Source of the DNA: an uncultured Methylomirabilota bacterium
Lineage (GTDB): Bacteria > Methylomirabilota > Methylomirabilia > CAVQYV01
NCBI GenBank assembly: GCA_963718295.1
Contig: CAVQYV010000005.1
Location: 25,933 to 89,932, forward strand
Reading direction: 5' to 3'
Length of the DNA: 64,000 nucleotides
Positions 1 to 64,000 of the stretch are shown here, one piece after another. A model generated the notes under the pieces. That model saw only the letters and a list, made by a program, of their open reading frames with translations, had not been told where the DNA came from and searched no databases. How positions within the stretch are numbered: position 1 is the stretch's first letter; the number at the start of each line of letters is the position of its first letter. The translations under genes were made by a program, and so were the position numbers.

Positions 1-1213
1 CCCAAGGACTACTACGCGACGAAGACATACACCGACAAGCTGATCGGATTCATCGACGCCAACCGTGGCGACGGCAAACCCTTCTTCGCCTACGTCGCCC
101 CCCAGGCGCCGCACGATCCGTACCACCTGCCGCGGGAGTGGCGCACTCGCCACGTCGGCGAGTACGACAAGGGTTGGGACGCGGTGCGGCAGGAGCGGCT
201 GAAGCGACAGATCGAGCTCGGCATCCTGCCCGCGGGTACGCAGCTCTCCGAGCGAATGTGGTTTATTCCCGATCCCATCGTGCTGGCTCCGGCGACCAGG
301 GCCATCCTCGGCAAGAAGATGGAGCTCTACGCGGGAATGGTGGAGAACCTCGACTTCCACGTCGGCCGCCTGATCGACCACCTCAAGAAGATCGGCGAGT
401 ACGAGAACACGATCTTCATCGTGTTCGGCGACAACGGCGCCGAGGGAACCGACCTCTTCAAGATGATCGCGGGTCAACCCAGGCACGCGTGACTACCTCT
501 TCGCGGCGATGCAAGTGGTCGCAGACCCATCCCAACGCGTGGGGCGATCCGGGCTCCTACGTTGGCTACGGCCCGATGTGGGCGCAGGTGTCGATGACGC
601 CCTTCAGCCAGTACAAGGGCTGGCTCGCGGAAGGCGGCATCCGGAACGCGCTCATCGTCAGCGGACCGGCCGTCAAGCGGCCCAAGGGGAGCATCAACCA
701 CGGGCTCATGCATGTGGCCGACCTCATGCCGACGCTGCTCGAAATCGCCGGCGCCAGCTATCCGAAGACCCGCGAGGGGCGCGAGCTGCCGGCGCTCATC
801 GGCAAGTCCTGGGGCCCGTTACTGGCGGGCCAGGCGGAGTCGCCACGGACGGAGCAGGACTACCTCGCCTGGGAAATCTTCGGCAACCGTGCGGTGCGGC
901 AGGGGGAGCTGGAAGCTCCGCTGGGAATACAAGCCGCTCGGCAAGGGCGATTGGGAGCTTTTCAACCTCGCGGCTGATCCCGCCGAGCGCAAAGGACCTC
1001 GCCGCAGAGCACCCCGACAAGGTGAAGGGGCTGATCGCGCTCTGGGACAGCTATGTCCGGGCGAACAACGTGATCCTGCCGAGTCGCTCCCCGTACGAGA
1101 CACTGGACGACCAGCTTCCGAAGCGCGTCCCGGACGACCCGGGCTTCCCGCCGCTGATCTACAAGCGACAGTTCGTGCCGCCCAAGGAGATGCTGGCCGA
1201 CCCCAAACCTTGA
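1..1213 (+). pseudogene. Arylsulfatase (sulfatase family). 5' end lies beyond the window start, and the gene is broken into four frame segments by at least three frameshifts.
   Basis: Sulfatase-like translation spread over frames 1/3/1/2. Frame 1 (1-492) reads GDNGAEGTD. Frame 3 reads YGPMWAQVSMTPFSQYKG. Frame 1 again reads KPLGKGDWELFNLAADPAE. Frame 2 reads the C-terminus, WDSYVRANNVILP, ending at a stop at 1211-1213. GC is ~68%, higher than the rest of the window. Confidence 0.6.
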
Positions 1214-1276
1214 GCGTTGCCGATCATAGAACAAATCAGGAAGGACGGAAATCTCTTGAAAAACAACGGAGGTCCG

Positions 1277-2257
1277 ATGAAACCGGTTGCTTGGTTGGGA
1301 TTGGTCGTCGCAATGATGCTCACCTTGGTCGCGCTTTGCCCACCGCAGACCCTGGCCCAGGTTCCGGCGCGCTTCTACTGGAAGACTCTGTCGAATGCCA
1401 ATGCGGTGCCGCTCATCGTCGAGTCGTTGAGCGGCAACACGAACCCGTTCGACCCAGCTCACACCGTGACGGCAGGAGCGGACGTCGACGCTATGTTGGC
1501 CCTGCCGGGTTATGCCCGCACCTTTTCTCTGTTCGATAGAGCGGCCATGGCTGCAATCATCCTGCCCATGGGGCATGTCTCGGGCGATGTCACAGTGGCC
1601 GGCAGGACGTTCAACCAATCGGCCAACGGGTTCGGCGATCCGATGCTTGAGTTCGACATCAATGTCCTCGGCCCGCCGGCGCAGAAGAACCTCCCCGACG
1701 TCCTGCGCTATGAGCCGGGGTTCTCTGTCGACCTGCTCGCCGACCTGGCGCTGCCGATCGGCGAGTACGACAGCGACCAGCCCCTGAATCTCGGGCAGAA
1801 CCGCTGGTATGCGCGCTTGGGCGTGCCCATCATCTGGCAGCTCGGCCCGTGGGTTCCGGGCCGGCGCACGACCTTGGAGTTCCTGCCCGCCGTGTGGTTC
1901 TTCGGAACCAACGACGACTATGTCGGGCAGACGTTGAAGACCGATCCATTGTTCCAGTTGGACGCGCACGTGACGCGCGACCTGACCGAGCACTTCTGGG
2001 CGTCGCTCGACGCCACCTGGTACTACGGCGGCGAATCGAGCATCAACGGCGTCTCGGGGGAAAGACTCAACAACCTCGGCTTCGGACTCACGCTCGGGTA
2101 CAACATCAACGACAACCTGAACCTCACCGTCGGCTACAAGTCGACCGTTAACGACAACGCTCCCGGGGACCTTCGCATGGACAATTTCATGGTCTCGCTC
2201 GTGTACGGGTGGCACCCGCTCATCGAAGGCGTGCAACGGCTGAAGGGCGAGAAGTAG
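1277..2257 (+). CDS. Outer-membrane beta-barrel porter of the MetA-pathway / phenol-degradation family (Transp_MetA-like), with a signal peptide.
   Basis: Long ORF. A GGAGG sits 6 nt upstream of the ATG at 1277. Signal peptide MKPVAWLGLVVAMMLTLVALCPPQTLAQV. C-terminal aromatic-rich beta-barrel-like repeats (LGFGLTLGYNINDNLNLTVGYK...VSLVYGW). Confidence 0.6.
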   Translation: MKPVAWLGLVVAMMLTLVALCPPQTLAQVPARFYWKTLSNANAVPLIVESLSGNTNPFDPAHTVTAGADVDAMLALPGYARTFSLFDRAAMAAIILPMGHVSGDVTVAGRTFNQSANGFGDPMLEFDINVLGPPAQKNLPDVLRYEPGFSVDLLADLALPIGEYDSDQPLNLGQNRWYARLGVPIIWQLGPWVPGRRTTLEFLPAVWFFGTNDDYVGQTLKTDPLFQLDAHVTRDLTEHFWASLDATWYYGGESSINGVSGERLNNLGFGLTLGYNINDNLNLTVGYKSTVNDNAPGDLRMDNFMVSLVYGWHPLIEGVQRLKGEK

Positions 2258-2270
2258 TCATCATGACTAC
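2254..2270. repeat. 17-bp perfect palindrome (gtagtcat-c-atgactac) overlapping the stop codon of the preceding gene. It sits at the point where GC content drops from ~68% to ~58%.
   Basis: Read directly from the sequence. Followed by a low-complexity gggcgagggggtca x2 tandem. Confidence 0.6.
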
Positions 2271-2591
2271 CTCCGGTGCAAAAAGGGCGAGAAAGGGCGA
2301 GGGGGTCAAGGGCGAGGGGGTCAGACCTACACTTTGCACAACGGGCACGATAGCGGGGATGAAGCTCCCAGCCGGCAGGACGGGGCTTCCGGGAAACGAC
2401 CTATCCGCCAATTTGGATTGTGCCTTTTGCTCTTGACCCCGCCTGCGAGGCACATCTTGCAGGGCGCGGGCCGGTCGCAGAAAGACAAAGGGTAATCCAG
2501 CCCTCTGGCTTGAGGAGGCCAAAGGCAGGATCACCCTTTCCGTTGCCCAAGATCCTTACCCAAGATCAAAGGAGCCGGTACAGGATCTCTT

Positions 2592-3005
2592 TCAGATGAT
2601 GAGTTTCTTCCCCATCTCAAAAATCCCCTTGAACTCGAATGGGGCCTCCGGGTTAGCCGGCTGATCGGGCTGCCAGAAGCAAGCCACGCACTCATGGATC
2701 TCCCTTCCCAACTGCAGCATGACCAGGCAGTAATTGAACTGGCCCTTTAGCAAATCCACCCTCTCCCTCCTGGTAACCTCCAGCAGGGTTACCTTATATC
2801 CATTCTCCGATGCATTTTCCTTTGTCCAATTCTGGTTGACATATCTTTCGATGAAGGAAGAATACCCGGAGATCTCCTCTTGGCTCGCCTGCACTGCGAT
2901 CGGGCTGGCCGGAACCTCCGCAGCCGCGAAGGCAAGGGAAACATGGATCAGAGACGATCCCAGCAGGATAGCGAGCAGCCATATCGATAAGCTCACCCTT
3001 TTCAT
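2592..3005 (-). CDS. Small secreted hypothetical protein (~137 aa) with an N-terminal signal peptide.
   Basis: ORF with internal start MKRVSLSIWLLAILLGSSLIHVSLAFAAA. AAGG lies upstream of the ATG. No recognizable family. Confidence 0.4.
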   Translation of the reverse strand: MKRVSLSIWLLAILLGSSLIHVSLAFAAAEVPASPIAVQASQEEISGYSSFIERYVNQNWTKENASENGYKVTLLEVTRRERVDLLKGQFNYCLVMLQLGREIHECVACFWQPDQPANPEAPFEFKGIFEMGKKLII

Positions 3006-3348
3006 TTCATTGACCTTTTCTCCCTGCATGGCAGGGCCAACCTGCGAATTTCCTTCTCGCGAGGTCATGCGGGTTGCCTCAGGCCCCACTCGCGGCCATC
3101 CGCAAACTTTGGGACATCGTCCCCCGCCCCCGCAATTCCGATCTAAGATTATCATCTATTGCCATCGATGTCAAACTCACATCCCTTTCATGTCCGTTTC
3201 AACGCGCCCGACCGGACCCTGCAAACAGGTGCAAACAAGTGTTGACTTTGAAGGCCAGTGGCGATACGTTTACCTTGTCACCATCGTTCGCGGGGAATCA
3301 CATGCCGCATGTCCGTCTTTCAACCAACCCGATTCCCGGAGGTCCTTC

Positions 3349-5424
3349 ATGAAAAGCCATCGTTGCCTGTCGGTCCTCACTGTCATCTTAACCCTCCTTA
3401 CCCTGGTGTCCCTAAGCTCGGCGGCCTATCAGAAGCGAGAGACCGAGCCGAAGAAAGAGAGCAAAGAGGCTGCCAAGGTGGACCTTGTGCTCCCAGCTGG
3501 CTCCGTGCCCGTCCCGCTTCCCTCTCGCCGGCAGATCATCGATGCCGACAAGGGCACGAGCTGCCTTCTGTGCCACCGCATGCCCTATCCCACCGCGCCT
3601 CAGAAGCCGGCCCAGTTGGGGGAACAGGTCCTTTCCTCCATCCAAGTCACCCCGCCGTGTGCATGGCAGCTTCTGACCACGCTTCCCTTCCCGTTCAACA
3701 AGAATATGGGGGCGTGGTCCCCGGATGGAAAGCGGATCGTTTATTCCGTCAGCGTCGTTCAGGGCGATTGGGATATCTGGTTAATGGATGCAGATGGCAA
3801 GAATCGGACTCCACTCCTGACGGGCGCCACCAGAGACGTGGCCTCGGATTGGAGCCCAGATGGCAGGTACATCCTCTTTCAATCCAATCGCTCAGGGAAC
3901 GACGATATCTGGATGATGGAGCTCGCCTCCCAGAAACTGACGCAGATCACCCGAGAGGCCAGCGAAGAGACCCACCCCAGATGCTCCCCGGACGGAAAGA
4001 AGATCGTATTTCAATCCAATCGCTCCGGAAACCAGGAGATTTGGGCCATGGAGGTGGCCTCCCGCCAGTGGACGCAGCTCACCAACCACCCAGGGGTTGA
4101 CGAGAGTCCCGCCTTCAGCCCCAGCGGGGACCAGATCGTTTTCGTCTCCGATCGCGCCGGCAACAAGGATATCTGGATCATGAATTCCAATGGTAGCGGC
4201 CAGAAGGCGCTGACCCAAAAACCGGGAGAGGACGTCACCCCCAATTGGAGCCCCGACGGCCAGAAGATCGTCTATGCCCACAAACGGGGCAGTAATCTCG
4301 ATCTCTGGGTGATGAATCGGGATGGCAGCCATCCCATTCGCCTGACCACCTATCCCGACGCCGAATTCGATCCCCGCTTCAGCCCCGACGGCAAATGGAT
4401 CCTCTTCTCCTCCAATGTGCGGGGCACCTGGGATGTGCTCTGCATGCAAGTGGATGCCTCCATGATCGATCCTGAGCATAGCCCCATCAAACGCCTCACC
4501 GACAGCGAGGCGAGGGAGGTGGGAGCAATCTTCAGTCCGGATGGGCAGAAGATCGCCTACAATTCGGATGCCAAGGGCCACTGGAGCCTCTGGGTGATGA
4601 ATGGGGACGGCTCCCAGAAAAAGCAGCTCACCGCCGACGATGAAGATGCCGGTTGGCCCGCTTGGAGCCCGGATGGGAAGAAGATCGTCTATTGGGGAAC
4701 CAAGAACGGAAATCAGGATGTCTGGGTCATCGATGTGGATGGAGCGAACAAGAAGCGCCTCACCGACCATCCGGCCCTGGACGGCGATGCCCAATGGAGC
4801 CCGGATGGGAAGAAGATCGTCTTCGTCTCCGAGCGGACGGGAAAGGGCGATCTCTACCTGATGGAATCCGACGGCTCCAATCAGAAACGGCTCACCTCCA
4901 CCGAAGCCCTCGATTGGACGCCTTACTGGTCCCCGGATGGCAAGACCATCGCCTATGTCTCCAATCAGACCAAGAATTTCGAAATCTGGACCCTGAACCT
5001 GGAGACCTTGGAGGCCAAGCACCTCACCCCCAATACTTGTGGCAGCTTCGTTCCCCGCTGGAGAGCAGATGGAACCCGGATCTCCTGTGTGACCTGGCGA
5101 GGCGGTGAGTACACCATCAAGGGGAGTTTTGATCTATCCACCATGAACATCGATGGCAGCGAGAAGACGGATTTGGTCCCCTCCCCCCTCGACGAGCGAT
5201 CGGCCCGTTGGATCCCGGACGGCAGTGGCATCGTCTTCTGGTCCTGGCGGACCGGAAATCCGGAAATCTTCACCATGAAACCCGATGGGAGCGACCTGAC
5301 CCAGATCACCGATAACCTCGCCTACGATGTCTTTCCCTCCTCCAGCCCGGATGGAAAGCGGATCGCCTTCGAATCGGACCGGATGGGGAACTTCGATATC
5401 TGGGTGGTGGAGATGCCCGATTGA
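3349..5424 (+). CDS. Exported protein with an N-terminal c-type heme-binding motif (CLLCH) fused to two TolB-like PD40/WD40-like beta-propeller repeat domains.
   Basis: GGAGG lies 7 nt upstream of the ATG at 3349. Signal peptide MKSHRCLSVLTVILTLLTLVSLSSAA. Motif SCLLCHRMPYPTAP. About 14 repeats of the SPDGKxIxFxSxRxGNxDIW type, typical of PD40 repeats (PF07676). Confidence 0.7.
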   Translation: MKSHRCLSVLTVILTLLTLVSLSSAAYQKRETEPKKESKEAAKVDLVLPAGSVPVPLPSRRQIIDADKGTSCLLCHRMPYPTAPQKPAQLGEQVLSSIQVTPPCAWQLLTTLPFPFNKNMGAWSPDGKRIVYSVSVVQGDWDIWLMDADGKNRTPLLTGATRDVASDWSPDGRYILFQSNRSGNDDIWMMELASQKLTQITREASEETHPRCSPDGKKIVFQSNRSGNQEIWAMEVASRQWTQLTNHPGVDESPAFSPSGDQIVFVSDRAGNKDIWIMNSNGSGQKALTQKPGEDVTPNWSPDGQKIVYAHKRGSNLDLWVMNRDGSHPIRLTTYPDAEFDPRFSPDGKWILFSSNVRGTWDVLCMQVDASMIDPEHSPIKRLTDSEAREVGAIFSPDGQKIAYNSDAKGHWSLWVMNGDGSQKKQLTADDEDAGWPAWSPDGKKIVYWGTKNGNQDVWVIDVDGANKKRLTDHPALDGDAQWSPDGKKIVFVSERTGKGDLYLMESDGSNQKRLTSTEALDWTPYWSPDGKTIAYVSNQTKNFEIWTLNLETLEAKHLTPNTCGSFVPRWRADGTRISCVTWRGGEYTIKGSFDLSTMNIDGSEKTDLVPSPLDERSARWIPDGSGIVFWSWRTGNPEIFTMKPDGSDLTQITDNLAYDVFPSSSPDGKRIAFESDRMGNFDIWVVEMPD
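4391..5424 (+). repeat. ~1.03-kb direct repeat, ~98-99% identical to 6540-7575. It covers the 3' halves of the two PD40 paralogs.
   Basis: Only a handful of substitutions when the two stretches are compared directly. The 5' halves of the genes are only ~60% identical. Confidence 0.85.
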
Positions 5425-5507
5425 GGCAGGCGGATGAACTGGTGGATTCTCCCGTATCTTCGCCCATTTTCAACAGAGTCTCACAGCACTTTCAGGGGGG
5501 TCCTTCG

Positions 5508-7587
5508 ATGAAGAGAAAACAGAAGATGTGGATGCTTTTCGCTGTGATGGGCTTCCTCGGCCTGATGATCCCTGAGTCCCAGGCCTATATGGATCAGATT
5601 TTGGCCGCCAAGGCCAAGGCGGCACTCGGAGAGGCCGTCCTCCAGATGGGGGCGGTACCCTCCCCCTCGCCCTCCCGGCGTCAGATCATCGATGCGGACA
5701 AGGGGGCTTCCTGCCTGGTGTGCCACCGCATGCCCTATCCAACAGCTCCCCAGAAACCTGCCAAAGTTGGCGAACAACCCCTGTCGTCCATTCAAACCAA
5801 TCCCCCCGGTGGATGGCGACTCCTGACCTCTCTCACCGCCTCCGTAAATGCGATCGCCGGTGGATGGAGCCCCGATGGCAAGCAGGTCTGCTACTCCTTG
5901 AACCTTTCCGGGAAGGATTGGGATATATGGACGGTCGATTCCGATGGCAAGAACCGACGCCCCCTGATCGCCAGCTCTGCCGCGGAGTTAGCCCCCGACT
6001 GGAGTCCGGACGGAAAGTCAATCGTCTTTCAATCCAATCGTGCAGGAGATCATGATGTCTGGATGATGGAGCTTGGCTCCAAGAAGCTGACCCAGGTCAC
6101 TCAGGGCCCAGGAGATGACATCATGCCCAGGTGGTCACCGGATGGCAAGGGGATCGTCTTTCAATCCAATCGGTCGGGCAACGAGGAGATCTGGCTCCTG
6201 GAGCTGGCGACCCAGAAACTAACTCAGCTGACGAACCATCCGGCAAAGGACGAGAACCCGATCTTCTCCCCGCAAGGGGATCGGATCTATTTCGTCTCCG
6301 ATCGCTCTGGCAACAAGGATATCTGGGCCATGAAGCTGGATGGCTCCGATCCCCAGGCATTGACCCACGCCCCGGAGGACGACATCGCCCCCCACCCCTC
6401 CTCCGACGGCCAGAAGATCGTCTTCTCCCATAAGCAGGGGGACAACCTGGACCTGTGGGCCATGGACGCCGATGGGAGCCATCCGATCCGTCTCACCACC
6501 CATCCTTCGGCAGAGCTGGGACCCTACTTCAGCCCGGACGGCAAATGGATCCTCTTCTCCTCCAATGTGCGGGGCACCTGGGATGTGCTCTGCATGCAAG
6601 TGGATGCCTCCATGATCGATCCTGAGCATAGCCCCATCAAACGCCTCACCGACAGCGAGGCGAGGGAGGTGGGAGCAATCTTCAGTCCGGATGGGCAAGA
6701 AGATCGCCTACAATTCGGATGCCAAGGGCCACTGGAGCCTCTGGGTGATGAATGCGGATGGCTCCCAGAAGAAGCAGCTCACCGCCGACGATGAAGATGC
6801 CGGTTGGCCCGCTTGGAGCCCGGATGGGAAGAAGATCGTCTATTGGGGAACCAAGAACGGAAATCAGGATGTCTGGGTCATCGATGTGGATGGAGCGAAC
6901 AAGAAGCGCCTCACCGACCATCCGGCCCTGGACGGCGATGCCCAATGGAGCCCGGATGGGAAGAAGATCGTCTTCGTCTCCGAGCGGACGGGAAAGGGCG
7001 ATCTCTACCTGATGGAATCCGACGGCTCCAATCAGAAACGGCTCACCTCCACCGAAGCCCTCGATTGGACGCCTTACTGGTCCCCGGATGGCAAGACCAT
7101 CGCCTATGTCTCCAATCAGACCAAGAATTTCGAAATCTGGACCCTGAACCTGGAGACCTTGGAGGCCAAGCACCTCACCCCCAATACTTGTGGCAGCTTC
7201 GTTCCCCGCTGGAGAGCAGATGGAACCCGGATCTCCTGTGTGACCTGGCGAGGCGGTGAGTACACCATCAAGGGGAGTTTTGATCTGTCCACCATGAACA
7301 TCGATGGCAGCGAGAAGACGGATTTGGTTCCCTCCCCCCTCGACGAGCGATCGCCCCGTTGGATCGCGGACGGCAGTGGCATCGTCTTCTGGTCCTGGCG
7401 GACGGGAAATCCGGAGATCTTCACCATCAGGCCCGATGGGAGCGACCTGACGCAGATCACCGATAATCTGGCCTACGATGTCTTTCCCTCCTCCAGCCCG
7501 GACGGAAAGCGGATCGCCTTCGAATCGGACCGGATGGGGAACTTCGATATCTGGGTGGTGGAGGTGCGTGATCACGTGATCAGTTGA
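5508..7587 (+). pseudogene. Tandem paralog of the preceding cytochrome-motif/PD40 beta-propeller protein. Interrupted by a 1-nt insertion near 6696, which may be a sequencing error.
   Basis: RBS GGGGGG. Signal peptide MKRKQKMWMLFAVMGFLGLMIPESQA. Motif SCLVCHRMPYPTAP. The frame breaks at 'gggcaagaagatc' (copy 1 has 'gggcagaagatc'). The ORF 6691-7587 then continues in another frame with the same PD40 repeats. Confidence 0.6.
6540..7575 (+). repeat. Second copy of the ~1.03-kb near-identical direct repeat (partner of 4391-5424).
   Basis: Same as above. Confidence 0.85.
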
Positions 7588-7596
7588 ATGGAAGAT

Positions 7597-7640
7597 CCAA
7601 AAGAATTGGCCTCCCATACAAGGAGGCCAATTCTTTTGCA
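7597..7640. terminator. Perfect 18-bp stem-loop (ccaaaagaattggcctcc / ggaggccaattcttttg) downstream of the PD40 paralog. The stem ends in TTTT.
   Basis: Inverted repeat read from the sequence. Lies between the convergent genes at 7587 (+) and 7922 (-). Confidence 0.5.
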
Positions 7641-7761
7641 AGCAAACTCACCACCCCTGGATCCCGCCTCAGCCCACTTCACCTTCCATTCGGACTAGTG
7701 CCCCGTCTCAGAAATTCATTGAAGAAGTTTTCTGGCCTTATCCTCTCACCCTCCCCTTTAT

Positions 7762-7830
7762 CCCCTCCCCTCAAGGGAGGGGAAAATCGAAGGGATTGCA
7801 GTAATTTCCCTCCCCATTGATGGGGGAGGG
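7762..7830. repeat. Two adjacent G/C-only 8-bp-stem hairpins (cccctccc-ctcaa-gggagggg and ccctcccc-attgat-ggggaggg) in a convergent intergenic region.
   Basis: Read from the sequence. No adjacent U-tract on either strand. Confidence 0.5.
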
Positions 7831-7921
7831 CGAGGGTGGGGGTGAAAAGAACATATGAAACCTACTTGTGGGACCAAACACTAGGTGCGGTGAGCGGGGG
7901 TTCCCAAGCAACGCATGGGCT

Positions 7922-9067
7922 TCATCCTACGGAATCCCTCCTTCCAGCCCGACAAAACCCCTCCTGCGGCTCGTGCACTTTCATGCCTTGAAGTCCAGAC
8001 CTCATGACCGCTTTCCTCAGACCAGGATTGAAGATAAAGTGGGACTTCAAGTTTTTCAGAAATATGTTCCTCCTCAATTGTCTTGTCTGCTCGTAGTAAC
8101 GCTCCTCGAAGCCATGCAGGGATGTGCGTAGACTTTCCGCCAGGATCAGCGCACTTCGAAATGCATAACTGATTCCTTCAGCAGAACTCGGACTGATCCA
8201 GCCCCCAGCCTCGCCCAGTAAGGCAATCCCGCCGCCGCCGGTGGACAGCTGCCGTGCCTTCACCGGCCGTAAGATATAGGCGCCCTCTCGCCATAGGGTC
8301 TTCCCAAACTGGAAGCCGTAGTGCCTCAGCTTCCTTTTCAACAGTTCGAACTTCTCAGATGTCTCTGCCTTCGGGTGAAGCGCTGCGCCGATGAGGAGGT
8401 GGTCGCCCTTTGGAATCATCCAGCAATAATAATCGGTGATTTCTGGGTCAAATAAGGAGGTGAAATAGGGGAAATCGCTCTCTCCTTCGACCCATTCCTG
8501 TATTGCGAAATATCTTTTCGGAAAAGCGTGGTTCGCTGACGATTGGGACCGAACCCTTGAGGACGCGCCGTCTGCTCCTACCAGGATTTTCGCCTTCTCT
8601 ACATAGCTCTTATGGTCCTGGAGGAGGATGAGCCTGAAACCGTCGTTTTCCAACGAGTATGATTTCAGCCGACAGGCGACTCTTATTTCCACGCTGGAGG
8701 GGATCAGAGACAATAGCCAGCCGTCGAATCTCTGCCGATTGATGTTGATATAGTGACGCTGATAATATCTCTCCAGGCCTTGCTGGATATCTATCGCCTT
8801 GACAACGAAAAGCTGAGGTTCTTCCAAAACGCTTTTGGGCAGACCCAGTCCCAATTGGGACAGCATCCCTTGTGCATCAGGAGCCAAAAGTCCACCACAG
8901 CACTTTCCTGCGGAAAAACTCTCAGGAGAGCTTATGATCTGCCTCTTATCGACCAGCAGCACTTTGTAGCTCTCCCCAATCAATCTCGCCAGGGTGGCTC
9001 CGGCTGGGCCCCCTCCAATGATAGCTACATCATACACGGGCCTTCTTGCTTCCCGGAGGCTGGGCAT
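7922..9067 (-). CDS. FAD-dependent oxidoreductase (geranylgeranyl-reductase / NAD(P)/FAD-binding family).
   Basis: N-terminal Rossmann motif YDVAIIGGGPAGATLA...VLLVDKR. Central GADGASSRVR. The start at 9067 is preferred. The ORF extends to 9094 and overlaps the ubiE 3' end. Confidence 0.7.
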   Translation of the reverse strand: MPSLREARRPVYDVAIIGGGPAGATLARLIGESYKVLLVDKRQIISSPESFSAGKCCGGLLAPDAQGMLSQLGLGLPKSVLEEPQLFVVKAIDIQQGLERYYQRHYININRQRFDGWLLSLIPSSVEIRVACRLKSYSLENDGFRLILLQDHKSYVEKAKILVGADGASSRVRSQSSANHAFPKRYFAIQEWVEGESDFPYFTSLFDPEITDYYCWMIPKGDHLLIGAALHPKAETSEKFELLKRKLRHYGFQFGKTLWREGAYILRPVKARQLSTGGGGIALLGEAGGWISPSSAEGISYAFRSALILAESLRTSLHGFEERYYEQTRQLRRNIFLKNLKSHFIFNPGLRKAVMRSGLQGMKVHEPQEGFCRAGRRDSVG

Positions 9068-9810
9068 GAGCCTTCCCCGTTTTTGGCCTTCCACCCCTGA
9101 TGAATAGCTGCCGCCCCGAAAAGCAACCGTTGAAAGGTGGTCTCCTCGAACCCGGCCTCGCGGATGATATCGGCCAATTCTTCCGCGGAGTAAAAGCGAG
9201 GTATTGTTTTCGCCAGATAGGCATAGGCAGTTCTGGATCCAGAGATCCGACTTCCTACGGATTCCACGAACAGCTTAACATACAGGTCCCGAAGCTCTCT
9301 GACGGGAACAAAGGAGGGCCTGCTGGTCTCGAGATTGACGAAACGGCCTCCTCGCTTCAGGACCCGGTAGAACTCAGCGAAGCTCTCGACCAAGATGCCT
9401 CTGTTCAGATTGAGGTTTCGGGTCGCAAATGACATAGTGACCAGGTCAAGGCTCTGGTCGGGAAAGGGCAATGACCTGATGTTGGACGAGACGAAAATGA
9501 TACGCTTTGCCTCCGGTTTTCTTTTCGCCTTTTCCAGCATGGAATGCGAGAAGTCCACTGCATAGATTTCTGTCTCCGTTGGTGCCAGATGGGCCAGGTA
9601 AGCCGCAGTTTCCCCGGTGCCTGTGCACATATCTGCCCATCGACTGCCACCAGCGGCGGCAGCGATTTTTGCAGCCCGTCTCCGCCATACGATATCAAGC
9701 CCAAGCGTCAAGAGATGGTTTATCTGCTCATATGTCGCTGGTACTTGGGCAAAAATTCTTTGGACGAACTCGGACGTTCCGACTGGCACTCTCTTGGACC
9801 CTTCTCCCAT
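9025..9810 (-). CDS. ubiE: Demethylmenaquinone / ubiquinone C-methyltransferase UbiE/MenG (class I SAM methyltransferase).
   Basis: Full-length similarity to UbiE. Motifs include VLDVCTGTG-like 'WADMCTGTGE' and the RVLKRGGRF region. Confidence 0.8.
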   Translation of the reverse strand: MGEGSKRVPVGTSEFVQRIFAQVPATYEQINHLLTLGLDIVWRRRAAKIAAAAGGSRWADMCTGTGETAAYLAHLAPTETEIYAVDFSHSMLEKAKRKPEAKRIIFVSSNIRSLPFPDQSLDLVTMSFATRNLNLNRGILVESFAEFYRVLKRGGRFVNLETSRPSFVPVRELRDLYVKLFVESVGSRISGSRTAYAYLAKTIPRFYSAEELADIIREAGFEETTFQRLLFGAAAIHQGWKAKNGEGSCPASGKQEGPCMM

Positions 9811-10006
9811 TCGGCTAACCTCTTAACCTCTGATCGGCGGCGCGGTTTGATCGCGCGCGCGGCGGGGGGCGCGGCGCGAGGCGGTCAGCGGAATCATGCG
9901 ACTCATCTTCTGTCTGCTGGTTCCAGCTTACCCTTTTCCGGGGAAAGACGGGTCTCCAATTCGGTCAGTTTCTTCTTCTGAGCGCTGATGTCAATTTATC
10001 CCGGAC

Positions 10007-10192
10007 TCACGCAGGTAGAAATACCAGCAGACTGATCAGGGCGCCCACACCCAAGGCAATCAGGAGGATGAGAGCCAGTGAACCCTGAAAGGTCCAGGTC
10101 ATGAAGGTGATGGTGGTTGGAATCCCGTTCTGCAGCGCAAAAACGATGGCCAGAGCGGCAACGAGCAGGGCGAAGATCAAGGACACTTGCAT
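10007..10192 (-). CDS. Small membrane protein with a LapA-like domain (DUF1049), ~61 aa.
   Basis: Internal start MQVSLIFALLVAALAIVFALQNGIPTTITFMTWTFQGSLALILLIALGVGALISLLVF. Two TM helices typical of LapA_dom. The longer upstream ORF extension is low-complexity. Confidence 0.45.
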   Translation of the reverse strand: MQVSLIFALLVAALAIVFALQNGIPTTITFMTWTFQGSLALILLIALGVGALISLLVFLPA

Positions 10193-10334
10193 GGAAGAGC
10201 TCCTTTCGTGAATGCTGAGAGAAGCTGAATGAGATTGGGCGGATCGTGCATGATCCTTCATACACCCATGGCCAGCCCGAGGGCCGACCCGACTCAGTGG
10301 CGTTGCCAGGGACGACTTCGGCTTCAAGGATCGG

Positions 10335-10976
10335 TTAAGGGGCGCTCCCTTTTTGGAAGTTCATGGTGAATGCGAAACACGTTCCAAAGGTCTCGTGCAG
10401 TCTGAACCCAGCCTCCTCCGCCATCCGACAAACCACACTCCTCCTCTGGTAGTGCGGATCGGGAAAGACCTCGGTGACGGATAGAATCCCTCCATCCTTC
10501 AGTGCTCCGTAAATCTTTTGTAAGGCCTGGCCTGGGTCGAGGATCTCACCCAGCACAGTCACCAGAAAAGCCCGATCGTAAGCGCTCTCCTTCAGTTCGC
10601 TTTGCCCCACATCGGCTACCTTTAACTCGACATTCTTGATTCCGAGGGTGGCAGTGCGCTCTCTCAATCGCTGCACCATTTTCTCCTGAAGGTCGATGGC
10701 CACAACCTTCCCCGCGGGGCCGACGCGGGCGGCGGCTGGCAAGGTCAGTCTCCCCGGACCCGCCCCCACATCGAGCACTTTCATGCCCGGCTCAAGGCGT
10801 GCTCGATCCAACAGGACCTCAGCACCCGCAACTGCTTTCACATATGGATTCTCCAATAGTGGAGCTAACCAGGTGGGGCAGGGCATAGCTCGGCGCTTTG
10901 ATGCGGCGCGCCAGGCCAAGCCACCGATGATGGCCGCCAGCAGCAGAATCAGGAGAAGGACAAAAAGACTGCTCAT
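10335..10976 (-). CDS. Membrane-anchored class I SAM-dependent methyltransferase.
   Basis: N-terminal TM helix. Motifs VLDVGAGPGRLT and LKDGGIL (Methyltransf_11/25-like). Confidence 0.7.
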   Translation of the reverse strand: MSSLFVLLLILLLAAIIGGLAWRAASKRRAMPCPTWLAPLLENPYVKAVAGAEVLLDRARLEPGMKVLDVGAGPGRLTLPAAARVGPAGKVVAIDLQEKMVQRLRERTATLGIKNVELKVADVGQSELKESAYDRAFLVTVLGEILDPGQALQKIYGALKDGGILSVTEVFPDPHYQRRSVVCRMAEEAGFRLHETFGTCFAFTMNFQKGSAP

Positions 10977-11325
10977 TGCCTATCCTTGCTTGATCCTCCG
11001 GATCTTATTTAGCCGAAGGGCCCATGGGGGTCAAGGAAAAATTGAAAAACGCTGCATGGATTGAAGTCCGGAATCAGCGCCCCACACCAATCGCATATAT
11101 ATAGGAGTCGTAAAGGAATTGACAACCAAGATCGGACAGAGTAAAACCAGATCCAGCAACCCGCCAAAGTGGCAAGAAGCTGGCCTTTGACCGGCCCATG
11201 CCCTGCAAGCTCCGCATGTAAGGGCGGAGTCAAAGGGTCATAATACGATATGGAATGAGACTGCCTTTTCGGGAAGCCTCGCCGGTAAGGGCGCAGAGCC
11301 TCACTATGCTAAGGAGGAAGAAACC

Positions 11326-12117
11326 ATGGATTTAGGACTGAAAGAAAAGGTCGCCTTCATCGCCGGGGCGGCTCGGGGACTGGGGGCGGCGACCGCCCTC
11401 CAACTCGCCCGGGAAGGAGCTCGGGTAGCCATCAATGACCGGGATGCCCCCAAGCTGCAGGCCGCTGTTGAGGCCATCTCCAGAGAGACCGGTGCACAGG
11501 TAATCGCCCTTTTAGGGGATGTCTCCGATCCCGAAGCGCCCTCTCATTTGGTAGAAGAGACAGTGCAGAGGTTGGGAGGGCTCGATATCCTGGTAACCAA
11601 CTCCGGCGGACCACCCCCCGGACGCTTCGAAGACTTCGATGATGCGGCGTGGCAAAGCGCGGTCAACCTGCTGCTGATGAGCGCGGTCCGCCTTACTCGG
11701 GCCTCCCTGCCCCACCTCCGCCAATCCAAGGCCCCGGCGGTCTTGACCATTACGTCCTTCTCCATCAAACAGCCCATTCCCAATCTCGTCCTGTCGAACT
11801 CCATCCGTGCGGCCGTAGCCGGCCTGACCAAGACCCTCGCTCTCGAATTGGGAAACGAAGGGATCCGCTTCAATAGCATTCTGCCCGCCTGGACGGAAAC
11901 CGAACGGGTAGTGGAATTGATGGCCGATCAGGCGCGGCGAGTCGGCACCACGGTGGAGGAAGAAACCCGCAAGATGTCCGCCAGCAGCCCCTTGGGCCGG
12001 ATGGCTCGCCCCGAGGAATTCGCAAAGGTGGCGACCTTCCTCTGCTCCCCCGCGGCCTCCTATGTGACCGGAGTGATGCTTACCGTGGACGGAGGGATGT
12101 ACAAGGGGACGTTCTGA
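11326..12117 (+). CDS. SDR-family oxidoreductase (3-oxoacyl-ACP-reductase-like).
   Basis: Motifs GAARGLG, NSG and a YxxxK-like catalytic region. GGAGG RBS. Confidence 0.85.
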   Translation: MDLGLKEKVAFIAGAARGLGAATALQLAREGARVAINDRDAPKLQAAVEAISRETGAQVIALLGDVSDPEAPSHLVEETVQRLGGLDILVTNSGGPPPGRFEDFDDAAWQSAVNLLLMSAVRLTRASLPHLRQSKAPAVLTITSFSIKQPIPNLVLSNSIRAAVAGLTKTLALELGNEGIRFNSILPAWTETERVVELMADQARRVGTTVEEETRKMSASSPLGRMARPEEFAKVATFLCSPAASYVTGVMLTVDGGMYKGTF

Positions 12118-12188
12118 TCTGATCCGCGAGGGAATACCAGGGGGGAGATAGCCAAAGAGGCCAGGGGGCCAAGGTGCCACTTCTGACC

Positions 12189-14135
12189 TTACGTGCCTTC
12201 GCCCTTCAGGCAGAGGATCCCCAGGGGGGGCAAGGTTAGGGATAGCGAGTAGGGCCTCCCATGGGAGGGCGTCGGACCTGCCTCTGCCCCCGGGGAGTTC
12301 CCCAGCCCGCTGCCTCCATATCTCTCCCCATCGCTGTTTAGGACTTCTCTCCAGAAGCCTCCTACCGGAACCCCCAACCTGTAGCCGAATCGGGGCACAG
12401 GAGTAAGGTTGCACACACAGAGGATGATCTCCCGGGTGGATTTCCCCCTGCGAATGAAGGCGAAGACGCTGCTCTCCCAATCCCGAAAGTCGATCCACTC
12501 AAACCCTCTTTGCTCGAAATCCAGCTCGTAAAGGGCCGGCTCTCCCCGATAGAAGCGGTTCAAATCCGCAACCCATCTTTGAATGCCTTGATGGGGTTCA
12601 AACTGGAGGACATGCCATTCCAAGCTCTCCTCATGAGCCCACTCCTTGATCTGTCCGAATTCTCCCCCCATAAACAGGAGCTTCTTGCCCGGATGGGTGT
12701 ACATATAGCCGAAGAGGAGTCTCAGGTTGGCAAACCTCTGCCATTCATCACCGGGCATCTTTCCGATCAGGGAACCCTTCCCGTGGACCACCTCGTCATG
12801 GGAGAGGGCCAGGAGAAAGTTCTCCGAGAAGGCATACCAGATGCTGAAGGTCAGCTGATTGTGGTGATACTTGCGAAAGAGGGGGTCCTGGGAGAAATAG
12901 GCCAGGGTGTCGTGCATCCAGCCCATGTTCCACTTCATGCCAAAGCCCAAGCCCCCCAGGTAGATGGGCTTGGTCACCATGGGCCAGGCGGTGGACTCTT
13001 CCGCGATGGCCTGGACATCGGGGAAGGCTCCATAGACGACCTCATTCAGGCGCTTGATGAAGTGGATCGCCTCGATGTTCTCCCTCCCTCCGTACTGGTT
13101 GGGGATCCACTCCCCCTGCTTTCGCGAGTAGTCCAGATAGAGCATGGAGGCGACCGCATCGATCCGAAGGCCATCGGCATGGTACGCGTCGAGCCAAAAT
13201 AGGGCATTGCTGATCAGAAAGGCCCGGACTTCGTTTCGGCCATAATTGAAGATGTAGCTGTTCCAGTCCGGGTGGATCCCCTTTCGGACATCGGCATGCT
13301 CGAAGAGATGGGTGCCATCAAAATAGACCGGCCCGTGCTCATCGGCGGGAAAGTGGGAGGGGACCCAGTCCAAGATCACCCCAATGCCGTTTTGATGGAG
13401 CACATCGATGAGATACATGAAGTCTTCGGGCGTCCCATAACGGCTGGTGGGGGCAAAGTATCCTACGGTCTGGTATCCCCAGGAGCCGTAGAAGGGGTGC
13501 TCCATCACGGGCAGCAGCTCCACATGGGTGAAACCGTTCTCCCTCACATAGTCCGCAAGGGGCTGGGCCATCTCCCGGTAGGTGAGGGGCCGTTTGCCCT
13601 CTTCCGGCACCCTCCGCCAGGATCCCAGGTGAACCTCATAGATGGCAAAGGGCGCCCCCAAGGCGTTGGCGCGATGGCGGTCCTTCATCCAATCCCCGTC
13701 TTTCCACTCGTAGGCAAGATCCCATACCACGGAGGCCGTCTTGGGGGGAGTCTCCCAATGGAGGGCAAAGGGGTCTCCCTTGTCCACCCGGTAGCGACGG
13801 TATCGGGAGACGATATGATATTTGTAGGTGGCCCCTTGGCGCAGGCCGGGGATGAAGCCCTCCCAAATGCCGGATCCGTCCCATCTCGCCCCCAGGGAAT
13901 GGCTGCGGGGGTTCCACCCGTTGAAATCGCCTATGACCGATACCGACTTGGCATTGGGGGCCCACACGGCAAAGTAGGTGCCCTCCCTGCCACCCACGGA
14001 GATCACATGGGCGCCCAATTTGTCATAGAGGCGGAAGTGATTCCCCTCCTTGAAGAGGTAGATATCCTGATCGGTGAGTAGGCTTCCCTCATGGGTTACC
14101 TTGCCAATCTCAGCCATCTTGTTTTCTTTCATCGT
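12189..14135 (-). CDS. glgB: 1,4-alpha-glucan branching enzyme GlgB.
   Basis: Full-length GlgB similarity (GDFNGWN, GH13 catalytic region). The start is set at the ATG with AGGAAG 6 nt upstream ([10 protein letters not shown]). Confidence 0.9.
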
Positions 14136-14215
14136 TTGCTTCCTTTGTATGATTTTGCGGGGGATGAGGAAGGACTGATTCAATTCATTTGCGTGCTTCG
14201 GCTTCCCCCAATTCG

Positions 14216-15661
14216 TCATCGAACCACGACCTGGATATAACCCGTATTGGCTGTCCGGTGGTCGAGCACCAGCAAGGTCGCCCGTTCATGGGTTCGCATG
14301 GAGCGGACCAGACCGACAAAGCCCGACCAGCTTTCGATGGCCTGACCATCGATCTCCAGGAGGATATCCCCCACCTCCATTCCAGCTTCCCCCAGGGGAC
14401 CTCTGGGATCCACTTCAGCAATTACCACTCCCTGCTCGGGATTCAGGCCATACCTCTCGCCCTCTCTCGCTCCTACCGGGCGTGCACTGATCCCCAGCCG
14501 ATCCTTGACCGACGAGGCCAAGGCCTTGGACGCCTCTTGCGGAGTCCCGATATGGATCGTGAGTTCCTGCTTTTGGCCCTTCCGCACGACGGTCAGCTTC
14601 ACTTCTTCGCCAGCCGGACTGGTAGCCACTTCGTTCTGGAGCTGGCTGGCGTCCGAGATCAGCCTTCCCTGATAGGCAACCACCACATCGCCCCTTTTGA
14701 GCCCTCCCTTATCCGCCGGCCCTCCCTTGGCCACATCAGTGACCAAAGCCCCCTGGGTCGACTCCAAGCCGAAGGACTTGGCTAACTCGGGAGTGAGGTT
14801 CTGAACGCTCACCCCGAAATAGCCTCTTTCCACCTTTCCATGGGCGATCAGGGTCTTGGCGATGTGCAGGGCCATATTGCTGGGGATGGCAAATCCGATG
14901 CCCTCAAACCCGCCCGATTCGGAAGCGATCGCCGCGTTCACGCCGATCACCTCGCCTTCCAGATTTAGCAATGGACCGCCGCTGTTGCCCGGATTGATGG
15001 CGGCATCGGTCTGGAGATAGTCCTGGTAGGTGGAAGGATCCATGATCCCCCGTCTATGTTTGGCGCTGATGATCCCCTGGGTGACCGTCTGGTCCAGGCC
15101 GCGGGGATGGCCAATGGTCACCACCCACTCCCCCACCTCCACCTTGTCAGAATCGCCAAAGGTGACATAGGGGAGTGGCTCTGGGGCGGAGATCTGGATC
15201 ACTGCCAGATCCGTCTTGGCATCGGTCCCCACCAATTTGGCCCGATATTGTTTGCCGTTGTCCAGCAGTACCTGGATCTCAGTAGCCCCCCCTACGACAT
15301 GGTTATTGGTGAGGATGTGGCCCTGGGAGTCGATGACCATTCCTGTTCCCAGTCCCTTCAATTCCCGCTTGAATTTCTTCGGCGCTCGGGGAATGTCGAA
15401 GAAGAACCGGAAGAATGGGTCATTCTCGAAGGGCGTGGAGGGGACCACCACCTCTTGGCGGGCAGTCACTTCGATATGAGCCACCGCGGGGATATTCTTC
15501 TTCGCAATCTCCACGATGGCGGTCCTCAAGTCTGCCGCCCCCTTTCCCTTTTCCGCCGCCAGGGTAAAAGCCGACGGAAGCAGGAGCAGGCTCATCAACA
15601 AGACCAGGCCTACAAAGCCGGCAGAAAGGAAATCACTGCGGCGAGAAGATCGTCTCGACAT
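14216..15661 (-). CDS. htrA: Periplasmic serine endoprotease DegP/HtrA (Do family) with two PDZ domains.
   Basis: TNNHVV...DLAV...GNSGGPL catalytic triad context, followed by two PDZ regions. The start has a GAGGAGGAAG RBS. The signal/TM region is [26 protein letters not shown]. Confidence 0.9.
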
Positions 15662-15792
15662 GGCACTTCCTCCTCTTTGCCGAATCGCGGGCTTTCGCAA
15701 TCCAAGAAGATGAATGCAAATTCGGCCCGGATAGTATTATTGGCCGAGAAAGTTGTCAATCTCTATGAAGTAAAGACCGACCAACTTCTTTC

Positions 15793-15823
15793 TTGACAGC
15801 CTTACATGCTCATGGGTATAAAT
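15793..15823 (+). promoter_or_regulatory. Sigma70-type promoter: TTGACA, 18-nt spacer, TATAAAT.
   Basis: Consensus -35 hexamer and near-consensus -10 hexamer read from the sequence. It lies ~20 nt upstream of conserved RNA element copy 1. Confidence 0.5.
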
Positions 15824-15844
15824 GGGTACACAAAAAAGACCCTG

Positions 15845-15998
15845 AACTCCGACCCGGCAACTCCTACAGCACTTGGTGCCATGGAGGCTGGGCGGTAGGG
15901 CTCATCTGGAAACGGGTGCGCCTCCCGTGCTTGGAAAGGAGTTCGAGTAGCAGCCGTGATCGGCCGGCGTGAGACTCATCTCCGTCGGCCTTCTTTTT
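15845..15998 (+). ncRNA. Candidate structured RNA, copy 1 (riboswitch-like leader or sRNA). A ~100-nt conserved domain is followed by an intrinsic terminator (8-bp G/C stem plus TTCTTTTT).
   Basis: ~90% identical to 17836-17940. The predicted helices (aactcct/aggagtt, agcac/gtgct, ggaggc/gcctcc) are preserved in copy 2 with G-U compensating changes. The terminator stem ggccggcg...cgtcggcc also co-varies between the copies. Confidence 0.45.
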
Positions 15999-16211
15999 CG
16001 TGATCCGGATGAGATCCGCAGGATTAAGCTGCGAAGCGACTCACTTCCCCACTCCCTCTCCTTTCCTCCCGGCGCGACCCCTTGTCTTCCTCCCAGAGAG
16101 CCCTCAGGCCTTTTCTCCCAACCAGCCTTAGTTGACAGAAAGGAGGGATGAAAGGAGATCACTGCATCCTCCTCCCGAAGAGGAAAACGTCATACTCACA
16201 GGAGAGGAATC

Positions 16212-17609
16212 ATGAAAAGAGCCAGATTGCTATCGATGATCGGTTTTGCGTTACTTGCGATGGGAATTGCGGCTGCCATTGCCTGGTCAGCCTACAGTTC
16301 CCATCAGAATGATGAGGATATTGCCAAGTTTCTGCAAGTTTATCCCTTTGCTCGCTCCACCAAGCTGGATGATTGCTCCCTTTGCCACCCGGGCGGAACC
16401 CTGAGTGGTAAGAGTTACGGAAGTTGCGATTATTGCCACGTCGCCTATGGGCTCAAGCCTCCTCATGGGCCAGTTCCTTTGAATCCCTATGGATTGGCTT
16501 ACAAGGATGCAGGGCGAAGCGTAGAGGCCATCCGCAGCATCGAGAGCGCCGACTCAGACGGAGATACCTTCGGCAACCTCGCTGAAATACAGGCCCTCGC
16601 TTTTCCGGGGGATCCCCGAGATTATCCGGGATTGGTTGCTGCCACTGCCGTATCTTTGAATCCAAAGCAGATCGAGCAACTCCCTCGTCACCAACAGTTT
16701 CTTTTCTTGAATGCCTCCAAATCCCAGGATTTCTATGCACAATATGGGGGGGTCAAGGTTGAAGACATCTTGAACAAGGTGCGTATTGCCCGGGGGGCAA
16801 CCCAGATTACCGTCTTTGCCCCGGATGGCTTTTCCAAAACCTTCCCCATCGACGCACCCGATCCCCAAATCCCTCCCAATATCAGCTACGACGTCTCGGG
16901 CCCTTATCCCAAGGGGGCCTACTACGGGGAATTGAATTTCGTGGATTATCCTTTGTCGCCGGTCTATCCGACGGGAAAGAAGATCCCCGATGAGCTCCGT
17001 TTGATCCTCGCTTATCAGAGGGATGGCAAGCCATTGAGCGTAGGCAAGCTGGTGCCAGATTCGAGGAATCCGGCAAGATTGGTGCTGGAGGGAGAGGGGC
17101 CTTACCGTCTGGTAAATCCCCAGAAGATAGCCGGAAGTCCTGATCGTCCGTCTACCTCTACTCCCGTCGGCGACGGCTGGGACTACGATCCCAACAAGGA
17201 CCACAACGCAGGCTCTTCGGTTCGCAGCGTGACGGCAATCCGGGTGGAGCCTCTTCCGAAAGGGACCACTGATTTCAGCTGGACGGAGGGGGGATGGAAC
17301 CTCGTAGATCAAGGCAGAGTGGTGATTTATGGGGCCATCGACCCCGTCAAGTATCCCATCAGGGGATCGATTTTGGACCCCAAAGGAAATCCGGTGGCTG
17401 GTGTCCAGATCTCCTTTGCTTTGGCCTCCATGAGCCAGGTGGGGATGGCTACCTCAGGGGCTGATGGGAAGTTCTGGAAAGATCTGCCCCAAGGGCAATA
17501 TGTCGTCGCTCCCATCAAAGTTGGATACATCTTCAAGCCTGACGCGGTACGAATCGACCTCTCCCATGGGGCAGACAGAATAGACTTCAAGGCCTATCCT
17601 GTCCCGTAA
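16212..17609 (+). CDS. Secreted diheme c-type cytochrome domain protein with a C-terminal carboxypeptidase-regulatory-like (transthyretin-fold) domain.
   Basis: Signal peptide. Two CxxCH motifs (CSLCH, CDYCH). C-terminal GADGKFWKDLPQGQYVV, typical of CarbopepD_reg. The middle region is weakly reminiscent of a sulfite-oxidase-family Moco domain (uncertain). Confidence 0.65.
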   Translation: MKRARLLSMIGFALLAMGIAAAIAWSAYSSHQNDEDIAKFLQVYPFARSTKLDDCSLCHPGGTLSGKSYGSCDYCHVAYGLKPPHGPVPLNPYGLAYKDAGRSVEAIRSIESADSDGDTFGNLAEIQALAFPGDPRDYPGLVAATAVSLNPKQIEQLPRHQQFLFLNASKSQDFYAQYGGVKVEDILNKVRIARGATQITVFAPDGFSKTFPIDAPDPQIPPNISYDVSGPYPKGAYYGELNFVDYPLSPVYPTGKKIPDELRLILAYQRDGKPLSVGKLVPDSRNPARLVLEGEGPYRLVNPQKIAGSPDRPSTSTPVGDGWDYDPNKDHNAGSSVRSVTAIRVEPLPKGTTDFSWTEGGWNLVDQGRVVIYGAIDPVKYPIRGSILDPKGNPVAGVQISFALASMSQVGMATSGADGKFWKDLPQGQYVVAPIKVGYIFKPDAVRIDLSHGADRIDFKAYPVP

Positions 17610-17647
17610 GCGTCTCAGGGCGTTGCTTGGGACCTGTATGGGATTCT

Positions 17648-17691
17648 GTCAATCCCGTCAGCTTCAGACCTGCTGACGGGATTGACTTTTT
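17648..17691 (+). terminator. Rho-independent terminator: 15-bp perfect stem (gtcaatcccgtcagc / gctgacgggattgac) followed by TTTTT.
   Basis: Read directly from the sequence. It lies 40 nt after the stop of the cytochrome gene. Confidence 0.75.
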
Positions 17692-17791
17692 CAGGGCGAG
17701 TGGAAGGTTTCATTTTCTTTTCTCTGAATTCCCCTGCTGTAAGCCCGTGATATCGGGTTCGAAAAAATGCCGGAGGCTATGGATTTATGGC

Positions 17792-17821
17792 TTGACAGTC
17801 CAGCAGGGGCGGAAGTATAAG
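17792..17821 (+). promoter_or_regulatory. Sigma70-type promoter: TTGACA, 18-nt spacer, TATAAG.
   Basis: Same architecture and position relative to the conserved RNA element as the promoter at 15793. Confidence 0.5.
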
Positions 17822-17835
17822 TGGACAAATATCGA

Positions 17836-17988
17836 AACTCCGACCCGGCAATTCCTAAAGCACCCGGTGCCATGGATGCCGGGCGGTAGGGCTCATCTGG
17901 AAACGGATGCGCCTCCCGTGCTTGGAAAGGAGTTCGAGTGGCAGCTCAGATTGGCCGACGTGGGGCTCAACTCCGTTGGCCTTTTTTG
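17836..17988 (+). ncRNA. Candidate structured RNA, copy 2 (paralog of 15845-15998), with its own intrinsic terminator (ggccgacg...cgttggcc plus TTTTTT).
   Basis: See copy 1. It is followed by ~240 nt of divergent leader and then the porin gene. Confidence 0.45.
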
Positions 17989-18226
17989 CTGTTACTCAGG
18001 TGCGGCCCGCAGCTGACACCCCCAGAGAATCCCTTCCCCTCTCCTTCCCAGCCCGGCCCTTTATCCTCCCGGCAAGAGAGCTACCCAGCTCTCTTCCGCC
18101 CATCCAGGCCTACGGCCTTAATTAACAAGAAAGGAGGGATGCCAAAGAGGAAAGAAAAACGGGCAGGGAATATCGTTTCAGAACCTTGACCTTTTGCCCC
18201 TAACAAGTGAGAGAAAGGAGTCTCTT

Positions 18227-19783
18227 ATGAAAGGCATCCGAGGCACCCTCATCGCAATCATTGCCTTGGCCCTTCTCTTCTTCCTCCCCGGCTCGGGATT
18301 CGCGGCGGAAAAGTCTCTGGCCGACATCCTCAAGGAAAAGGGGATCCTCACCGAGGAAGAATACCAACAAGTCAAGGAGTTGGAGGAATCCCAGAAGGCG
18401 GGAGAGGCCAAAAAGGCAGAAGAGGCGACCAAGCAGGCAGAGGAAGCAACCAAGCAGGCAGAAGAGGCGACCAAGCAGGCCGAAGAGGCAACCAAGAAGG
18501 CAGAAGAGCTGGCCAAGAAGGCGGCGGCCGAGAAACCCGCCCCCGTGGTTGCCGGCTACAAGAAAGGGTTCTTCATTCAGACCCCGGATGAGAAGTACAA
18601 GCTGGTCTTCAACGGATACGTCCGGGGCATGCTTGAGCTTTACGAGAACAACACCTCCCAGGACAACCAATTCGATATCAACCGGGCCCGCCTGAACCTC
18701 AAAGGATATTATGGGAAGTACTGGATGGGGGAGGTATCGGCAGAGCTCACCACCGCCAGCGATAGCAGATTCCTCAAGTACGCCTATATCAATAACAGCT
18801 ATCTCCCCTACTTGCAGGCTCGGGTCGGACAGTTCAAGGCCCCCTTCAGCCGGGAATATCTGATCACCCTGGCCGATGTGGAGACCATCATGCGGGCCAT
18901 GATCACCGATGCCGGCGGAACCTTACCCAAGTATGACATCGGTGCCATGCTGTGGAGCCCTAACGTCTTCAACGGGCTGCTCTGGTATGGAGCGGGAATC
19001 TTCAATGGCAACGGGGCCAATAATTTCGATTCCAACGATGACATGGATTTCATTGGCCGCCTGGTCGTGGCCCCCTTTGCCCCCACCCAGATCTCCGCTT
19101 TGAAGGGCCTGGAATTCGGGGGTTCCGTGCAAACTGGAAGGCAGACCCCTAACCAGAGCTATTCGCCCAGGCTCCCCACCAATTGGTCCCTATTCGGGAA
19201 CAACAAAACCAGCTTCAGTTACCGCGGACAGCGGGACCGCTACGCCCTGGAGGCATCCTACAAGTGGGGTCCCCTCACCCTGCGGGGGGAATGGATCTAC
19301 CAGCGCCTGGAGCGGGAGAATCAGGTCAGGGTCGATCCGACTACCAATGCCATCAGCTCCTCGGGAGAGCTGATGGATGCCCCGGATCTGATCTCCTGGG
19401 GCTGGTACGTCCTGGGCAGCTATTTTGTCTGGGGGAATCAGGATAAAGGCATCCAACTGGTAGCCCGCTACGAGCAGTTCGATGTGGATGATGATCCAGC
19501 CGCCGAGAAGTACCGTAAGGCCAATCCCATGGCGGAGAACTCGGTCACCAACCCCTGGGGCAATGACCTCAACATCAGGGGAAATACGGCGGATGTCCTG
19601 ACTCTGGGCATCAACTATTTCCCCTATCCCAATGTCCGATTGGCCTTCAACTGGTTCTATCAGACCCTCGACAACACGTACACCACCGATAAGATCAAGC
19701 ACAACAACGATGGAGGTGAGTTCTTCACCGGTGGAGGGGGAGCCATGAATTCCTTCTGGCTCATGGCCCAGGTGAAGTGGTAA
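18227..19783 (+). CDS. Phosphate/anion-selective porin of the OprO/OprP family, with an N-terminal coiled-coil heptad-repeat region.
   Basis: GGAG RBS. Signal peptide MKGIRGTLIAIIALALLFFLPGSGFA. Four copies of (AEEATKQ). A long beta-barrel region with a C-terminal aromatic residue (…AQVKW). Confidence 0.7.
   Translation: MKGIRGTLIAIIALALLFFLPGSGFAAEKSLADILKEKGILTEEEYQQVKELEESQKAGEAKKAEEATKQAEEATKQAEEATKQAEEATKKAEELAKKAAAEKPAPVVAGYKKGFFIQTPDEKYKLVFNGYVRGMLELYENNTSQDNQFDINRARLNLKGYYGKYWMGEVSAELTTASDSRFLKYAYINNSYLPYLQARVGQFKAPFSREYLITLADVETIMRAMITDAGGTLPKYDIGAMLWSPNVFNGLLWYGAGIFNGNGANNFDSNDDMDFIGRLVVAPFAPTQISALKGLEFGGSVQTGRQTPNQSYSPRLPTNWSLFGNNKTSFSYRGQRDRYALEASYKWGPLTLRGEWIYQRLERENQVRVDPTTNAISSSGELMDAPDLISWGWYVLGSYFVWGNQDKGIQLVARYEQFDVDDDPAAEKYRKANPMAENSVTNPWGNDLNIRGNTADVLTLGINYFPYPNVRLAFNWFYQTLDNTYTTDKIKHNNDGGEFFTGGGGAMNSFWLMAQVKW
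18416..18520 (+). repeat. Tandem 21-nt repeat (about 5 units, gcagaagaggcgaccaagcag) encoding EEATKQA heptads inside the porin gene.
   Basis: Read from the sequence. Confidence 0.75.
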
Positions 19784-19845
19784 GGGGAAGGATTGCCACG
19801 AATTGAGGCTGCACAGTCCCATCTGAATTCATGGAGAGAGAGGGT

Positions 19846-20720
19846 ATGCTTCGAGACACCGGGAATATCTTGAAAGTGGGGTATCTGCTGTTGCCCATAT
19901 GCTTCTGGCTGGTCCTGCCTGCCTTGGTGCAGGCCCAGGGCCAATATGACGGGGCCTACGGGAGTGGCGCGAATCCTTTCATCCTGGCCACCGGCAGCCC
20001 GGGGGAATTGGGACTGCTGAAGGCGCTGGGAGAGGCCTACGCCACGAAGGAGAATGCTACGCTCCTCTGGAAGAAGGCGGGCTCGGGGGAAGCCCTGAAA
20101 CTGCTGAAAGAAAAAAGGTGGACGCCATCATGGTCCACGATCCTGATGGGGAGAAGAAGGCCATTGCGGAGGGATGGGCGGTGGGGCGCACCCTGATCGG
20201 ATCCAACGAGTTCTTCATCGTGGGTCCGGTCGGCGACCCTGCTGGCATCAGCCAGGCCAAGTCTGCCGCACAGGTCTACCAGCGAATTGCAGCAAGTCGT
20301 TCCAAATTCTTCTCCCGAGGGGATCATTCGGGAACCCACAAGAAGGAATTGGCGATCTGGAAGAAGGCGGGGATCGAACCCCAAGGTGAGTGGTACCTAA
20401 TTGCGGGCGGATTTATGAGGGCAACCCTGAAACGAGCCAATGATGAACAAGGATATTTCATGACCGATAGCAGCACCTGGATCATGGAAAAGGGCAATTT
20501 GCCCGGCCTGAAGGTCCTGTTCAGGGGAGACAAGTTCTTGGTGAACACCTATCACGCCCTCTGCCAGCCGCCAAAGGCGACTCCGGGCGCTCCATGGGCT
20601 GCTGAATTCATTGAGTTCGTGGCCTCAGCGGATGGGCAGGAGATCATCCGCACTTACGGGAAGGAGGACTTCAAAGAGGCACTTTACAACGACGCCGTCT
20701 ATGCCAAGCAATACGAATGA
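19846..20720 (+). pseudogene. tupA: Tungstate ABC transporter substrate-binding protein TupA (copy 1). A frameshift sits in an A6 run near 20112-20117.
   Basis: Two ORFs, 19831-20196 and 20118-20720, together align over the full length with the downstream tupA paralog (LLKALGEAY...GSGEALKL / VDAIMVHDPD...). Signal peptide present. Confidence 0.65.
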
Positions 20721-20739
20721 TGAGATGAAGGAGATCAAG

Positions 20740-21588
20740 ATGAGAACTCACCAATGGAGATTTATTCTCCTCGCGGTTCTTTCGTTGTTGCTGGTCTTCT
20801 CTCTTCCGGCCTTTGCCCAGGAGAGATTAAAGCTCGCGACCACGACCAGCACGGAAAATACCGGGTTACTAAAGGCCCTGCTTCCCCCATTTGAAGAGAA
20901 GAATCATTGTAAGGTGGATGTAATCGCCGTGGGATCTGGGCAATCCATCAAGCTGGGCGAACAGGGAGACGTGGATGTCGTCCTGGCTCATGCCCCGGAT
21001 CTGGAAGAGAAATTCATGAAGGACGGCTTCGGGGTGAATCGCCGCTATGTCATGTATAATGACTTCATCATTGTCGGTCCCCCGGAGGATCCGGCGCAGA
21101 TCAAAGGCCTGAAAGAGGCCAAGGTGGCCTTCAAGAGGATCGCCGACACCCAGTCTTCCTTCATCTCCCGGGGAGACAAATCGGGGACCCATGTCAAGGA
21201 GCTCGCGATTTGGAAGGCCGCAGGGATCAAGGTGGAAGGCATGAAGGGGAAATGGTATCTGGAGGCGGGCAAGGGAATGGGAGAGGTCTTGAATATGGCC
21301 CATGAGAAAAAGGCCTATACCCTTGCCGATCGAGGGACCTACCTCGCCTATCAGGATAAGACCAGCTCGGTCATCCTATGTGAGGGAGACCCGATGCTCT
21401 TCAATCCCTATCACATCATGGCGGTGAACCCGGCCAAGTTCCCCCATGTGAAATTTGAATTGGCCACCAAGCTGGTCGAATGGGTCACCTCCCCCGCGGG
21501 ACAGAAGATCATTCGAGAGTTCAAGGACAAGAAGGGAAATCCTCTATTCGTCCCCACCGCCGAGGTTAAAGGGACAGGCACCCATTGA
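20740..21588 (+). CDS. tupA: Tungstate ABC transporter substrate-binding protein TupA (copy 2, intact).
   Basis: AGGAG RBS 6 nt upstream. Signal peptide. TupA-like motifs TTTSTENTGLL, IAVGSGQSIKLGEQGDVDVVLAH, YNDFIIVGP. Confidence 0.8.
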   Translation: MRTHQWRFILLAVLSLLLVFSLPAFAQERLKLATTTSTENTGLLKALLPPFEEKNHCKVDVIAVGSGQSIKLGEQGDVDVVLAHAPDLEEKFMKDGFGVNRRYVMYNDFIIVGPPEDPAQIKGLKEAKVAFKRIADTQSSFISRGDKSGTHVKELAIWKAAGIKVEGMKGKWYLEAGKGMGEVLNMAHEKKAYTLADRGTYLAYQDKTSSVILCEGDPMLFNPYHIMAVNPAKFPHVKFELATKLVEWVTSPAGQKIIREFKDKKGNPLFVPTAEVKGTGTH

Positions 21589-22043
21589 TCGCATAGTGCC
21601 CCCCAATCCCCTGGCTGGTGGGCGAGGTCAAGGGGCGCGGCACAAGTAGACCCTCTATCGCCTCGGGAGAAGCCCCGTCCCGGGGCAGGGGGCTTAATTG
21701 TCAAGGTAGTTCAGCCCTGCCCTTCACCTCCGAGGGCGGGCCGCCTTTCCGCCTGTACTCTATTCTGCCTTGAAGGATCACCCCGAGTATCGGCTGGTAT
21801 TCGGGGTGATCCCCTATCCTCCCGACACCTCTATTAATAGGATCTTTATGTTCATTATGTTTATGTCCATTCTCTATGCTCTCTCATTCACCTCGTCAGA
21901 GCCCAAGCAGTTGCCCGCCCCACGAAAAGGACTTCCTTGGGAAGAGATTATGATGTAATATGCAAGGAAGAGTATATCCGCTGCTTAGTGCCATATCTCA
22001 AATGGCGTAACATCCATTTCTGCCTCCCGCGGAGAATCAGAGC

Positions 22044-22772
22044 ATGCAATTCTACATCGGCTTTGATGACACAGATACCGTCGATTCCGACCGTGGTACG
22101 GGAAAATTGGCTCGCTGGTTTGAGGGCCAACTGCCTCAGGCCTGCCGCATGTGGGGTGTCGTTCGCCAACAACTCTTGATGGATGATTCCATTCCCTACA
22201 CCTCTCACAATAGCTCGGCCTGTGTCGTCGTGGAAGCCCCCAACATGGACATCATGAATGAGTTGCTTGCCAGGGCGATCGATCATATTGAGCGGCATTC
22301 CTTGCCGGGGAGCGATCCGGGGTTGTGCTTGAGCCATGAAGGCCATCCCTCATTGTCTGAATTGATCCACTTTGGACGAGCGTGCGCCACCAGGGTGGTT
22401 ACCCAAAAAGATGCCCTTCGAGCCGCTAACGGGGTTCATCTCTCGGGCCATGGGGGTACCAATGACGGCATCATAGGGGCTGCTGCGGCCGTCGGTCTAA
22501 CGGCCTACGGATGGGGTGGCAGATTCATTGAGTTCGGAAAATTGCGGGGTTTTCCTGAGCAGGTCTATGTATCAGATCTGGAAGGGGCGGGGATCGCGGT
22601 GGTCTCCATGGATCGGGACGCCCGAGTTCCGGGTCCGGAGGATGTGGTCAAGACCAATGGCTGGCTGCGCCCCCGGCTTTGGGGAGGGAGCCCGGGATTG
22701 CCGGTGACATCCAGAGGTGAAAACCTTTGGGAGACCTTGGGAGAGAAGAAAAGGAAGGAAAAGGAAACATAG
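22044..22772 (+). CDS. Conserved hypothetical protein, 242 aa (N-terminal IGFDDTD motif and a Gly-rich GHGGTNDGIIGAAAAVG segment). Family not recognized.
   Basis: Long ORF in operon position between tupA and the MoSto-like gene. No identifiable domain from the sequence alone. Confidence 0.5.
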   Translation: MQFYIGFDDTDTVDSDRGTGKLARWFEGQLPQACRMWGVVRQQLLMDDSIPYTSHNSSACVVVEAPNMDIMNELLARAIDHIERHSLPGSDPGLCLSHEGHPSLSELIHFGRACATRVVTQKDALRAANGVHLSGHGGTNDGIIGAAAAVGLTAYGWGGRFIEFGKLRGFPEQVYVSDLEGAGIAVVSMDRDARVPGPEDVVKTNGWLRPRLWGGSPGLPVTSRGENLWETLGEKKRKEKET

Positions 22773-22783
22773 GAGGAATTGAA

Positions 22784-23011
22784 ATGGCTGGGAAGATCTT
22801 TTATCGAGAGAGAGGAAAGGTGGGCGAGGGGGAGAAGAAGCCGCGGTTCAAGTTAGTGGCCGTGGCAGATGTCAATCTAAAGGTCTATGGAAAGCACCTT
22901 CGCAGAAGCGAGCTCGAGCAGATCGCAAAGGGTGTCGGCGCTGATTTGATACTGCTCTCTGGCGGCGAAGGGAAATACGAAAAAGAGGAAGAGGTGGAGG
23001 TCGCGGACTGA
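22784..23011 (+). CDS. Small hypothetical protein, 75 aa.
   Basis: Strong AGGAGG RBS 4 nt upstream of the ATG. Sequence MAGKIFYRERGKVGEGEKKPRFKLVAVADVNLKVYGKHL. Family not recognized. Confidence 0.4.
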   Translation: MAGKIFYRERGKVGEGEKKPRFKLVAVADVNLKVYGKHLRRSELEQIAKGVGADLILLSGGEGKYEKEEEVEVAD

Positions 23012-23080
23012 GGTCAAGCAGCCTCTTGCGGCTGTTGGCCCTTCCTTACAACCCGTGAGATCCGAATAGGAGTCCATTCG

Positions 23081-23911
23081 ATGGCTTTAGTGCGCGAACG
23101 CGACGGGCGCCGCCTGCATGTCAAAAGCAAGTTGATGGGAGAGAGTCTGGTCAGCAAATCATTCGTTGAGGGGTTAGAAATAGCCCCTCAACAGCGTCTT
23201 TTCCCGGATGTGAATATCCTCAAGGTAGGAGGGCAATCCATTTGTGACCGCGGGGTGAAGGCGGTCCCCGATGTGATTCAAGAGATCGTTGCCAATAAAG
23301 GGGAGCACAAGATGCTGGTGACCACCGGGGGTGGGACGCGGAGCCGCCACATCTATTCCATCGGGCTGGAGCTGGGCATGCCCACCGGGATCATTGCCAA
23401 ATTTGGAAGTTCGGTCTCGGAACAGAACGCCCTCCTCATCAGCACGCTCCTCTCCCCCTGGGGAGGAATCAAGATCGGCCACGACGAGATCGTCAAGCTC
23501 CCCACTTACTTTGCCCAGGGCTGTATTCCGGTCACCCACGGCATGCCTCCCTACGACTTTTTTGCCATTCCGCCCGAAAAGGGACGGATCCCCGTCCATC
23601 GAACCGATGTGGGCACATTGCTCTTGGCCGATCTGATCGGTGCCAGAAGCTGCATCTTCATAAAGGACGAGAAGGGACTTTACACGGACGATCCCAAAAA
23701 GAACCCCAAAGTGGAATTCATCGCTGAGATTGGGGCCAAGGAGCTTCTGCGCAGAGGTCTGGACGATCTGATCATCGAACGGCCCTGCCTGGAGATCCTT
23801 CAGAATAGCCAGGTAATCACCCGGATTTACATCATCAACGGTCTCGAGAAAGGGAATATCACCCGAGCCCTCCAGGGCGAAAATGTAGGGACCATCATTT
23901 ACAAAGAATAG
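23081..23911 (+). CDS. Amino-acid-kinase-family protein resembling the molybdenum/tungsten storage protein subunits MosA/MosB (UMP-kinase fold).
   Basis: Motifs LKVGGQSICDRG, VTTGGGTRSRHIYSIG, GSSVSEQNA, and C-terminal NGLEKGNITRALQGENVGTII. It is ~276 aa, the same size as MoSto subunits. AGGAG RBS. It is embedded between tupA and tupBC. Confidence 0.65.
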   Translation: MALVRERDGRRLHVKSKLMGESLVSKSFVEGLEIAPQQRLFPDVNILKVGGQSICDRGVKAVPDVIQEIVANKGEHKMLVTTGGGTRSRHIYSIGLELGMPTGIIAKFGSSVSEQNALLISTLLSPWGGIKIGHDEIVKLPTYFAQGCIPVTHGMPPYDFFAIPPEKGRIPVHRTDVGTLLLADLIGARSCIFIKDEKGLYTDDPKKNPKVEFIAEIGAKELLRRGLDDLIIERPCLEILQNSQVITRIYIINGLEKGNITRALQGENVGTIIYKE

Positions 23912-24092
23912 TGGGCGACCCGAACCATTTCCTCTAAAGGCCTTGGGTCCATGAGGAATGGTCGATAGGGTATTGTGGGAAACGACAATGCCTCCCGTGT
24001 TTGGAAAGGGTGAAGACGTGCTGAGTAGAATGCCAGTGCCTGATCCAACGAGGCCACTGGCATTTGTTTCTTGCCCCAACTGAGGAATACAG

Positions 24093-24782
24093 GTGGACTT
24101 CATCATAGAGGCTATCGTTACGTCGTTTCGACTCATCATCACCTTGAATCCTGAGGTGTTTGAGGTGGTCTACTTTACTCTCAAAGTATCCTTCTGGGGG
24201 ACCCTGCTCTCGACGCTCTTCGGGGTTCCCATCGGGTTCCTCATAGGGATCAGGGAATTCCCGGGGAAAGGGATGGTGCGCACCATCCTCAACACCCTCA
24301 TGGCGCTTCCCACTGTGGTGGTAGGCCTCACGGTATATGCTTTCATCTCCCGACAGGGGCCGTTGGGACAATGGGGGCTTCTCTTCAGCCCCAAGGCGGT
24401 CATCATTGGCCAGTGGGTGTTGGCTGCTCCATTGATTACCGCCCTGACTCTATCCGCCACCCAGTCCGTTGATCCGCGGGTTGCCCTTTCAGCCCAGACC
24501 CTGGGGGCCAGCCGCAGTCAAGAGGCAATCGCGGTCCTCAAAGAAGCCAAGTTTGCCCTTATGGCTGCCATAACGGCGGGATTCGGCCGAGTCATTGCGG
24601 AAGTGGGGGCTGCGATGATGTTGGGCGGCAACATCCGCGGTTATACCCGAACCATGACCACGGCCATCGCCCTGGAATCCAGCAAGGGGGAATTTGGCTT
24701 TGGTTTGGCCTTGGGCCTTATCCTGATGGCTCTGGCCTTAGCCATCAACTTCTTCTTCACCTATCTTCAGGGGAGGAAGTGA
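24093..24782 (+). CDS. tupB: Tungstate ABC transporter permease TupB.
   Basis: GTG start with a GAGGAA RBS. Multiple TM helices and the ABC permease EAA-like region (AIALESSKGEFGFGLALG). Confidence 0.8.
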   Translation: MDFIIEAIVTSFRLIITLNPEVFEVVYFTLKVSFWGTLLSTLFGVPIGFLIGIREFPGKGMVRTILNTLMALPTVVVGLTVYAFISRQGPLGQWGLLFSPKAVIIGQWVLAAPLITALTLSATQSVDPRVALSAQTLGASRSQEAIAVLKEAKFALMAAITAGFGRVIAEVGAAMMLGGNIRGYTRTMTTAIALESSKGEFGFGLALGLILMALALAINFFFTYLQGRK

Positions 24783-25799
24783 ATGGTCTCGAATTCTTCC
24801 GGCGGTTTTGAACTTGAAGTCCACCAAATCAAGCACCTCTATAATGATAGAGCCGCACTGGATATCGCTGAGCTTTCCTTCCAGAAGGGAAAGATCTATG
24901 GTTTAGCGGGATCCAATGGGGCAGGCAAGAGCACCCTGATGCTCATTCTCAGCCTCCTTCTCAAGCCAAGCTCGGGCCGTGTCCTTTTCCGGGGGGTGGA
25001 GGTCACCGATGGAAATCGGAGGGATCTGAGGGGGCGGATCAGTATGCTTCTCCAGGATCCCCTCCTCTTCCGCAATACGGTCGCCAGGAACGTGGAGTAC
25101 GGCCTGAGGATTCGGCATATCGCGAGAACGGAGAGGAAGAAAAGGGTCATGAAGAGTTTGGAAATGTTGGGGTTGGAAGATTTCGCCGACCGAAAGGCGA
25201 GGGAGCTCTCTGGAGGGGAGGCCCAGAGGGTCGCCATCGCCCGCGCCCTGGCGATCCAACCGGAAATCCTTCTTCTCGACGAGCTTACCGCCAATGTGGA
25301 TGAGGGCAATGTCAAGATTGTGGAGGAGATCGTCCGATCCTTGAGTAGGGAATCGGGCGCCACCGTGATCTTTTCGACCCATGACAAAGATCAGGCCCAC
25401 CGACTGGCCGATGAGACGATCATCCTCTTGGAAGGAAGGATCACTCCCTTTTCCCCGGAGAACATCTTCAAAGGGAAGACTATCCGGGATGGAGAAGGGA
25501 CCTGGTTCGACACGGGCAGGATCAGGGTCTTCCTGCCCAATGGAGAAGAGGCCAGGGCCATCTCTATAAGCCCCGAGGAAATCGTGGTTTCTCTGTCCCC
25601 GTTCAACTCCAGTGCCCAAAACCGGGTGGAAGGCACAATTGAGAGTATGGTCGTCGACGGGGACGGCGTGAGGCTCTTGATAAATGCCCCGGAGCAGTTC
25701 CACGTGCTCATCACCAAGAAATCCTTGTGCGAGTTGAACCTCAATGTGGGGATGCGGGTTTATCTCACCTTCAAGAGCACCGCAGTAAAGGTATTCTGA
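24783..25799 (+). CDS. tupC: Tungstate ABC transporter ATP-binding protein TupC with a C-terminal TOBE/Mop molybdate-binding domain.
   Basis: Walker A GSNGAGKST. Signature LSGGEAQRV. Walker B LLLDE. The C-terminal ~110 aa have a TOBE-like fold (RVEGTIESMVVDGDGVRLLI...). The start overlaps the tupB stop. Confidence 0.85.
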   Translation: MVSNSSGGFELEVHQIKHLYNDRAALDIAELSFQKGKIYGLAGSNGAGKSTLMLILSLLLKPSSGRVLFRGVEVTDGNRRDLRGRISMLLQDPLLFRNTVARNVEYGLRIRHIARTERKKRVMKSLEMLGLEDFADRKARELSGGEAQRVAIARALAIQPEILLLDELTANVDEGNVKIVEEIVRSLSRESGATVIFSTHDKDQAHRLADETIILLEGRITPFSPENIFKGKTIRDGEGTWFDTGRIRVFLPNGEEARAISISPEEIVVSLSPFNSSAQNRVEGTIESMVVDGDGVRLLINAPEQFHVLITKKSLCELNLNVGMRVYLTFKSTAVKVF

Positions 25800-25929
25800 A
25801 AGCGCTCCAGACTCTCCCCAGCTGCCTTTCCTTATCCTCTTTTCCATCATCTTCTCCTCAACTTTTCCTTGACAAGCCAAAGCCAACGATTGTAATTACC
25901 TCAGAGCGACGCTTTTTCAGGAGGGAATT

Positions 25930-26844
25930 GTGCCCGACTTTAAGATTCATCCTCTGGATTTGCATTTCAATTACTGGCCGGAATCCATCGCCTCCTTTCT
26001 GGTGATCGGGCCGGAAGGCCCGGTGCTCGTGGAAACGGGCCCTGGCTCGACCCTCCCAACGCTCTTGGCCGATCTGGCCCGGCATCATGTGTCGCCCAGT
26101 GATGTGCGCCATGTCCTGGTGACCCATATCCATCTCGATCACGCGGGTGCGTCTGGCTGGTGGGCACAGCAGGGCGCCACCGTTCATGTCCATCGCTTCG
26201 GCGCGCAACACCTGATCGATCCCTCCAAGCTTCTTTCCAGCGCCCAACGCATCTATGGAGATATGACGGACCGCCTGTGGGGAGGGATCATCCCGGTTCC
26301 CCCTGATCGCGTTCACCCCCTGCAGGATGGCGATCCGATTCAAGCCGGCGGCCTGACCTTCGTGGCCCTTGACACCCCGGGCCATGCGCGCCACCACATG
26401 ACCTATGGCCTCGGTGATGTGGCCTTTACCGGCGATATGGCTGGGGTCCGTCTTCCTGGACGGGCACATATCCAGGTGCCGACCGTCCCTCCCGAATTTG
26501 ATCTGGAGGACTGGAAGGCGAGCCTGGAGCGGGTGCGAGCTTGGGGTTTCGCCCGGATCTATCTCACCCATTTTGGCCCGGTGGACGAGGTGGAAGTTCA
26601 CCTTACGACCACGGCTGCATTGCTCGCCGAATACGCCGAACGGGTTCGACAGGAGATGGTTCGGGGAGCTACCCGGGGAGAGATCATCCAGCAGGTTGTG
26701 GAATGGGAAGCGGACAACCAGAACCGAGAGGGCTCTTGCGCCCAAGGAGAAGCGACCCAAACCGGCTTCGGCTCGATCAGCACCTACGTGGACGGGATCA
26801 TGCGGTACTGGAACAAGCGCCTTGAACTGCCACCTGGCAGGTAA
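25930..26844 (+). CDS. MBL-fold metallo-hydrolase.
   Basis: THIHLDHAG motif. GTG start with an AGGAGGG RBS. Confidence 0.75.
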   Translation: MPDFKIHPLDLHFNYWPESIASFLVIGPEGPVLVETGPGSTLPTLLADLARHHVSPSDVRHVLVTHIHLDHAGASGWWAQQGATVHVHRFGAQHLIDPSKLLSSAQRIYGDMTDRLWGGIIPVPPDRVHPLQDGDPIQAGGLTFVALDTPGHARHHMTYGLGDVAFTGDMAGVRLPGRAHIQVPTVPPEFDLEDWKASLERVRAWGFARIYLTHFGPVDEVEVHLTTTAALLAEYAERVRQEMVRGATRGEIIQQVVEWEADNQNREGSCAQGEATQTGFGSISTYVDGIMRYWNKRLELPPGR

Positions 26845-26873
26845 CGGGACCACCCGAAATGGAATGATGACCT

Positions 26874-28164
26874 ATGGCTATCGTCCGCCCCTTTAGGGGC
26901 CTTCGCTTTAACCCAAAGAAGATTGCCGATCTCGCCTCGGTCATGTCTTTGCCCTATGACGTCCTGACCGATAGAGATCGGGAGGAGCTCTATCAGGCCC
27001 ACCCCTGCAATATCATCCGCATCATCTGGGGAAAGGATCTCCCGGGAGATGGACCCCAGGAGAACAAGTATCTCCGGGCGGGCCGCCTCCTCAAGGAATG
27101 GGAGGCAGAAGAGATCCTGATCCAGGAGGTGCGCGAATCCTTCTATCTCTACGCCCAGGACTTCCCGATGGAAAAAGAGATGAAATCGCGCCAAGGGATC
27201 ATCGCCCGGGTCAAACTGGGAAACAGAGACTCGGATGCCATTCTGGGGCACGAGAATACCTTTCTGGAACAACGGACCGACCGCCTCGATCTGATCCGTG
27301 CTACCGCGGCGAATCTCGACCCCATTTTCGCCCTGTATGAGGGGAAAGGCACCAGCCTGGAGGCGGGCATGAAGGAAGAAACAGGGCGATCTCCGCTCCT
27401 CGATATTCGAGATCGATGGGGCGTGCGGCAGCGCCTCTGGGCCATCCAGGACACGGACCAACACCGCCTCATCATGCAGGAGATGGCACAACGGCGATTA
27501 TTCATTGCAGACGGGCATCACCGCTTTGACGCGGCCCTCCAATATCGCCGGGAGAGGATGGCGGGAGACAAGGGAGGGCCCAAGATAGACCCCGGATATC
27601 ACTATACCCTGATGACCCTGGTCGCCATGGAGGATCCTGGTCTGATCGTCCTGCCCTACCACCGACTCCTCCGTGAAGTCCGGGGCTGGGATCTCCAGAA
27701 ATTCCTGCCCCAGGCGCGAGGCGTTTTTTCCGTAGACGGAAGTGGCACTTCCCTCCCAAGGAGAGGAAAGGGAAGCCTTTGTGCGCCAGCAACTGGAAAA
27801 GGAGGATCATCCGGCGCATCGTTTCGCCCTGTATGCGGGTGGAGATTCTCTATTTCTCCTCACCCGGACCCGCTCGGAAGCCTCTCCCCAGTTGGACGTG
27901 GCCATTTTGGAAGAGGTGATCCTGCAAGGACTCTTAGGGCTTCAGGGTCCCGATAAAGAAGGGAAAATCAATTACACTCACGATATGAAGGAGGCGTTGG
28001 GCCAGGTGGAGGGAGGAGCCGCTGATCTGGCCTTTCTTCTCCGGCCCACCTCGCTGGAGGAGATCCAGTACGTCTCCTTGGCGGGAGAGAAAATGCCCCA
28101 GAAATCGACCTACTTTTATCCCAAGCTCCTCTCCGGGCTGGTGATCAACCCCTTGGATCCCTGA
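26874..28164 (+). pseudogene. DUF1015-family protein, frameshifted near 27730-27770 (T6 and C-run region).
   Basis: The N-terminal ORF 26874-27956 contains the DUF1015 hallmark IADGHHRFDAA. The ORF 27742-28164 supplies the conserved C-terminus KSTYFYPKLLSGLV in another frame. Confidence 0.6.
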
Positions 28165-28192
28165 GCCAGAAGGAGGGAGGAAAGGAGGAATT

Positions 28193-29233
28193 ATGAACAG
28201 GCGTGAATTCTTGAAGAGTGCTGCCGTGGCCACCTTGATGATGGGTGCAGGCCCTGAGGCCTGGACGAAGTTGGCCCAGGCAAACGAATCACGGAAGGAA
28301 ATCGTCAGCAGAAGCCGGGTGGTGGTGTCCCATCATCCGGAGGCCACCGATTCCGAGGGAAGGATAGACAGGAACACCTTGAGCAGCCTGTTGGGGGAGG
28401 CGGTGAAGGGTTACACGGAGAAGGATGATTTGCGGGATGCCTGGGCTTCCCTGCTGCAGCCCTTCAGCCCTTCGGATATCTTCGGCATCCGGGTCAACTG
28501 TATCGCCGCCAAATGCCCCACGCGTCCGGAAGTGGTCGAGGCCATCGTGGAAGGCCTCAGTCTGATTGGAATCCCCAAAGAGCAGATCATCGTGTGGGAC
28601 CGCACCGGCTGGGAGATGACCAAGGCCGGGTATACCCTGAACCAGGGCGACAAGGGCGTCCAGTATTATGGTCTGGACGCGGAAGGCGTAGGCTTCGATG
28701 AGGGAGCTACGGTTGAGATTCCCAGCGCGGGATTGATTCTGCCCCTGGGAAGGCTCCTTTCCACCATCTGTGATCATATCATCAATGTCCCGGTCATCAA
28801 GGACCATTCCACTTCCGGATCCACCTTCGCCCTGAAGAGCGCCTATGCCTATCTCCCGCTCTACAAAGCGATTCCGAGGAATGACCAATGGGTCAAGGCG
28901 ATGCATTCCCATCGTTGTGATCCTCAGATTGCGGAGTTGAACCTTTGTCCTACCATCCGAAAAAAGAATCGGGTGGTGATCGGCGACGCCCTGTTGGGGG
29001 TTTATGACAAGGGACCCATTGCCCCGGCCAATTGGAGGTCCAACCGCCTGATCATTGGAAAGGATATGGTGGCGACGGACGCCGTTGCATTGGATATTTT
29101 GGATGGAAAAAGGGCTGAGCAGGGCCTGCCTTCCGTCAGGGAAAAGGCCAGCCACATCCATACGGCAGCAAGCTACGGGCTGGGCCAGGATGATCCAGCC
29201 CAGATCGATAAGGTGGAGCTGAACCTGGGTTAG
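28193..29233 (+). CDS. Tat-exported DUF362-domain protein.
   Basis: Twin-arginine signal MNRREFLKSAAVATLMMGAG. DUF362-like core (VKDHSTSGSTFALKS, DAVALD). Confidence 0.7.
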   Translation: MNRREFLKSAAVATLMMGAGPEAWTKLAQANESRKEIVSRSRVVVSHHPEATDSEGRIDRNTLSSLLGEAVKGYTEKDDLRDAWASLLQPFSPSDIFGIRVNCIAAKCPTRPEVVEAIVEGLSLIGIPKEQIIVWDRTGWEMTKAGYTLNQGDKGVQYYGLDAEGVGFDEGATVEIPSAGLILPLGRLLSTICDHIINVPVIKDHSTSGSTFALKSAYAYLPLYKAIPRNDQWVKAMHSHRCDPQIAELNLCPTIRKKNRVVIGDALLGVYDKGPIAPANWRSNRLIIGKDMVATDAVALDILDGKRAEQGLPSVREKASHIHTAASYGLGQDDPAQIDKVELNLG

Positions 29234-29325
29234 AGGGTGGGTCCTTGGGCGCCATGGGGATCGCACAATTTGACGCATGAAATGACGGCACGAAATAGCA
29301 ACCAGGGAAGGGAGAGGTAGCAAGT

Positions 29326-30236
29326 ATGGAAAGAAGGGATTTCTTGAAGCTGTTGCTTGGCACCGGAGGAGGATTGCTGCTCCCGCCCATAGACTCCCTA
29401 TGGAGCGGGGAGCAGGTGGGTGCGCAGCCGGACCTGCCGGCTCTGGCGGTGGCCACGGGATCCATCCCCTCCCGAACGACGGTGGCCGCGATCCAGGCAT
29501 TGGGAGGGATGAAGCGATTCATCAAGACCGGTGATGTGGTGGTCGTCAAGCCCAACATCGGATGGGATCGCACCCCGGAGCAGGCTGCAGACACGAATCC
29601 GGAGGTCGTCGCCACGATTGTGGCTTTGTGTTTGGAGGCAGGAGCCAAACAGGTGAAGGTTTTTGACAACTCGGTGAATGATCCGCGGCGAACCTACACC
29701 CGCTCCGGCATCGCGGAGGCAGCCAGAAAAGCGGGAGCTTCAGTCCTATATGTGGATCACAGCAAGTTCAAGGACATGAAGATCCCGGGGGGAGAGGCCT
29801 TGAAGAGCTGGCCCATCTATACCGAGGTAATGGAGGCAGACAAGCTCATCAATGTCCCCATTGGCAAGCAGCACGGTCTCTCCAAACTGACCCTGGGCCT
29901 GAAGAACTGGATGGGTGCCATCGGGGGACGCCGCTCCCTCCTCCACCAGCAGATCGATCTGGCCTTGGCGGATTTAGCCACGGTCATCAAACCCCATCTG
30001 GTCGTCCTGGATGCCATCCGCATCCTGGTGGCCAACGGCCCCCAGGGGGAAGCCCCAAGGATGTTCGCAATACCAATACCATTGTGGCGGGAACGGATCA
30101 GGTGGCCGTCGACTCTTACGGGGCCACGCTTTTCGGCTTGAAGGGCAGCGATCTCGGCTACCTCCGAGAGGCCCAGTCCCGAGGCCTGGGACAACTGGAT
30201 TATAGGCGGCTGTCGATGAAGACCGTGAGCGCCTGA
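29326..30236 (+). pseudogene. Tat-exported DUF362-domain protein (second paralog) with a 1-nt deletion in a G-run near 30055.
   Basis: Twin-arginine signal MERRDFLKLLLGTGGG. After ANGPQG the conserved C-terminus (SPKDVRNTNTIVAGTDQVAVDSYGATLFGLKGSDLGYLREAQSRGLG) continues in the -1 frame to a stop at 30234-30236. Confidence 0.6.
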
Positions 30237-30245
30237 GGACAAGCA

Positions 30246-30854
30246 ATGCAGGCCAGGAGGTCTTCCCTGTTCCTTCTTTCTGCGCTCTCTGCGCTTGGGC
30301 TTATCGCCATGGCTCCGGTGGTCGCAATGGTTACCCCTTTCCCCGCCTATGCCAACCAGATCGAGCCCTCGATCGCCGATTCTCTCCTCTCTGCAACTCC
30401 CAAGGACGGAGAAATGCCGGGCTGGGCTCGCGACGGGGCCCCGGCCCTCTGTTTCGATGAGTCCTCCCTATCCGAATATATCGACGGGGCGGCCCCCTAC
30501 TATCTGGAGCGAGGGGCGGTAGCGGTCCTATTCCAGTATTATGTGGGCCCAACGGCAGGAGAGGACGTAAGGATTGAGATCTATCGGATGAGGGATGATA
30601 CCTCGGCTCGCGGGCTTTTTGGGGACATCGTGAAGGACAGGCCCGCCTCGGAGCAAGACGAGACCAGGGAAATCGGCCAGGGTCGGCATCTGGATCAGGC
30701 TTTATTGGGCGTCTACCTCCTCGAATTCCATGAGGGTCCTTTCTTCGTTCGAGTGGACGGAAAGGGAGAGGGCCTCCAGGCGAAGAGGGCCGTGATCGAA
30801 TTCGGCGGTCGAATCTCCCGCGCCCTCAGAGCCAAAGGGCCGGCCGGCCGATGA
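30246..30854 (+). CDS. Secreted hypothetical protein (signal peptide) in the DUF362 / polyferredoxin operon.
   Basis: Signal peptide MQARRSSLFLLSALSALGLIAMAPVVA. Its stop overlaps the next start (ATGA). Confidence 0.5.
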   Translation: MQARRSSLFLLSALSALGLIAMAPVVAMVTPFPAYANQIEPSIADSLLSATPKDGEMPGWARDGAPALCFDESSLSEYIDGAAPYYLERGAVAVLFQYYVGPTAGEDVRIEIYRMRDDTSARGLFGDIVKDRPASEQDETREIGQGRHLDQALLGVYLLEFHEGPFFVRVDGKGEGLQAKRAVIEFGGRISRALRAKGPAGR

Positions 30855-32455
30855 GGAACCTTCGGCGCATCTCCCAGGCCCTCTTCCTGCTCCTTTTCCT
30901 GCTCCTGGTCCTTGCCACGCGCTACGGGGGCAGCGACGAGATCCGCTATCCGGTAAAGGCCTTCCTGGACTTTGATCCCCTGATTGCCCTCTCCACCTTC
31001 TTGGCCGCCCACTCCTTGCCCCGGGTTCTCCTCTGGTCTCTCACCATCGTGCTGCTGACGGCCCTATTGGGGAGGATATTCTGTGGGTGGATCTGCCCTC
31101 TGGGCACCCTTCATAACCTGATGAGCTCCCTGCGGAAGAAATCCTCCTGGGCGGATCAGGAGAAGCGGCTTCATCGATGGCAATCTCTCAAATACTATCT
31201 CCTCGTGGGCCTGCTCGTCTCCTCCCTCTTCTCGCTCCAACTGGTGGGATTCTTCGACCCCCTTTCTCTGCTGATTCGATCCTTTGCGGTCTTCATCGAC
31301 CCTGTCCTGAATATGATCAGCCAAACCCTCCTGGCCGCCCTCTCCCACACCGGAATTCCCCTCCTGGAGAGGACTGCGGGCACCCTCCAATCCTGGGGAC
31401 TGGATACCTTTTTGGCCTATGAGCCGCCTCACTTTCGCCAGGCCGAGGTTATTGGCATCATCTTCCTGGCCATCCTGCTCCTCAATCTCCTGGGCGCTCG
31501 GTTCTGGTGTGTGACCCTTTGTCCATTGGGCGCCCTCCTGGGCCTTCTCTCTCGATTCAGCCTTCCTCGTCTCCAGATCTCGGAGAATTGCAGGAGCTGC
31601 CGAATCTGCAATCTTCATTGCCAGACAGCGGCGAGTCCTTTTCCCGTCGATTCCTGGAAGAAGTCCGAATGCGTTTATTGCTGGAATTGCCAGAAACTCT
31701 GCCCGGAAAAGGCCGTCCAAATCCATCTCCCGGGGAGAGCCCCGGGGACGAAACAAGCCTCCTCCGGAGTAAACCTGGTAAATCTGGAGCGGAGGCGGCT
31801 CCTGGGATCCGCCCTTGGCGGCGCCCTCTTGGTGCCCCTGCTCAGGAGTGGCCCATTTATCACCCTTCCTTCTCCTCAGCTGATTCGACCCCCCGGCGCC
31901 CTGCCGGAGGAGGAATTTCTGCAGCGCTGCATCCGGTGCGGGGAGTGCATGAAGGTCTGCCCCACTCATGGTCTGCAGCCTACCTTCTTCGAGGGAGGGC
32001 TCCAGGGCCTCTGGACCCCGGTCCTAGTTCCACGCATGGGTTACTGTGAATACTCCTGCACCCTCTGCGGTCAGGTTTGCCCCACCGGGGCCATTCAGCG
32101 GCTCCACCTTACTGAAAAGCAAAAGGTCCGCATCGGTCTGGCCTTCGTCGACCGCGACCGTTGCCTGCCCTACCATCAGGGCATTGCTTGCATCGTCTGC
32201 GAGGAGCTCTGTCCCACCCCTAAGAAGGCCATCTGGCTGGAGGAGGGCTCGGTGAAAGATCGAGTGGGAAGGGTGAAGAGGGTGAAACTGCCCAGGGTGG
32301 ATCTGGATCTTTGCATCGGCTGTGGAATCTGCGAAGAGCGCTGTCCCATCGTGGATTGCCCAGCAATCCGGGTCAGCAGCATCGGCGAATCCCGTTCCTC
32401 CCAGAATCAGCCTTTATTGCCTGGCGGGGGCATGACCCCGATCCCGCAAGATTGA
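30851..32455 (+). CDS. Membrane-bound polyferredoxin of the NapH/MauN/NosR-C-terminal type, with multiple 4Fe-4S ferredoxin motifs.
   Basis: TM helices carrying FCGWICPLG and WCVTLCPLG motifs. Four CxxCxxCxxxCP clusters (CIRCGECMKVCP, CTLCGQVCP, CIVCEELCP, CIGCGICEERCP). Confidence 0.8.
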   Translation: MRNLRRISQALFLLLFLLLVLATRYGGSDEIRYPVKAFLDFDPLIALSTFLAAHSLPRVLLWSLTIVLLTALLGRIFCGWICPLGTLHNLMSSLRKKSSWADQEKRLHRWQSLKYYLLVGLLVSSLFSLQLVGFFDPLSLLIRSFAVFIDPVLNMISQTLLAALSHTGIPLLERTAGTLQSWGLDTFLAYEPPHFRQAEVIGIIFLAILLLNLLGARFWCVTLCPLGALLGLLSRFSLPRLQISENCRSCRICNLHCQTAASPFPVDSWKKSECVYCWNCQKLCPEKAVQIHLPGRAPGTKQASSGVNLVNLERRRLLGSALGGALLVPLLRSGPFITLPSPQLIRPPGALPEEEFLQRCIRCGECMKVCPTHGLQPTFFEGGLQGLWTPVLVPRMGYCEYSCTLCGQVCPTGAIQRLHLTEKQKVRIGLAFVDRDRCLPYHQGIACIVCEELCPTPKKAIWLEEGSVKDRVGRVKRVKLPRVDLDLCIGCGICEERCPIVDCPAIRVSSIGESRSSQNQPLLPGGGMTPIPQD

Positions 32456-32572
32456 GTCCGCAAGATTGAGATTGACCCTCAAGAGGCAATTGTGGTAAGG
32501 AGCAAAAGCGCGGGGCATGTAACGGCGACGGAATGCCCCGGTCGAAATCGAATCGGAAAGGAGGTGAGATAG

Positions 32573-32818
32573 ATGCCGGTCAAGAAGGCGGAAAGCAAGA
32601 CCAAGAAGGCGGGGACCAAGGTGGCCGCTCCAGCGAAGAAGACTGCCCCAGCAACGAAGAAAGCCTCGAGCCAGAAGAAGGTTGCGGTGGGCGACGGTTT
32701 CGAATGCAAGGTATGTGGGCTGGTCGTGTCGGTAATCGATGATTGTGGATGCGTGGAGGTGTGCGATCTGATCTGCTGCGAGAAGCCCATGAAGCCCAAG
32801 AAGGTGAAGGCCGCTTGA
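32573..32818 (+). CDS. Small (81 aa) protein with a Lys/Ala-rich histone-H1-like N-terminal tail and a C-terminal 7-Cys cluster (CKVCG...DDCGC...C...CC).
   Basis: Strong GGAGGTG RBS. Sequence MPVKKAESKTKKAGTKVAAPAKKTAPATKK...ECKVCGLVVSVIDDCGCVEVCDLICCEKP. Confidence 0.55.
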   Translation: MPVKKAESKTKKAGTKVAAPAKKTAPATKKASSQKKVAVGDGFECKVCGLVVSVIDDCGCVEVCDLICCEKPMKPKKVKAA

Positions 32819-32834
32819 GCCGATCGGGCCCAGG

Positions 32835-33356
32835 CTAAGCCTGAACGTCTGTGGAAGGCTCTTTGCCACGGGTGACCGAGGCCACGGTGAGCCGAGGACC
32901 TAAGATCTCCCGGAGGGAGCGGGGATCCAGAAGGATTTGACATCCCCACCGCCCAGCACTGATGGAAATCTGATCCTGTTCCAGGACAGAGGAATCCATG
33001 ATTAAAGGGAGGTCCCGGCGAGTGCCGAGGGGACTTACTCCCCCGATGAAATACCCAGTTACTTTGTACACTTCGTCTTTGGCGGCGAGATCGACTCGCT
33101 TTTCCTTCAATACGGGGGCAAGGGTCCTGAGGTCCACCTGGCGGTCACCCGGGCAGAGGACCAGGAAAAATTCGTTGGCCGGAGTCTTCAGCAGGAGCGT
33201 CTTGACGACCTGGCAGAGGGGAATCTCCAGGCTTCGTGACACCTCTTCCGCATTTTTCTCCTGGGAGGGAAAGGTGGCCAGACGAAAACGGACCTGCCTC
33301 TCCGTCAGGATCTTCAAGGCCGGAGTGGAAGAGCTACTCTTCTTTTGCCCTTTCAT
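32835..33356 (-). CDS. ybaK: Cys-tRNA(Pro)/Cys-tRNA(Cys) deacylase YbaK-family protein.
   Basis: YbaK/ProX deacylase-like sequence (TPALKILTERQV...HLCQVVKTLLLK...GYFIGGVSPLG). The ATG at 33356 is preferred over the TTG at 33392. Confidence 0.7.
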   Translation of the reverse strand: MKGQKKSSSSTPALKILTERQVRFRLATFPSQEKNAEEVSRSLEIPLCQVVKTLLLKTPANEFFLVLCPGDRQVDLRTLAPVLKEKRVDLAAKDEVYKVTGYFIGGVSPLGTRRDLPLIMDSSVLEQDQISISAGRWGCQILLDPRSLREILGPRLTVASVTRGKEPSTDVQA

Positions 33357-33795
33357 GGCATGCGCCGTTCTCTTTGGACTTTCGATGGACAATTCCCTGA
33401 CAGGAGGCTATCCGAATTCCCTCCCCGCTTGAGATCTCCATGAGATAGGTTCCGGTGCGGCGGCTGAGGTGAAGCTCGTGCGCCTCTGCCATCAGGGTGG
33501 ATCCCGGAGGAGGAACGGAGAAATAGGTGATATCCAGATGGAGCGCCACGGCAGGAACTCCGTGGCTATTGGAGGCGGCGGCAAAGGCGTGATCTGCCAG
33601 CGCGAAAATTGCGCCTCCATGAATTGAGCCCATGAAGTTAGACATCTGGGGTCCAAGCTCCATTTCAAGCTTCGCGAATCCCTCGCCCAATTCCAGGACG
33701 CGAATCCCCAAATGACGGGCGAAGGGATCGTCCTCCAGCCTCTCTTTCAGGCCCGTCAGGCTCCGGCCCCCCTCTCCTGCCTTTCCTTCTTCCAT
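33334..33795 (-). CDS. PaaI-family hotdog-fold thioesterase.
   Basis: HGGAIFALADHAFAAAS motif typical of PaaI/YbgC-type thioesterases. Confidence 0.7.
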   Translation of the reverse strand: MEEGKAGEGGRSLTGLKERLEDDPFARHLGIRVLELGEGFAKLEMELGPQMSNFMGSIHGGAIFALADHAFAAASNSHGVPAVALHLDITYFSVPPPGSTLMAEAHELHLSRRTGTYLMEISSGEGIRIASCQGIVHRKSKENGACHERAKEE

Positions 33796-34083
33796 TTCTT
33801 TTTCCTCTTTTCTCGTCACCGGACCTTTCGCCCAATGTCCCCGCGGCTGACTTCCTTTTCTGCCGGCCGCACCTCTCATCTCCTTATATCATCAACTCCT
33901 CTGCCAGGGCAATCCTGAGTCCATGGGAGTAATCGATCAGGGAAGCGGCCCGCGGCGGCCACAAGGCATGCCGGGGCGGCAAGACATCTCGGGGCGGTTG
34001 ACAGCCCTTCTCCCTTGGGATAAGGTCTATCCGGATCGGTCTGCGTTTGCCAACTCCATTCCGATGAGAAAGGGCTTGCAAAG

Positions 34084-35118
34084 ATGATGAAAGGCCTAAT
34101 GAAGACCCGTCTGGGAGCAGGAAATGTGGAGATCCAGGAGATCCCGGAGCCCAAGCCCGGTCCGGGAGAGGTGCTGATCGAGGTGAAGGCCGCCGGGATT
34201 TGCGGGACCGATATTCACATCTGGAAGGATGAATACAAGTCGGTCCCTCCCATGGTGATGGGCCATGAGGGGAGCGGCGTGATCGCAGCTCTGGGCGAAG
34301 GGGTGGAAGGCCTCTCGGTGGGGGATCGAGTCACCTCCGAGACCTTTGCCCGGTTCTGCGGAAACTGCTTCTTCTGCAAGCAGGGAAGACCCAACCTCTG
34401 CCCGGGGCGAAAGTCCATCGGCACCCACCTGAATGGCTTCTTCACCAAATATCTCATCATTCGCGCCACAGCGGTCCATCGCCTCCCGGAAAATGTCAGC
34501 TTCCGGGCAGGCGCCCTGTCCGAGCCTCTGGCCTGCTGCACCCATGGGATCCTGGAGAGGACTCCGGTCACTGCTGGGGATTGGGTCCTGGTCTCCGGGC
34601 CGGGGACCATCGGCCTTCTCAGCCTTCAGCTGGCCAAAGCAGATGGAGGAAAGGCCATCGTGTTGGGCACGGACAAGGACGAAGAGAGGCTGGCCTTGGC
34701 GAAGGAATTGGGGGCCGATGAGGCGATCAATGTGGACAAACAGGACCCCACTGCCCTGATCCAGGAACGGACCGACGGGCTGGGGGTGGATCTGGCGATC
34801 GAGTGCGCCGGGGCGGCCGCCTCTTTCAACCAGTGCTTGAAGCTGGTGCGTAAAGGGGGGCGGATCAGTCAGGGAGGCTTGTTTGGAAAACCCATCACCT
34901 CAGATGTAGAGCTCGTAGCCATGAAGGAGTTGGAGGTCTTCGGCTTCTTTAGCCACGTGCCGAGCGCATGGGATCGTGCCCTCAGGCTCATGGCGGAAGG
35001 GAAAGTGCTCACCGAACCCCTGGTCTCCCATCGTCTCCCCCTCACCGAGTGGCAAAAGGGATTCTCCCTGATGGAGAGGGGCGAAGGCCTGAAGATCCTC
35101 CTCTTTCCCGAGGATTGA
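34084..35118 (+). CDS. Zn-dependent alcohol dehydrogenase (MDR family, threonine / sorbitol-DH-like).
   Basis: GHEGSG, structural-zinc cluster CGNCFFCKQGRPNLC, and the GxGxxG nucleotide motif VSGPGTIG. Confidence 0.85.
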   Translation: MMKGLMKTRLGAGNVEIQEIPEPKPGPGEVLIEVKAAGICGTDIHIWKDEYKSVPPMVMGHEGSGVIAALGEGVEGLSVGDRVTSETFARFCGNCFFCKQGRPNLCPGRKSIGTHLNGFFTKYLIIRATAVHRLPENVSFRAGALSEPLACCTHGILERTPVTAGDWVLVSGPGTIGLLSLQLAKADGGKAIVLGTDKDEERLALAKELGADEAINVDKQDPTALIQERTDGLGVDLAIECAGAAASFNQCLKLVRKGGRISQGGLFGKPITSDVELVAMKELEVFGFFSHVPSAWDRALRLMAEGKVLTEPLVSHRLPLTEWQKGFSLMERGEGLKILLFPED

Positions 35119-35132
35119 CCCAGGAAGGTGGA

Positions 35133-35159
35133 CCGCCCGCGAGTTTACTCGCAGGCGGG
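35133..35159. terminator. G/C-rich hairpin (ccgcccgcgag-tttac-tcgcaggcggg) between the convergent ADH and apbE genes. Possible bidirectional terminator, though it lacks a U-tract.
   Basis: Read from the sequence. Confidence 0.3.
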
Positions 35160-35231
35160 GGATATGAGTCACATATGATTCGCGGTCCAGGCTGCGGGGC
35201 CGCCGGGCACGATCCGGTCAACCCGCTTCCC

Positions 35232-36311
35232 TTATTCTGCTTCCGTCATGTCGAGGTGGGCAGGCAGAGGGGCCTCCAGAAAGCCTGAGAGGTTGGAGGT
35301 GGTGAGCACCCCTCCCTCGGAGGTGATGATCAGGCCCGCCATCTCGGGGCGATCCTGAAGCAGGGTCATCCCCCGATCTGGGCCCAGGAGAAAAACGGCC
35401 ACCGAGGGCAGATAATCGTGGCTGAGCCGCGGGGCCAGGATGGTAACCGCCGAACAGCCGGGGGCAGGATATCCAGATCGGGCATCGATGATGTGGTGGT
35501 ATCGCTTTCCATCGATCTGAAAATAGCGCTCATAATCCCCGGAGGTTAGAGAGCAGCCATCCTTGATCCACAGCATTCCGATGAGCTCTCCGCTCCTGCG
35601 GGGTTGTTGGATGCCGATTCGCCAGCCTTTTCCCTCTCTTCCCTCGCCTCTCGCCAGGATATCCCCTCCGATATTGACCAGGTAATTGTCCAGGCCTTGA
35701 TCCTGCAACACTCCTCCGGCCCGAGCTACGGCATGGCCCTTGGCGATCCCCCCCAGGTTGATCCTCATCCCCGGCAGCATCAATTTGACCTCCTGGGTCT
35801 TTCGCATCAGACAGACCTTCCGGTAGTCCACCGAGGACTTGGCCTGAGCCAGCTCCATCGAAGAGGGGAGCCTCCTCTCCTTGGCGCACTTTCCCCAGAG
35901 CTCCCAGAGCGGAGCAAAAGTGATATCGAATGCCCCCTCGGTGAGGCAAGAGATGGTTTGGGCATGATCCAGGAGCCCAAATACCTCAGGTGACACCCTC
36001 ACCTCTTGGCCGGCGGGGGCGGCGTTGATCCGCGAGACCTCGCTATTCGGCCGGTAGTAGCTCATCAGATCCTCGATGCGGCGGATTTCGGAAAAGGCCT
36101 GATCCATCGCCCTTTGAACCTTTGATTCATCCGGATCGATGACCGTGATCTCTACCAGGGTGCCCAAGAGGGACCGGGCTTCCTTGACGATCGCAGCATG
36201 GCAAGGGACAACAAGGCCTAAAGAAATTGCCAGGAGAAGGGTGGCGATCGCACTGGATCGCTTCTGATGGCCTCGAGGCTCACGCAATAGACGCCACATG
36301 GCGGATCTCAA
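35232..36311 (-). CDS. apbE: FAD:protein FMN transferase ApbE (lipoprotein).
   Basis: ApbE family similarity (…GGIAKGHAV…). Lipobox-like LGLVVPC. The start ATG overlaps the stop of the upstream FMN-binding gene (ATGA). Confidence 0.8.
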   Translation of the reverse strand: MRSAMWRLLREPRGHQKRSSAIATLLLAISLGLVVPCHAAIVKEARSLLGTLVEITVIDPDESKVQRAMDQAFSEIRRIEDLMSYYRPNSEVSRINAAPAGQEVRVSPEVFGLLDHAQTISCLTEGAFDITFAPLWELWGKCAKERRLPSSMELAQAKSSVDYRKVCLMRKTQEVKLMLPGMRINLGGIAKGHAVARAGGVLQDQGLDNYLVNIGGDILARGEGREGKGWRIGIQQPRRSGELIGMLWIKDGCSLTSGDYERYFQIDGKRYHHIIDARSGYPAPGCSAVTILAPRLSHDYLPSVAVFLLGPDRGMTLLQDRPEMAGLIITSEGGVLTTSNLSGFLEAPLPAHLDMTEAE

Positions 36312-36862
36312 TTCGTCCCGGCACGCAGTTCCTTCTGGAAGATCCTCATCGCCTCCGCCATGGCACCCATCACCGCCCGCGAAGATACGGTGGCGGAGGT
36401 GATGGCATCGATGTTTCCGGAGGGATCATCCCTCTTGAGGATGAAGGGACCCTTCTTTCCCACGAATTGAGTCATGAATTGCCGCAAAACCCCATCGCCC
36501 GCCAGCGCAGGAGTCTCATTATGGGAGAGCGGGATGGCGCCGGTGATCTTTCCCTCCGAATCGATGCCGGTCATGACCTCCAGAGGGCCGGCGTAACCAA
36601 TCCCCTGGGTTTTGAAGACCCCGCCTATCCGATCGGAGCCGCGGAAGGCCACCCAGTAAGGGGTCCCCATGTATTGGGCTGGCTCGAATCGCTCCGCTTC
36701 CGGCATGACTTGCTTGAGATGCCCTGCATCTTTCTTCCCCTGTTCCTGCTCCGCCGCGAGGGCGCCGGACCCGCATATCATGCCGCCTACCATGCCCAAA
36801 GCCGCCAGGAACAAGACACAGAGCGTCAGAGTTCTCAATGAAAAAAGATGGGTGCCCCTCAT
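36308..36862 (-). CDS. FMN-binding-domain protein (NqrC/RnfG-like FMN_bind). Likely the flavinylation substrate of the adjacent ApbE.
   Basis: Internal start MRGTHLFSLRTLTLCVLFLAALG (signal/TM). The SATVSSRAV motif matches the covalent-FMN threonine context (S/T-x-S/T) of FMN_bind domains. Confidence 0.7.
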   Translation of the reverse strand: MRGTHLFSLRTLTLCVLFLAALGMVGGMICGSGALAAEQEQGKKDAGHLKQVMPEAERFEPAQYMGTPYWVAFRGSDRIGGVFKTQGIGYAGPLEVMTGIDSEGKITGAIPLSHNETPALAGDGVLRQFMTQFVGKKGPFILKRDDPSGNIDAITSATVSSRAVMGAMAEAMRIFQKELRAGTN

Positions 36863-37066
36863 AACGACCTCCTTCGCCTTGAAATGCCAGTGAATATAAT
36901 ACTGAACCTCCTTCGCTTCAAGAAAAATCCCTCTCCTCAGAAAAATCTCTCTCCGCCGTCTTTTTGCCGAATATCCCTTGACCAACTGGAGCGATCCCGA
37001 TAATGATTGGGCCGGATTTCAGAAGGCACTGCGGCAGCCCAAAGGGCAAGAGGAGGAATCGGCTAT

Positions 37067-38989
37067 ATGGCGCAGTTGATCTGGGAAGGCAAAGAGGGCA
37101 AAGGGCGGAGGCGGCGCTCTGATCACCAGGTCCCCCTGCCCCTTCGTGCCGCAGAGATCCTCTGCCCGAATCGCTCAGGCCCCCCTGGCCTTTCCCCTGG
37201 GTACTCTCCCCCTGCGATGGAAGCGCGCCGGGACGCGGATTGGCGTAACAAGCTGATCTGGGGCGATAACCAATATGCCATGGCCAGCCTCCTGCCCGCT
37301 TTTGCCGGCAAGATCGACCTGATCTACATCGACCCGCCCTTCGCCACCGGAGGCAACTTCTCCATTACCATCCCCGTGGGGGAGGCAAAGCATACCAGAA
37401 AAGGCTCGGTCATTGCGGAGAGGGCCTATTGCGATCAATGGGAAAATGGCATAGATTCCTATCTACAAATGATGCATGCCCGCCTGATCTTGATGCGGGA
37501 TCTCCTGGCCGATACCGGATCCATCTATGTCCACCTGGACTGGCACGCGGGACACTATGTGAAGGTCCTCCTGGATGAGATCTTCGGCAAGGAGAATTTC
37601 CGGAACGAGATCGTATGGTGCTACCGGACCATGCAGACCACCAAGAGGGGATGGGCAAGGAAGCACGATGTCATCCTCTTCTATACTCAAGGCAAGAGAT
37701 ATGTCTTCAATCAGAATGCGGTCTTGGAGCCCTACCCCGAGGATTACCAGAGGCGCTTCCGATATGTGGATGATCATGGAAGAAGGTTCATGATTCGGGG
37801 GAAGGGAGGCCCATTCGGCTTTGGACAAGGCGATGTAAGCATCGAGGACGAAAAAAAATACCCCCAATTCACCTATCGCCAATACATGCAAAATGGAAGC
37901 ATCCCCAAGGACTGGTGGAAAATCGACATGCTCAATAGCAATTCCCGTGAGCGAGTGGGCTATGACACCCAGAAACCAGAGGCCCTGCTGGAGCGCATCC
38001 TCAAGGCCTCCTCCAACCCGGGAGACCTGGTGGCCGATTTCTTTTCCGGATCCGGGACCACTGTGGCGGTGGCGGAGAAACTGGGCAGGCGATGGATCGG
38101 GATGGACCTATCCAGACATGCCATCCACACCACTCGGAAGCGTCTGCTGCAGATCCCCGGATGCCAGCCTTTTGAGATCCTGGACCTGGCCAATTATCAA
38201 AAGGCGAAGCTCAAAGAGAATGGGGTTCATCATCCCACCGAATTCATCCTGAAACTCTATGGGGCCAGGCCGATTTTCGGCCACGCCACGCTACACGGGC
38301 AGAAGGCAGGCAGGATGGTGCATGTTGCGGATTCTGGATCGGCCGTATCGGCGCCGGAGATCAACAAGGTGGCCAAGGAATGTGCCTCCGCGGAGATGAA
38401 GTCAGTGGACATCTTAGGTTGGGCATTCGAGCCTGGAATTGCTGATCTCGCTCATACAATCGGCAGCCAGCACTCGGTTAACATTAGCCTGGTAGAGATT
38501 CCGAGGGAAGCCCTGGAGGTTCAGCCGAGGGACGCTACCAGGAAACCAGAGGTCAGGTTTTCTGCCCTCGGCCGCCTCGAGGTGGAAGCCCGTTGGAATC
38601 ACAAGACCCTGACCCTCACCCTCAAGGACTTCATCCCCTCCGACCCCGAGGTTCTCCCTCAAGGGCTCAGGGGCAAAGTAAAGCATTTCAGCGACTTCAT
38701 CGATTACTGGGCCGTGGATTTCGATTACCAGGCGGGCGGGGCCTTTCGGCCGATGTGGCAGTCCTTCAGGACCAGGAGGAGCCATCGGCCGGAGACGAAA
38801 TGCTGCCACACGTATGAACAAGAGGGGACCTATTGCGTTCTCATCAAAGTGGTGGATATCTTTGGGAACGAGACCACTGAATGGCTTGACTTGAACCCAT
38901 CAGACTCAATCTCTCAGAAAGGAGAAAGGAAATGTCGGAGTCGGAAAGAAAAAGTGAAGGAGTTGGAAATCTGCAAGGGCAGGTCATGA
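37067..38989 (+). CDS. N6-adenine / N4-cytosine DNA methyltransferase (beta-class, Type III Mod-like / N6_N4_Mtase), with a ~250-aa C-terminal extension. No cognate restriction gene nearby.
   Basis: IYIDPPF (DPPY-type motif IV) near the N-terminus. FFSGSGTTVAVAEKLGRRWIGMD (motif I / AdoMet-binding) in the C-terminal part. GGAGGAA RBS. Confidence 0.75.
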   Translation: MAQLIWEGKEGKGRRRRSDHQVPLPLRAAEILCPNRSGPPGLSPGYSPPAMEARRDADWRNKLIWGDNQYAMASLLPAFAGKIDLIYIDPPFATGGNFSITIPVGEAKHTRKGSVIAERAYCDQWENGIDSYLQMMHARLILMRDLLADTGSIYVHLDWHAGHYVKVLLDEIFGKENFRNEIVWCYRTMQTTKRGWARKHDVILFYTQGKRYVFNQNAVLEPYPEDYQRRFRYVDDHGRRFMIRGKGGPFGFGQGDVSIEDEKKYPQFTYRQYMQNGSIPKDWWKIDMLNSNSRERVGYDTQKPEALLERILKASSNPGDLVADFFSGSGTTVAVAEKLGRRWIGMDLSRHAIHTTRKRLLQIPGCQPFEILDLANYQKAKLKENGVHHPTEFILKLYGARPIFGHATLHGQKAGRMVHVADSGSAVSAPEINKVAKECASAEMKSVDILGWAFEPGIADLAHTIGSQHSVNISLVEIPREALEVQPRDATRKPEVRFSALGRLEVEARWNHKTLTLTLKDFIPSDPEVLPQGLRGKVKHFSDFIDYWAVDFDYQAGGAFRPMWQSFRTRRSHRPETKCCHTYEQEGTYCVLIKVVDIFGNETTEWLDLNPSDSISQKGERKCRSRKEKVKELEICKGRS

Positions 38990-39282
38990 AGCTGGCCGCC
39001 CTGGTGGATTACCAGGGGGGATCGGTGGTGAGTCGAGAGATCGTCAAAAAGGACACCGGGACCGTGACCCTCTTTGCCTTCGATGCAGGGCAAGGATTGA
39101 GCGAGCACACCGCCCCCTTCGATGCCCTGGTTTACGTGGTGGAGGGTACAGTGGAGATCAAGATCTCGGGAAATCCCCATCGAGTGCAGCAGGGTGAGAT
39201 GATTATCATGCCCGCCCATGAACCCCATGGCTTGAAGGCCCTGGGAAAGTTCAAGATGCTGTTGGTGATGATCAGATCCTGA
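38986..39282 (+). CDS. Cupin-domain protein.
   Basis: Two-His cupin motifs (…SEHTAPFDALVYVVEGTVEI… and …PAHEPHGLKA…). Its start overlaps the MTase stop (ATGA). Confidence 0.6.
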   Translation: MKLAALVDYQGGSVVSREIVKKDTGTVTLFAFDAGQGLSEHTAPFDALVYVVEGTVEIKISGNPHRVQQGEMIIMPAHEPHGLKALGKFKMLLVMIRS

Positions 39283-39292
39283 GCCAAGGGAA

Positions 39293-40657
39293 ATGATTCG
39301 CGAGGAAAGGATCCAGCCTCTCAACCAGAAGCCCATCAGGCGCGGGAGAATCGTCCTGTATTGGATGCAGGCATCTCAGAGGACCGAATGTAATCATGCT
39401 CTGGAGTACGCCATCTTGCGGTCCAACGAGATGAAGCAGCCTCTGGTGGTCTATTTCGGGCTCACCGACCGGTTCCCCGAGGCCAACCAGCGACATTACC
39501 ATTTCATGCTGGAGGGGCTCAGGGAGGTGCAATCTTCCCTGCGGGAACGGGGCGTCAAGATGGTAGTGCGAGAGGAATCCCCCGAAGTGGGCGTTTTGAA
39601 GTTGTCCGGGGACACCTCCCTGGTAGTAACGGACCGGGGCTACTTAAGGATCCAGGGAAAATGGCGCAGCCATGCGGCAGAGCGAATCGATTGCCCCCTG
39701 ATCCAGGTGGAGACCGATGTGATCGTCCCGGTGGAAGAGGCATCGCCCAAAGAAGAATATTCCGCCGCCACCTTCCGGCCCAAGATCAAGAAAAGGCTGG
39801 AGGCCTTTCTCACCCCTCTGAGCCAGCATGACCCGAAGGTTTCCTCCCTCGCTCTGGATCTCGATTCCTTGGACTTGAAGGATCCGGAGCGCCTCATCTC
39901 CCATCTCGACATCGAGCGCGGGGTCAAAAGGGCGAGAGACTTTCGCGGGGGGGCGGAGCAAGCGAAAAGCCGCCTGCGGGCCTTCCTGGAAACTCGACTG
40001 GACCGCTACCCTGAGGACCGCAACGATCCCAATCTCGATTCCCTCTCGGGCATGAGCCCCTATCTCCATTTCGGGCAGATCTCCCCCCTCCACATCGCCC
40101 TGGAAGTATTGAAAACGGGCAGCCCCGGGACAGAGAGCTATCTCGAAGAGCTGATCGTACGCAGGGAGTTGAGCATGAATTTCGTGTTCTACAATCCCAA
40201 CTACGACTCCTGGGAAGGACTGCCCGGTTGGGCAAGGCGAAGCCTGCAGGAGCACGAAGGGGATCGCAGGGAGTTCGTCTATACGTTAGAAGACCTGGAG
40301 GGCGCCAAGACGCATGATCCTTACTGGAATGCGGCCCAGCGAGAGATGACCGGCATGGGGAAGATGCACGGCTATATGCGGATGTATTGGGGCAAGAAGA
40401 TCCTCGAATGGAGCCCATCCCCGGAGGAGGGACTCAAGAATGCCCTCTATCTGAACAACAAGTATGAGATCGATGGAAGGGACCCCAACGGGTTTGCCGG
40501 GGTAGCCTGGTGCTGGGGCAAGCACGACCGCCCCTGGCAGAAGAGGCCAATCTTCGGCAACATCCGCTACATGAACGCGGCCGGCCTGAAAAGAAAGTTC
40601 GATGCAGATGGTTATGTGGAAAAGATCGAGCGGCAGATTGCGGGGGCTCCTGGATGA
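39293..40657 (+). CDS. phr: Class II CPD deoxyribodipyrimidine photolyase.
   Basis: Full-length similarity to class II photolyases (…GKMHGYMRMYWGKKILEW…NGFAGVAWCWGKHDRPW…). Confidence 0.85.
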   Translation: MIREERIQPLNQKPIRRGRIVLYWMQASQRTECNHALEYAILRSNEMKQPLVVYFGLTDRFPEANQRHYHFMLEGLREVQSSLRERGVKMVVREESPEVGVLKLSGDTSLVVTDRGYLRIQGKWRSHAAERIDCPLIQVETDVIVPVEEASPKEEYSAATFRPKIKKRLEAFLTPLSQHDPKVSSLALDLDSLDLKDPERLISHLDIERGVKRARDFRGGAEQAKSRLRAFLETRLDRYPEDRNDPNLDSLSGMSPYLHFGQISPLHIALEVLKTGSPGTESYLEELIVRRELSMNFVFYNPNYDSWEGLPGWARRSLQEHEGDRREFVYTLEDLEGAKTHDPYWNAAQREMTGMGKMHGYMRMYWGKKILEWSPSPEEGLKNALYLNNKYEIDGRDPNGFAGVAWCWGKHDRPWQKRPIFGNIRYMNAAGLKRKFDADGYVEKIERQIAGAPG

Positions 40658-40878
40658 GGTCGACCACCCGCGATGTCCTGATCCTACTCCTGATCCTACT
40701 CCACGTCTCCCCAAGAGGGGCGCGAAGACGTGATCTCCTCACCCTGCTGCGACCCTCTTGCCCCTCGCCGGCCGGGAGTCCATGCGAAGATGGCCCGTTT
40801 CTTTGGAGTGATTACTTCTGCCGTCGACCGCCTGGCAGCCACTTGGAAGGTCAAAGGGACGGAGCGTGCAAGTTCATA

Positions 40879-40916
40879 AGACGAGCCAAACAAGTTGTTT
40901 TAGAACCAACGTCCCC
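40879..40916 (+). repeat. 38-nt direct repeat, copy A (gacgagccaaacaagttgttttagaaccaacgtccccc). Its partner is at 45614-45651.
   Basis: 36 of 38 nt are identical between the copies. Both are intergenic and together flank a 4.7-kb segment. Confidence 0.7.
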
Positions 40917-40972
40917 CTTTAGTTTTCCCTTTACGGGGCTGCTTGTACGCGGCCCCGTTGGGTGAGCTTTCC

Positions 40973-41845
40973 CTACTTGATCTCGGCCACTCCGTTGCCC
41001 GGGGTGGGCCATTTTTGGTAAACCTTGGGATCGTGGCCGGGGACAATGAGATCGGGAGAAGAGGCCACCTCCTTGATCCTTTCCAGAGTCTTGTAGGCTT
41101 CCCAACTGCCCTGACCCGTCCCGATAGGCGTCATGGTCTCGATGTTCTCAAACATATAGACGATGTCAGAGGCCAGGACGACCCTCCCTGATGCGGTGTT
41201 GACCGAGATCCACTGGAATCCGTAGGTGTGCTTTCCTCCGAGATAGCACCTGATTCCGGGGATGATCTCCTTATCGCCTTCGATCAGCTTCACTCGCCCG
41301 TCCCAGTTCCAATTTACCAGGGCCAGGACATCCTCCCTGCTCAAGCCGATCTTCCCGAAGTTGCTCTGAGCCGCCGCTCCGGCCGCGAACTCCAGTTCAT
41401 CCTTTTGTATCCAAATGGTGGCCTTAGGATTGAAGTTCTTGATGTTGCCGGCATGATCCCAGTGGGCATGGGTGAGGATGATATCGGTAACTTCTTCCGG
41501 CTTCAGGCCGATCTTGGAGAGCAACTTGTCGGTTCGGGTCCAGTCCTTGATGCCCCACTTGGTCACGAGCTTCTCGTCGGAAAAGCCTGTGTCCACAACG
41601 ATCACCTTGCCATCGCCCGTGATGACCCAGAAGGACCAGTCCAGGATCATCTTCTCCCCGGGGTTGCCCAGGTTGAAGAGATAGCTCCTGTCATAGCCCT
41701 CCATCGTTCCGTAATGAATGGCGTAGACCTGGTATTGAGGTATAGAGGCATGTTTACAGGCGTGGGCTGCCCAAGCAGGACTGAAGGTCCCTACCGCCAA
41801 GACCACAAAGATCAGCGCCAGAACCACCCATATTCTCTTCATCTT
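40973..41845 (-). CDS. Secreted MBL-fold metallo-hydrolase (AHL-lactonase-like HxHxDH family).
   Basis: Signal peptide MKRIWVVLALIFVVLAVGTFSPAWA. ILTHAHWDHAG motif. Confidence 0.7.
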   Translation of the reverse strand, partial: KMKRIWVVLALIFVVLAVGTFSPAWAAHACKHASIPQYQVYAIHYGTMEGYDRSYLFNLGNPGEKMILDWSFWVITGDGKVIVVDTGFSDEKLVTKWGIKDWTRTDKLLSKIGLKPEEVTDIILTHAHWDHAGNIKNFNPKATIWIQKDELEFAAGAAAQSNFGKIGLSREDVLALVNWNWDGRVKLIEGDKEIIPGIRCYLGGKHTYGFQWISVNTASGRVVLASDIVYMFENIETMTPIGTGQGSWEAYKTLERIKEVASSPDLIVPGHDPKVYQKWPTPGNGVAEIK

Positions 41846-42276
41846 CGCTCCTTTTCGAAAGGGTTGTTGGCTCCCAGATGCAACACAATAGAGCACGCTG
41901 CCTTGCTTTTCTATGACAGCGCCTTCGATTTGTCAACCGCTAATCGGATGGGGCCGCGGTGGAAAAGACTTTGAGAGAGTCAGAGAATCTAATTGGTATC
42001 CAGTCAAGATTCTATGGGCACCCCTCTCTCCCCTCTCTCCTTGACCAGGCCTTGGTCCTGCTCATTGATTTGATTGCCTCGACCATCAAGGACCGCCCCA
42101 CCTAAGGCGATTTGAGACGATCAGCAAGATGAAGGCCTTTTGTGGTTCCCCCCGCCTGGCCCGATCCAAATGGCCCGAAAGCAGGGCAAAGGATTTGACA
42201 AGGCAGACGGGGAGGTATAATAAGAGAGGGGGGCGGCTTCTGCAGTCGGACGATCACCAACGAGGAGGAGCAAGAG

Positions 42277-43329
42277 ATGGCAGGTGGGATTCGGATCGCA
42301 TTTGGCCAGTTCCGGGAGTTGACCGAGAAAGATCTCCTTTTTGCCCGGCAGTTGGGCGCGAGCGGGGTCACGCTGAACACACCCCTCTTCCAGGGGAAAT
42401 CCCTTTATGGGGTGGACATCTTCATCAATGCCCGAAAAGGGGCGCCGGAGGCATCCCCGCCGGCAGCCCGATGGGACTTCATGGAGATCGTGCAGCTTTG
42501 CTCCATGGTGGAGGACTACGGGCTCAGACTGGAAGCCATCGAGAACACGCCCATCTCTTTCTATGATAAGGCGATGCTCGGGCTTCCCGGCCGGGATGAG
42601 CAGATCGAGCATTACCAGGAGATCATCCGCATGCTGGGCAAGGCCGGGATCCCCATACTGGGATATCACTGGATGCCTGCCCAAGTCTGGCGTACCTCCA
42701 AGAGCACCCCTGGCCGTGGAGGGTCGCTGGTGAGCTCATATGACCAGCGCCTGGCAAAGGATGCACCCCTTGCCTTCGCTCGAGCTATCACCGAGGAAGA
42801 GCTTTGGGCCAACTACAAGTACTTCATCCAGGCCGTCCTTCCCATAGCCGAGGAGGTCGGCGTGAAGTTGGCTCTCCATCCGGACGATCCACCCACGGAA
42901 GAGCCCCTGGGCGGTGTGGCGCGGATCATGGGAGGGCTCAAAGGTTTCCAGCGTGCCATGGAGATAGGGGACAGCCCGAATCACGGATTGGATTTTTGCA
43001 TCGGGAGTTGGGCATCTAAATCCGTCGGTGAGATGATGGAAGGGTTGCAGTATTTTGGCCCTCGAGGGAAGCTCTTCTATGCCCACCTTCGAAACGTCAG
43101 GGGATCGGTCCCCAGGTTTCAGGAGACCTTCATCGACGAGGGGGACGTGGATGTAGTGGCAGTCCTGCGGGAGATGCTCGAGGTAGGATTTGACGGCTTC
43201 ATCATCGATGATCACGTTCCCAAGATGGTGAACGATACCGCCTGGGGACATCGAGGGCGAGCCTTTGCCACCGGGTACATCACGGGTGTGCTGAGGGCCA
43301 TTCAGACTCCTGGCTCGCAACTGTCATGA
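42277..43329 (+). CDS. uxuA: D-mannonate dehydratase UxuA-family protein.
   Basis: UxuA-like sequence including LALHPDDPP and the xylose-isomerase-like TIM-barrel context. GAGGAGGAG RBS. Confidence 0.7.
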   Translation: MAGGIRIAFGQFRELTEKDLLFARQLGASGVTLNTPLFQGKSLYGVDIFINARKGAPEASPPAARWDFMEIVQLCSMVEDYGLRLEAIENTPISFYDKAMLGLPGRDEQIEHYQEIIRMLGKAGIPILGYHWMPAQVWRTSKSTPGRGGSLVSSYDQRLAKDAPLAFARAITEEELWANYKYFIQAVLPIAEEVGVKLALHPDDPPTEEPLGGVARIMGGLKGFQRAMEIGDSPNHGLDFCIGSWASKSVGEMMEGLQYFGPRGKLFYAHLRNVRGSVPRFQETFIDEGDVDVVAVLREMLEVGFDGFIIDDHVPKMVNDTAWGHRGRAFATGYITGVLRAIQTPGSQLS

Positions 43330-43455
43330 ATTCCTCTGGCAGCCACGACCCCGATCGCTTCGGCTTGGCAACATGGGAAATATAACATCCATAACTTCAT
43401 AAGTTTCTATCTCTTCCCCTCGCGAACCAGAAACTCCGAGTTGTATTTCGAAAAG

Positions 43456-44580
43456 CTAACCAGCCTCGGCCAAACGAATCTGATAGATCCGTGCGTCGTT
43501 GCCGTGGATAACGCCGAGTTGGGCACTCGGTTCTGTAACTGCAACGCCGCTTTCAGCGAGCGGATAGGTACAGTTCTCGATCCACGCGCCCAGATCCATT
43601 AAGAGCATTGGCCTTCCTCCACTCGGCCTGCATAGAGTCAGGGACGCCTTATGGGTGTGCCCCATCGTGACCACTCTCACATGCTGGCCTGGCAGGTCCC
43701 TCTCTTGTGCGATATCGATTGATCGATAGAGCTTTTGAAAATAGGGATTGGCGGCGCTATCCGGCGATGGTATCTCCTGACAAACGAAAGGAGGGAGCGT
43801 CTTCTCCGGGATGACCTGAATCGCCCCTCCAGGAGCTTCGAGATTGTGTTCAGGATCTGTGATCGCCTTCTCGAGTTCCCTTATGGGTTTGTTAATCCCC
43901 GCGGTCTTCTTGCTCCACTCCATCACCGGATACTTATTCGGCTCAACCCATGCGCCGATAAAATATACCCCAAACTCCTCGATAGCATCGGGGAGGGTGG
44001 TTTCGAGGATATCAAAGGCGTCGCCGTGGGTGCCAAAGAGGAAGGGCTTTTCGTCCTGTGCCCTGTTGAAAAATTTGTAGCGAAAAGGAATCTCCTGTAA
44101 AGGGTCGCTTCTTTTCGTGTCATGGTTTCCCAAGAGCATAGTCGCTTTGAGGCATGGCCCTCCCCGGTCAATCCCCCGATAGAGAAGGTCCCGCAGGTCA
44201 CCATGGGCATCATCGGGTATTTCCGCTGGCTTTGCCGATCCAGGAAATTCCCTCCAGAGGTCAAAGAAATCTCCGAGTTGAACCGTGACCAGTTTCCTGA
44301 TGCGATTTGACTCCCAGGAATTCCTCAGAGCAACCATGCCCTCCAACAGTGGTACAAGCAGCCCGGACTCGCTGTGATTGAAGCCGTACTTGAAACGCTG
44401 CCGTCTTTGCGGGGAGAGTAAATGGAGATCGGGGATGAGAAAGAACACTTCCCTCTCCGAGGCATTTCCAAGGACAGGATCACTGACACGGCCGAGGAGC
44501 CTGATTTCCCCCCTGAGAGGGCCAAGGACTTCAAGCATTGCCGAGACTACTTCGTCGTGGGGATTCATCGGCATCGTCAA
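43456..44580 (-). CDS. Calcineurin-like metallophosphoesterase.
   Basis: Metallophosphoesterase motifs GDFFD, GNHD, GHTH. Confidence 0.7.
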   Translation of the reverse strand: MTMPMNPHDEVVSAMLEVLGPLRGEIRLLGRVSDPVLGNASEREVFFLIPDLHLLSPQRRQRFKYGFNHSESGLLVPLLEGMVALRNSWESNRIRKLVTVQLGDFFDLWREFPGSAKPAEIPDDAHGDLRDLLYRGIDRGGPCLKATMLLGNHDTKRSDPLQEIPFRYKFFNRAQDEKPFLFGTHGDAFDILETTLPDAIEEFGVYFIGAWVEPNKYPVMEWSKKTAGINKPIRELEKAITDPEHNLEAPGGAIQVIPEKTLPPFVCQEIPSPDSAANPYFQKLYRSIDIAQERDLPGQHVRVVTMGHTHKASLTLCRPSGGRPMLLMDLGAWIENCTYPLAESGVAVTEPSAQLGVIHGNDARIYQIRLAEAG

Positions 44581-44584
44581 CCTC

Positions 44585-45313
44585 CTATTGGGGTTTCTTG
44601 GCTGGGAAATCCTGGGCCTTTCCCTTTTCGGGAGCTACTACTAACCGCGAATAGCGGTTACTGCCGGGGAGCTGATAAAGAATGAACCAGAACTTTTCGA
44701 AGCGAAAGGCGAGCACGTCTGCAAAGGCACGGAGGCGATAACGGGAATCCATCACAGCATCAGCAAAGTCGACATTCAGATTGGACAATTGACGGATCAC
44801 CTGAGTCCTTCCTCCAGACAGCTGTTCTCGTGATCCGAGAAACTCCAGCACAGGCGAATAGGCGATCTGGGCGGATCTAATATCTCCCGTGGTTTCACCA
44901 GGCTGGACGCCTGCTTGTGCATAAGGTCCCTCGGCCAGGAAATCGATGAGGTCGTCACGATCGCTCCGTCCGTCCTGGATCGAAGCGGCGGCAAGGGGAA
45001 GGGGCACCCCGGTGAAGAGGGGAACGACATTCGCTGCGGGAAGGGCATCGGGAGCAGATCCATTCTCTGAGTATTGCGCCTTCGGGAAATATTCCGAACC
45101 AGAGGGCCTATAGACCTCATCGACAGGTACCCTGCTCACCGTTTCCGCCGATCCAGCCGTTACTGAGGTAAGGATTGCCCTCGTCCTGTTATGGTCATAC
45201 CTGTCATAAGGCGATCCCACATGAACGACTTTCGCAGCGCAGCCTGCAACGAGAAACACAAAGATGAGAATGACTGCAAAGGGCCAGTTTCTGATGCGAT
45301 GGTTTCCTGCCAT
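44585..45313 (-). CDS. Hypothetical lipoprotein.
   Basis: Lipobox LVAGC after a signal peptide. GAGGGAGG RBS. It lies 4 nt upstream of the phosphoesterase gene on the same strand. Confidence 0.5.
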   Translation of the reverse strand: MAGNHRIRNWPFAVILIFVFLVAGCAAKVVHVGSPYDRYDHNRTRAILTSVTAGSAETVSRVPVDEVYRPSGSEYFPKAQYSENGSAPDALPAANVVPLFTGVPLPLAAASIQDGRSDRDDLIDFLAEGPYAQAGVQPGETTGDIRSAQIAYSPVLEFLGSREQLSGGRTQVIRQLSNLNVDFADAVMDSRYRLRAFADVLAFRFEKFWFILYQLPGSNRYSRLVVAPEKGKAQDFPAKKPQ

Positions 45314-45325
45314 GACCTCCCTCCC

Positions 45326-45478
45326 TCACCTGCGGAATTTCTTCCTCTTGGACTTTTTTCTCTTCATCTTCCCGCTTATGGTCTTCGCCAGCTCATCCAT
45401 GAACTCAACCCTCCTCGGATACTCATAGGGTGCCGTGTGCTTCCACACGAATTCCTGGAGCTTCCTTGCCGGCGCGCC
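45326..45478 (-). pseudogene. C-terminal ~50-aa remnant of an AMP-dependent synthetase/ligase (acyl-/acetyl-CoA synthetase). The upstream portion of the gene is absent.
   Basis: The minus-strand translation is [44 protein letters not shown], which matches the conserved AMP-binding C-terminus (…YKxPRxVEFVDELPKTxSGKIxR). An in-frame TAG lies immediately upstream. Confidence 0.55.
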
Positions 45479-45613
45479 CTATGGCTGAGGTCACCTCATG
45501 AGAACTGCAAAAGCCCTAACACATTATCCCTAAGTTCATCAGGATTTGCAATGACGGCGCATTCTTTCACCGCGGGATGCTTTGGTGGGATGGGCGCAGG
45601 GTACGATTCATTT

Positions 45614-45651
45614 GACGAGTCTAACAAGTTGTTTTAGAACCAACGTCCCCC
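45614..45651 (+). repeat. 38-nt direct repeat, copy B (gacgagtctaacaagttgttttagaaccaacgtccccc).
   Basis: See copy A at 40879-40916. Confidence 0.7.
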
Positions 45652-45847
45652 AGGCCAAGGCCCCGTTCTCGGAACGAATAATCTACCCGGTGCCTTACTT
45701 TTCCACCTCCTGCCCGATGGGGGCTAAACTTCAACGTCGGCGTGGAAATGGGGCGTGATCCTGCAAATGTTGACTGCCTGATTACTATCTGGTAACCTCA
45801 TAGGCAAAAACATGGCCCCCTTGACTGGTTTTGTCAATACCTCTTGC

Positions 45848-46205
45848 CTACTCCTTCTCCCGCAGGCGCATGATCTCCTGGTAGATTGCCCTCGCCTGCT
45901 GCTCAGAGCAGCTTTCCGTCGAAAAGGGGGGCATGATGCTGTCGGATCCATCACGCGCCTTAGGGCTTCGGATATAGGACAGAAAGGTGTCGAAGTCCTC
46001 CAACTGAGGCGCTCCTTTCAGGGGCAGGTGGGGCTTGAATACATTGCCGCCATCGGGGTGACAGGCGCCGCAGGTTTGGTTGAATTGTTCCGCGGCGGGC
46101 TGGCCTTCCGGCACCTCCGCCGCCATCAGCTTCCCCTGGGCTTTTACAGGGCTTCTCCCCAGTGGGCAGGGAGATCAAAAAAAGAAGGGTGATGACAAAT
46201 AGCAT
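45848..46205 (-). pseudogene. Small class I c-type cytochrome (CGACH). Its signal peptide and heme domain are in different frames (the shift lies between a T7 run and the heme motif).
   Basis: ORF 45960-46244 gives the signal MLFVITLLFLISLP. ORF 45848-46126 gives AAEVPEGQPAAEQFNQTCGACHPDGGN...MPPF (CxxCH plus a distal Met region). Confidence 0.5.
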
Positions 46206-46297
46206 CACACACCGGGGGAAATCGGATAGAGTTCCCTTTCGCATTGGAATTGACCTCCGGGGCGATTTGTCAATCTACGGATAAGACCAAGCTGCGC

Positions 46298-47507
46298 TCA
46301 TAGACCCAGGATGTGGGCTCGTACGGTGGAAAATATCCCGGAAGGGGTGAGGGCCGGGATTTCTTTGACCCGCTGAAATGTCTTGGTATCGAGGATAACT
46401 ACTTTGTTTTCCTTGTAACAAGACACATAGATATTCTTTCCCTTGGGGGTGAATGCCATGTGGAAGACCCGATCACCGATCTCCAAGGTCTTGATGACCT
46501 CCAGCTTCAGAGAATCGATGACCTGCAAAAACCGGTGATTCTCGCCCGAGAAGTTGACCCACACATGGCGGCCATCTGGGCTGGCCATGGAGAACATGGG
46601 GGTGCCTGCCAGATCGATGGATTTCATAAGCTTCCAGGAACCTACCTCATAAACCGCCAGACGCTCCTCCCCCACCACGGGCGCGAAGAGAAGATTGTTG
46701 GCGATGGCCCATCCGCCCAGATGAGGGACCTTCGTCACGGCCACCTTAGGGCTTTTCCCGTGAGGGCTCTTGCAGGGAAATCTCGTCCACCTTGTCGAGG
46801 GTCCATGTATCCAGCCTCGCCAGGTGATCGGAGTGATACAGGGCGGCGATATAATATCGGCCGTCGGGAGTGAGTAACGCATCAAAAGGCATTCTGCCCA
46901 CATTCCAGAACTTCTTGATCACCGGAAACTCGGGTTGATCGGCATCCAGAACCCAGATGCCGTCGGCATCCATCAGGGAAAAGATCAGAAGGTTCCCGGG
47001 AGCCTCCACTATACCCACGGCTCGGGAAGGGATCTCTCCCCCGCCCCCTTCCTTATCCTCTCTCAGCGCTGGAACGGTGTGCACGATGGTGAGATTTTCG
47101 GCATCGACGATCTTCACATCAGCCGGCTTATAGTTGGCTACGGCGACGAATCGGTTGTCTTGGGTCACCGCCAGACCGATGGAGCTCTCACCCACTTTGA
47201 TCCTGGCGGTGCACTTCAGGGCCAGAAGATCCAGCTTATTGAGCCAGCCATCGCGAGTGACGAGATAGGCATAGCGGGCGTCGTGGGAAAAGGAGATTGT
47301 GGCATGGTGCAACACACCCAGATCGGGGATTCGCCCCAGGATTTCATGGCGAAGGGAGTCGACCACGACGACGCTGGAATTTTCTCGTTCGATGATGACC
47401 ATCAGAGCCCCGGTCCCCCACTGGGCCCCGGAAATGGCGGGGAGAAGAAGGAGCCCGCAAATCACTGCCCAGACTGCCCACACGCCGATGCACAAGTATC
47501 GCTTCAT
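46298..47507 (-). pseudogene. nirF: Cytochrome-d1-type 8-bladed beta-propeller protein (NirF-like heme d1 biosynthesis/insertion protein) with a frameshift near 46765-46790.
   Basis: Two ORFs, 46746-47507 and 46298-46903, both carry cd1-propeller-like repeats. An N-terminal signal peptide is present and there is no heme c motif. The genomic context is next to nirJ and a cd1 nitrite reductase. Confidence 0.55.
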
Positions 47508-47510
47508 GGC

Positions 47511-48710
47511 TTACCTCAAGAGGATCAATGATTCCTGGTTCATAGAGATCTCTTCATGGGTCAGATAGCACGAGGGATCGGATCCCCACCAATCGGAGGA
47601 TTGGGCAAAGGCCCTGGCGCGGGAGTTTCCGCCGCACAAGTTCACGAACCGGCACCCTCCGCAGCGTCCGTGAAATGGCCCTCTGCGCCCTCCCAGCCCG
47701 ATGAAGAAATGTTCGGACGAATCGGACAAGATCTGTCCGAGCGGGGTTTGCCTCACGTTGCCCAGCGAGATTCCTCTGCAAAATGGATCAGGATGGACGC
47801 TGCCCCAGGGATCGATGTTGATCAATCGAACCCCGACCCCAGAGCCACCTCCCCTGTCCTGTATCAGGAGATCGTGCATCCTCTTTGCCACCACTGGGCT
47901 TTCCCGCTCCACTGACAACAGGAGAAACGGGGCATCGGCCTCATTGTTACCGGTTACGATTTCGCGGGGGGAGGATTCGTCTTGCACATAATCCATCGCC
48001 TTTCGAATGAGGAGGCTCATGGCTTCCCGCGTCTCGGCCTGCCCCAGGGCCATCCTCCCCATCGCTCTATCCGAGTAATTCAAGTGGGAAACATATAGCT
48101 TTCTCAGGTTTTCTCGTTCAAAAAGATCGATGACAAAGGGAAACTGGGAAGCGGTGTAGGAGTCAAGGAAAAGCGGAGCCCCACCTTGATCCCCGCATCC
48201 CGGCACAGCCGAATGCCTGCCAAGGATGCCTCGTAAGCCCCTGCCTGCCCGCGAAATGCATCGTGCTTCCCTCGCGATCCGTCGATGCTGATTCCCACAT
48301 AGTCAATGCCGCTATCCGAGATCTTCCTCACTTGAGCTTCATCTATGAGGGTTCCATTGGTGGAAAGGGCGCAGGATATACCCTTGGCCCGTTGCATAGG
48401 CGGCCAATGGGTAAAGGTCCTGCCTGAGCATGGGCTCCCCGCCCGATAGGATCAGGACGAAAACATCCAGCCTGGCCAGATCATCGATGACAACTTTGGC
48501 CTCCTGGGTGCTCAGCTCGCCCTTGCCGCCCTCCCCTTCCCCCGAGCTGCCTGAGTTCGCATCTGCATAGCAGTGGCGGCACGCAAGATTGCAGCGGTTG
48601 GTCAGATTCCATATGACCACATGTCCAGACCGTCGATGTCTGGTTCCGGGCGCAGGCGATGGGGCGCAAGGATTATAGGCTTCTCTGAGCAGGCTGCTGA
48701 TCCTCAACAT
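47511..48710 (-). pseudogene. nirJ: Radical SAM/SPASM protein NirJ-like (heme d1 biosynthesis), split by two frameshifts (~48350-48400 and ~48110-48200).
   Basis: Fragment 48339-48710 has the CNLACRHC radical-SAM cluster motif. Fragment 48104-48397 has ISCALSTNGTL. Fragment 47511-48206 has SPASM-type Cys motifs (CGGCRFVNLCGGNSRARA). Confidence 0.6.
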
Positions 48711-48727
48711 CGATCTCTACCCTACCC

Positions 48728-49386
48728 TCATTTCTCTAAAGCGCGGAAGTGATACACATAGGCGCCCAAATTCTTGATTTCCTCGTCCGTCAGGTCGAAT
48801 TTCGGCATCGTCTGCTCGGTGTAGCCGAGGATCTTGCTGCTGGTGTAGGGAAACTTGATCTGGCCTACGATGGCTCTGACGTCCCTCTGGCGAGCTACAG
48901 TTCTGTAGGCGGGGGCGAAGGCCTCGTATTCAGGGTGATGGCATCCCATGCAATACTCGCCAAATAGGGAATTGCCTCTTTCAATGCCCCGGGGATCATC
49001 CCACCAGGCCGACGCCTCGGCCACTCCGAGGTTGCCATTCTCCTTGACCCGGATCTCTTTCCTGCTTTCGGGGCGCGTGGTCTTGAAATAGTGAGCCAAC
49101 AGGCGCAGCTCATCGAGGCTCAACCGGCAGTCCCAGGCGGGCATCAAGGTGTCCAGGATCCCATATCGAACCAATGATCGGATGCCAGCCTCGCTGAGCG
49201 CGCCCAGGTCTGCAGGAATCAGGGGAACGCCGACAAATCCCATCCGGTCAAAGCCATGGCAGCCAGCGCAGTTTTCCAGGTAGATCTGCCTTGCCGCCCA
49301 TTCATCCCTCGAATCTTCCCCCCAGAGACCGCCAGAAAGATGAGAAGGACGATCGCAGCGGACAGGAAAGGCAAGATTCCTTTCAT
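48728..49386 (-). pseudogene. Diheme c-type cytochrome (NirC/NirB-like). A 1-nt deletion in a G6 run separates the signal peptide from the first heme motif.
   Basis: Signal MKGILPFLSAAIVLLIFLAVSGG. In the +1 frame it continues ...EDSRDEWAARQIYLENCAGCHGFDRMGFVGV..., and the second motif is CMGCHH. Confidence 0.6.
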
Positions 49387-49396
49387 GAATGGATCC

Positions 49397-50977
49397 CTAC
49401 TGGATCGATTTCTCCAAGCCCACCGTGATGATCTTGGGGCGGACATGGGAGAAGATCCCTGCAGGCACCTCCATCGAAAATTCCCCAACCCTCTCGAAGG
49501 TGTCGGACTTGTAGATCACGAGCTTGTCCCCCTGGTATCCGGCGCTCACGTAGAGATAGTCGCCCCTGGCGGTGTACTCCGGGAAGTGAGCATGACCGCC
49601 GACCGTGACGGTCTTGACCACATCGAGGCTTTCCTTGTCAATGAGCTGGATCTTACCGGCATTAGGCCCCGTGCCCACGATATCCACCACGATGTACCGA
49701 GCTTGGGGATGAGCTGCGGGCGATTCCGTGGGTCCGAGCACCGGTATCTGCTTCACCACCTGCCAGGTATCCAAATCCCAGACGGAGACCACGCTCTTGT
49801 CGCAGCCACCGATGTTGGTCCCCACACCCAGAGTTCGGCCCCCCACCTTCACCACCGCACCTGAGCCGACATGGGGCTGGCATCCCCCGGGTATCTTCTG
49901 GACGATCTTCTTCTCCTTCAGATCAATGGCCGAATACACATTGTCCTCATAGGAGGCGATCATCAAATAGCGCCCATCCGGGGAAAGAAATCCGTCGTGC
50001 AGGCGCCTACCCACGTTCTCCACCTTGGTGATGGGCATGCCAGGCTTGTTGTACTCGATGATCCAGACCTGGCCCGCATCCTTCAAGGCGATCACCAAAT
50101 AATCCGCGAAGGGCGTCCCGGTCACCATTCCGGAGCGAGATTCGACCCTATTGCCGTCCGGGTCCGTCCCTTTCAGCTCCATGAACTTCACTGGCTCCAG
50201 CGTCTTGGCATCCAGGATGACTGCGGTTTGGGGGACAAACGAACCGGCCATCACATAGCGGCCATCCCTCGATACCGCAAGGGGAGGCCCGTTGAATCCG
50301 ATGCGGACCCTTCGCACCGCCTGCAGGGAATAGAGGTCCATCTTGTACACATGGCCCGAGTCGGTCTTGATGTAGGCCCAGCGCGGGTCAGTGGGGTGGT
50401 AATCGACCAGATGGGGGGCATGGCTGGTGGGAATTTCGCCGACCTTCCGGTTGGTCTTTCCATCGAAGAATACCACCTTGCTGTTGCCAGTGGCGTAACG
50501 CCCTCGGGACATGACCGCCATCAGGTCATCCAGATCCTCGATGGGATAGGTCGGCTGGGACGGAAGTGCAGATTCATCCTCGACATAGACCTCCAGCGAC
50601 TTCTGGATGTCTTCCATGCCCCAGGATACATTGGCCTTGGAAGTGCTCTTGAAAAGGGCGGCCAGCTTGCGGATGTCGGCTGGGGGAAGTTTGCCTCCCC
50701 AGGGCGGCATCAGGGTATCCATGACCCCGGTCGTGATCATGGTCCTGAGGGCAGCTTCACTCAATGGCTTCAGGGCTTCCTTCGTCAAAGCCGGCCCTAT
50801 GAAACCGCCCCGGTCCGCACCATGGCAAACGGCACAGTTCTTGGCGAAGATCCCCTCGGCGTCCTCCAGGTCCCCAGCGATTGCCGTGGCCCAGGGAAAG
50901 ACGAAAAGCGCCCCTACGATGACCGCTCCGTAAATGGCCTTTGTCAACCGATCATAGGTTCCGCGATAGGTTCTCAT
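49397..50977 (-). CDS. Cytochrome cd1 nitrite reductase family protein (NirS or NirN). It has an N-terminal c-heme domain plus a d1 beta-propeller.
   Basis: CAVCH heme motif with a distal Met region (…LMPPW). The long beta-propeller portion has conserved His residues. 526 aa. Confidence 0.75.
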   Translation of the reverse strand: MRTYRGTYDRLTKAIYGAVIVGALFVFPWATAIAGDLEDAEGIFAKNCAVCHGADRGGFIGPALTKEALKPLSEAALRTMITTGVMDTLMPPWGGKLPPADIRKLAALFKSTSKANVSWGMEDIQKSLEVYVEDESALPSQPTYPIEDLDDLMAVMSRGRYATGNSKVVFFDGKTNRKVGEIPTSHAPHLVDYHPTDPRWAYIKTDSGHVYKMDLYSLQAVRRVRIGFNGPPLAVSRDGRYVMAGSFVPQTAVILDAKTLEPVKFMELKGTDPDGNRVESRSGMVTGTPFADYLVIALKDAGQVWIIEYNKPGMPITKVENVGRRLHDGFLSPDGRYLMIASYEDNVYSAIDLKEKKIVQKIPGGCQPHVGSGAVVKVGGRTLGVGTNIGGCDKSVVSVWDLDTWQVVKQIPVLGPTESPAAHPQARYIVVDIVGTGPNAGKIQLIDKESLDVVKTVTVGGHAHFPEYTARGDYLYVSAGYQGDKLVIYKSDTFERVGEFSMEVPAGIFSHVRPKIITVGLEKSIQ

Positions 50978-51696
50978 CCTCGTCCCCTCCTTTCTTTTCC
51001 TCTGCTCTCATGATTCCCCTTTGATTCGATTTGTCTATGATCCAAATCATAAGCGGCCTTTCCATATCCCCTTGATCAGGTCCACCACCAGGGCGACTTG
51101 GGCCTTGCCTGCCTGGTGGGACGGAAACGTACTTCTGGACATAGAGGTCCAAGGACTTGGGAGAGAGGGATTGGGTCATGATGGGGTAACAATATCCGCC
51201 GTTTGCCCTGAGCCTGTCAGGAAAGATGGCCATCAGCCCATGAAAATTGCCTTTTCCGGCGGAATCGCCCTCAGATAGGGCGTAGCGCAATGGGCGGCGA
51301 TGACCTTGACCCCCAGATCCAGGGCCTTTTTCAGCCTTCTTGGATCATTGAATTTATGGGAGCCGGATTTGGAGGTCGACACAGCCAGTTCGGCACCGGT
51401 ATGGCTGAGGAGGGGGACCTTTTATTGGGCGAGGATTTCATGGAAGGGGATACATCGGTCATCTTTGGGATCGATCTGCTGGCTGGATCGGATTCACTTG
51501 AAAAGCACGGCACCTTGGTCCAGGCATCGCCGGGTCTCCGTTACCTCAATAATTACCCGCACCTTAGCTCATGATTTTAATGTAATCTCCTCTCTCGGCT
51601 GAGTCAATACCTTATTTTCATTTGATTTTCTGATCTCGCTGGAGCAAAGCATAAAAGCATTATGCATGATGGGAGTGGTCTGGTCCCCAAGGAGGG

Positions 51697-52431
51697 TCAG
51701 TGGGCGGGGGAGGAAGCTGTAGGCCGGGATTCCACGCGGGCGGAGGCGCGAGCCCTCAGGACGTCCTGCTGGATATCGATTTTCACCCCCGTCGGCTCCA
51801 GGTGGAGGAGATGATCGGATTCCCATCGGCTCTCCTGCAGGGAGAACTCCTGGGGGACCATGTAGGGTGAAAGGTCCAGGATCTCCAGCCTCATGCCTTG
51901 GAGGGCCTTGTTGACCTGGGATCTTACGATTCTCTCGAAACCCGGGATGAGGCGAAGCACCTCATAGAATCCTTCGGAGCTCTTTAGATCGAGGCTCAAT
52001 ACCTCCACCTTCAGCAGGAGCTTCTTGGCAGCCTCATCGATCCACGGAACCAAGGAGAGATCGGAGCTGAAGTCCACGCTGGTATTGACCTGCATCGGCT
52101 TACCCAAGGGGATGCCCAGCGCCTCGCCGGCTCGAAGGTCATAGAGGATCCAAATGGTCCCCTCCAGGCCCGTGAAGATCTTTCCCTCCCCCATCTTGGT
52201 CACCCAGGTTCGGTGGATGAGCAGCCTCGCCGACTGAAGGTCATCGCGGCTTTTGCCCCAATAGGAAATGGTGGTCCCTTCGAGGGACTTCAGCAGCGTT
52301 GCCAGTGATTCCCGAGGGAAGGAGATATCGAAGTGAACCTCCTGAGCCAGCGCCACCGGGGCCACGGACAGGGCCAGTGCCGCTCCCGTCAAGGCCATGC
52401 TCATGCAGATCGCGATCCAACGAATTTTCAT
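51697..52431 (-). CDS. Secreted hypothetical protein.
   Basis: Signal peptide MKIRWIAICMSMALTGAALALSVAPVALA. No recognizable family. Confidence 0.45.
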   Translation of the reverse strand: MKIRWIAICMSMALTGAALALSVAPVALAQEVHFDISFPRESLATLLKSLEGTTISYWGKSRDDLQSARLLIHRTWVTKMGEGKIFTGLEGTIWILYDLRAGEALGIPLGKPMQVNTSVDFSSDLSLVPWIDEAAKKLLLKVEVLSLDLKSSEGFYEVLRLIPGFERIVRSQVNKALQGMRLEILDLSPYMVPQEFSLQESRWESDHLLHLEPTGVKIDIQQDVLRARASARVESRPTASSPAH

Positions 52432-52437
52432 GGAATC

Positions 52438-53142
52438 CTAATCCTTCTTTTCAGGTGAGAGGGCCTCGATACCGAAAGGAAATACGCATTCCTCCACCTC
52501 CAGGCCCTTGTCCGCCAAAACGAAAGAGGTCTTCAGGGCCGCTATCTTGGCCTTGGGGTGAAGAGAACCGAAGAGGACCAATCCTTGTCTGGACTCCCCG
52601 GGAAGGATGGGAGCGGGGGAAAAGAGCAGGCCGGCCAGGACCTTGATCTTCTGCTGCCCCCCTCCCTCTTCGGACAGATTCCGATAGAGCTCCGTATACT
52701 CGATGGGCTGCAGCTCGCTTCCCTTGTCGCCCCCGAAGGTGGCGAAGCGCCCTCCCGTGACCATGGGTACTTTGGAGCTGTTGGTCGCGGTGATGAGGAA
52801 TGCGTTGGTGCCCTCAAACCAGGCGGGAGCGGGATCGAAGAGGGCGGGGTTCGGAGAGTGGGAGGCCAGATGGGCCTGCAACTCCGGCTTCTTGAGATAT
52901 TTCACCTCCACCGTCGATCTCTCGGAGCCGCAGACCAGAAAGCCATCCTTGATCTCGTGGCCCGCTTCCACCCAGGCGGGGCTGGGGGCCAGCTGCCTTT
53001 CCCCTACGATCTGGGGGGCGCATCCCGAGAGGGCCGCGCCCAGGACGAGCGAAGAGAGGACGACAAAGGAGAGGAGAAGGAATCGGATCCGGGGAACCCG
53101 TCCCCGCCCTCCCCTGGCTCGCCTACCGGGCCCGCTCTTCAA
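52438..53142 (-). CDS. Hypothetical lipoprotein.
   Basis: Lipobox ALSGC. Its start overlaps the htpX stop. Confidence 0.45.
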
Positions 53143-53993
53143 GCGATCCTCATGGCCCGCAGGCGTGCAACCCGTTCCTCGATGGGCGGATGGGTGGAAA
53201 AGAGGGAGAGAAAGCTTCTCCCTCTCAGAGGGTTCACGATGAAGAGATGGGAGGTGGCGGGATTGGCAGCCATAGGAATCCTCTCCGCCCCTAACTCCAA
53301 TTTCTGCAGGGCATCGGCCAGCCTCCCCGGGCTTTTGGTGATGCGGGCAGAGCCCTCATCGGCCAGATACTCCCGGGAGCGGGATATGGCCAACTGGATG
53401 AGCGTGGCGGCAACGGGGGCCAGGATCGCCATGAAGATAAAGCCCAGGGCCCCTCCGCCCCGGTCCTCCTCATCCCGCCCTCCAAACCCACCGAAGATGG
53501 CAGTCCACTTGGCCATATTAGCCAACATGACGATCACGCCCGCCATGGTGGCAGCAATGGTGGCAATCAGGGTATCCCGGTGCTTGATATGGGAGAGCTC
53601 ATGGGCGAGAACCCCTTCCAATTCCCCGCTGGAAAGGATCCGGAGGATCCCCTCGGTCACCGCCACCGCCGCGTGCTGGGGCGAGCGCCCGGTGGCAAAG
53701 GCATTGGGGGTTTCATTGGGCACGATATAGACCTTGGGCATGGGGATGCCGGCCCTCTGGGCCAAGCCCCGCACGACCCGAAACAGCTCCGGGGCATCTG
53801 CCTCCTGAACCTCCCGGGCACGATACAGGGCGAGAACGATCCGATCGGAGAACCAGTAACTCCCGAAATTCATGACCCCCGCAAAGATCAACGCAACCAT
53901 CATTCCCTGCCGCCCCCCCAAGTAGTTGCCGAGCAGGACAAACAGCCCTGTCAGCAGTCCTAAAAGCAGAGCGGTCTTAAAGGTGTTCGACAT
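53139..53993 (-). CDS. htpX: Zinc metalloprotease HtpX (M48 family).
   Basis: HELSH zinc motif, TM helices, full-length HtpX similarity. Confidence 0.85.
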
Positions 53994-54046
53994 CTTGACT
54001 CCTCCCTATTGTCAGCCTATCGTCAGCCTGATCGAGCTTGCGCTCC

Positions 54047-54442
54047 CTATGCATCTTTTACCCTTCGCCTGAGGCCCATCTTCCCTACTGGCACCAGGGT
54101 TTCCTTGTTGTCCATATTAGCCGAATCGATCTCGTTTTTCAACTGTTCTCGGAGGACCAGAATGGTATTCTCCATCTGTCGTCCCATCTCCTCCATCCTC
54201 TCCCGCATATTGAGGACCACTTCCACGCCCGCCAGATTGACTCCCAAATCGCGAATGAGGCGGGTGATCATCTCGATGCGGTCCACGTCCTCCTGAGAAT
54301 AGAGGCGCGTGTTCCCCCCCGTCCGCGAGGGCCTGATCAATCCCTGCTTTTCATAAGCCCGGAGCGTCTGGGGATGAATCGAGAACATCTCTGCCACTAT
54401 GCTGATCATGTAAAGCGGTTTCTTTTCCTGGTTCGATTTCAT
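54047..54442 (-). CDS. hspR: MerR-family heat-shock repressor HspR.
   Basis: N-terminal MerR HTH (YMISIVAEMFSIHPQTLRAYEKQGLIRPSRTGGNTRLYSQEDV). Located immediately downstream of dnaJ in the dnaK operon, which is the canonical HspR arrangement. Confidence 0.75.
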   Translation of the reverse strand: MKSNQEKKPLYMISIVAEMFSIHPQTLRAYEKQGLIRPSRTGGNTRLYSQEDVDRIEMITRLIRDLGVNLAGVEVVLNMRERMEEMGRQMENTILVLREQLKNEIDSANMDNKETLVPVGKMGLRRRVKDA

Positions 54443-54459
54443 CTCTGCCTCTCAAAAGC

Positions 54460-55638
54460 TCAAAAGATGCGGGGAATATCCCTGCGGGGGTCTTCCGGAT
54501 TCAACCTTTCAAAATCCTTGAGCAATTGCTGGGAGCGATCGTCCAAGCCTTTGGGGACCACGATCTTCACCTCTACATATTGATCTCCCCGGCCTGAGCC
54601 CTTCAAATGAGGCACCCCCTTTCCCCGCAACCGAAATACCTGGCCACTGGAGGTCTCGGGAGGGATCCTCATCGAGGTCATCCCATCTACCGTAGGCACT
54701 TCGATCGCCGCCCCGAGAGCTGACTCCGATATGGAAATCGGCATCTTGCAATAGATATTATCCCCCTTGCGCTCGAAGAAGACGTGAGGACGAATGCGGG
54801 TAGTGATGTAAAGGTCCCCCGGGGGGGCTCCCATGGGACCTGCCTCCCCCTTTTCTGCCAATCGGACCTTCGATCCGTTATCCACGCCGGCGGGAATCTT
54901 CACCGAGAGGCGCTCGTTTTGCAGGGCGACCCCCCTGCCGGCGCAGGCGACGCAGGAAATCCTCTTTCTGCCCCGACCCCCACAAGCCGGGCAGGTCTGG
55001 CTCAAGCTCAGTGACCCCCTCGATACCTGCCTCTTCCCGGTTCCCCTGCATTCGGGACAGACCTGCTGGCTGGAGTCAGGTGCCTCCCCGGTCCCCTGAC
55101 AGGCGGAGCAGGCCACATGCCTCTGAACATTGACCTGGGTGGTCAATCCCCGCACCGCGTCCATGAAGTCCAGGTCCACGGTGTAATAGATATCCTCTCC
55201 CCTTCCCGGCTGCTGCGCCTCCTCCTGATACGATGGATACGATCCGCGCGAACTGCGGCGAAAGAGATCGGAGAAGAGATCGGAGAAACCGCCAGCGCCG
55301 CCGCCACCTCCGCCTGCGCCGGCCTCAAATCTCAGGTTGGAAAAATCGATATTGCTGAAATCGAAGCCCCCGAATCCGCCACCTGCGCCGGCGTCCGCCG
55401 GTCCCGGGCGATACGAGGGTCCCTGGTGTCCGAAGAGATCATACTGCTTCCGTTTCTCCGGATTGCTGAGGACTTCATAGGCCTCATTGATCTCCTTGAA
55501 TTTCGCCTCGGCCCCTTTGTCATTGGGATTGACATCCGGATGGTGTTTGCGGGCCAACCTGCGGTAGGCCTTTTTGATTTCCTTTTCGGCAGCCCCCTTG
55601 GGAACCCCCAAGACCTCATAGTAGTCTCTTTTGGCCAC
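54460..55638 (-). CDS. dnaJ: Molecular chaperone DnaJ.
   Basis: J domain with HPD. G/F-rich region. Four CxxCxGxG zinc-finger repeats. Confidence 0.9.
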
Positions 55639-55809
55639 CCCACTTGCCCCTGTCGCTCCCGACGGTATGTTCGTTCGGTATTCCGCCTGACATCTGATGC
55701 TTAGGTATGATCGCTATGATAACGGGGGGAGGCCACGAAGGGAATGAAGTCGAGCCTTCTCGATCCCTCCTTCGTGGCCGCCGCCCCGAATCTTCAGTAA
55801 CTCCTGCTC

Positions 55810-56289
55810 CTATTTGACTTGCACTTGGATCTGCTTCGGCTTCGCCTCTTCCGCCTTGGGCAGGGAGATCTCCAGGATACCATCTTTGAAGGTGGCCTCG
55901 ATCCCTTCCTGCTTGACGGTATTGGGCAGCGTAAACGACCTCTGGAAGGTTCCGTAGGTCCGTTCCACCCGATGGTAATTCTCCTGCTGGACCTCCTTTT
56001 CGAACTTCTTCTTGCCCTTCAGGGTGAAGGTGTTGTCCTGAACCCGGATGTCGATATCCTCCTTCTTCAGGCCCGGAAGCTCCGCCTTGAGCACCAGCTT
56101 CTCTTCCGTCTCATAGATATCCATGGCTGGAGCCCAGGCGCCGGCAGCCAGGCCCTCTTCCTCGGTTCCCTTCATCTTGCCGAAGTACTCGCTGAAGAGC
56201 CGGTCCATTTCCCTCTGCAGGGAAGAAATCTCCCCCAAGGGCCCCCAGCGCCTCAGCCCGCGAAAAGGTTCCCACCTGGTGATTGCCAT
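55810..56289 (-). CDS. Hsp20 / alpha-crystallin family small heat-shock protein.
   Basis: Alpha-crystallin domain (…DIYETEEKLVLKAELPGLKKEDIDIRV…GILEISLPK). Confidence 0.85.
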   Translation of the reverse strand: MAITRWEPFRGLRRWGPLGEISSLQREMDRLFSEYFGKMKGTEEEGLAAGAWAPAMDIYETEEKLVLKAELPGLKKEDIDIRVQDNTFTLKGKKKFEKEVQQENYHRVERTYGTFQRSFTLPNTVKQEGIEATFKDGILEISLPKAEEAKPKQIQVQVK

Positions 56290-56365
56290 CTCCTTTCACC
56301 TCCCTTCTACTGAGATGATCGTTATAGGATCACAGGGCCGGTACGCCCCTCGATCTTCTTCAAAC

Positions 56366-58303
56366 TTACTTCTTACCCAGATCCTCGAATTCCGCATCCA
56401 CTACGTCGCCGGCGGGCTTGCCGCCATCTCCGCCCGAAGAGGGGCCAGCACTCCGATCCTCCCCTCCAGCATCTTTGGGGGCGGATCCGGAGGCGGCGCG
56501 GGCCTGGGCCTCTTTGTACATCACTTCGGCCAAATTATGGGAGGCCTTGGTGAGCTGATCCATCGCCTTCTTGATCCGATCCATATCCTGGCTTTCCAGC
56601 GCCTTTTTCCCCTCGGAGATGCCCTCTTCAATCGGGGAGATCTCGCTGATGGGGATCTTTTCCCGGTTCTCGTTAAGGGTCTTCTCCGTGGCGTAGATCA
56701 AATTATCGAGGTGGTTCCGGGTCTCGATGTCCTGGCGCCTCCGCTTGTCCTCCTCGGAATGGGCGTCGGCGTCCCTCACCATCTTCTTGATTTCCTCGTC
56801 GGTGAGGCCACTGGAGGCGGTGATGGTGATTTGCTGTTCCTTTCCGGTTCCCAGATCCTTCGCTGAGACATTGACGATGCCGTTGGCGTCGATATCGAAT
56901 GTCACCTCCACCTGGGGGATGCCTCGCGGCGCCGGGGGAATTCCCACCAGATGGAACTTGCCCAGGGTCCGGTTATCGGCCGCCATCTCCCGCTCCCCCT
57001 GGAGCACATGGATCTCCACACTGGTCTGGCTATCCGCGGCGGTGGTGAAGATCTCGCTCTTGCGGGTGGGGATGGTGGTATTGCGCTCGATCAGGCGGGT
57101 CATCACCCCTCCCAGGGTTTCGATTCCCAGGGAGAGCGGGGTGACATCGAGAAGGACCACATCCTTCACATCACCCGCCAGGACTCCGGCCTGTATGGCG
57201 GCTCCCACCGCGACCACCTCATCGGGGTTGACCCCCTTGTGGGGCTCCTTCCCGAAGAGCTCCTTGACCACCTGCTGCACCTTGGGCATGCGGGTCTGTC
57301 CACCCACCAGGATCACCTCATCGATATCCGAGGACTTGAAGCCTGCGTCCTCCAGGGCCCTCTTGCAGGGCCCGACGCTCCGCTGGATCAGATCATCCAC
57401 CAGCTGCTCCAGCTTCGCCCGGCTTAGCTTCATGGAGAGGTGCTTGGGGCCCGAGGCATCGGCAGTAATGAAGGGGAGATTGATCTCCGTCTCCATGGTG
57501 GTGGAGAGCTCGCACTTGGCTTTTTCCGCCGCCTCCTTCAGACGCTGCAACGCCATCCGGTCCTGGGAGAGATCGATACCCTGGTCTTTTTTGTACTCCT
57601 CGACGATCCAACGCATGACGCGCTCATCGAAGTCATCTCCACCCAGATGGGTATCTCCATTGGTGGATTTCACCTCGAACACGCCCTCCCCGATCTCCAG
57701 GATGGAGATATCAAAGGTCCCGCCGCCCAGATCATAGACGGCTATCTTCTGATCCTTCTTTTTATCCAGGCCGTAGGCCAGGGCTGAAGCCGTGGGCTCA
57801 TTGATGATCCGCAGTACCTCCAGTCCGGCAATCCTGCCGGCGTCCTTGGTGGCCTGCCGCTGGCTATCGTTGAAGTAAGCCGGAACGGTGATGACCGCCT
57901 GGGTAACTTTCTGGCCCAGGTAGGCCTCAGCAGACTCCTTCATCTTCTGCAGGACCATGGCCGAGATCTCGGGGGGGGAATACCCCTTCCCCTTGATCTC
58001 CACCGTGGCATCTCCGTTCTGGGCCCTGACGACCTTGAAGGGAACCAGCTTGATCTCCTGTTGCACCTCATCGTACTTGCGGCCCATAAATCGTTTGATG
58101 GAAAAGACGGTATTCTCCGAGTTGGTTACTGCCTGGCGCTTAGCCACCTGGCCTACCACTCTGTCCCCATCTTTGGTGAAGGCTACGACGGAAGGGGTTG
58201 TCCGGCCTCCCTCCGCACTGGGGATGACGACGGGATCGCCACCTTCCATAACCGACACCACCGAGTTGGTAGTTCCCAGGTCAATTCCAATTACCTTGCT
58301 CAC
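56366..58303 (-). CDS. dnaK: Molecular chaperone DnaK (Hsp70).
   Basis: Full-length Hsp70 with [16 protein letters not shown] and a C-terminal EEVD-like acidic tail. Confidence 0.95.
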
Positions 58304-58810
58304 CGTAAACCTCCTTTTTTTCTCTTAAGAGATCCTGCTCTCTTGTTTTGGAGTCGATAAGAACAGCAGTTGCAAATGGAAATCGATGACTTCATTGAGT
58401 GGATAATATAAAATATGAGCCCCATCTTGTCAAGTCATTTTACAAAAAAATAGTAAACTTTTCAAATTGATGGCAGGAGGGGGCCTGGAGGGAGGAACGA
58501 CGCTTTGAGTCTATGCCCAGTTCGGCGGGATTCCCGACCGCCCGTCCCAGAAGTTGCTGAGATCTCTTGCAGAAACCGCCATCCCTGCCCCTCGAAGCGC
58601 TTGACAAATGATCTTGGAAGCGGTATTAAGTTCCTGCCCTTTTCTGCCTCCCTCCGTGACCCAAAGAGATATTTTCTCTGCACCTCGAGGGAACTCGGAT
58701 GGCCGAGGGAGGAGAAACCAAAATGGATTGGGGCTCCCCGCAGCGATCTGCGAGGATTGTGTGCGCCATGCACTTTCGTGCCCTGTAGTAAGGAGAGGAA
58801 GGAATCCCTC

Positions 58811-59476
58811 ATGACTTTCGACCCTGGGAGGAAACGGCCGGTTGACCTCCTGATCTTCGACCTGGACTGCACCTTGGCCGACACCAAATTTGATATCGCC
58901 CAGGCCACAAACTACGCCCTGAGGCATCTGGGCCTGCCGATGCTCCCCGTGGAAACGATCTATGGGTATATCGGCAATGGGGTGGAGAAGATCATCGAGC
59001 GGGCGCTGACCCAAGAACATGCATCTCTGCGGAAAGAAGCGCTGAACTTTTTCGGCGAGCACTACGATCGGCACCTTCTGGATCACACCCGCCTGTACCC
59101 CCGTGTTCGCGAGACCCTGGAGCATTTCCAGGGAAAGAAAAAGGCGGTAGCCACCAACAAGACCCTCAAATATACCTTGAAGATGCTCGAAGGTCTAAAA
59201 ATACGGTCCCACTTCGAGATGGTGTTGGGTGGAGACAGCACCGAACACAAAAAGCCCAATCCCGAACCCCTGGAGAAGATCATCCAGGGCCTGCAAGTGG
59301 AGCCCAACCGCGCAGTGATGGTGGGAGACAGTGTGCCAGATGTCTTGGCCGGCAAACGAGCTGGGTTGATTACCTGCGCCCTTAGCTATGGCCTGGGAAA
59401 GCGGGAGGATCTCCTTCAGGCGGCGCCTGATTACCTGCTGGATGACATGTGGCAGCTTACGGAGATATTGGCCTAA
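58811..59476 (+). CDS. HAD-family hydrolase (phosphoglycolate-phosphatase-like).
   Basis: DLDCTLADT motif I, a lysine-containing motif III and the GDSVPD motif. AGGAGAGGAAGG RBS. The upstream part of the long ORF is not coding. Confidence 0.7.
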   Translation: MTFDPGRKRPVDLLIFDLDCTLADTKFDIAQATNYALRHLGLPMLPVETIYGYIGNGVEKIIERALTQEHASLRKEALNFFGEHYDRHLLDHTRLYPRVRETLEHFQGKKKAVATNKTLKYTLKMLEGLKIRSHFEMVLGGDSTEHKKPNPEPLEKIIQGLQVEPNRAVMVGDSVPDVLAGKRAGLITCALSYGLGKREDLLQAAPDYLLDDMWQLTEILA

Positions 59477-59496
59477 GGGATTTAGCAAGGGGCTCA

Positions 59497-59823
59497 CCGA
59501 TGTTCCAATGTGGCCATTGCGGCCAGGAGTTGAAGATTGAAGGGCAGATCCGACGCGAGGAGGCCTGTCCGTCCTGCGGCGGCTACCTGCACTGTTGCCT
59601 GAATTGCAGGTTCTTCGCCGACGGCATTTCCCGCAGATGCAGCGAGCCCCAGGCGGAAGAGGTGCGGGATCGGTCGGCGGCCAATTTCTGCGGCTTCTTC
59701 GTCCTGGGTCGGGGCGGGGCTTCCTTTGCCTCGCTTCACTCGGATGCCAAGGCAGAAGAGGCCAAGGCCCGGTTCGAGGCACTCTTTCGCAAGGAGCCCA
59801 AGGGGGGCATGATACCGTCGTGA
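59497..59823 (+). CDS. Small Cys-rich (zinc-ribbon-like) hypothetical protein.
   Basis: CGHCG…CPSCG…CCLNC cysteine pairs. Its stop overlaps the nth GTG start. Confidence 0.4.
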   Translation, partial: PMFQCGHCGQELKIEGQIRREEACPSCGGYLHCCLNCRFFADGISRRCSEPQAEEVRDRSAANFCGFFVLGRGGASFASLHSDAKAEEAKARFEALFRKEPKGGMIPS

Positions 59824-60578
59824 AAGAAGGCCCCCGCATCCGTGAGATATGGAAGAAGCTGGAGGCCGAATATCGTGGAACGACCGTCGCCCTTCATTTC
59901 CAGAATCCTCTCCAGCTCTTGATTGCCACGATTCTGGCCGCCCAGTGTACCGATGAGAGGGTTAACGAGGTCACCCAGAGGCTCTTCCAGAAATATCCTA
60001 CGGCGGAGTCCTTCGCCAACGCAGATCCGGCGGAGCTGGAAGTGGACATTCGCCCCACCGGCTTCTTTCGCAACAAGGCGAAGGCGGTCATCGGCTCCTG
60101 CAGGAAGATCGTGGACTCCTTCGGAGGGCGGGTGCCGGCACGCCTGGAGGATCTGATGAATCTCCCGGGGGTGGGGCGAAAGACGGCCAATATCCTGCTG
60201 GGGAATGCCTTTGACCAGCAGGCGATTGCGGTGGACACCCATGTCTTCCGGGTCTCCCATCGCCTGGGCCTCACCCAGAGTTCGGATCCAGATCAGGTGG
60301 AGGAGGAGCTCACCCGCCTCATCCCCAAGCAGAATTGGACCCAAGCCACTCACTGGCTGGGTTGGCATGGCCGCAAGATCTGCCAGGCTAAGAAGCCCCT
60401 CTGCACCGTCTGCATCCTTTATGATCTCTGCCCTTGGGAGGGAAAACCGGTCGAGGCGGGGAAGGATTTCCGAGCCAAGAAAGATTCAAAGGAAAGGGCA
60501 GCGATCCGATCGCAGAAGACTGCTTCTTGCCCCTCAACCCTTTGGGCATTTGCCGGCAGACCTATCCATCCGATCTGA
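59820..60578 (+). CDS. nth: Endonuclease III (Nth), with a C-terminal extension.
   Basis: HhH-GPD motif LPGVGRKTANIL, catalytic Lys and Asp, and the 4Fe-4S cluster CxxxxxxCxxCxxxxxC (CQAKKPLCTVCILYDLC). GTG start overlaps the upstream stop. Confidence 0.8.
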   Translation: MKEGPRIREIWKKLEAEYRGTTVALHFQNPLQLLIATILAAQCTDERVNEVTQRLFQKYPTAESFANADPAELEVDIRPTGFFRNKAKAVIGSCRKIVDSFGGRVPARLEDLMNLPGVGRKTANILLGNAFDQQAIAVDTHVFRVSHRLGLTQSSDPDQVEEELTRLIPKQNWTQATHWLGWHGRKICQAKKPLCTVCILYDLCPWEGKPVEAGKDFRAKKDSKERAAIRSQKTASCPSTLWAFAGRPIHPI

Positions 60579-60648
60579 GGCACCCATTGTAGTACTAAGA
60601 GCAAGGCTACGTCTTACATCATCTCAGGAATAGAAAGGTAACCGAACT

Positions 60649-60741
60649 ATGGGGAGCGTGGTCAAGAAGAGGCGCAAGAAGATGAGCAGGCATAAATTCA
60701 AAAAGCGACTTCGCGCCACCCGCCACCAGCGAAAGAAGTAA
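60649..60741 (+). CDS. 30-aa highly basic microprotein resembling ribosomal protein bS22 / AURKAIP1-family (MGSVVKKRRKKMSRHKFKKRLRATRHQRKK). Not present in the ORF track.
   Basis: GAAAGG RBS 8 nt upstream of the ATG. Followed by a strong hairpin at 60785-60821. Its composition is typical of the conserved actinobacterial / Bacteroidetes bS22 microprotein. Confidence 0.5.
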   Translation: MGSVVKKRRKKMSRHKFKKRLRATRHQRKK

Positions 60742-60784
60742 GGGGAAGTAACAGGCAGGGCAAAAAGACCCTGATGAAGCACTT

Positions 60785-60821
60785 CAGGGTGCGGGCTTCT
60801 CCTTTGAGGGCCCGCACCCTG
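60785..60821 (+). terminator. 12-bp G/C stem hairpin (cagggtgcgggc / gcccgcaccctg) downstream of the microprotein ORF. No U-tract.
   Basis: Read from the sequence. Confidence 0.4.
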
Positions 60822-61196
60822 GCCGCCAGAGTTCCTTTCTCGAAATCTCGTCCGGCCATCGGCCTGAAATGACCACCCCTTGCTGATTGCAAACTCGTTT
60901 TTCCACCCATCCGTCAGATCCGACCTTTACTTCCGTAGATCCCATCTCTCGATGCCTCCCAATCCTCCTTCTTTTACGGTTGGGAGTCCGGAGCACAGAA
61001 GCTCGCGAAGGGCACTCCGGGGCAACCCAGGCCTCCCTCCCCCTTGATGCCATCATGCGTAACATAAGGTTCGACATGGGATCGAACTCTTGGCATAGGT
61101 GATGCGCGGGCCATCCACCATTCGATTTTGATATCTTTCCTTCGCCCGGATGTGGTAGAGGAGAGTGGTAAGTCAGAAAGAAGGGAGGCAAGTGCC

Positions 61197-62105
61197 ATGG
61201 GTAATTGGGAAAATCGGATAGGAAGGGAGGAAGGGGCCATGATCGGTAAGGGAATCGAAGGACTCAGGGGAGCAGCGAACATCGGCAGGAGGATCGGAGG
61301 CAAGTCCCTGGTCCTGGCTGTGATCATCTTCGTCCTGTTGTGGGGCACCTTCGTGCTCGTACCCGCCGGCCACCGGGGCGTGGTGTTGCTCTGGGGCTCC
61401 GTGGAAAAGCGGGTTATGGGGGAAGGCCTCAATTTCAAGGTTCCCCTCGCCGAACGGGTGATCAAGGTGGACGTGCGGGTCCAGCCCCATCCCTTCCGGG
61501 AGATCGACGCCGCTTCCAAGGAGTATCAGGCGGTGAAGCTCACGGGAATGATGAACTTCCACATCGATCCGGCCTATGTAAATGAGCTCTACCAAAAGGT
61601 GGGATCCGATTTTGCCGACAAGGTGATCGATCCCGCCTTCAACGACTTCATCAAAGAGGTAGTCCCCACCTACACCGTCCAGGAGATCCTTCCCAAGCGG
61701 GAGGAGATTCGGAAAACAGCCATGGCCAAGCTGGGAGGAAACCTCTCTCGCTACCACATCATCGTGGACGATATCTATCTCTCCAATATCCGCTTCAGCC
61801 CCGAATACGAACAGGCCATTGAGGCGAAGCAGGTGGCGCAACAACAGGTGGAGACCCAGAAGCAGGTGCTCGCCCAGCGGGAGATCGAGGCCAAGCAAAA
61901 GGTGGCGTCGGCCAAGGGTGAGGCGGAGTCAACGGTCATCGTGGCCGAAGGTATGGCGAAGGGAAATGAGGTCCTGGCTCGCTCCATCAGCCCTCTCCTT
62001 GTCCAATACAAGAGCATCGAGAAATGGAACGGGAGCCTGCCCCAGGTGGCGGGAGGGGCTTTGCCCTTCATCAATCTGGGGAGGATGGGAGAAGCTTCCA
62101 AGTAG
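61197..62105 (+). CDS. SPFH/Band-7 (prohibitin/HflC-like) membrane protein.
   Basis: GAAGGGAGG RBS. N-terminal TM helix. SPFH core. C-terminal coiled-coil (EAKQVAQQQVETQKQVLAQREIEAKQKVA). Confidence 0.8.
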   Translation: MGNWENRIGREEGAMIGKGIEGLRGAANIGRRIGGKSLVLAVIIFVLLWGTFVLVPAGHRGVVLLWGSVEKRVMGEGLNFKVPLAERVIKVDVRVQPHPFREIDAASKEYQAVKLTGMMNFHIDPAYVNELYQKVGSDFADKVIDPAFNDFIKEVVPTYTVQEILPKREEIRKTAMAKLGGNLSRYHIIVDDIYLSNIRFSPEYEQAIEAKQVAQQQVETQKQVLAQREIEAKQKVASAKGEAESTVIVAEGMAKGNEVLARSISPLLVQYKSIEKWNGSLPQVAGGALPFINLGRMGEASK

Positions 62106-62137
62106 TCGGAGGGGCCGAGCGAGGATCTGGATCCAGT

Positions 62138-64000
62138 TTATTTGCCCAGGAGCACCACCGTGCTTCGCGGGTTGGCAAGGTAGAAATCCGAAGGATGAAG
62201 GGGGATCTCCTCGCCTGGATCCAGGAAATCCGCACCGGCTTCCAGGCTGGTATCGATCACCCGATACCACCTCTGCCCTTCTTGCGGCGGCGGAACGCGG
62301 ATGTACTGAGGGGATGGATCGGCGTTCAGGATCACGAAGAGAAGATAATCGCCGATTTCGGATGGCTCTTCGCTTCCATCCAGCAAATAGCACAGGGTAC
62401 GAAGCTCAGGGTCTTCCCAGGATGGCGTTTCCAGGTCCTTGCCATACCAGGTGATATCAGGCAGATGGTCCGCTTCCAGGTCCCTCCCCAAAAAGAATTT
62501 CCTCCTCTGCAGGATGGTATGCCTCCTGGTAAAGGCGACGGCCTTCCGGTAGAATTCGAAGACGTCTGAGTTCTTCTGGATCTCATTCCAATCGAACCAG
62601 CTGATCTCGTTGTCCTGGCAATAGGCATTGTTATTGCCCCGCTGCGTCCTCAGGAATTCGTCCCCACCGAGGGCCATGGGGGTGCCCGCAGAAAAGAAGA
62701 GATAACAGAAATAGTTCTTCGCAAGTTGCTTTCTCAGCTGGATGATCCGAAGATCGTCGGTTTCCCCCTCCACCCCACAATTCCAGGAGTGATTGTCATT
62801 GCTGCCGTCTCGGTTATCCTCCAGGTTGGCTTGGTTGTGTTTGAAATCGTATGAGACCAGGTCCCACAGGGTAAAGCCGTCGTGGCAGGTAATGAAGTTG
62901 ATGCTGTTGTATGCCGACCTACCGTCATCTCCATAGAGGTCCGCAGAGCCAGTAAGCCTCCATCCCAGGTCCTTGACCTGCCCTTTATCTCCCTTCCCGA
63001 ACCTCCGCATGGTATCTCGAAACTTGCCATTCCATTCTAACCAGTCCACCGGAAAGTTCCCCACCTCGTAGGTCCCGAGGTCCCAGGGCTCAGCAATGAG
63101 CTTGATCCGACTCAGCACCGGATCCTGGGAGATCACATCGAAGAAGGAGGCTGACTTCTGGAAAAACCCTTCCTGTCGTCCCAATACCGAGGCCAGGTCG
63201 AAGCGAAAACCATCCACATGCATCACTTCCACCCAGTAGCGCAGGGAGTCCATGACGAGTCGGATCACCGCGGGATGGGCCAGATTGAAGGTATTGCCGC
63301 AGCCCGTATAATTCATATAGCGGCGGTAGGGCTCGTGAGAGGCTCCCGTCAGACAGTAGTAGACCGGGTTATCGATCCCCTTGAAGGAGAGGCAGGGCCC
63401 CAGTTCATTCCCCTCCGCGGTATGGTTGTAGACCACATCCAGGATGACCTCGATGCCGGCCTGGTGGAGCTCCCGCACTACGGTCTTGAACTCCTCCACC
63501 TGGCATCCGGGGAAGTTCTGGGTGCTGTAGGAGGACTCGGGGGCGAAAAAGCCGATCGTGTTGTATCCCCAGTAGTTCGTCAGGCCTTTCTCCAGGAGGA
63601 AATCCTCCACGTAGAGTTCCTGGAGGGGGAGAAATTCGACGGCATTGATCCCCAAGCCCTGCAGGTAAGGGATCTTCTCGATGAATCCCCTATAGGTCCC
63701 AGGATGGGAAACCCCCGAGGAGGGGTGCGCGGTAAATCCCTTCAGATGCACCTCATAGAGGATCAGCTTCTCGGGGGGGATATGGGGGGACACATCGCCC
63801 TGCCAGTCGAAGCGATCGTCGATTACAATGGAAAGCGGAACCACATGGGTGTTATCCCGCTGATCCATGTACAGGTCCTTATCGGGTGCGTTAGGGTCAT
63901 AGGGCAGGAGCAGGTTGTCGGCGTTTCTAAACTTGCCCGTCAGGGCCTTCGCATAGGGATCCATCAGGAGCTTGTTCTCATTGAATCGCATCCCATATTG
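62138..64000 (-). CDS. glgX: Glycogen debranching enzyme GlgX (isoamylase). Partial: the N-terminus lies beyond the window end.
   Basis: GH13 catalytic motifs (GFRFDLASV, EPWD). The reading frame is open to the window edge. Confidence 0.85.
   Translation of the reverse strand, partial: QYGMRFNENKLLMDPYAKALTGKFRNADNLLLPYDPNAPDKDLYMDQRDNTHVVPLSIVIDDRFDWQGDVSPHIPPEKLILYEVHLKGFTAHPSSGVSHPGTYRGFIEKIPYLQGLGINAVEFLPLQELYVEDFLLEKGLTNYWGYNTIGFFAPESSYSTQNFPGCQVEEFKTVVRELHQAGIEVILDVVYNHTAEGNELGPCLSFKGIDNPVYYCLTGASHEPYRRYMNYTGCGNTFNLAHPAVIRLVMDSLRYWVEVMHVDGFRFDLASVLGRQEGFFQKSASFFDVISQDPVLSRIKLIAEPWDLGTYEVGNFPVDWLEWNGKFRDTMRRFGKGDKGQVKDLGWRLTGSADLYGDDGRSAYNSINFITCHDGFTLWDLVSYDFKHNQANLEDNRDGSNDNHSWNCGVEGETDDLRIIQLRKQLAKNYFCYLFFSAGTPMALGGDEFLRTQRGNNNAYCQDNEISWFDWNEIQKNSDVFEFYRKAVAFTRRHTILQRRKFFLGRDLEADHLPDITWYGKDLETPSWEDPELRTLCYLLDGSEEPSEIGDYLLFVILNADPSPQYIRVPPPQEGQRWYRVIDTSLEAGADFLDPGEEIPLHPSDFYLANPRSTVVLLGK

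Follow-up and report, generated by a model that had tools for sequence, protein, structure and literature searches.

Two neighbouring genes in the window, the 64,000-nucleotide stretch of DNA analysed here, encode double β-propeller proteins, predicted to be exported, that carry a short motif of the haem-attachment type (CxxCH) on a flexible N-terminal arm. The explanation that best covers the observations as a whole, held with slightly better than even confidence, is that these are tandem paralogues encoding Sec-exported double propellers with a haem-bearing CxxCH arm, and that their 3′ ends have been homogenized by gene conversion. Coordinates are collected in Table 1.

Table 1. Features of the gene pair and the cytochrome cd1 copy of the same window
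Feature	Position	Strand	Basis or remark
Gene 1 (copy 1)	3349..5424	+	Intact ORF, 691 aa
Gene 1 architecture	3349..5424	+	Signal peptide + CxxCH arm + 6+7 PD40 blades
Signal peptide, copy 1, predicted Sec (MKSHR + hydrophobic core + SAA/Y, cleavage at the slash)	3349..3426	+	Read from sequence
Conserved N-terminal arm module, copy 1 (residues 54-110, PVPLPSRRQIIDADKGTSCLLCHRMPYPTAPQKP...WQLLT)	3508..3678	+	Alignments
CxxCH (CLLCH), copy 1, candidate haem c attachment site	3562..3576	+	Motif position
First PD40 propeller, copy 1, 6 blades, residues ~117-367	3697..4449	+	Pfam PD40, AF2 strands, SPDG motifs
Inter-propeller linker, copy 1	4450..4524	+	Family conservation analysis
Second PD40 propeller, copy 1, 7 blades, residues ~393-688	4525..5412	+	Pfam, AF2, SPDG motifs
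Homogenized (gene-converted) tract, copy 1	4387..5420	+	Identity jump; C-half tree
Gene 2 (copy 2), split by +1 nt frameshift	5508..7587	+	ORF calls
Gene 2 frames	frame a 5508-6794; frame b 6698-7587	+	
CxxCH (CLVCH), copy 2	5712..5726	+	Motif position
Extra A breaking the copy 2 frame	6697..6697	+	Alignment of copies
Homogenized tract, copy 2, partner of 4387-5420	6537..7571	+	Identity profile
Cytochrome cd1 nitrite reductase (NirS/NirN) copy	49397-50977	-	Cytochrome_CBB3 E=1.9e-13, Cytochrom_D1 E=1e-60

Copy 2 has the architecture of copy 1, and its corrected translation (692 aa) is 78% identical to that of copy 1. A Sec-type signal peptide, judged by eye, stands at the start of both genes (in copy 1 an AF2 helix at residues 3-19 falls within it) and is followed by a conserved block; the ORFs and translations thus bear out the preliminary description of this DNA, which had reported tandem paralogues with these two features. 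All homologues with a complete N terminus begin in the same way, again judged by eye, and every one of them is predicted to be exported to the compartment of haem attachment.

The body of the protein consists of closed PD40 propellers made of multiple PF07676 repeats. Pfam finds 12 PD40 repeats per protein (E=1.3e-108 for copy 1), while SPDG-type motifs combined with the strands of the AF2 model give 13 blades, six in the first propeller (motifs at residues 124, 169, 213, 257, 301 and 345 of copy 1) and seven in the second. The earlier call of a PD40 double propeller therefore stands on Pfam and AF2, and its count of about 14 repeats is to be lowered. Both propellers are modelled confidently (pLDDT 80-97), and the protein ends three residues past the last blade. 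The linker has a family-conserved motif, MQVDASMxDP...LKRLTDSEAREVGA, that starts at residue 366 inside the first propeller part, so that the invariant Met366 lies just upstream of the linker span and Met372 within it.

Double PD40 propellers as such are a very common extracytoplasmic module, with more than 5,000 relatives, many of them existing as fusions with wHTH (PF00486) or kinase domains. These relatives (‘Tol biopolymer transport system component’, COG0823-type) share both the repeat family and the two-propeller body, are 30-37% identical over ~75% of the protein and often lie C-terminal to a wHTH or Ser/Thr kinase domain. Here, in contrast, the propeller is free and secreted, with the arm where the others have a signalling domain or a membrane anchor. 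Of the 120 best relatives listed, one close family member, P0029, is the only one with the CxxCH arm. The family that has the arm is small, rare and uncharacterized, and confined to uncultivated lineages. In a search of 1.84 billion representative proteins its arm profile matched only 20, every one a member of this family, and 10 loci with intact ~690-aa genes were found in species-representative genomes.

The best Foldseek matches among solved structures are repeat propellers, Tricorn, S9 peptidases and TolB, the β6-β7 propellers of Tricorn (1k32) and TolB (such as 2hqs and 1crz), which are built of PD40 blades, being at the top with E-values of 1e-15 to 1e-18. Tricorn combines a six-bladed with a seven-bladed propeller, which agrees with the 6+7 found here, and TolB is six-bladed. 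Unlike Tricorn and TolB, the present proteins lack protease, PDZ and TolB_N domains, and their genes have no tol-pal neighbours. It is very improbable that the genes are ordinary TolB orthologues of a Tol-Pal system, or propeller domains of peptidases, in which CxxCH is incidental. The NCBIfam TolB model TIGR02800 does score 441 bits against a cut-off of 343, but this total adds up five stretches spread across both propellers, which have 13 blades where TolB has one six-bladed propeller; a Pfam search gave no TolB_N domain (PF04052), and no tol-pal genes lie nearby in the window or at nine other loci. The DPPIV_N and S9_N models match and S9 peptidases, with TolB, are among the structural neighbours, yet these are N-terminal propeller models only, no hydrolase domain is present and the protein stops at its last blade. 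The strong constraint on CxxCH across the family likewise argues against an incidental motif.

The arm comprises ~90 proline-rich residues between the signal peptide and the propellers, with the invariant block PSRRQIIDADKGxxCLxCHRMPYPTAPQ. Both Cys of CxxCH are invariant across the family; of the 33 distinct module sequences matched, 32 have the His, as does L011/P0020, so that the motif is intact in 34 of 35. The exception (P0004/L002) reads CGKCL, retaining both Cys and replacing His by Leu, and comes from an assembly with frameshifts and runs of N. Between copy 1 and copy 2, dN/dS is lowest in the arm module (0.118), compared with 0.197 in the first propeller and 0.62 in signal peptide plus linker, at saturated dS. 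The preliminary description had presented CxxCH as a conserved feature and had pointed to homologues lacking it as the observation that would count against this. We looked for such a loss and find a motif that is nearly invariant and strongly constrained, in a protein predicted to be exported and an organism making c-type cytochromes.

A ‘minimal c-type cytochrome’ module, as the N-terminus was first described, did not emerge from Pfam, NCBIfam or fold prediction; the motif lies on the proline-rich arm, for which AF2 predicts no structure. The cytochrome models of Pfam and NCBIfam gave no match to the arm even at E<=1. AF2 with either alignment gave no fold for residues 21-116 except one low-confidence helix at 69-75, and pLDDT in the arm module is 30-48. 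No conserved distal haem ligand is seen near the motif in the family, Met78 being Ile or Leu in several members. Searched against solved structures, the arm profile matched solely c7-type multihaem domains, those of Geobacter GSU1996 (3ov0, E=0.0017), through the segments PKRYTMLDMEKGKSCGACH and PSRRQIIDADKGxSCLxCH. The match is weak and local, each stretch being individually non-significant (i-Evalues >=0.37), and the PDB similarity is carried largely by CxxCH itself plus D-x-[DE]-K-G. In the GSU1996 trihaem domains (3ov0, 3oue, 3ouq, 1rwj) the likeness takes the form P-x-R-x(4)-D-x-[DE]-K-G-x-S-C-x-x-C-H around one haem site; only ~20 residues align, and the arm has neither a second or third haem site nor the c7 fold.

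Canonical c-type cytochromes are also encoded in the window: a nitrite reductase of the cd1 type and two cytochromes c, one dihaem and one monohaem. They imply that the host has a cytochrome c maturation system that attaches haem in the periplasm. System I is reported to recognize little beyond CXXCH, even in 12-residue peptides (PMC3601427). Covalent haem c on the arm is the best reading and a likely one; we infer it, rather than read it directly, because no cytochrome model matches, the arm is unfolded in AF2 and no neighbouring gene is conserved.

The arm might instead be a docking or structural peptide, a doubtful but serious alternative in which the Cys pair would form a disulfide or a Zn, Cu or Fe site, RRQIID would bind a partner by β-strand addition and the His would be conserved for some other reason. 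β-Strand addition is known from the N-terminal TolA-binding peptide of TolB and from the TonB box, and RRQIIDA presumably resembles the mature N terminus of E. coli TolB, EVRIVIDSG. Such a peptide would be consistent with an arm that is predicted to be unstructured, matches no cytochrome model and has no conserved distal ligand, and with a conserved block that reaches far past CxxCH on both sides (PSRRQIIDADKG ... RMPYPTAPQ) in the manner of a binding epitope; yet the solved-structure matches of this arm are haem sites only. The variant with both Cys and a Leu for His also points towards a docking peptide, but of the ~35 distinct sequences only this one lacks the His, and it is from the frameshifted assembly with N runs. 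The adjacent Cys and His of CxxCH offer poor geometry for a single metal ion, and a periplasmic CxxCH is expected to receive haem where a maturation system is active (PMC3601427), as the window's cytochromes indicate.

Among known systems, the cd1 enzymes NirS and NirN, with a haem c domain and an 8-bladed propeller, are likewise exported and place an N-terminal CxxCH before a β-propeller. In these enzymes Pfam recognizes a complete helical domain of cytochrome c, whereas the PD40 proteins lack a D1 domain and have just the motif, on an arm that AF2 leaves unfolded. Cyc2, a fused cytochrome-porin, has a single N-terminal CxxCH before an all-β body, in that case an outer-membrane barrel; no homology of the PD40 arm proteins to Cyc2 was detected. 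The sCache_haem domains (DUF3365/Tll0287) are Cache sensor domains that gained a cytochrome-derived CxxCH fragment (PMC12889525). They too have a short CxxCH fragment on a normally cofactor-free extracytoplasmic scaffold, with the motif as the defining conserved feature, and so set a precedent for recruiting CxxCH as a fragment to a non-redox protein; they differ in having a Cache scaffold where the present family has a propeller, and in that haem binding is experimental there and a matter of inference here (PMC12889525). PgcA (‘haem-tethered redox strings’) is a precedent for haem units borne on low-complexity proline-rich tethers (PMC10570954), but its haems lie within folded helical monohaem domains, and no homology to the arm protein was detected.

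Gene context does not support the redox or sensor scaffold role that had been proposed for the pair. The neighbours in the window (sulfatase, MetA-like barrel, FAD oxidoreductase, methyltransferases) are unrelated to those at the other loci, which differ from locus to locus, and no conserved neighbouring gene pointing to a redox pathway was found in the window or at the other loci.

The two copies are 59-78% identical per 100 nt up to 4386/6536, where identity jumps abruptly. The homogenized tract differs by 19 substitutions and one indel in 1,034 nt (98.1% identity), and its first 749 nt by only three substitutions and the indel. In protein, identity rises from 63% at residues 57-346 to 98.5% at residues 347-688. 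With a 5′ dS of ~1.3, the genes are old paralogues, anciently duplicated in tandem. Tandem pairs with the same flanks also occur in three other assemblies (L001, L005 and L013). One of these, the short-read MAG L005, has both genes intact, and its copies are distinct, 58-87% identical per 100 nt over their whole length; the L013 copies are, like those of the window, more similar at the 3′ end. N-half and C-half trees are incongruent, and in the C-half tree both window copies group with the copy-2-type clade. Because the pairs recur in three assemblies and the half trees disagree, we attribute the near-identical 3′ ends to ordinary gene conversion rather than assembly collapse. On this comparison, sequence of the copy-2 type has recently replaced the 3′ kilobase of copy 1 in the lineage of the window.

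The preliminary description had also reported a 1-nt insertion that breaks the frame of copy 2, and this is seen as an additional A at 6696/6697 (copy 1, GGGCAGAAG; copy 2, GGGCAAGAAG). The shifted frame reaches a stop at 6794, and the rest of the gene is still open in the next frame. L013, assembled independently from a strain that is ~95% identical, has this A in its copy 2 as well, so the insertion is probably real and not a chance error; in copy 1 the identical sequence context is read correctly in each of the two assemblies. Copy 2 is probably a pseudogene or split gene. A simple model of conversion in a single tract does not easily explain why the indel persists where the copies are otherwise 100% identical.

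Assembly collapse, which the preliminary description had left as an alternative to its proposal of recent gene conversion, is unlikely given the recurring pairs, whereas conversion accords with the identity boundary and the trees. The broader possibility that the tandem duplicate is an assembly artefact (a mis-join or duplicated collapse) and the frameshift a long-read consensus error is improbable. The window does have other indel-type breaks, such as the sulfatase at 1-1213, which is split here and intact in its L013 orthologue; the related public assemblies L001, L002 and L013 are rich in frameshifts, and the L013 contig ends inside copy 2. But the pair recurs with its flanks in other assemblies, including the short-read one with two intact genes; the 5′ halves are 25-40% different, so the copies cannot be one locus; the 19 substitutions tell even the 3′ ends apart; and an independent assembly places the extra A at the same base while copy 1 is correct in both.

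Taking covalent haem on the arm as the working reading, we propose the following scheme. The mature protein is a rigid 6+7-blade PD40 double propeller, predicted to be Sec-exported, soluble and periplasmic. The same module is widespread, many bacteria attaching it to wHTH regulators and Ser/Thr kinases on the extracytoplasmic side, and it most likely serves as a binding platform. CxxCH would most likely be a haem c attachment site for the cell's cytochrome c maturation machinery, apparently recruited as a short c7/c3-type multihaem fragment and not as a cytochrome domain. The product would be a single, largely exposed haem on a tether to the propeller. This haem may dock there and take its distal ligand from the propeller, or it may be five-coordinate, and it could report or transfer redox state to the propeller's bound partner. 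More tentatively, these proteins may form an unrecognized class of periplasmic haemoproteins, in which a haem on a c7-like fragment of a disordered arm docks reversibly on the 6+7 propeller, making a redox- or gas-gated platform or an electron-transfer adaptor without a cytochrome fold.

Gene conversion and the frameshift are ordinary genome dynamics, and their main use is as a reminder to annotate noisy long-read MAGs with care. Immediate importance is modest because the family is small, occurs only in uncultivated lineages and has no operon partners or experimental handle. If CxxCH carries haem, a common non-redox PD40 scaffold becomes a haemoprotein by means of a ~30-residue fragment, without a cytochrome domain. 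The PD40 case would then resemble what was recently found for Cache sensor domains, and motif-level scans for exported CxxCH would reveal haemoproteins missed by domain-based annotation.

The tandem paralogues (gene 1 and gene 2; see table) are laid out as the preliminary description had them, with near-identical 3′ ends and a frame-breaking 1-nt insertion in the second copy, as ORF finding and global alignment bore out. Up to 4386/6536 the two genes share 59-78% nucleotide identity per 100 nt, and identity then switches abruptly: across 1,034 nt (4387-5420 against 6537-7571) the copies differ at 19 substituted positions and by a single indel, and the leading 749 nt hold just 3 of those substitutions. 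Gene 2 owes the indel to an extra A at position 6696/6697 (GGGCAGAAG versus GGGCAAGAAG), whose removal gives a 692-residue protein, 78% identical overall to the gene 1 product; the exact gene 1 product has no record in the contig index. A promoter and terminator scan of 3100-7950 gave nothing exceeding shuffled expectation. Both genes contain long antisense ORFs, which are found again in every related locus and are apparently shadow ORFs of the GC-rich repeat that owe their conservation to the sense strand alone.

Coordinates of the PD40 genes and other features, in the window unless a locus is named
Feature	Position	Strand	Remark
Gene 1	3349-5424	+	intact ORF, 691 codons
Gene 2	5508-7587	+	premature stop 6794; homologous reading to 7587 in next frame
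CxxCH, gene 1	3562-3576	+	
CxxCH, gene 2	5712-5726	+	
Antisense ORFs	3892-5022, 6682-7641, 4965-5309, 7116-7460	-	
Arylsulfatase, 3′ part	1-1213	+	split over three reading frames
Arylsulfatase orthologue, L013	6023-7867		intact, 614 aa
Small exported protein	2592-3155	-	
Moco/tungsten-cofactor riboswitches	15835-15957, 17826-17948, 23906-24026	+	within 8 kb of each other
Moco/tungsten-cofactor riboswitches, L001	12514-12636, 18548-18669		
Moco/tungsten-cofactor riboswitch, L005	14340-14456		
Protein with two CxxCH motifs	16212-17609		CarboxypepD_reg domain
Porin_O_P-like gene	18194-19783		
PBP_like_2 binding protein	20611-21588		
Monohaem cytochrome c	45848-46174	-	
NirF-like D1 propeller	46746-47507	-	apparently truncated
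Dihaem cytochrome c	48728-49396	-	
cd1-type nitrite reductase	49397-50977	-	NirS/NirN-like
Tandem pair, L001	7807-12099		ENA ERZ25039502
Tandem pair, L005	9881-14165		MEGAHIT MAG, two intact genes
Tandem pair, L013			ENA ERZ25039461
Small gene, L013	4242-4595	+	faint Paired_CXXCH_1 / Cytochrom_c3_2 matches
P0022, L010	9857-10432		short family member

Each product begins with a signal peptide that by eye is of Sec type. A variable stretch then leads into a conserved block (P-x-P-x-PSRRQIIDADKG-x-x-CL-x-CH-R-M-PYPTAPQKP ... GGWRLLT; gene 1 residues 54-110), which is followed by two PD40 propellers, whose connecting linker is conserved across the family (MQVDASMxDP...LKRLTDSEAREVGA). About 14 PD40 repeats had been claimed; we count 13 blades (6+7), Pfam finding 12 and SPDG-type motifs together with model strands 13. 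AlphaFold2 models both propellers confidently (pLDDT mostly 80-97), while residues 21-116 in a mixed alignment have pLDDT 30-48 and lack secondary structure. Modelling the N-terminal 375 residues with an alignment restricted to the family likewise left this proline-rich, CxxCH-bearing arm unfolded, except for a low-confidence helix at 69-75. Both runs were also examined for docking of the arm on the propeller, and neither gave a confident conformation. Foldseek matches among solved structures are repeat propellers, Tricorn protease, S9 peptidases and TolB, with no haem proteins among them, and the isolated 121-aa N-terminus retrieved nothing relevant from Pfam and NCBIfam. The NCBIfam TolB model scores 441 bits against a cut-off of 343, a score it attains only when five stretches from the two propellers are added up; because the proteins also lack a TolB_N domain and a tol-pal context, we reject a TolB identity. 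Hydrazine synthase alpha (NCBIfam, 67 bits against a cut-off of 800) was rejected as well, propeller blades alone being covered.

The propeller body is very common: >5,000 database proteins match it at E<=1e-20, with identity typically 30-37%. Many of these relatives carry a winged-helix regulator or Ser/Thr kinase fused to the propellers and go under the annotation ‘Tol biopolymer transport system component’. Arm sequences are very rare: when 1.84 billion representative proteins were searched with a profile of the module (69 columns), 20 matched. Eighteen of these belong to the family, as does P0028, which keeps only the module start; the remaining one, P0027, is a low-complexity false positive. 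Among 185,579 species-representative genomes we found ten loci, seven with intact genes of ~690 residues, in MAGs that their submitters named Methylomirabilota/NC10, ‘delta proteobacterium’ or ‘Desulfobacteraceae’ or left unclassified. Several genomes carry two or three family copies (L003 and L004; L007, L009 and L012). In four database proteins of 112-183 aa (P0007, P0022, P0024 and P0028) the last one or two PD40 blades follow immediately on the CxxCH arm or on its start. Either recombination between repeats deleted what lay between, or short-read assemblers skipped through the repeated WSPDGK blades. We found no description in the literature of PD40 or TolB-like proteins fused to a CxxCH motif.

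Loss of the CxxCH motif in homologues would have spoken against the preliminary description; the motif is instead kept, and the module is under the strongest constraint. Both cysteines are invariant across the family. Of the 33 distinct module sequences caught by our pattern, 32 have the histidine, as does P0020 (locus L011), which the pattern missed. The sole exception, P0004 (locus L002), reads CGKCL, with a CTT codon where the others have CAY, in an assembly that also has frameshifts and runs of N. Between the window paralogues dN/dS is lowest in the module (0.118), followed by propeller 1 (0.197) and the signal peptide with linker (0.62), ratios to be read against a dS of ~1.3, at which synonymous sites are saturated.

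We think it most likely, at somewhat better than an even chance, that the flexible arm carries covalent haem. The proteins are exported (again from the signal peptide judged by eye), and the window encodes a cd1-type nitrite reductase and dihaem and monohaem cytochromes c, so the cell must attach haem to periplasmic CxxCH motifs; the Ccm system reportedly recognises little beyond CxxCH, even in 12-residue peptides (PMC3601427). These genes belong to a denitrification-type cluster (45848-50977, minus strand) that includes a NirF-like D1 propeller. The only solved-structure sequences matching the arm profile are the c7-type trihaem domains of Geobacter GSU1996 (3ov0, E=0.0017), a likeness that extends upstream of CxxCH (PKRYTMLDMEKGKSCGACH versus PSRRQIIDADKGxSCLxCH in the arm). 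Against haem, this c7 similarity is weak, each stretch being individually non-significant; no cytochrome model (Pfam, NCBIfam) or fold was detected; no conserved distal ligand was found nearby, Met78 varying to Ile or Leu; and one homologue has CxxCL. The main rival, that the block is a disulfide- or metal-stabilised docking peptide, we consider possible though rather doubtful. Precedents for the haem-bearing arrangement are Cache sensor domains that acquired a cytochrome-derived CxxCH fragment and bind haem c (PMC12889525), and PgcA, whose haems are borne on low-complexity tethers (PMC10570954).

Neighbouring genes yield no functional clue. All-against-all clustering of ORFs from the 13 loci, followed by Pfam annotation of immediate neighbours, showed no conserved gene neighbourhood beyond three or four closely related syntenic loci. 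The window pair is flanked by the small exported protein upstream and by an FAD oxidoreductase with methyltransferases on the other side; the upstream small gene and a downstream Porin_O_P gene are common only to the closely related L001, L005 and L013. In L003-L011 the flanks are unrelated genes, often oppositely oriented, and DUF362 genes occur within 10 kb in four loci at varying distance and orientation. Riboswitches directly follow the pair in L001 and L005; since they lie downstream and drive the next genes, we reject them as regulators of the PD40 genes. In the window one riboswitch precedes the protein with two CxxCH motifs, another the Porin_O_P-like gene, with the PBP_like_2 gene further downstream, and another the genes starting near 24093. 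In L013, ~5 kb upstream of its pair and outside the window, a small gene with faint multihaem matches is followed by a TPR/HEAT protein gene, both between two sulfatase genes.

The near-identical 3′ ends had been ascribed to recent gene conversion, partial duplication or assembly collapse. Conversion is the account that held; a collapsed or artificially duplicated single locus is unlikely, given the tandem pairs in L001, L005 and L013 and incongruent trees of the gene halves. L013, an independent assembly of a ~95%-identical strain, aligns colinearly with window 1-7556 (94.9% identity), and its copies are 86-99% identical in their 3′ halves and 56-81% in their 5′ halves; the L005 copies are 58-87% identical per 100 nt over their entire length. 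N-terminal-half trees give two paralogue clades (gene 1 with L005_2, L003 and P0029; gene 2 with L005_1, L004 and L001_A), while C-terminal-half trees place both window genes within the second, and segment-wise identities agree. Such a pattern is expected if gene-2-type sequence converted gene 1. Within the tract, the tail at 5136-5420 has diverged further than the core (94% versus 99.6% identity), which suggests more than one conversion event. Paralogue order is reversed between loci, the ‘AYQKRETEPKKE’ type coming first in the window and L013 and the ‘YLEQILAAK’ type in L005 and L001; all loci compared share the upstream small gene on the minus strand. The L013 contig (contig_102260, 117 kb) ends at 14234 (window 7556), inside copy 2 and ~30 nt short of its stop, probably because the assembly was broken by the repeat.

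The extra A of gene 2 lies in a stretch where the two copies otherwise show 100% identity. Random error would be plausible at position 6697 because the public relatives are noisy assemblies and the window's arylsulfatase, through indel errors or as a pseudogene, is broken where its L013 orthologue is intact. Yet the extra A recurs at the identical base in copy 2 of L013, and copy 1, with identical local sequence, is correct in both assemblies, so the insertion probably is genuine and arose before the two strains diverged. Gene 2 is then probably a pseudogene or split gene in which exchange with gene 1 has kept the 3′ part intact. We dropped programmed frameshifting at GGGCAAGAAG for want of a slippery run.

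There is nothing unusual in the tandem duplication, the conversion or the frameshift. What survives of the proposed haem-PD40 fusion is an exported, conserved CxxCH fragment attached to a PD40 double propeller of a common type, and not the fusion of a cytochrome domain; the redox role is putative. The family so defined is real, narrowly distributed and uncharacterised, and it would join kinds already known, namely the recruitment of a haem motif onto a non-redox scaffold and haem-propeller proteins.

Follow-up and report, generated by a model that had tools for sequence, protein, structure and literature searches.

A porin behind a P3-less Moco-family riboswitch at a tungstate-uptake locus, a candidate outer-membrane partner for TupABC

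Organisation of the locus

The window, meaning the whole 64,000-nucleotide stretch of DNA that was analysed, carries an array of genes and RNA elements that resembles a tungstate-uptake locus. The features that concern us here, all on the + strand, are as follows.

15835..15957, +, riboswitch 1 (RF01055, no P3; 68.4 bits), ahead of the dihaem protein gene
16212..17609, +, GEGP-motif dihaem protein with a CarboxypepD_reg domain (NF041762 376.7 bits, cut-off 300; PF13620)
17792..17821, +, sigma-70-like promoter candidate, TTGACA-18 nt-TATAAG (a consensus match read from the sequence)
17826..17948, +, riboswitch 2 (RF01055, no P3; 76 bits, E=1.3e-16), heading porin-tupA1-tupA2
17953..17987, +, intrinsic-terminator-like hairpin (17953-17981) and U6 run (fold -37.1 kcal/mol, z=-5.75; terminator scan hit)
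18227..19783, +, outer-membrane porin, Porin_O_P family (PF07396, family alignment, AF2 model, fold matches)
18414..18522, +, 21-bp tandem repeat, 5.2 copies, coding the (AEEATKQ)n heptads of a periplasmic helix (TRF score 148)
19831..20720, +, tupA1, TupA-like binding protein of an ATGSP subfamily, frameshifted (PBP_like_2 117 bits when repaired)
20740..21588, +, tupA2, canonical-type TupA (PDB 3lr1, alignment, start codon and RBS)
22044..22772, +, orf242, conserved uncharacterised TiaS-like protein (AF2 model, pLDDT 77.7; Foldseek)
22784..23011, +, orf75, small conserved 75-aa protein (gene order; 79% identical to its L126 counterpart)
23081..23911, +, single gene for a homologue of the MoSto beta subunit, amino-acid-kinase family (PDB 2ogx_B, E=4.4e-66; PF00696)
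23906..24026, +, riboswitch 3 (RF01055, no P3; 63.6 bits), heading tupBC
24093..24782, +, tupB, single ABC permease (NF041773 217.9 bits, below the cut-off of 320; NF038017 239 bits)
24783..25799, +, tupC, ABC ATPase with a C-terminal TOBE domain (PF00005, PF03459)

Riboswitches and transcription units

A reading made earlier from the sequence alone had spoken of an RNA-regulated cassette upstream, and RNA regulation is borne out by three matches to the RF01055 covariance model, which score 76, 68 and 64 bits where the gathering score is 36. All three lack the P3 stem (in riboswitch 2 it is model positions about 61-77 that are deleted), and a hairpin with a U-run comes after each. For riboswitch 1 this hairpin lies directly 3' at 15962-15990, and the element as a whole, terminator counted in, is about 88% identical to riboswitch 2. 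Riboswitch 2 has the promoter candidate immediately 5' of it, and the hairpin that follows is presumed to be its expression platform. The 3' end of the MoSto-like gene runs into riboswitch 3, behind which the sequence at about 24028-24065 forms a hairpin (fold z=-2.82) that has a U-rich tail. The three elements head three units, namely the dihaem protein, porin-tupA1-tupA2 and tupBC, the genes of each of the last two presumably being co-transcribed.

P3-less Moco RNAs are known to correlate with tungsten-cofactor metabolism, the relevant cofactor genes accompanying them in 17 of 19 organisms (Regulski 2008, PMC2408646), and the class has been proposed to sense the tungsten cofactor. Comparison with related loci, by which we mean related metagenome contigs, shows that riboswitch 3 is of the same sequence type as the riboswitches heading compact operons in L049, L050 and L052, and that in L049, L050 and L053 no dihaem gene separates DegP from the porin riboswitch.

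The Tup proteins

TupA2 matches PDB 3lr1, the tungstate-binding protein of G. sulfurreducens, at E=4e-95, and it has every residue of the published tungstate site (PMC5517513), that is TTTS, the His, the Arg of SRGD (Arg118), Thr124 and Asp170. The product of tupA1 is also recognisable by the same structure (E=1e-44), and in the alignment it carries ATGSP in place of the TTTS signature, a feature of a subfamily that occurs in other clusters too. The tandem duplication of tupA noted earlier stands insofar as two TupA-like genes are adjacent, but a recent duplication it is not, as the two share 35% identity and fall into different subfamilies (ATGSP and TTTS), forming two orthologous groups that are each conserved in other loci.

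We also confirm that one copy is frameshifted within an A-run. The run in tupA1 is A6 in the window (20110-20115) and A7 in the orthologues of L002 and L063, and with one A inserted the conserved ...LKLLKEKKVDAIMVHDP... sequence is regained. It is conceivable that tupA1 is truly inactivated, or switched by phase variation, in which case only TupA2 would be used; the position of the shift in a slippery A6/A7 run would fit this. So would the DUF1015 gene, which also appears frameshifted (about 27736-27760) but outside long homopolymers, so that the assembly may carry real pseudogenes. However, the frame of tupA1 is fully conserved but for one base, the orthologues are intact at 72-77% identity and assemblies often carry homopolymer miscalls, and we therefore hold a biological origin of the shift to be doubtful.

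TupB is 80% identical to its L049 counterpart. The TOBE domain previously assigned to the C-terminus of TupC is confirmed by PF03459 (28.9 bits, cut-off 22.3), while the best NCBIfam model for this protein is WtpC (218, cut-off 440) ahead of TupC (159, cut-off 400). TupA2 scores 247 against its equivalog cut-off of 400, and none of the Tup proteins reaches such a cut-off.

The claim that the porin lies directly upstream of a complete TupABC transporter does not hold. Between the end of tupA2 at 21588 and the start of tupB at 24093 there are a 455-bp gap, three genes (22044-23911) and riboswitch 3 with its terminator. The first of these genes, orf242, has no match in Pfam but has more than 3000 homologues, and the N-terminal ~160 residues of its model fold like the ATP-dependent kinase domain of TiaS (Foldseek matches 4rvz, 3amt and 5xob, E~1e-7). 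The small orf75 always sits between orf242 and the MoSto-like gene, an order kept in L125, L126, L127 and L132. The MoSto-like gene itself is 86% identical to the copy in L126 and also matches the alpha subunit of MoSto (E=8e-42).

Instead of tungstate, the unit could serve molybdate, or both metals indiscriminately, with the P3-less riboswitch sensing Moco or a common precursor. TupA proteins have nM affinity for molybdate (PMC5517513), MoSto packs either Mo or W into polyoxometalate clusters in an ATP-using process (PMC6448029), the ligand of the P3-less RNAs was assigned by association and not by direct demonstration, and the altered anion-site motif of TupA1 could take a second oxyanion. 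Set against this are the full TTTS/R118 tungstate signature of TupA2, whose best match is a tungstate-binding protein, and the link of P3-less RNAs to tungsten-cofactor genes in nearly all the organisms surveyed, so that a molybdate or indiscriminate system appears improbable and tungstate is tentatively favoured as the substrate.

The porin and its linkage to tup

The assignment of the porin to the OprO/OprP family is supported by its match to Porin_O_P (70.2 bits, cut-off 20.9) and by its AF2 model, whose fold is matched best by OprP (2o4v) and OprO (4rjw), although the model is of low confidence (pLDDT 59.5). Identity to OprP is ~15%, and no sequence-level hit to it was obtained, profile search included. 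The ATG is preceded by the RBS AAGGAG. In the protein, the signal peptide and a conserved N-terminal motif are followed by a helix of variable heptad repeats, at residues ~43-99, and by a beta-barrel; there is a Trp at the C-terminus. The AEEATKQ coiled coil described in the sequence-only reading is real as a repeat, but it is not unusual, since among 21 porin relatives the heptad linker ranges from none to several heptads, while the preceding motif EKSLADILKEKGILTEEEYQ is conserved in the family alignment. The heptad region gives a sub-threshold match to Alanine_zipper (E=0.0037). An identical porin is contained in run ERR11561443.

The gene order around the porin recurs. In 13 loci the first gene behind the riboswitch is always the porin, the riboswitches being orthologous and the distance from riboswitch to porin start being 147-313 nt in the window and 12 related loci, and in 10 related loci the porin is followed by tupA. 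L049 has a tight riboswitch-porin-tupA2-tupB-tupC operon, with gaps of 9, 17 and 0 nt, and in L065 the porin is the sole gene behind the riboswitch. Porins of the unrelated Porin_5 family adjoin tupA-tupA-tupB-tupC clusters in three more loci. In the literature searched we found no paper that links porins to either tup or the Moco riboswitch, and neither 'porin' nor 'outer membrane' occurs in Regulski 2008 (PMC2408646).

The porin family is not, however, confined to tungsten loci. Within this tight family, porins with 61-77% identity stand first in pstSCAB-phoU operons, the next-nearest relatives also adjoin two-permease ABC systems, and other paralogues adjoin NosL, formate dehydrogenase or FeS/NrfD genes. 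The tungsten-linked porins are not monophyletic (0/100 bootstraps), that of L049 pairing with the pst-linked porin of L057 in 97/100 bootstraps, and only two alignment columns tell the two groups apart. This would be consistent with an ordinary phosphate or general-anion porin, placed by chance beside tup with no particular tungstate role, the riboswitch mainly serving the downstream tupA genes. We regard this as unlikely, because the porin stands first behind the riboswitch in every one of the 13 loci, and alone in L065, because the linkage recurs in several sub-lineages and with a second porin family, and because shut-off by a Mo/W cofactor is not expected for a phosphate porin. The sequence-only reading would have been weakened by a porin lineage that sits consistently with pst genes and shows no co-regulation with tup. 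In this family no pst-linked member was found to carry a riboswitch, and no riboswitch-linked member lies beside pst.

Our preferred reading thus remains a porin tied to Tup, but given the pst-heading relatives and the missing tungsten-linked clade its dedication appears to be regulatory only, and selectivity of the channel for tungstate stays a proposal. With so few discriminating columns between such close paralogues, the channel may be a general oxyanion or phosphate pore. Of the dedicated outer-membrane channel suggested earlier, the regulatory link stands, with 12 related loci in support, whereas a single contiguous unit, and dedication beyond regulation, do not.

A model for tungstate acquisition

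We propose, with moderate confidence, that the region is an island for acquiring and storing tungsten (possibly W and Mo), and that the porin serves Tup as OprP serves Pst. The island would comprise several transcription units, and in three or more of them a P3-less Moco-family riboswitch would stop expression once the metal-pterin cofactor is plentiful. When the cofactor is scarce, read-through past the terminator of riboswitch 2 would yield a trimeric anion porin resembling OprP, along with two TupA-type proteins of the periplasm, and read-through at riboswitch 3 would yield the TupB permease and TupC ATPase. The porin would raise the permeability of the outer membrane to small tetrahedral oxyanions at trace concentrations, and periplasmic tungstate would be captured by TupA2, and by TupA1 as a putative binder, before import by TupBC. 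The module of MoSto-like, TiaS-like and 75-aa proteins probably stores or processes the metal. Passage of tungstate across the outer membrane has hitherto been presumed to use porins, and the porin at this locus offers a concrete, testable candidate for it (or for molybdate).

Comparison with known systems

The Tup proteins resemble the TupABC systems of Eubacterium acidaminophilum, Campylobacter jejuni, Desulfovibrio alaskensis and Geobacter sulfurreducens (3lr1) in the site residues of TupA2, the single permease gene and the TOBE ATPase. They differ in falling below the equivalog cut-offs, in an ATPase nearer WtpC, in having a second (ATGSP) binding protein, and in an arrangement of two riboswitch-headed units with the porin first.

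The riboswitches are strong P3-less matches with terminator-type platforms, present in several copies at a tungsten-related locus, as in the class described by Regulski 2008 (PMC2408646). That work reports a triple P3-less arrangement in an operon of Syntrophomonas wolfei, where the copies are in tandem, whereas those of the window head three separate units. A porin of the outer membrane, a class of gene absent from that paper, is under the control of one of the three. The MoSto-like protein aligns with MosB of Azotobacter vinelandii over 258 residues (E=4e-66), and also with MosA, but it comes from a single gene where MoSto has separate alpha and beta subunit genes, always has the TiaS-like and 75-aa proteins alongside, and belongs to a locus for tungstate uptake in an anaerobe-type lineage.

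A parallel is found in Thermodesulfobacteriota-type contigs, where Porin_5 (PF16930) porins lie beside tunR-like/tupA/tupA/tupB/tupC. These share the tungsten gene set and an N-terminal LxxLxxKGILT motif, and a pst-linked paralogue exists there too, giving the same split between Tup and Pst; however, the barrel is of another family, is divergently transcribed and is accompanied by a protein regulator (HTH_17 and PBP_like) in place of a riboswitch.

A cofactor-sensing RNA that shuts off an outer-membrane component through which the same cofactor is supplied is known from the adenosylcobalamin riboswitch of btuB. BtuB is a TonB-dependent active transporter of the cofactor itself, whereas the protein of the window is a putative diffusion porin for an inorganic precursor.

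In overall design the system resembles OprP and OprO of Pseudomonas aeruginosa, which belong with Pst in the Pho regulon. The porins share a Pfam family and are the best structural match, and paralogues of the window porin head pst operons of their own. As with OprP and Pst, scarcity of an oxyanion, or of its product, would raise expression of an anion porin alongside that of a high-affinity periplasmic binding protein and its ABC importer. The window porin differs in its long N-terminal periplasmic helix, which lies outside the solved OprP and OprO chains, in its partners TupA and TupBC, and in being placed under a cofactor riboswitch and not PhoBR. By analogy, the OprP-Pst arrangement appears to recur here with Tup as the partner and a riboswitch in control.

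Organisation of the porin and tup genes

Between 15.8 and 25.8 kb of the window all of the real genes lie on the + strand, the minus-strand ORFs being shadows, and the following order of features was assigned from Pfam, NCBIfam and Rfam matches.

Features of the window between 15.8 and 25.8 kb
15835-15957, +, riboswitch 1 (RF01055, Rfam)
16212-17609, +, dihaem protein with a GEGP motif (NF041762) and a CarboxypepD_reg domain
17826-17948, +, riboswitch 2 (RF01055, Rfam)
18227-19783, +, porin (Porin_O_P, PF07396)
19831-20720, +, tupA1, frameshifted
20740-21588, +, tupA2
21589-22043, gap of 455 bp
22044-22772, +, orf242
22784-23011, +, orf75
23081-23911, +, amino-acid-kinase-family gene, MoSto beta homologue
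23906-24026, +, riboswitch 3 (RF01055, Rfam)
24093-24782, +, tupB
24783-25799, +, tupC, with a TOBE domain

A reading made from the sequence alone had placed the porin directly upstream of a complete TupABC transporter. This does not hold, as tupBC is separated from the porin-tupA block by three genes (orf242, orf75 and the MoSto-like gene, together the trio) and riboswitch 3. Its claims on the porin family, the frameshifted tupA and the TOBE domain are borne out by the evidence below.

Linkage of the porin to Tup in related loci

The porin belongs to a tight family, at 56-69% identity, that is almost exclusively metagenomic, and a scan of the genome collection returned one close relative only, L002 (L numbers denote related loci or contigs). 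We compared 27 loci with members of the tight family. In 12 of the 27 (L002, L049, L050, L052, L053, L062-L065, L068, L070 and L071) Rfam detected a riboswitch lacking the P3 stem ahead of the porin gene, at a distance of 147-313 nt, and tblastn placed tupA directly 3' of the porin in 10 of the 27 (L002, L049, L050, L052, L053, L055, L056, L062, L063 and L069). The two features co-occur wherever both flanks are readable, with the sole exception of L065, where the riboswitch is followed by the porin alone. L049 has a compact operon in the order riboswitch-porin-tupA2-tupB-tupC, its genes being 9, 17 and 0 nt apart. Instead of the phosphate-starvation genes (pst, phoBR), the window porin and 12 relatives keep the company of a Moco-family riboswitch and tupA, and pst-linked paralogues within the family are found only in L057 and L128-L130. 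Taken as a genomic association in uncultured organisms, the pairing of porin and Tup is well supported.

Riboswitches

Riboswitches 1, 2 and 3 reach 68.4, 76 and 63.6 bits with the Rfam covariance model, for which the gathering score is 36, and the copies in the 12 related loci reach 63-74 bits. In all three window copies the covariance-model alignments have the positions of the P3 stem deleted, and every RF01055 copy spans 117-123 nt compared with a model of 135 positions. RNAs of this P3-less type track tungsten-cofactor metabolism, the ligand of the class being assigned by inference in the literature, and the paper describing them makes no mention of porins or the outer membrane (Regulski et al., PMC2408646). 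This locus extends the set of genes known behind P3-less Moco-family riboswitches.

A GC-rich hairpin followed by a U-run lies 3' of each aptamer and presumably forms the expression platform in all three window copies, that of riboswitch 2 folding at -37.1 kcal/mol (z=-5.75). The terminator calls rest on such individual folds and not on consensus scans, since scans for promoter and terminator consensus sequences gave overall no excess over shuffled background. A promoter-like TTGACA-18-TATAAG is found immediately 5' of riboswitch 2, which is a near-identical copy of riboswitch 1, including the terminator. It is also the case that riboswitch 1, with its own terminator, precedes and is predicted to control the dihaem protein gene (15835-17609, +; NF041762), a cassette that L049, L050 and L053 lack at the corresponding place.

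Alignment of the riboswitches separates them into two sequence types whose helices carry compensatory differences. Riboswitches 1 and 2 belong to the type found in L068 and L070, and riboswitch 3 (23906-24026) is of the same type as L049:9728-9849, L050:893-1014 and L052:833-954, which head compact porin-tupA2-tupB-tupC operons. Because the window riboswitches are of two types, the locus looks like a split version of the compact operon, which suggests that it may be a rearranged mosaic of it.

The porin protein

Membership of the Porin_O_P family is secure (PF07396, 70.2 bits against a gathering score of 20.9, E=2.6e-19, residues 137-486). The AF2 model of the protein is of low confidence (pLDDT 59.5, pTM 0.55), and its best Foldseek matches are OprP (2o4v, E=1.4e-16, TM 0.61 on the target) and OprO (4rjw). 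Searches of the PDB with phmmer and with a 21-sequence profile gave no match to OprP or OprO. Identity to OprP is about 15%, the loops of the model are of low confidence, and the AF2 model is too weak for pore residues to be read. We had considered a reading of the arginine ladder and lysine cluster of the pore by alignment to OprP and OprO, and dropped it for want of a PDB match and a stronger AF2 model.

The N-terminal heptad repeat noted earlier is encoded by 5.2 tandem copies of a 21-bp unit. It had been called unusual, which it is not, as the linker varies in length across the family and is part of a family-wide N-terminal extension. In the AlphaFold model it is a single long helix (residues 43-99), and its only Pfam matches, to the Lpp-type Alanine_zipper and SHOCT_2, are sub-threshold. 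We infer that the linker is a periplasmic coiled-coil stalk.

Phosphate-linked members of the porin family

The term dedicated has to be weighed against the members of the family that occupy phosphate loci. In L057 the order is histidine kinase, porin, pstS, pstC, pstA, and L128, L129 and L130 have porin-pstSCAB(-phoU) with PhoBR-type genes nearby; no riboswitch was found in any of these four loci. Further paralogues precede NosL, formate dehydrogenase or FeS/NrfD genes, again with no riboswitch, and distant Porin_O_P members mostly adjoin two-permease ABC systems.

A search for a tungsten-specific clade of porins came out negative. A neighbour-joining tree built on the barrel region, with 100 bootstrap replicates, recovered neither the tungsten-linked nor the pst-linked group as monophyletic (0 of 100 in each case), and it joined the tungsten-linked L049 and pst-linked L057 porins, which are 77% identical and come from the same metagenome, as sisters in 97 of 100. 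Only two columns fully separate the porins linked to the riboswitch or tup from those linked to pst: residue 128 (nt ~18608) is F/N in the former and L in the latter, and residue 215 (nt ~18869), which falls in a stretch where confidence in the model is low (residues 204-236), is hydrophobic in the former and Ser in the latter. Given the pst-linked members, the interleaved tree and the presence of only two such columns, the specialisation clearly lies at the level of regulation. Very similar paralogues, wired in some loci to the phosphate regulon and in others to that for tungsten, provide a clean natural experiment on how porin specificity evolves or fails to.

A parallel in the Porin_5 family

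Searching with the trio led to Thermodesulfobacteriota-type contigs that carry the trio, an HTH_17+PBP_like regulator, two tupA genes, tupB and a tupC with a TOBE domain; one of the two tupA is a TTTS and the other a STIG variant, and a riboswitch is absent from this tup set. In L125, L131 and L132 a divergently transcribed Porin_5 (PF16930) gene adjoins the TunR-like/tupA/tupA/tupB/tupC set.

Porin_5 genes
L125:3073-4524, -
L131:6001-7419
L132:6001-7359
L134:6001-7416

One Porin_5 homologue, 52% identical, heads a pstSCAB-phoU operon, and one other homologue is unlinked. The Porin_5 protein and the window porin have in common an N-terminal LxxLxxKGILT motif. Since Porin_O_P and Porin_5 are both found in Tup and Pst contexts, the same dual deployment is seen in two barrel families, and this parallel in gene order strengthens the view that these bacteria may pair each oxyanion importer with its own porin. 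At the edge of L131 (283-344, -), downstream of a tupC-like gene, there is also an nhaA-I RNA (RF03057, 50 bits), which is probably unrelated.

The TupA proteins and the Tup transporter

TupA had been described as duplicated in tandem. Two tupA genes are indeed present, but their products are only 35% identical and fall into two conserved orthologous groups, which rules out a recent duplication. The frameshift in tupA1 does sit in an A-run, with A6 in the window compared with A7 in the L002 and L063 orthologues, and addition of one A restores the conserved LKLLKEKKVDAIMVHDP. A second apparent frameshift, at ~27736-27760, is found in a DUF1015-family gene (26874-28164; ORFs 26874-27956 and 27742-28164), its shift point being outside the neighbouring T6 run.

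TupA2 has the entire published tungstate site, namely TTTS, His59, Arg118, Thr124 and Asp170 (PMC5517513), and its closest solved relative is the tungstate-binding protein of G. sulfurreducens (E=4e-95). TupA1 keeps the His, Arg, Thr and Asp, with TGSP where TTTS would be expected, and every TupA1 orthologue likewise has ATGSP, a motif that marks a small separate subfamily present in several 50%-identity clusters. The members of this subfamily (TupA1 and the proteins P0299, P0301, P0305, P0306 and P0309) also have an N-terminal (A/V)YGxG, and in them TTTS is replaced, while the other lobe keeps its Arg, Thr and Asp; the STIG variant of the Thermodesulfobacteriota-type loci, paired with a TTTS copy, is a different one.

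The Tup unit has a single permease gene (BPD_transp_1), and the TOBE domain of TupC is confirmed (PF03459, 28.9 bits against 22.3). All three proteins score below the NCBIfam equivalog cut-offs (TupA 247 against 400, TupB 218 against 320, TupC 159 against 400), as does the tupC product with the WtpC model (218 bits against 440).

The MoSto-like trio

The product of 23081-23911 is clearly homologous to MoSto beta, of the amino-acid-kinase fold (2ogx_B, E=4.4e-66; alpha subunit 2ogx_A, E=8e-42). MoSto itself was reported in 2019 to be without known homologues in databases (PMC6448029). MoSto has genes for an alpha and a beta subunit; the window has one beta-like gene, and paired genes were likewise not found in L125-L127, each with a single AA_kinase gene. 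Orf242 is without a Pfam match and has >3000 homologues; structurally, its model (pLDDT 77.7) resembles the TiaS ATP-dependent kinase domain (E~1e-7, 25% identity). The trio recurs beside tungstate-uptake genes in other lineages; compared with L126, its three window members are 70%, 79% and 86% identical. Upstream of orf242 we found no leader or regulatory RNA conserved with L125-L127 and no Rfam match.

Sites of the trio
Window, 22044-23911, +
L125:290-2122
L126:7001-8830
L127:3212-5041
L132:3306-5174, -

Speculatively, the trio could be a module for the storage or processing of tungsten or molybdenum, and this widespread set of a TiaS-like protein, a 75-aa protein and a MoSto-beta-like protein may represent an unrecognised system of that kind for tungsten.

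Discussion

The passage of tungstate and molybdate through the outer membrane is usually put down, with little further thought, to "presumably via porins". In this locus, gene order and a cofactor-sensing RNA tie one particular porin to a tungstate importer, a link seen in many related loci and with a parallel in a second family, and the locus supplies concrete proteins that can be tested for oxyanion selectivity. The most economical reading is that at low cofactor the terminators would be read through, assuming OFF logic and the proposed ligand, and that the cell would then make the porin and both TupA proteins, presumably co-transcribed, along with TupBC. The porin would feed oxyanion into the periplasm at trace external levels, with selectivity coming from TupA2 and import being carried out by TupBC.

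We tentatively propose, as something possible that we would stop short of calling probable, that diderm anaerobes have dedicated outer-membrane tungstate channels, for which phosphate porins of two or more unrelated families were repeatedly recruited, and that here a riboswitch sensing the tungsten cofactor directly switches the channel within a complete island reaching from the outer membrane to storage. If true, this would mark the first case of a diffusion porin under riboswitch control, as well as the first outer-membrane step to be identified in tungsten or molybdenum uptake, and the island would include a previously unrecognised single-subunit MoSto-like storage system with a TiaS-like, ATP-using partner.

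Among the papers searched on porins in connection with tupA, tungstate, molybdate or the Moco riboswitch, none describes a pairing of a porin with tup or with that riboswitch. The proposed porin-Tup scheme mirrors the pairing of porin and importer seen in OprP with Pst, and the cobalamin riboswitch with btuB is a related theme; the arrangement is a new version of this known theme.

Follow-up and report, generated by a model that had tools for sequence, protein, structure and literature searches.

A conserved three-gene module with a MoSto-like protein at a tungstate uptake locus, a candidate tungsten store

Genes and riboswitches of the locus

The window, meaning the whole 64-kb stretch of DNA that was analyzed, contains three closely spaced plus-strand ORFs between tupA and tupBC, encoding a 242-aa protein (P242), a 75-aa protein (P75), and a 276-aa MoSto-like protein (Table 1). 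A preliminary description of this DNA had placed the 276-aa gene, starting at 23081, between tupA and tupBC, and both the ORF and the flanking gene families confirmed this. It had also regarded the gene as embedded in the tup operon, which is right as to position but not as to kind; the P242/P75/MoSto-like cassette is a mobile three-gene unit whose position relative to tup varies among genomes, and the MoSto-like gene is not a tup gene. A spacer of 456 bp lies between tupA and the cassette. Neither a sigma-70-like promoter nor, even at E up to 1, a match to any RNA family was found in this spacer.

Matches of the TupA-, TupB-, and TupC-like proteins were all below the curated NCBIfam equivalog cut-offs (246.7 bits against a cut-off of 400 for the intact TupA with NF041772), yet these were the best families for each, with WtpC and TupC as the top NCBIfam families for the tupC gene product. 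Further upstream, the first tupA paralog changes frame at an A6 run near 20111-20116, and the Porin_O_P protein probably admits the oxyanion through the outer membrane.

Scrutiny of the window with RF01055 identified three Moco/Wco riboswitches (76, 68.4, and 63.6 bits; gathering score, 36), namely riboswitch 3 and two upstream, all absent from the preliminary description. P3 model positions were deleted in all three, and P3-less Moco/Wco riboswitches track tungsten-cofactor use (PMC2408646). The aptamer of riboswitch 3 begins at 23906, 6 nt ahead of the stop codon of the MoSto-like gene (stop at 23911). The module transcript would therefore be expected to run into the riboswitch 3-terminator, such that at high tungsten cofactor levels transcription would stop before tupBC while the upstream storage genes would still be made. 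No Moco riboswitch was detected in 17 related loci, including eight other type-1 loci (see below); hence, this riboswitch logic appears specific to this organism.

Table 1. Features of the locus with their positions in the window
Feature	Position	Strand	Evidence and remarks
Moco/Wco riboswitch 2, P3-less	17826..17948	+	RF01055, 76 bits; ahead of porin and tupA genes
Terminator-like hairpin and U run after riboswitch 2	~17953-17987	+	-27.9 kcal/mol, z -3.6
Anion-selective porin (Porin_O_P)	18194..19783	+	PF07396 at 2.8e-19; first gene after riboswitch 2
First tupA paralog, split in two reading frames	19831..20720	+	Both pieces match PBP_like_2 and TupA models
Intact tupA, periplasmic tungstate-binding protein, TTTS motif	20740..21588	+	NF041772 TupA 2.6e-73; PBP_like_2 2.8e-50
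P242, 242 aa	22044..22772	+	Starts MQFYIGFDDTD; N-terminal TCKD of ~158 aa and small beta-rich C-terminal domain
P75, 75 aa, basic orphan	22784..23011	+	ATG start; GGAGGA ribosome-binding site overlaps P242 stop codon
MoSto-like protein, amino-acid-kinase fold, 276 aa	23081..23911	+	PDB phmmer, alignments, neighbor-joining tree
Moco/Wco riboswitch 3, P3-less	23906..24026	+	RF01055, 63.6 bits, E 2.4e-14; between MoSto-like gene and tupB
Terminator-type expression platform of riboswitch 3	24028..24074	+	14-bp hairpin, then UUUGUUUCUU; -24.7 kcal/mol, z -4.4
tupB, ABC permease	24093..24782	+	NF041773 TupB 1.5e-64; NF038017 239 bits, above cut-off of 100
tupC, ABC ATPase with C-terminal TOBE domain	24783..25799	+	ABC_tran 6e-35; TOBE 1.3e-6

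A conserved module of three genes

The gene order P242-P75-MoSto-like recurs on well over a hundred independent contigs, with intergenic gaps of about 11 nt. Synteny was kept in >120 loci, counts that rule out a chance adjacency of the three genes. In 74 of 75 loci, the P75 gene immediately preceded the MoSto-like gene, and the P242 gene lay ahead of it in 53 of 55. Among 85 loci retrieved with P242 as the seed, 46 were of type 1 and 24 of type 2, while 12 carried P242 without MoSto. P242, P75, and the MoSto-like protein form a conserved module, consistent with the earlier proposal that the MoSto-like gene has two partner genes, as judged by their tight plus-strand spacing and the conservation of both beside it. 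The three families comprise 3199 (P242), 890 (P75), and 3854 (MoSto-like) protein clusters. A scan of genomes seeded with 15 P242-family sequences, the 81-sequence alignment being too divergent as a seed, recorded the module in Syntrophus, Smithella, Syntrophorhabdus, Syntrophobacteraceae, and Desulfobacteraceae.

Wherever the MoSto-like family occurred, only one such gene was encoded per locus. A tblastn search of the whole 64-kb window returned a single match and no second gene, as the preliminary description had maintained, and one gene per locus was likewise found in the 70 P242-seeded loci carrying it and in 80 of 80 MoSto-seeded loci. Single-gene MoSto-type proteins were common in anaerobic Thermodesulfobacteriota. 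In Azospirillum plasmids, which served as a control, mosB and mosA were adjacent and neither P242 nor P75 was present. Unlike canonical mosAB loci, which lack P75 and P242, the MoSto-like gene is always accompanied by P75 and usually by the TiaS-type kinase described below.

P75 has eight invariant residues (F6, R8, R10, K18, P20, H38, E43, and L44). It matched no PDB sequence, and a Pfam search relaxed to E values of 10 yielded nothing beyond a chance match to DUF4055. An hhalign comparison with the MoSto family was likewise negative (probability 0.7%), and the AF2 model of P75 reached a pLDDT of only 62. Its size is near that of the Tub/Mop (TOBE) proteins, but the signature of the TOBE domain (PF03459) was not found in it. 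The source annotation also has the 75-aa gene; the ORF list gives 94 aa for the same frame, starting from an upstream TTG at 22727.

P242, previously assigned to no family, has the fold and motifs of a TiaS_TCKD-type kinase domain. Its AF2 model (pLDDT 95.5) matched the TiaS-type fold in Foldseek at 5e-10, with ~160 aa superposed, the P242 family profile matched TiaS sequences at 1e-15, and 45 of the 81 family members matched PF22641. Invariant residues across the family alignment were D8, D9, T10, T19, N56, G156, and G159, whereby T19 aligns with TiaS T18, such that P242 keeps the DDTD motif along with the catalytic Thr. The relationship is confined to this domain; against the full-length TiaS model, P242 aligned over positions 1-153 of 422 only and scored 15.7 bits versus a cut-off of 600, and its C-terminal domain had no Pfam match. 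TiaS chemistry cleaves ATP to AMP and PPi and phosphorylates an oxygen. Unlike TiaS, the archaeal tRNA-Ile2 agmatidine synthetase of ~420 aa (PDB 3AMT), P242 is bacterial, lacks the tRNA-holding ferredoxin-like, OB, and zinc-ribbon domains, and carries a small beta domain of its own. Its genomic context is metal import, in contrast to the role of TiaS in translation. Relatives of P242 occur in at least 582 species genomes. Its partnership with the MoSto-like gene is conserved but not exclusive, since relatives were also located beside other importers (ECF and Peripla_BP_2). Together with the loci lacking MoSto, this means that the role of P242 may be unrelated to storage. Fusion proteins containing the P242 domain provided no useful Rosetta-stone link, and one candidate, a PadR, PBP_like, and P242 fusion, looks like a mis-called gene.

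The MoSto-like protein is a MoSto family member

The product of the 276-aa gene is a MoSto family protein. It matched AA_kinase (PF00696) at 5.9e-22 over residues 45-253 and, in a phmmer search of the PDB, scored far higher against MosB (226 bits, 4.4e-66) and MosA (147 bits, 8e-42) than against the top PyrH (39 bits, 3.8e-9), in agreement with the family proposed for it beforehand. Alignment to MosB covered 258 aa with zero gaps at 43% identity, compared with 32% to MosA and 20% to Escherichia coli PyrH. MosA has 276 aa and MosB 270 aa, so the earlier remark that the protein is as long as MoSto subunits was correct, and the motifs listed for it (LKVGGQS, TTGGGTRSRHIYSIG, and NGLEKGNITRALQGENVGTII) are present. 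In fold, length, and indels relative to UMP kinase, it resembles MoSto (MosA/MosB) of Azotobacter vinelandii (PDB 2OGX, 4F6T, and 6GU5), with which it shares the nucleotide-site motifs KxGG, TGGG-R-RH, RTD-G, and DG-Y and the gate Met of MosB. However, MoSto of A. vinelandii is encoded by an adjacent alpha/beta pair and forms an (alpha-beta)3 hexamer, whereas the MoSto-like protein is encoded by one gene per locus.

NCBI names homologs of this protein 'uridine kinase' and PyrH models match it weakly, as would be expected if it were a nucleotide kinase paralog (a uridine or UMP kinase) whose adjacency to transport genes is incidental. We regard this as very improbable. The PyrH models scored 30.7 bits against a cut-off of 243.9 (TIGR02075) and 52.5 against 158 (TIGR02076). 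Aligned to E. coli PyrH, the protein lacks both loops of the UMP site (GEALQGTEGFGIDA and GGGNLFRGAGL) and TGNPFFTTD, and possesses the 12-residue MoSto insertion GMPPY...HRTD. The same label is attached to a true MosB beside MosA in Azospirillum and is therefore a mislabel; the synteny of the module likewise argues against an incidental neighborhood. In a bootstrapped neighbor-joining tree, the MoSto family was separate from PyrH, with type 1 and type 2 MoSto-like proteins forming one clade in 100% of bootstraps that was sister to MosB in 80%. A grouping with PyrH or isopentenyl-phosphate kinases, which the preliminary description had set against its own assignment, did not occur; scores, indels, and tree all placed the protein with MoSto, and in sequence it was also closer to MosA/MosB than to glutamate or aspartate kinases.

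The core of the protein is MosB-like and its N-terminal arm MosA-like, a hybrid of features. Residue frequencies were determined from 147 MoSto-like homologs. Met155, which aligns with MosB Met149, was invariant in 124 of 124 type-1 sequences, while Ile or Val occupies this gate position in type 2. The arm H13-V-x-S16-x-L18 is common to MosA and the MoSto-like protein and absent from MosB. Roles for the MosB gate Met149, the beta-ATP, and the alpha N-terminal arm were reportedly described by Brünle and colleagues in PNAS in 2019. The MosA cluster ligands Glu129, His156, and His140, the last of which, on the threefold axis, we take to be such a ligand, are replaced by G133, D159, and Y143, and these were retained in 121-124 of 124 type-1 sequences. 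Alpha-Glu129 and alpha-His156 of MosA bind polyoxometalate clusters covalently (PMC4504029). Judged from the alignments, the MosA residues for covalent polyoxometalate binding are not conserved in the MoSto-like protein.

Cargo and proposed function of the module

Taken together, sequence and context lead us to favor, as the probable though far from certain reading, a third MoSto lineage with a single gene instead of the mosA/mosB pair, whose product, with P75 and P242, would constitute a homo-hexameric tungstate store made by a three-gene module. The subunits would assemble as a homo-hexamer, as in their UMP-kinase ancestors; PyrH is a homo-hexamer of the same fold, and single-gene coding matches this ancestral state. 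In each subunit, a catalytic core and gate of the MosB type would be joined to an N-terminal arm of the MosA type, and ATP would drive the oxyanion into the internal cavity of the cage. For the very basic P75, which was encountered only next to the MoSto-like gene, a role as a dedicated subunit or adaptor is probable. P242, with its intact catalytic motif, probably serves tungstate hand-over and would load or mobilize the store. A more specific version is speculative, and we think it unlikely in full. Here, P242 would be a kinase-type enzyme acting on the metal oxyanion or the store rather than on RNA, and would load or unlock the store by TiaS chemistry, the cage would hold polyoxotungstate, with P75 capping or nucleating it, and the homo-hexamer would represent the ancestral form of MoSto. 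The three components would then make up an ATP-driven tungsten bank that is widespread in syntrophic and sulfate-reducing anaerobes.

Given that TupABC and three riboswitches of the tungsten-cofactor type surround the module, tungstate is the most likely cargo. Of the 46 type-1 loci, 26 had tup genes no farther than 8 kb away, and ~40% had none in that interval. Among the families matched by the flanking genes, TupA and TupB scored best, by a wide margin over ModB, although the Tup matches below equivalog cut-offs leave some room for a MoSto-type store whose cargo is molybdate, or both metals unselectively. The only characterized family member stores molybdenum, homologs bear the JGI label 'molybdenum storage protein', and one type-2 locus is flanked by a sulfate-permease-like transporter and TOBE-type regulators. 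However, all three riboswitches are of the P3-less, tungsten-cofactor-linked type, and the host taxa of the module depend heavily on tungstoenzymes. We consider molybdate or mixed cargo improbable. Storage of tungsten by a MoSto protein has precedent, since MoSto of A. vinelandii also stores this metal (PMC6448029, PMC4504029). Its uptake of tungsten is matched by the tungstate context of the MoSto-like gene, but the settings differ, with tungstate uptake in strict anaerobes for the latter and nitrogenase in aerobic diazotrophs for the former.

The absence of the covalent cluster ligands of MosA is also what would be expected if the module did not store polyoxotungstate in bulk and the MoSto-like protein were instead an oxyanion kinase that, with P242, activates or selects tungstate for the pyranopterin cofactor (e.g., W versus Mo). 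A molybdate kinase activity has been proposed for MoSto itself, in keeping with such an enzyme system. Moreover, some P242 relatives accompany tupABC, AOR, and a TOBE protein where MoSto is absent, and others, in loci L011 and L068, are located beside tupABC alone. In contrast, the full-length, gap-free alignment to MosB and the retained cage-specific insertion argue for a cage, no Moco-biosynthesis gene (moaB, moeA, or mobA) was located in or beside the module in the loci examined, and similarity to HPPK went no further than that shared by ferredoxin-like folds in general. On balance, an enzyme system of this kind seems unlikely, though somewhat less so than storage of molybdate.

A storage role would place the MoSto-like protein alongside Tub/Mop, the cytoplasmic TOBE proteins that are likewise encoded next to tupABC and are proposed tungstate buffers. 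Tub, a TOBE tungsten storage protein, was first characterized in 2025 (PMC11980592). Fold and capacity are unrelated to those of MoSto, however; a Tub hexamer binds 8 oxyanions in the absence of ATP, compared with the ~100 metal atoms that MoSto accommodates with the use of ATP. MoSto has been regarded as a rare feature of nitrogen-fixing aerobes with "no known homologs" (PMC6448029), and MosAB has been ranked with the molybdenum genes that are rarest and evolved latest (PMC13144720). If tungsten is indeed stored, this evolutionary story would need revision, and metal handling would be a first such role for the TiaS kinase fold, which is elsewhere associated with tRNA modification in archaea. 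With Syntrophus buswellii DM-2, a carrier is available in culture whose genome is complete (NZ_CP175563.1, where the module is located about 8.0-9.8 kb into region 617563-634279), making the question directly testable. The conserved module points to an undescribed and widespread tungsten-storage system in anaerobic bacteria. If it does store tungsten, it would account for how syntrophic and sulfate-reducing bacteria obtain a scarce metal that their tungstoenzymes require.

Gene layout and family of the MoSto-like protein

All three ORFs that the preliminary description had placed between tupA and tupBC were present on the + strand at the coordinates it gave and held the motifs it quoted: P242 (242 aa), P75 (75 aa) and a 276-aa protein resembling the Azotobacter vinelandii molybdenum storage protein MoSto (subunits MosA, alpha, and MosB, beta). 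The MoSto-like gene was, as claimed, single within the 64-kb window. Intergenic gaps are 11 nt (P242-P75) and 69 nt (P75-MoSto-like) and the genes therefore likely form one operon; P242 ends in a stop codon that overlaps GGAGGA, the ribosome-binding site of P75. The cassette is preceded by a porin gene, a tupA paralog with a frameshift, and an intact tupA, and is followed by tupB and tupC, with TupA, TupB, and TupC/WtpC the top-scoring families for the flanking genes. The split in the paralog may reflect a frameshift, a pseudogene, or an assembly error; related loci have both tandem tupA genes intact. Neither a recognised RNA family nor a sigma-70-like promoter was found in the spacer between tupA and the cassette.

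Features of the cassette and its surroundings
Feature	Coordinates	Strand	Description
Riboswitch 1	15835-15957		Moco-type
GEGP-motif dihaem protein	16212-17609		CarboxypepD_reg domain; own riboswitch (1) and terminator
Riboswitch 2	17826-17948		Moco-type
Porin	18194-19783		Porin_O_P type; N-terminal EEATKQA repeats; first gene under riboswitch 2
tupA paralog	19831-20720		two reading frames; break at A6 run, ~20111-20116
tupA	ends 21588		intact
Spacer	21589-22043		456 bp, non-coding; weak hairpin 21660-21686; AT-rich ~21830-21870
P242	22044-22772	+	ORF, 242 aa
P75	22784-23011	+	ORF, 75 aa
MoSto-like	23081-23911	+	ORF, 276 aa
Hairpin	23165-23202		12 bp, then U-rich run; within 5' part of MoSto-like ORF
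Riboswitch 3	23906-24026		Moco-type
tupB, tupC	24093-25799

The MoSto-like protein has the amino-acid-kinase fold (PF00696, 5.9e-22). Its top solved structure was A. vinelandii MoSto beta (4.4e-66, 226 bits, 258 residues gap-free), followed by the alpha subunit at 8e-42, while the best UMP kinase reached 3.8e-9 and scores fell far under both PyrH equivalog cut-offs. Identity was 43% to MosB, 32% to MosA, and 20% to PyrH. Aligned with E. coli PyrH, MosA, and MosB, it has all MoSto-specific indels. Neither TGNPFFTTD nor the PyrH loops that follow KLSGE and GGG are present, and GMPPY-(12 aa)-HRTD is found in their place. In a rough neighbour-joining tree, whose root is not secure given one outgroup only, single-gene MoSto-like proteins grouped as a separate clade in 100% of bootstraps, and 80% of replicates placed this clade as sister to MosB. 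Because of the MosA/MosB scores, the missed PyrH cut-offs, the MoSto indels, and the tree, the protein groups with MoSto as first proposed, and not with UMP or isopentenyl-phosphate kinases, the alternatives named beforehand. The NCBI name "uridine kinase" is a mislabel, and a systematic one for MosB-type proteins in RefSeq and NCBI naming: it recurs in MAG records and on an Azospirillum plasmid (NZ_CP032327.1; L086, 6980-8663), where such a 'uridine kinase' adjoins an annotated 'molybdenum storage protein subunit alpha'. Hairpins with a U run, like that inside the ORF, were as numerous across the region as expected by chance.

Met155, invariant in 124/124 close homologs, is the alignment counterpart of MosB Met149, which Brünle et al. 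are said to have described in 2019 as a gate residue, and an H-V-x-S-x-L motif in the N-terminal arm is also found in MosA but not in MosB. Together, these residues suggest that one polypeptide may cover both subunits' jobs. MosA His140, likewise a cluster-binding residue, is replaced by Tyr143. Glu129 and His156, to which clusters are covalently bound in MosA (PMC4504029), are replaced by Gly133 and Asp159, and all three substitutions count against a simple copy of MoSto.

Conservation and partner proteins

P242 relatives occur in at least 582 species genomes, from which the best 80 loci were kept and combined with five contigs fetched earlier. Nearly all of these 85 loci were from Thermodesulfobacteriota, including Syntrophus buswellii DM-2, Smithella, Syntrophorhabdus, and Syntrophobacteraceae. 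P242, P75, and the MoSto-like gene shared one strand in 46 (type 1), while 24 had P242, a PadR-like gene, P75, and then a convergent MoSto-like gene (type 2; MoSto-like protein ~51% identical). Three reached a contig end ahead of the MoSto-like position, and 12 had room for the gene yet lacked it. In one type 2 locus (L013, 5242-9148), where the PadR-like regulator separates P242 from P75, a sulfate-permease-like transporter and an integrase-like plus TOBE regulator of the TunR type lie upstream. When 80 metagenome loci were instead seeded with the MoSto-like protein, P75 was immediately 5' of its gene in 74/75 loci with room and P242 was 5' in 53/55; none held a second MoSto-like gene. In contrast, canonical mosB-mosA pairs of Azospirillum plasmids have neither P242 nor P75. 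Elsewhere the cassette is 5' of the tup genes, 3' of them, or separate, and thus is a portable module rather than a fixed tup gene.

Given its position in those 74 loci, P75 looks dedicated to the MoSto-like protein. Its family (890 clusters) showed no similarity to any Pfam family, PDB sequence, or MoSto. P75 is very basic, with F6, R8, R10, K18, P20, H38, E43, and L44 invariant, and its poor monomer model (pLDDT 62) fits a protein that may fold on a partner. Two copies occur in L027, L049, L073, and L076.

P242, previously described as of no known family, proved related to the TiaS_TCKD kinase domain. Alone it had no Pfam match, but its family profile matched TiaS sequences at ~1e-15 (residues 2-153) and 45/81 relatives matched PF22641. 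D8, D9, T10, and T19 are invariant among 81 diverse members, T19 aligning with Thr18 of TiaS, a kinase of dual RNA and protein specificity (PMC11938285). Unlike TiaS, P242 has none of the tRNA-binding domains and therefore is not a TiaS.

P242 is more promiscuous in its partners than P75. Relatives stand beside tupABC alone (L011, L068) or adjoin Peripla_BP_2 or ECF-S-like genes. Seven close relatives (~63-66% identity) lack MoSto and P75: six adjoin tandem ABC-ATPase-like matches (L014, L016, L020, L037, L039, L056), and the one in L084 (5789-11324) has a TonB-dependent receptor on one side and an ECF-type importer (fused double ABC ATPase plus CbiQ) on the other. A distant relative (~37% identity; L167, 315-7973) clusters with a tungsten aldehyde oxidoreductase (AOR), a PBP_like regulator, a 69-aa TOBE protein, and tupABC; the position expected for the MoSto-like gene is taken in this cluster by a TOBE-type store.

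Tungsten context and proposed function

All three riboswitches lack the P3 stem, a subtype that correlates with tungsten-cofactor metabolism (Regulski et al., PMC2408646), with a hairpin and a U run 3' of each. The aptamer of riboswitch 3 starts 6 nt ahead of the MoSto-like stop codon; no promoter fits between the two, so transcription of the tupBC leader must begin inside the cassette or 5' of it. A riboswitch of this kind was not found in eight other type 1 loci; those with listed gene calls, L002 and L005, have an HTH_17 plus PBP_like regulator between cassette and tupA. The porin is presumably the tungstate route across the outer membrane. GEGP homologs within 8 kb of the module (L005, L029, L031, L036, L048, L052, L075) hint at a role for the dihaem protein in tungsten or molybdenum acquisition.

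What is already known is the label "molybdenum storage protein" that JGI pipelines assign to the MoSto-like protein. Recent work treats MoSto as unique (PMC6448029) and MosAB as rare and late-evolving (PMC13144720), and names Tub as the tungsten storage protein (PMC11980592; PMC13328260); the open-access literature yielded no description of a single-gene MoSto, its partners, or a tie to tungstate uptake. In the mechanism we propose, the MoSto-like protein would store tungstate at the expense of ATP in an assembly of one kind of subunit; P75 would be its dedicated partner, and P242 would assist as an ATP-using accessory. We infer that riboswitch 3 is an internal attenuator, whereby transcription would stop after the storage genes when cofactor is ample and read through into tupBC when it is scarce.

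Follow-up and report, generated by a model that had tools for sequence, protein, structure and literature searches.

A candidate LarA-like catalytic partner of a NapH-NapG fusion polyferredoxin in an uncultured Methylomirabilota bacterium

A module of four genes within a 64,000-nucleotide stretch of DNA from an uncultured Methylomirabilota bacterium (hereafter the window) encodes two DUF362 proteins, a DUF6599 protein and a polyferredoxin (PFD) in which NapH-like and NapG-like parts are fused. The reading that we favour, to which we give somewhat better than an even chance, is that the second DUF362 protein, DUF362-B, serves in the periplasm as a LarA-like catalytic subunit that works with a NapGH-type module and may depend on the nickel-pincer cofactor. 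No description of this module was found in the literature searched on DUF362, nickel-pincer enzymes and Sec/Tat polyferredoxins.

Gene content of the locus

The four genes all lie on the forward strand, in agreement with the first-pass annotation. Window coordinates of the genes, their neighbors and relevant sub-features are as follows:

25930-26844, +, upstream gene for a metallo-beta-lactamase-fold protein (Pfam match)
26874-28164, +, upstream DUF1015 gene (Pfam match), frameshifted at a T6 run (27724-27729)
28193-29233, +, DUF362-A, 346 aa, a divergent DUF362 paralogue predicted to be Tat-exported; starts MNRREFLK, with the twin arginines at residues 3-4
29326-30236, +, DUF362-B; open reading frame 29326-30141, continued in a second frame whose stop is at 30236; starts MERRDFLK
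30045-30049, +, G5 homopolymer with a one-nucleotide deletion that shifts the DUF362-B frame
30246-30854, +, DUF6599 protein, 202 aa, with an N-terminal signal peptide
30851-32455, +, polyferredoxin, 534 aa, a NapH-NapG fusion
30851-31789, +, NapH-like part of the polyferredoxin: four TM helices, two CX3CP motifs, two cytoplasmic Cys4 clusters
31790-31843, +, internal twin-arginine motif of the polyferredoxin (R314-R316) and TMD5 (L317-L331), then R332
31874-32455, +, NapG/MauM-like periplasmic domain of the polyferredoxin: four Cys4 clusters
32573-32818, +, open reading frame directly 3' of the polyferredoxin: Lys/Ala-rich protein, 81 aa, Cys motif CxxC...CC

Both DUF362 paralogues begin with the twin-arginine signals attributed to them earlier, and both match Pfam DUF362. 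DUF362-A scores 66 bits against this model and 22.4 bits against the TIGR01409 Tat signal model (cutoff 16.7); it retains N102, D136, K203-x-H205, K215, D265 and G274-P275, carries subfamily-specific Cys residues, and is matched by 1492 representative clusters at E<=1e-3. DUF362-B, which is 303 aa long after frame repair, scores 157-181 bits. The third gene does encode a protein with a signal peptide, and this protein matches Pfam DUF6599 at 37.9 bits (cutoff 27); counting the window, L001-L004 and 18 of the 80 genome loci, 23 sources have a DUF6599 homologue next to the module, as do 10 of the 80 metagenome loci, and these homologues mostly carry a lipobox or a signal peptide. The coupling of the polyferredoxin gene to its predecessor was also confirmed, the ATG of the former overlapping the TGA of the latter (ATGA).

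The two upstream genes, found in the same order in L002-L004 and kept only among close relatives, may be co-transcribed with the module. Membership of the 81-aa protein is uncertain, since tblastn matches were confined to the NC10-like relatives L001-L004; no Pfam match was obtained for it. None of napA, napB or napC was seen in the annotated neighborhood. Genes for an FMN_bind protein and ApbE are located 3 kb away on the opposite strand, without a conserved link to the module beyond the NC10-like relatives.

The indel in the G-run of the second DUF362 gene, already noticed in the first-pass annotation, is real: the JGI metagenome contig L089 is identical to the window across 141 nt save for a G6 in place of the G5 at 30045-30049, and encodes an intact 303-aa protein (P0121) that is 99% identical to the repaired DUF362-B frame. 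Two frameshifts within 2.3 kb of each other might suggest that the operon is decaying, with DUF362-B and DUF1015 being true pseudogenes and the module non-functional in this genome. We consider this highly improbable: both shifts are located in homopolymers, the independent contig encodes an intact protein, there are no further stops, and the frames past each shift retain full similarity to homologues. Given the G6 and intact protein of L089 and the homopolymeric nature of the second frameshift, the G-run indel is probably an assembly error rather than decay.

The polyferredoxin and its linkage to DUF362-B

The NapH-like character proposed for the last gene of the operon was borne out, residues 3-151 of its product matching the NCBIfam NapH/MauN models; the NapH-like part also matches Pfam Fer4_5. 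Residues 319-508 match NCBIfam NapG at 112.5 bits and MauM/NapG at 98.7 bits; these scores are below the equivalog cutoffs, with the polyferredoxin reaching 88-112 bits against NapH/NapG cutoffs of 234-269 bits. Two CX3CP motifs (C78/C82 and C220/C224) are present, the Cys clusters number six instead of four (C247-257 and C274-284 in the NapH-like part; C360-370, C399-410, C438-454 and C488-498 in the NapG/MauM-like domain), and the C-terminal half of the protein is NapG/MauM-like. R314, R315 and all of the Cys motif columns are invariant in an alignment with 10 homologues (A1). TMD5 is only weakly hydrophobic, having a maximal Kyte-Doolittle value of 1.45 versus 2.0-2.4 for TM1-4.

By its architecture the polyferredoxin fits the dual Sec/Tat "PFD" family described by Tooke et al. 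(2017, eLife; PMC5449189), who showed Tat-dependent export of the PFD of the delta proteobacterium MLMS-1 (Q1NSB0) and reported homologues from Nitrospirae, Chloroflexi and Euryarchaeota. The MLMS-1 protein, described as a NapH-NapG fusion with three cytoplasmic and four periplasmic clusters, resembles the window protein in its NapH-like N-terminal part, its NapG-like four-cluster C-terminal domain and a conserved RR placed right before a weakly hydrophobic TMD5 that is followed by a positive charge (PMC5449189). That study dealt with membrane insertion only, names neither a function nor a partner for the PFD, and contains no occurrence of DUF362 (PMC5449189). The fused architecture of the window protein is plain, while its Tat dependence would follow by analogy, having been demonstrated for a homologue only. 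The periplasm-facing orientation suggested for the module is supported.

The partner of the PFD is strongly conserved. In 66 of 80 GTDB genome loci the gene immediately preceding that for the PFD encodes a DUF362-B orthologue, and in six more loci such a gene is nearby; reciprocally, the PFD is present at 62 of the 69 assessable metagenome DUF362-B loci. An absence of linkage between DUF362 and polyferredoxins, which would have spoken against the proposed association, was not what we found. According to record titles, the loci span approximately ten phyla, including Nitrospirota, Desulfobacterota, Acidobacteriota and Gemmatimonadota, and among them are a Leptospira-labelled MAG and Ignavibacteriaceae. 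Because it recurs in relatives of many phyla, the operon arrangement is not a chance juxtaposition; the remaining neighbor genes differ and are unrelated between loci. The same four-gene set occurs in another order in the Acidobacteriota loci L075 and L081, and the DUF362-A and DUF362-B pair in L075, L081 and L087 of that phylum.

The first-pass annotation proposed that the two DUF362 paralogues carry electrons in the periplasm, in place of NapG, within a NapGH-like quinol dehydrogenase, a proposal consistent with their predicted Tat export and their position next to a NapH-like gene. It is contradicted by the domain analysis, and we now regard it as very unlikely: the polyferredoxin already has its own NapG-like domain, with four clusters, in the same polypeptide as the NapH-like part, and the predicted fold of DUF362-B is LarA-like, not ferredoxin-like. 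Furthermore, DUF362-B has a single near-invariant Cys (C102) and no Fe-S motif, from which it follows that it could not carry an Fe-S cluster; a ferredoxin role is therefore not supported by its sequence. DUF362-B is better read as a catalytic partner, occupying the place of NapA in the Nap system, than as an electron carrier.

LarA likeness and the nickel-pincer gene context

Structure prediction and sequence comparison point to a LarA-like fold with conserved His/Lys/His residues in DUF362-B. The top 19 PDB matches of its AF2 model (pLDDT 83.7) in Foldseek were all of the LarA family (E 1e-6 to 1e-4, 203-288 aligned columns), and LarA-family structures were the sole matches at E<=1e-3; the TM-scores were modest at 0.37-0.50. 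Pfam clan CL0471 contains both DUF362 and LarA_N, and LarA proteins match the Pfam DUF362 HMM (26 bits, E 1e-5). No match was obtained between the A/B-type DUF362 HMM built here and LarA, or between the Pfam models Lar_N and LarA_C and DUF362-B. An hhalign alignment, statistically insecure at the residue level (E 0.012, probability 3.7%), pairs A171-D172, H183 and K193 with A162-D163, H174 and K184 of LarA, the A-D-x10-H-x9-K spacing being the same in both. A further conserved His lies 16 residues past the Lys in LarA versus 14 in DUF362-B; in the alignment, H207 is three columns off LarA H200. H183, K193 and H207, spaced nearly as the catalytic His, cofactor-tethering Lys and nickel-binding His of LarA, are kept in 43/43 B-type sequences and in 123-128 of 130 A-type representatives. 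DUF362-B has no His at the position of LarA H108, and the second catalytic His is likewise absent from the single-histidine LarA homologues (9Q3J, 9Q3K). DUF362-B differs from LarA (PDB 5HUQ, 6D6Z, 9Q3J) in being 303 rather than about 424 aa long, in its predicted Tat export to the periplasm, in its coupling to an Fe-S electron-transfer partner and in lacking a racemase substrate context.

Six of 165 related loci (6 of 85 without the metagenome set) have genes for LarE, LarB and LarC beside the module, all scoring higher than the equivalog cutoffs of NCBIfam. In one case they form a single operon with it: in L064, DUF362-B, PFD, larE, larB and larC overlap or abut on one strand, and neither LarA nor an aldo/keto reductase (AKR) is present in that locus. 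In L042 and L008, larE lies downstream, without an AKR within the DNA covered. In L035, L043 and L055 the lar genes are separated from the module by a Tat-signal AKR with an Fe-S domain, and L075 has a genuine LarA homologue 2.7 kb away from the module. No lar genes were detected in the window or in any of the 80 metagenome loci, and the window has no AKR. Approximately 15% of genomes carry larBCE without larA (PMC11796402), so that cofactor users other than LarA are expected. One such group, NphT and related NPMN-dependent AKRs, represents a second nickel-pincer scaffold, in which a Lys tethers the cofactor and a His binds the nickel, discovered through larBCE neighborhoods without LarA (Semersky et al., 2026, Nat Chem; PMC13524815). 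These enzymes differ from DUF362-B in having a TIM-barrel fold, a cytoplasmic location and no described Fe-S partner (PMC13524815); the link to the present module is that related loci place Tat-signal AKR+Fe-S proteins beside the same PFD, DUF6599 and lar genes.

Alternative readings and proposed mechanism

DUF362-B could work with the PFD as its catalytic subunit in the periplasm but without the nickel-pincer cofactor, having instead a mononuclear metal bound by the conserved His/Asp/Lys residues or needing no cofactor; where lar genes occur, they would then serve other enzymes such as the neighboring Tat-AKR-FeS proteins or LarA homologues. This is a possibility that we take seriously while judging it rather unlikely. 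In its favor are the rarity of lar genes at the module, the weak alignment to the LarA cofactor residues, the LarA homologue in L075, and the fact that three of the six lar loci also contain an AKR-FeS protein related to NphT, which could be the user of the cofactor now that NPMN-dependent AKRs are known (PMC13524815). It is countered by the L064 operon, which ties DUF362-B and PFD directly to larE, larB and larC, and by the AKR-free larE of L042 and L008; moreover, the LarA-type His-x9-Lys spacing is near-universal in two DUF362 subfamilies, and a Tat signal on a protein lacking any other cofactor motif would need another explanation.

A hidden redox cycle underlies the reactions of all characterized LarA-family enzymes, which are racemases or epimerases (PMC11770544), and DUF362-B may accordingly be a redox-neutral LarA-like isomerase or racemase of a periplasmic or cell-envelope substrate. 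The PFD would then be neither donor nor acceptor of electrons in turnover; it would keep a labile cofactor reduced or reactivated, or have an unrelated function that merely shares regulation. The lability of LarA holoenzymes (PMC11796402) is compatible with this, as are A-type DUF362 relatives fused to dockerin, CBM9 or T9SS tails, which have no Fe-S partner in the same polypeptide. We nonetheless hold it to be improbable, as the roughly 90% adjacency of DUF362-B and PFD in both directions, with often overlapping genes in about ten phyla, is more in keeping with a stoichiometric complex than with occasional repair, and a Pfam statement, as quoted in PMC5742341, places DUF362 often in proteins that also hold Fe-S binding domains.

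The favored reading, of a LarA-like catalytic subunit working with the PFD, would operate as follows. Four Sec-inserted PFD helices, with the NapH-type CX3CP motifs, would bear two [4Fe-4S] sites on the cytoplasmic side, and the internal twin-arginine motif with the weak fifth helix would pass the NapG-like four-cluster domain to Tat and thereby to the periplasm. DUF362-B, together with DUF362-A in this lineage, would be exported folded via Tat and, as their very strong conserved adjacency suggests, the DUF362 proteins would dock as catalytic partners on the NapG-like domain. The cofactor proposed for DUF362-B is a pyridinium of the nickel-pincer nucleotide type that the protein would acquire in the cytoplasm, with K193 as its tether, H207 as nickel ligand and H183 as catalytic base; such loading before export would account for the need for Tat in a protein without an Fe-S site. 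The DUF6599 protein would be an accessory periplasmic protein or lipoprotein. A small periplasmic substrate would exchange hydride with the cofactor, and the two electrons would move singly along the PFD chain of six to seven Fe-S clusters, either into the quinone pool or out of it, the exchange with quinone taking place at the NapH-like domain.

NapGH of E. coli and Wolinella succinogenes, an electron link between quinol and the periplasmic nitrate reductase, likewise combines a NapH-type membrane protein bearing CX3CP motifs and cytoplasmic Fe-S clusters with a NapG-type periplasmic, Tat-dependent tetra-cluster ferredoxin, but the two are separate there and a single polypeptide here, where the conserved partner is a DUF362 protein. 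NosR/NirI and RdhC/PceC, which support periplasmic N2O reductase or reductive dehalogenases, are also NapH-type polytopic Fe-S proteins encoded beside a Tat-exported catalytic enzyme; they differ in having an N-terminal FMN-binding domain and no fused NapG-like domain. If the present module behaves like NapGH, NosR and RdhC, electrons would more probably run from quinol to the periplasmic enzyme. The recurrence of the DUF362-B and PFD pairing across many phyla points to an undescribed periplasmic redox enzyme, which may use the nickel-pincer cofactor.

Gene organization of the operon

At the operon, five co-directional genes, separated by short gaps, span positions 28193-32818:

28193-29233, + strand: DUF362-A, first of the two DUF362 paralogues, 346 aa, N-terminus MNRREFLK
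29326-30236, + strand: DUF362-B, second paralogue, 303 aa after frame repair, N-terminus MERRDFLK
30246-30854, + strand: DUF6599 protein, 202 aa, with a signal peptide
30851-32455, + strand: PFD, the NapH-NapG fusion polyferredoxin, 534 aa; its ATG overlaps the TGA of the DUF6599 gene (ATGA)
32573-32818, + strand: Cys-rich ORF, 81 aa

Pfam and NCBIfam searches, together with the coordinates, bore out the first-pass annotation of a twin-arginine DUF362 pair accompanied by a signal-peptide protein and a NapH-like polyferredoxin. The DUF362 model (PF04015, cutoff 24 bits) matched DUF362-A at 66.3 bits and DUF362-B at 157 bits in its truncated and 181 bits in its intact form, and the DUF6599 model (PF20244, cutoff 27 bits) matched the third gene product at 37.9 bits and its homologue in locus L082 at 124.7 bits. 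Judged against the consensus S/T-R-R-x-F-L-K plus a hydrophobic region, the motifs NRREFLK of DUF362-A and ERRDFLK of DUF362-B qualify both proteins as Tat substrates. The TIGR01409 Tat signal was also recognized in DUF362-A (22.4 bits, cutoff 16.7), and R3 and R4 are conserved in at least 90% of the DUF362-B orthologues.

The reading frame of DUF362-B is broken after codon ~240, the last 63 codons lying in another frame that reaches its stop at 30236. The G-run indel reported earlier for this gene proved to be real: a 141-nt stretch of the JGI metagenome contig L089 is identical to the window except for a G6 run in place of the G5 run at 30045-30049, and L089 encodes an intact 303-aa protein, P0121, with 99% identity to the repaired DUF362-B. 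The DUF1015 gene upstream (26874-28164) is likewise frameshifted, at a T6 run (27724-27729), and its counterpart in the relative L002 is intact (420 aa). The occurrence of two homopolymer frameshifts (G5 and T6) within 2.3 kb favors assembly error over decay, which suggests that both are homopolymer errors of the assembly. The closest named relatives belong to candidate division NC10 (73-76% identity). A scan for promoters and terminators gave counts no higher than chance and was uninformative.

The N-terminal tail of the 81-aa ORF is rich in Lys and Ala, and the ORF contains an 'ECKVCG...CC' motif recalling desulforedoxin; it has no Pfam match and is conserved only in L001-L004, the loci of NC10-like relatives (56% identity, 79% in the Cys core). 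Upstream of the operon, positions 20611-25799 (+ strand) hold a PBP_like_2 solute-binding protein recognized by Pfam, followed by ABC-like ORFs, which by eye comprise a permease-like ORF (24093-24782) and an ATPase-like ORF (24783-25799).

The polyferredoxin and its conserved neighbors

NCBIfam models of the NapH/MauN group matched residues 3-151 of PFD, and those of the NapG group matched residues 319-508. Compared with the NapGH proteins of nitrate respiration, PFD falls below both equivalog cutoffs, with 88 bits for NapH (cutoff 234) and 112.5 bits for NapG (cutoff 269; MauM/NapG, 98.7 bits). In an alignment of ten homologues sharing 53-63% identity, the following features were invariant: (i) the CX3CP motifs C78/C82 and C220/C224, (ii) two Cys4 groups before residue 290, at C247-257 and C274-284, (iii) four further Cys4 groups after residue 355, and (iv) the pair R314-R315, within an RRR stretch directly preceding the fifth helix. 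The hydropathy profile displayed four strong helices (KD 2.0-2.4) and a weak fifth at L317-L331 (maximum KD 1.45), followed by R332.

This architecture corresponds to that of the MLMS-1 polyferredoxin, a NapH-NapG fusion whose clusters number three on the cytoplasmic and four on the periplasmic side; Sec inserts four of its helices before Tat translocates the fifth helix and the C-terminal domain (Tooke et al., eLife 2017; PMC5449189). The window protein shares the NapH part, the RR pair before a weak fifth transmembrane segment with its positive charge, and the four-cluster NapG domain. It is therefore a member of the known dual Sec/Tat polyferredoxin family, and Tat translocation of its C-terminal domain is predicted from sequence, the experimental proof coming from reporter fusions to the MLMS-1 protein Q1NSB0 only (PMC5449189). 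That study assigns the polyferredoxin neither a function nor a partner, and DUF362 is absent from its text (PMC5449189).

It had been proposed that DUF362 proteins take the place of the periplasmic ferredoxin NapG. Since PFD already holds a NapG-like four-cluster domain within the same polypeptide, this part of the first-pass interpretation is wrong; the observed gene set stands, and the interpretation is right in part. Moreover, C102 is the only near-invariant Cys of DUF362-B, so this protein cannot carry an Fe-S cluster.

No napA, napB or napC gene was found among the annotated neighbors at 20.6-40.7 kb of the window, which encode the solute-binding protein, the ABC-like ORFs identified by eye, an MBL-fold protein, DUF1015, a tRNA-editing domain protein, a thioesterase, a Zn-ADH, ApbE, an FMN_bind protein, a DNA methylase and a photolyase; nor did nap genes recur among 85 loci. 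Unlike NosR/NirI, PFD has no fused N-terminal FMN-binding domain, and the NosR model matched only its membrane part (46.6 bits, cutoff 1000). An ApbE flavin transferase and an RnfG/NosR-like FMN_bind lipoprotein are encoded at 35232-36985 on the - strand, ~3-4 kb downstream of the operon. We considered this pair as a split NosR-like partner of PFD and rejected it, as it lies near PFD only in the NC10-like relatives.

The linkage between DUF362 and the polyferredoxin was examined from both sides. A pattern scan based on the PFD alignment, using one genome per GTDB species, yielded 80 loci that were then searched with an HMM of DUF362-B homologues. Their labels include Nitrospirota, Thermodesulfobacteriota/Syntrophales/Smithella, Acidobacteriota (with Aminicenantes), Krumholzibacteriia, Glassbacteria, Gemmatimonadota and Ignavibacteriaceae, as well as Clostridia-, Leptospira- and Pseudomonadota-labeled MAGs. 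In 66/80 loci DUF362-B is immediately upstream of PFD on the same strand, with a gap of at most 300 nt and often an overlap; one gene intervenes in four loci, and DUF362-B is downstream in two. No DUF362-B orthologue was found in the remaining eight of the 80, one of which has no upstream DNA and another only an A-type paralogue. Conversely, scanning metagenomes with an alignment of DUF362-B (seed of the L064 type) gave 80 loci, of which 11 were set aside because the contig ended less than 300 nt from the DUF362-B gene. PFD is present in 62 of the 69 assessable loci, directly downstream in 58. Synteny between DUF362 and the polyferredoxin, which the first-pass annotation had proposed as a check, is thus conserved in genomes and metagenomes alike.

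The remaining neighbors vary fully by lineage (flagellar genes, ApbE, spermidine synthase, amidase and others). Since the DUF362-B/PFD adjacency is kept while the other neighbors change, the core of the operon is a two-gene module, and taken on its own this module is very probably a functional unit. Identity to the Nitrospirota homologues is ~60% for DUF362-B versus ~53% for PFD. Amidase, phosphoglycerate mutase, SpoIIE, Lon and deacetylase neighbors were rejected as partners, their occurrence reflecting lineage-specific synteny.

DUF6599 homologues lie beside the module in 18/80 genome loci, in the window, in L001-L004 and in 10/80 metagenome loci. Within the scanned loci they are nearly always next to the module, two being ~4 kb away, and most carry a lipobox or signal peptide. 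A single-sequence AF2 model of DUF6599 was unusable (pLDDT 39), and the protein P0436 was dropped as a candidate DUF362-DUF6599 fusion, its DUF6599 match being under the Pfam cutoff and without BLAST support. The A-type paralogue accompanies DUF362-B in L002-L004 with the gene order of the window; in the Acidobacteriota loci L075 and L081 the four genes are reordered as PFD, DUF6599, A and B.

The A-type subfamily is large (1492 representative clusters at E<=1e-3), and T9SS sorting domains, FlgD-Ig or dockerin occur as fusions in many of its members. DUF362-CBM9-dockerin proteins are known from cellulolytic consortia (PMC5742341), which together with these fusions indicates that the subfamily is extracytoplasmic in general. 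Their domain composition implies putative A-type DUF362 enzymes, cell-surface or extracellular, to which no Fe-S partner is fused. Among the representatives P0362 (1384 aa), P0363 (1071 aa), P0403, P0450, P0474 and P0510, some have 3-4 tandem DUF362 domains and others T9SS sorting, FlgD-Ig or dockerin tails.

A LarA-type fold and the nickel-pincer context

An AF2 model of P0121, built with 39 homologues, was confident beyond the signal peptide (mean pLDDT 83.7, pTM 0.83). A Foldseek search of the PDB returned 19 matches at E<=1e-3, all of which belong to the family of LarA, the nickel-dependent lactate racemase (probability 1.00, E 1e-6 to 1e-4, 203-288 aligned columns, TMq 0.37-0.50); the next matches were generic Rossmann folds with TM ~0.2. 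Among the LarA-family matches are malate racemase (7S91/6D6Z), two structures of single-histidine LarA-like enzymes (9Q3J/9Q3K), 4NAR, LarA (5HUQ/6C1W/8EZF), 2YJG and 9EIA/9EID. As modeled, DUF362-B has a LarA-type alpha/beta fold.

The two families are placed together in Pfam clan CL0471, which holds DUF362 and the LarA N-terminal domain (PMC11770544), and LarA proteins match the Pfam DUF362 HMM at 26 bits (E 1e-5; LarA 82-245 against profile positions 18-171). A homologue search from LarA retrieved close LarA relatives only, some of which carry a precomputed DUF362 match. Neither Lar_N (PF09861) nor LarA_C (PF21113) matched DUF362-B even at E<=10; DUF362-B therefore does not count as a LarA homologue sensu stricto. 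Sequence searches of the PDB with DUF362-B, whether single-sequence or profile-based, gave nothing at E<=10, and an A/B-type DUF362 HMM built here showed no significant match to LarA. With hhalign, the small DUF362 alignments A2, A3 and A4 were insignificant against three LarA sequences, A4 alone matching an AD...H...K stretch.

In LarA, K184 is the tether of the nickel-pincer nucleotide (NPN), H200 is a nickel ligand, R75 binds the phosphate, and H108 and H174 form the catalytic pair (PMC11770544). A profile-profile alignment of 173 DUF362 sequences with LarA, whose query sequence was checked against 5HUQ, was weak (E 0.012, probability 3.7%) and gave the following correspondences:

DUF362-B E170-A171-D172: LarA E161-A162-D163
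DUF362-B H183: LarA H174
DUF362-B K193: LarA K184
DUF362-B H207: three columns off LarA H200
DUF362-B invariant D81-R82-x-P84 loop: adjoins LarA D72...R75-P76
No DUF362-B His: LarA H108

Striking, given the weak alignment, is the H-x9-K spacing common to both families, and the next His follows after 13 residues in DUF362-B versus 15 in LarA. H183, K193 and H207 are conserved in 43/43 B-type and in 123-128 of 130 A-type representatives (at most 50% mutual identity).

A recurrent ~270-aa neighbor of the module was recognized in six loci as LarE (TIGR00268, 158-346 bits, cutoff 150), and its own neighbors as LarB (NF033503) and LarC (TIGR00299/NF052512), all three being NPN biosynthesis proteins. 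The L064 locus, from a Leptospira-labeled MAG, encodes on one strand five overlapping or abutting genes, with no LarA or aldo/keto reductase (AKR) in the locus:

3178-4083: DUF362-B
4100-5689: PFD
5686-6498: larE
6500-7180: larB
7119-8006: larC

In three Smithella-type loci (L055, L043 and L035), larB, larE and larC lie beside an AKR with an Fe-S domain (AKR-FeS), followed by DUF6599, DUF362-B and PFD, and in L042 and L008 larE is downstream of PFD. The lar genes adjoin the module in 6/85 genome-derived loci; none was found in the 64-kb window or in the 80 metagenome loci. Assuming that ~1/4 of genomes have lar genes, a window of 12-16 kb and a genome of ~3.5 Mb, we roughly estimate that chance would place ~0.2 such co-locations in the 165 genome and metagenome loci, against the six seen in four independent lineages. 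A genuine LarA homologue (Lar_N, 194 bits) occurs 2.7 kb past DUF362-B in L075, a Korobacteraceae MAG, where positions 8421-11179 hold an MmgE/PrpD-family gene together with this homologue, 0.7-2.7 kb downstream of the PFD-DUF6599-A-B cluster.

The AKR-FeS could instead be the user of the lar cofactor in the Smithella-type loci. Neighborhood mining of just this type, with LarA-like proteins deliberately excluded, led to the description of NPMN-dependent AKRs (NphT, PDB 9YEB) in 2026 (PMC13524815), and one AKR neighbor matches NphT at E 1e-15. The AKR-FeS (~380-465 aa, C-terminal Fe-S domain) adjoins the PFD and DUF6599 genes in ten genome loci, and L070 and L077 have it but lack DUF362-B; in L064 it is DUF362-B that stands with PFD and larE-larB-larC. 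In nine of the ten loci, L019 being the exception, AKR-FeS has its own Tat signal:

L035, 2852-4000
L043, 2750-3898
L055, 2786-3934
L070, 5635-6852
L076, 8362-9594
L077, 8326-9543
L082, 7678-8904
L072 and L080

In some 15% of the genomes surveyed, larBCE occurs but larA does not (PMC11796402), and more users of the cofactor are therefore to be expected. The literature searched ties neither DUF362 to the nickel-pincer cofactor nor nickel-pincer enzymes to Tat export. Only tentatively, and with the balance somewhat against it, do we propose that DUF362 is one of the missing non-LarA nickel-pincer families and that the DUF362-B/PFD pair represents a respiratory use of the cofactor.

The repaired DUF362-B also gave a weak NCBIfam match to Npun_F2552, a cyanobacterial DUF362-like family (74 bits, cutoff 500). 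Cyanobacteria reportedly have larBCE without larA, so that this match provides a lead for the cofactor proposal as well.

Proposed function of the module

We rate the module as a redox system of NapGH type whose putatively catalytic partner belongs to a new class. DUF362-B, joined by DUF362-A in this lineage, would be the catalytic subunit docking on the periplasmic NapG-like domain. It would receive a pyridinium cofactor, most likely NPN, on K193 while still in the cytoplasm, which would account for the Tat export of a protein free of Fe-S clusters. Hydride chemistry at the cofactor would be converted to single electrons passing along the PFD clusters, in exchange with the quinone pool at the NapH-like domain, and DUF6599 may serve as an accessory periplasmic protein. 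By analogy with NapGH, NosR and RdhC, quinol would probably be the electron donor and the periplasmic enzyme the acceptor; flow the other way, in a quinone-reducing periplasmic dehydrogenase, is equally possible. For this mechanism in its entirety, our confidence is slightly better than even. To our knowledge, neither the partnership of PFD with a Tat-exported DUF362 protein of LarA fold nor the contextual link to nickel-pincer biosynthesis has been described.

We know of the nickel-pincer cofactor so far only in hidden-redox racemases and in hydride shuttling between molecules. If the proposal is true, DUF362-B/PFD would be the first nickel-pincer enzyme to combine cytoplasmic loading, export by Tat and connection to the quinone pool by an Fe-S chain, and the cofactor would have a respiratory, net-redox use. 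The DUF362-PFD-larE-larB-larC operon would then nominate another, extracytoplasmic cofactor user beside the AKR users found only in 2026, and in other lineages the same PFD would work with Tat-exported nickel-pincer AKR-FeS enzymes as well. The dual Sec/Tat polyferredoxin, studied for its membrane insertion only, would acquire a likely role along with a conserved partner. For DUF362, a very large domain family of unknown function, a LarA-like site (His-x9-Lys...His) coupled to Fe-S electron transfer would provide a testable hypothesis. The module is widespread in environmentally important anaerobic and microaerophilic lineages, including NC10, Nitrospirota, Syntrophales and Acidobacteriota, and an unrecognized quinone-linked periplasmic activity could matter to the energy metabolism of the lineages that carry it.
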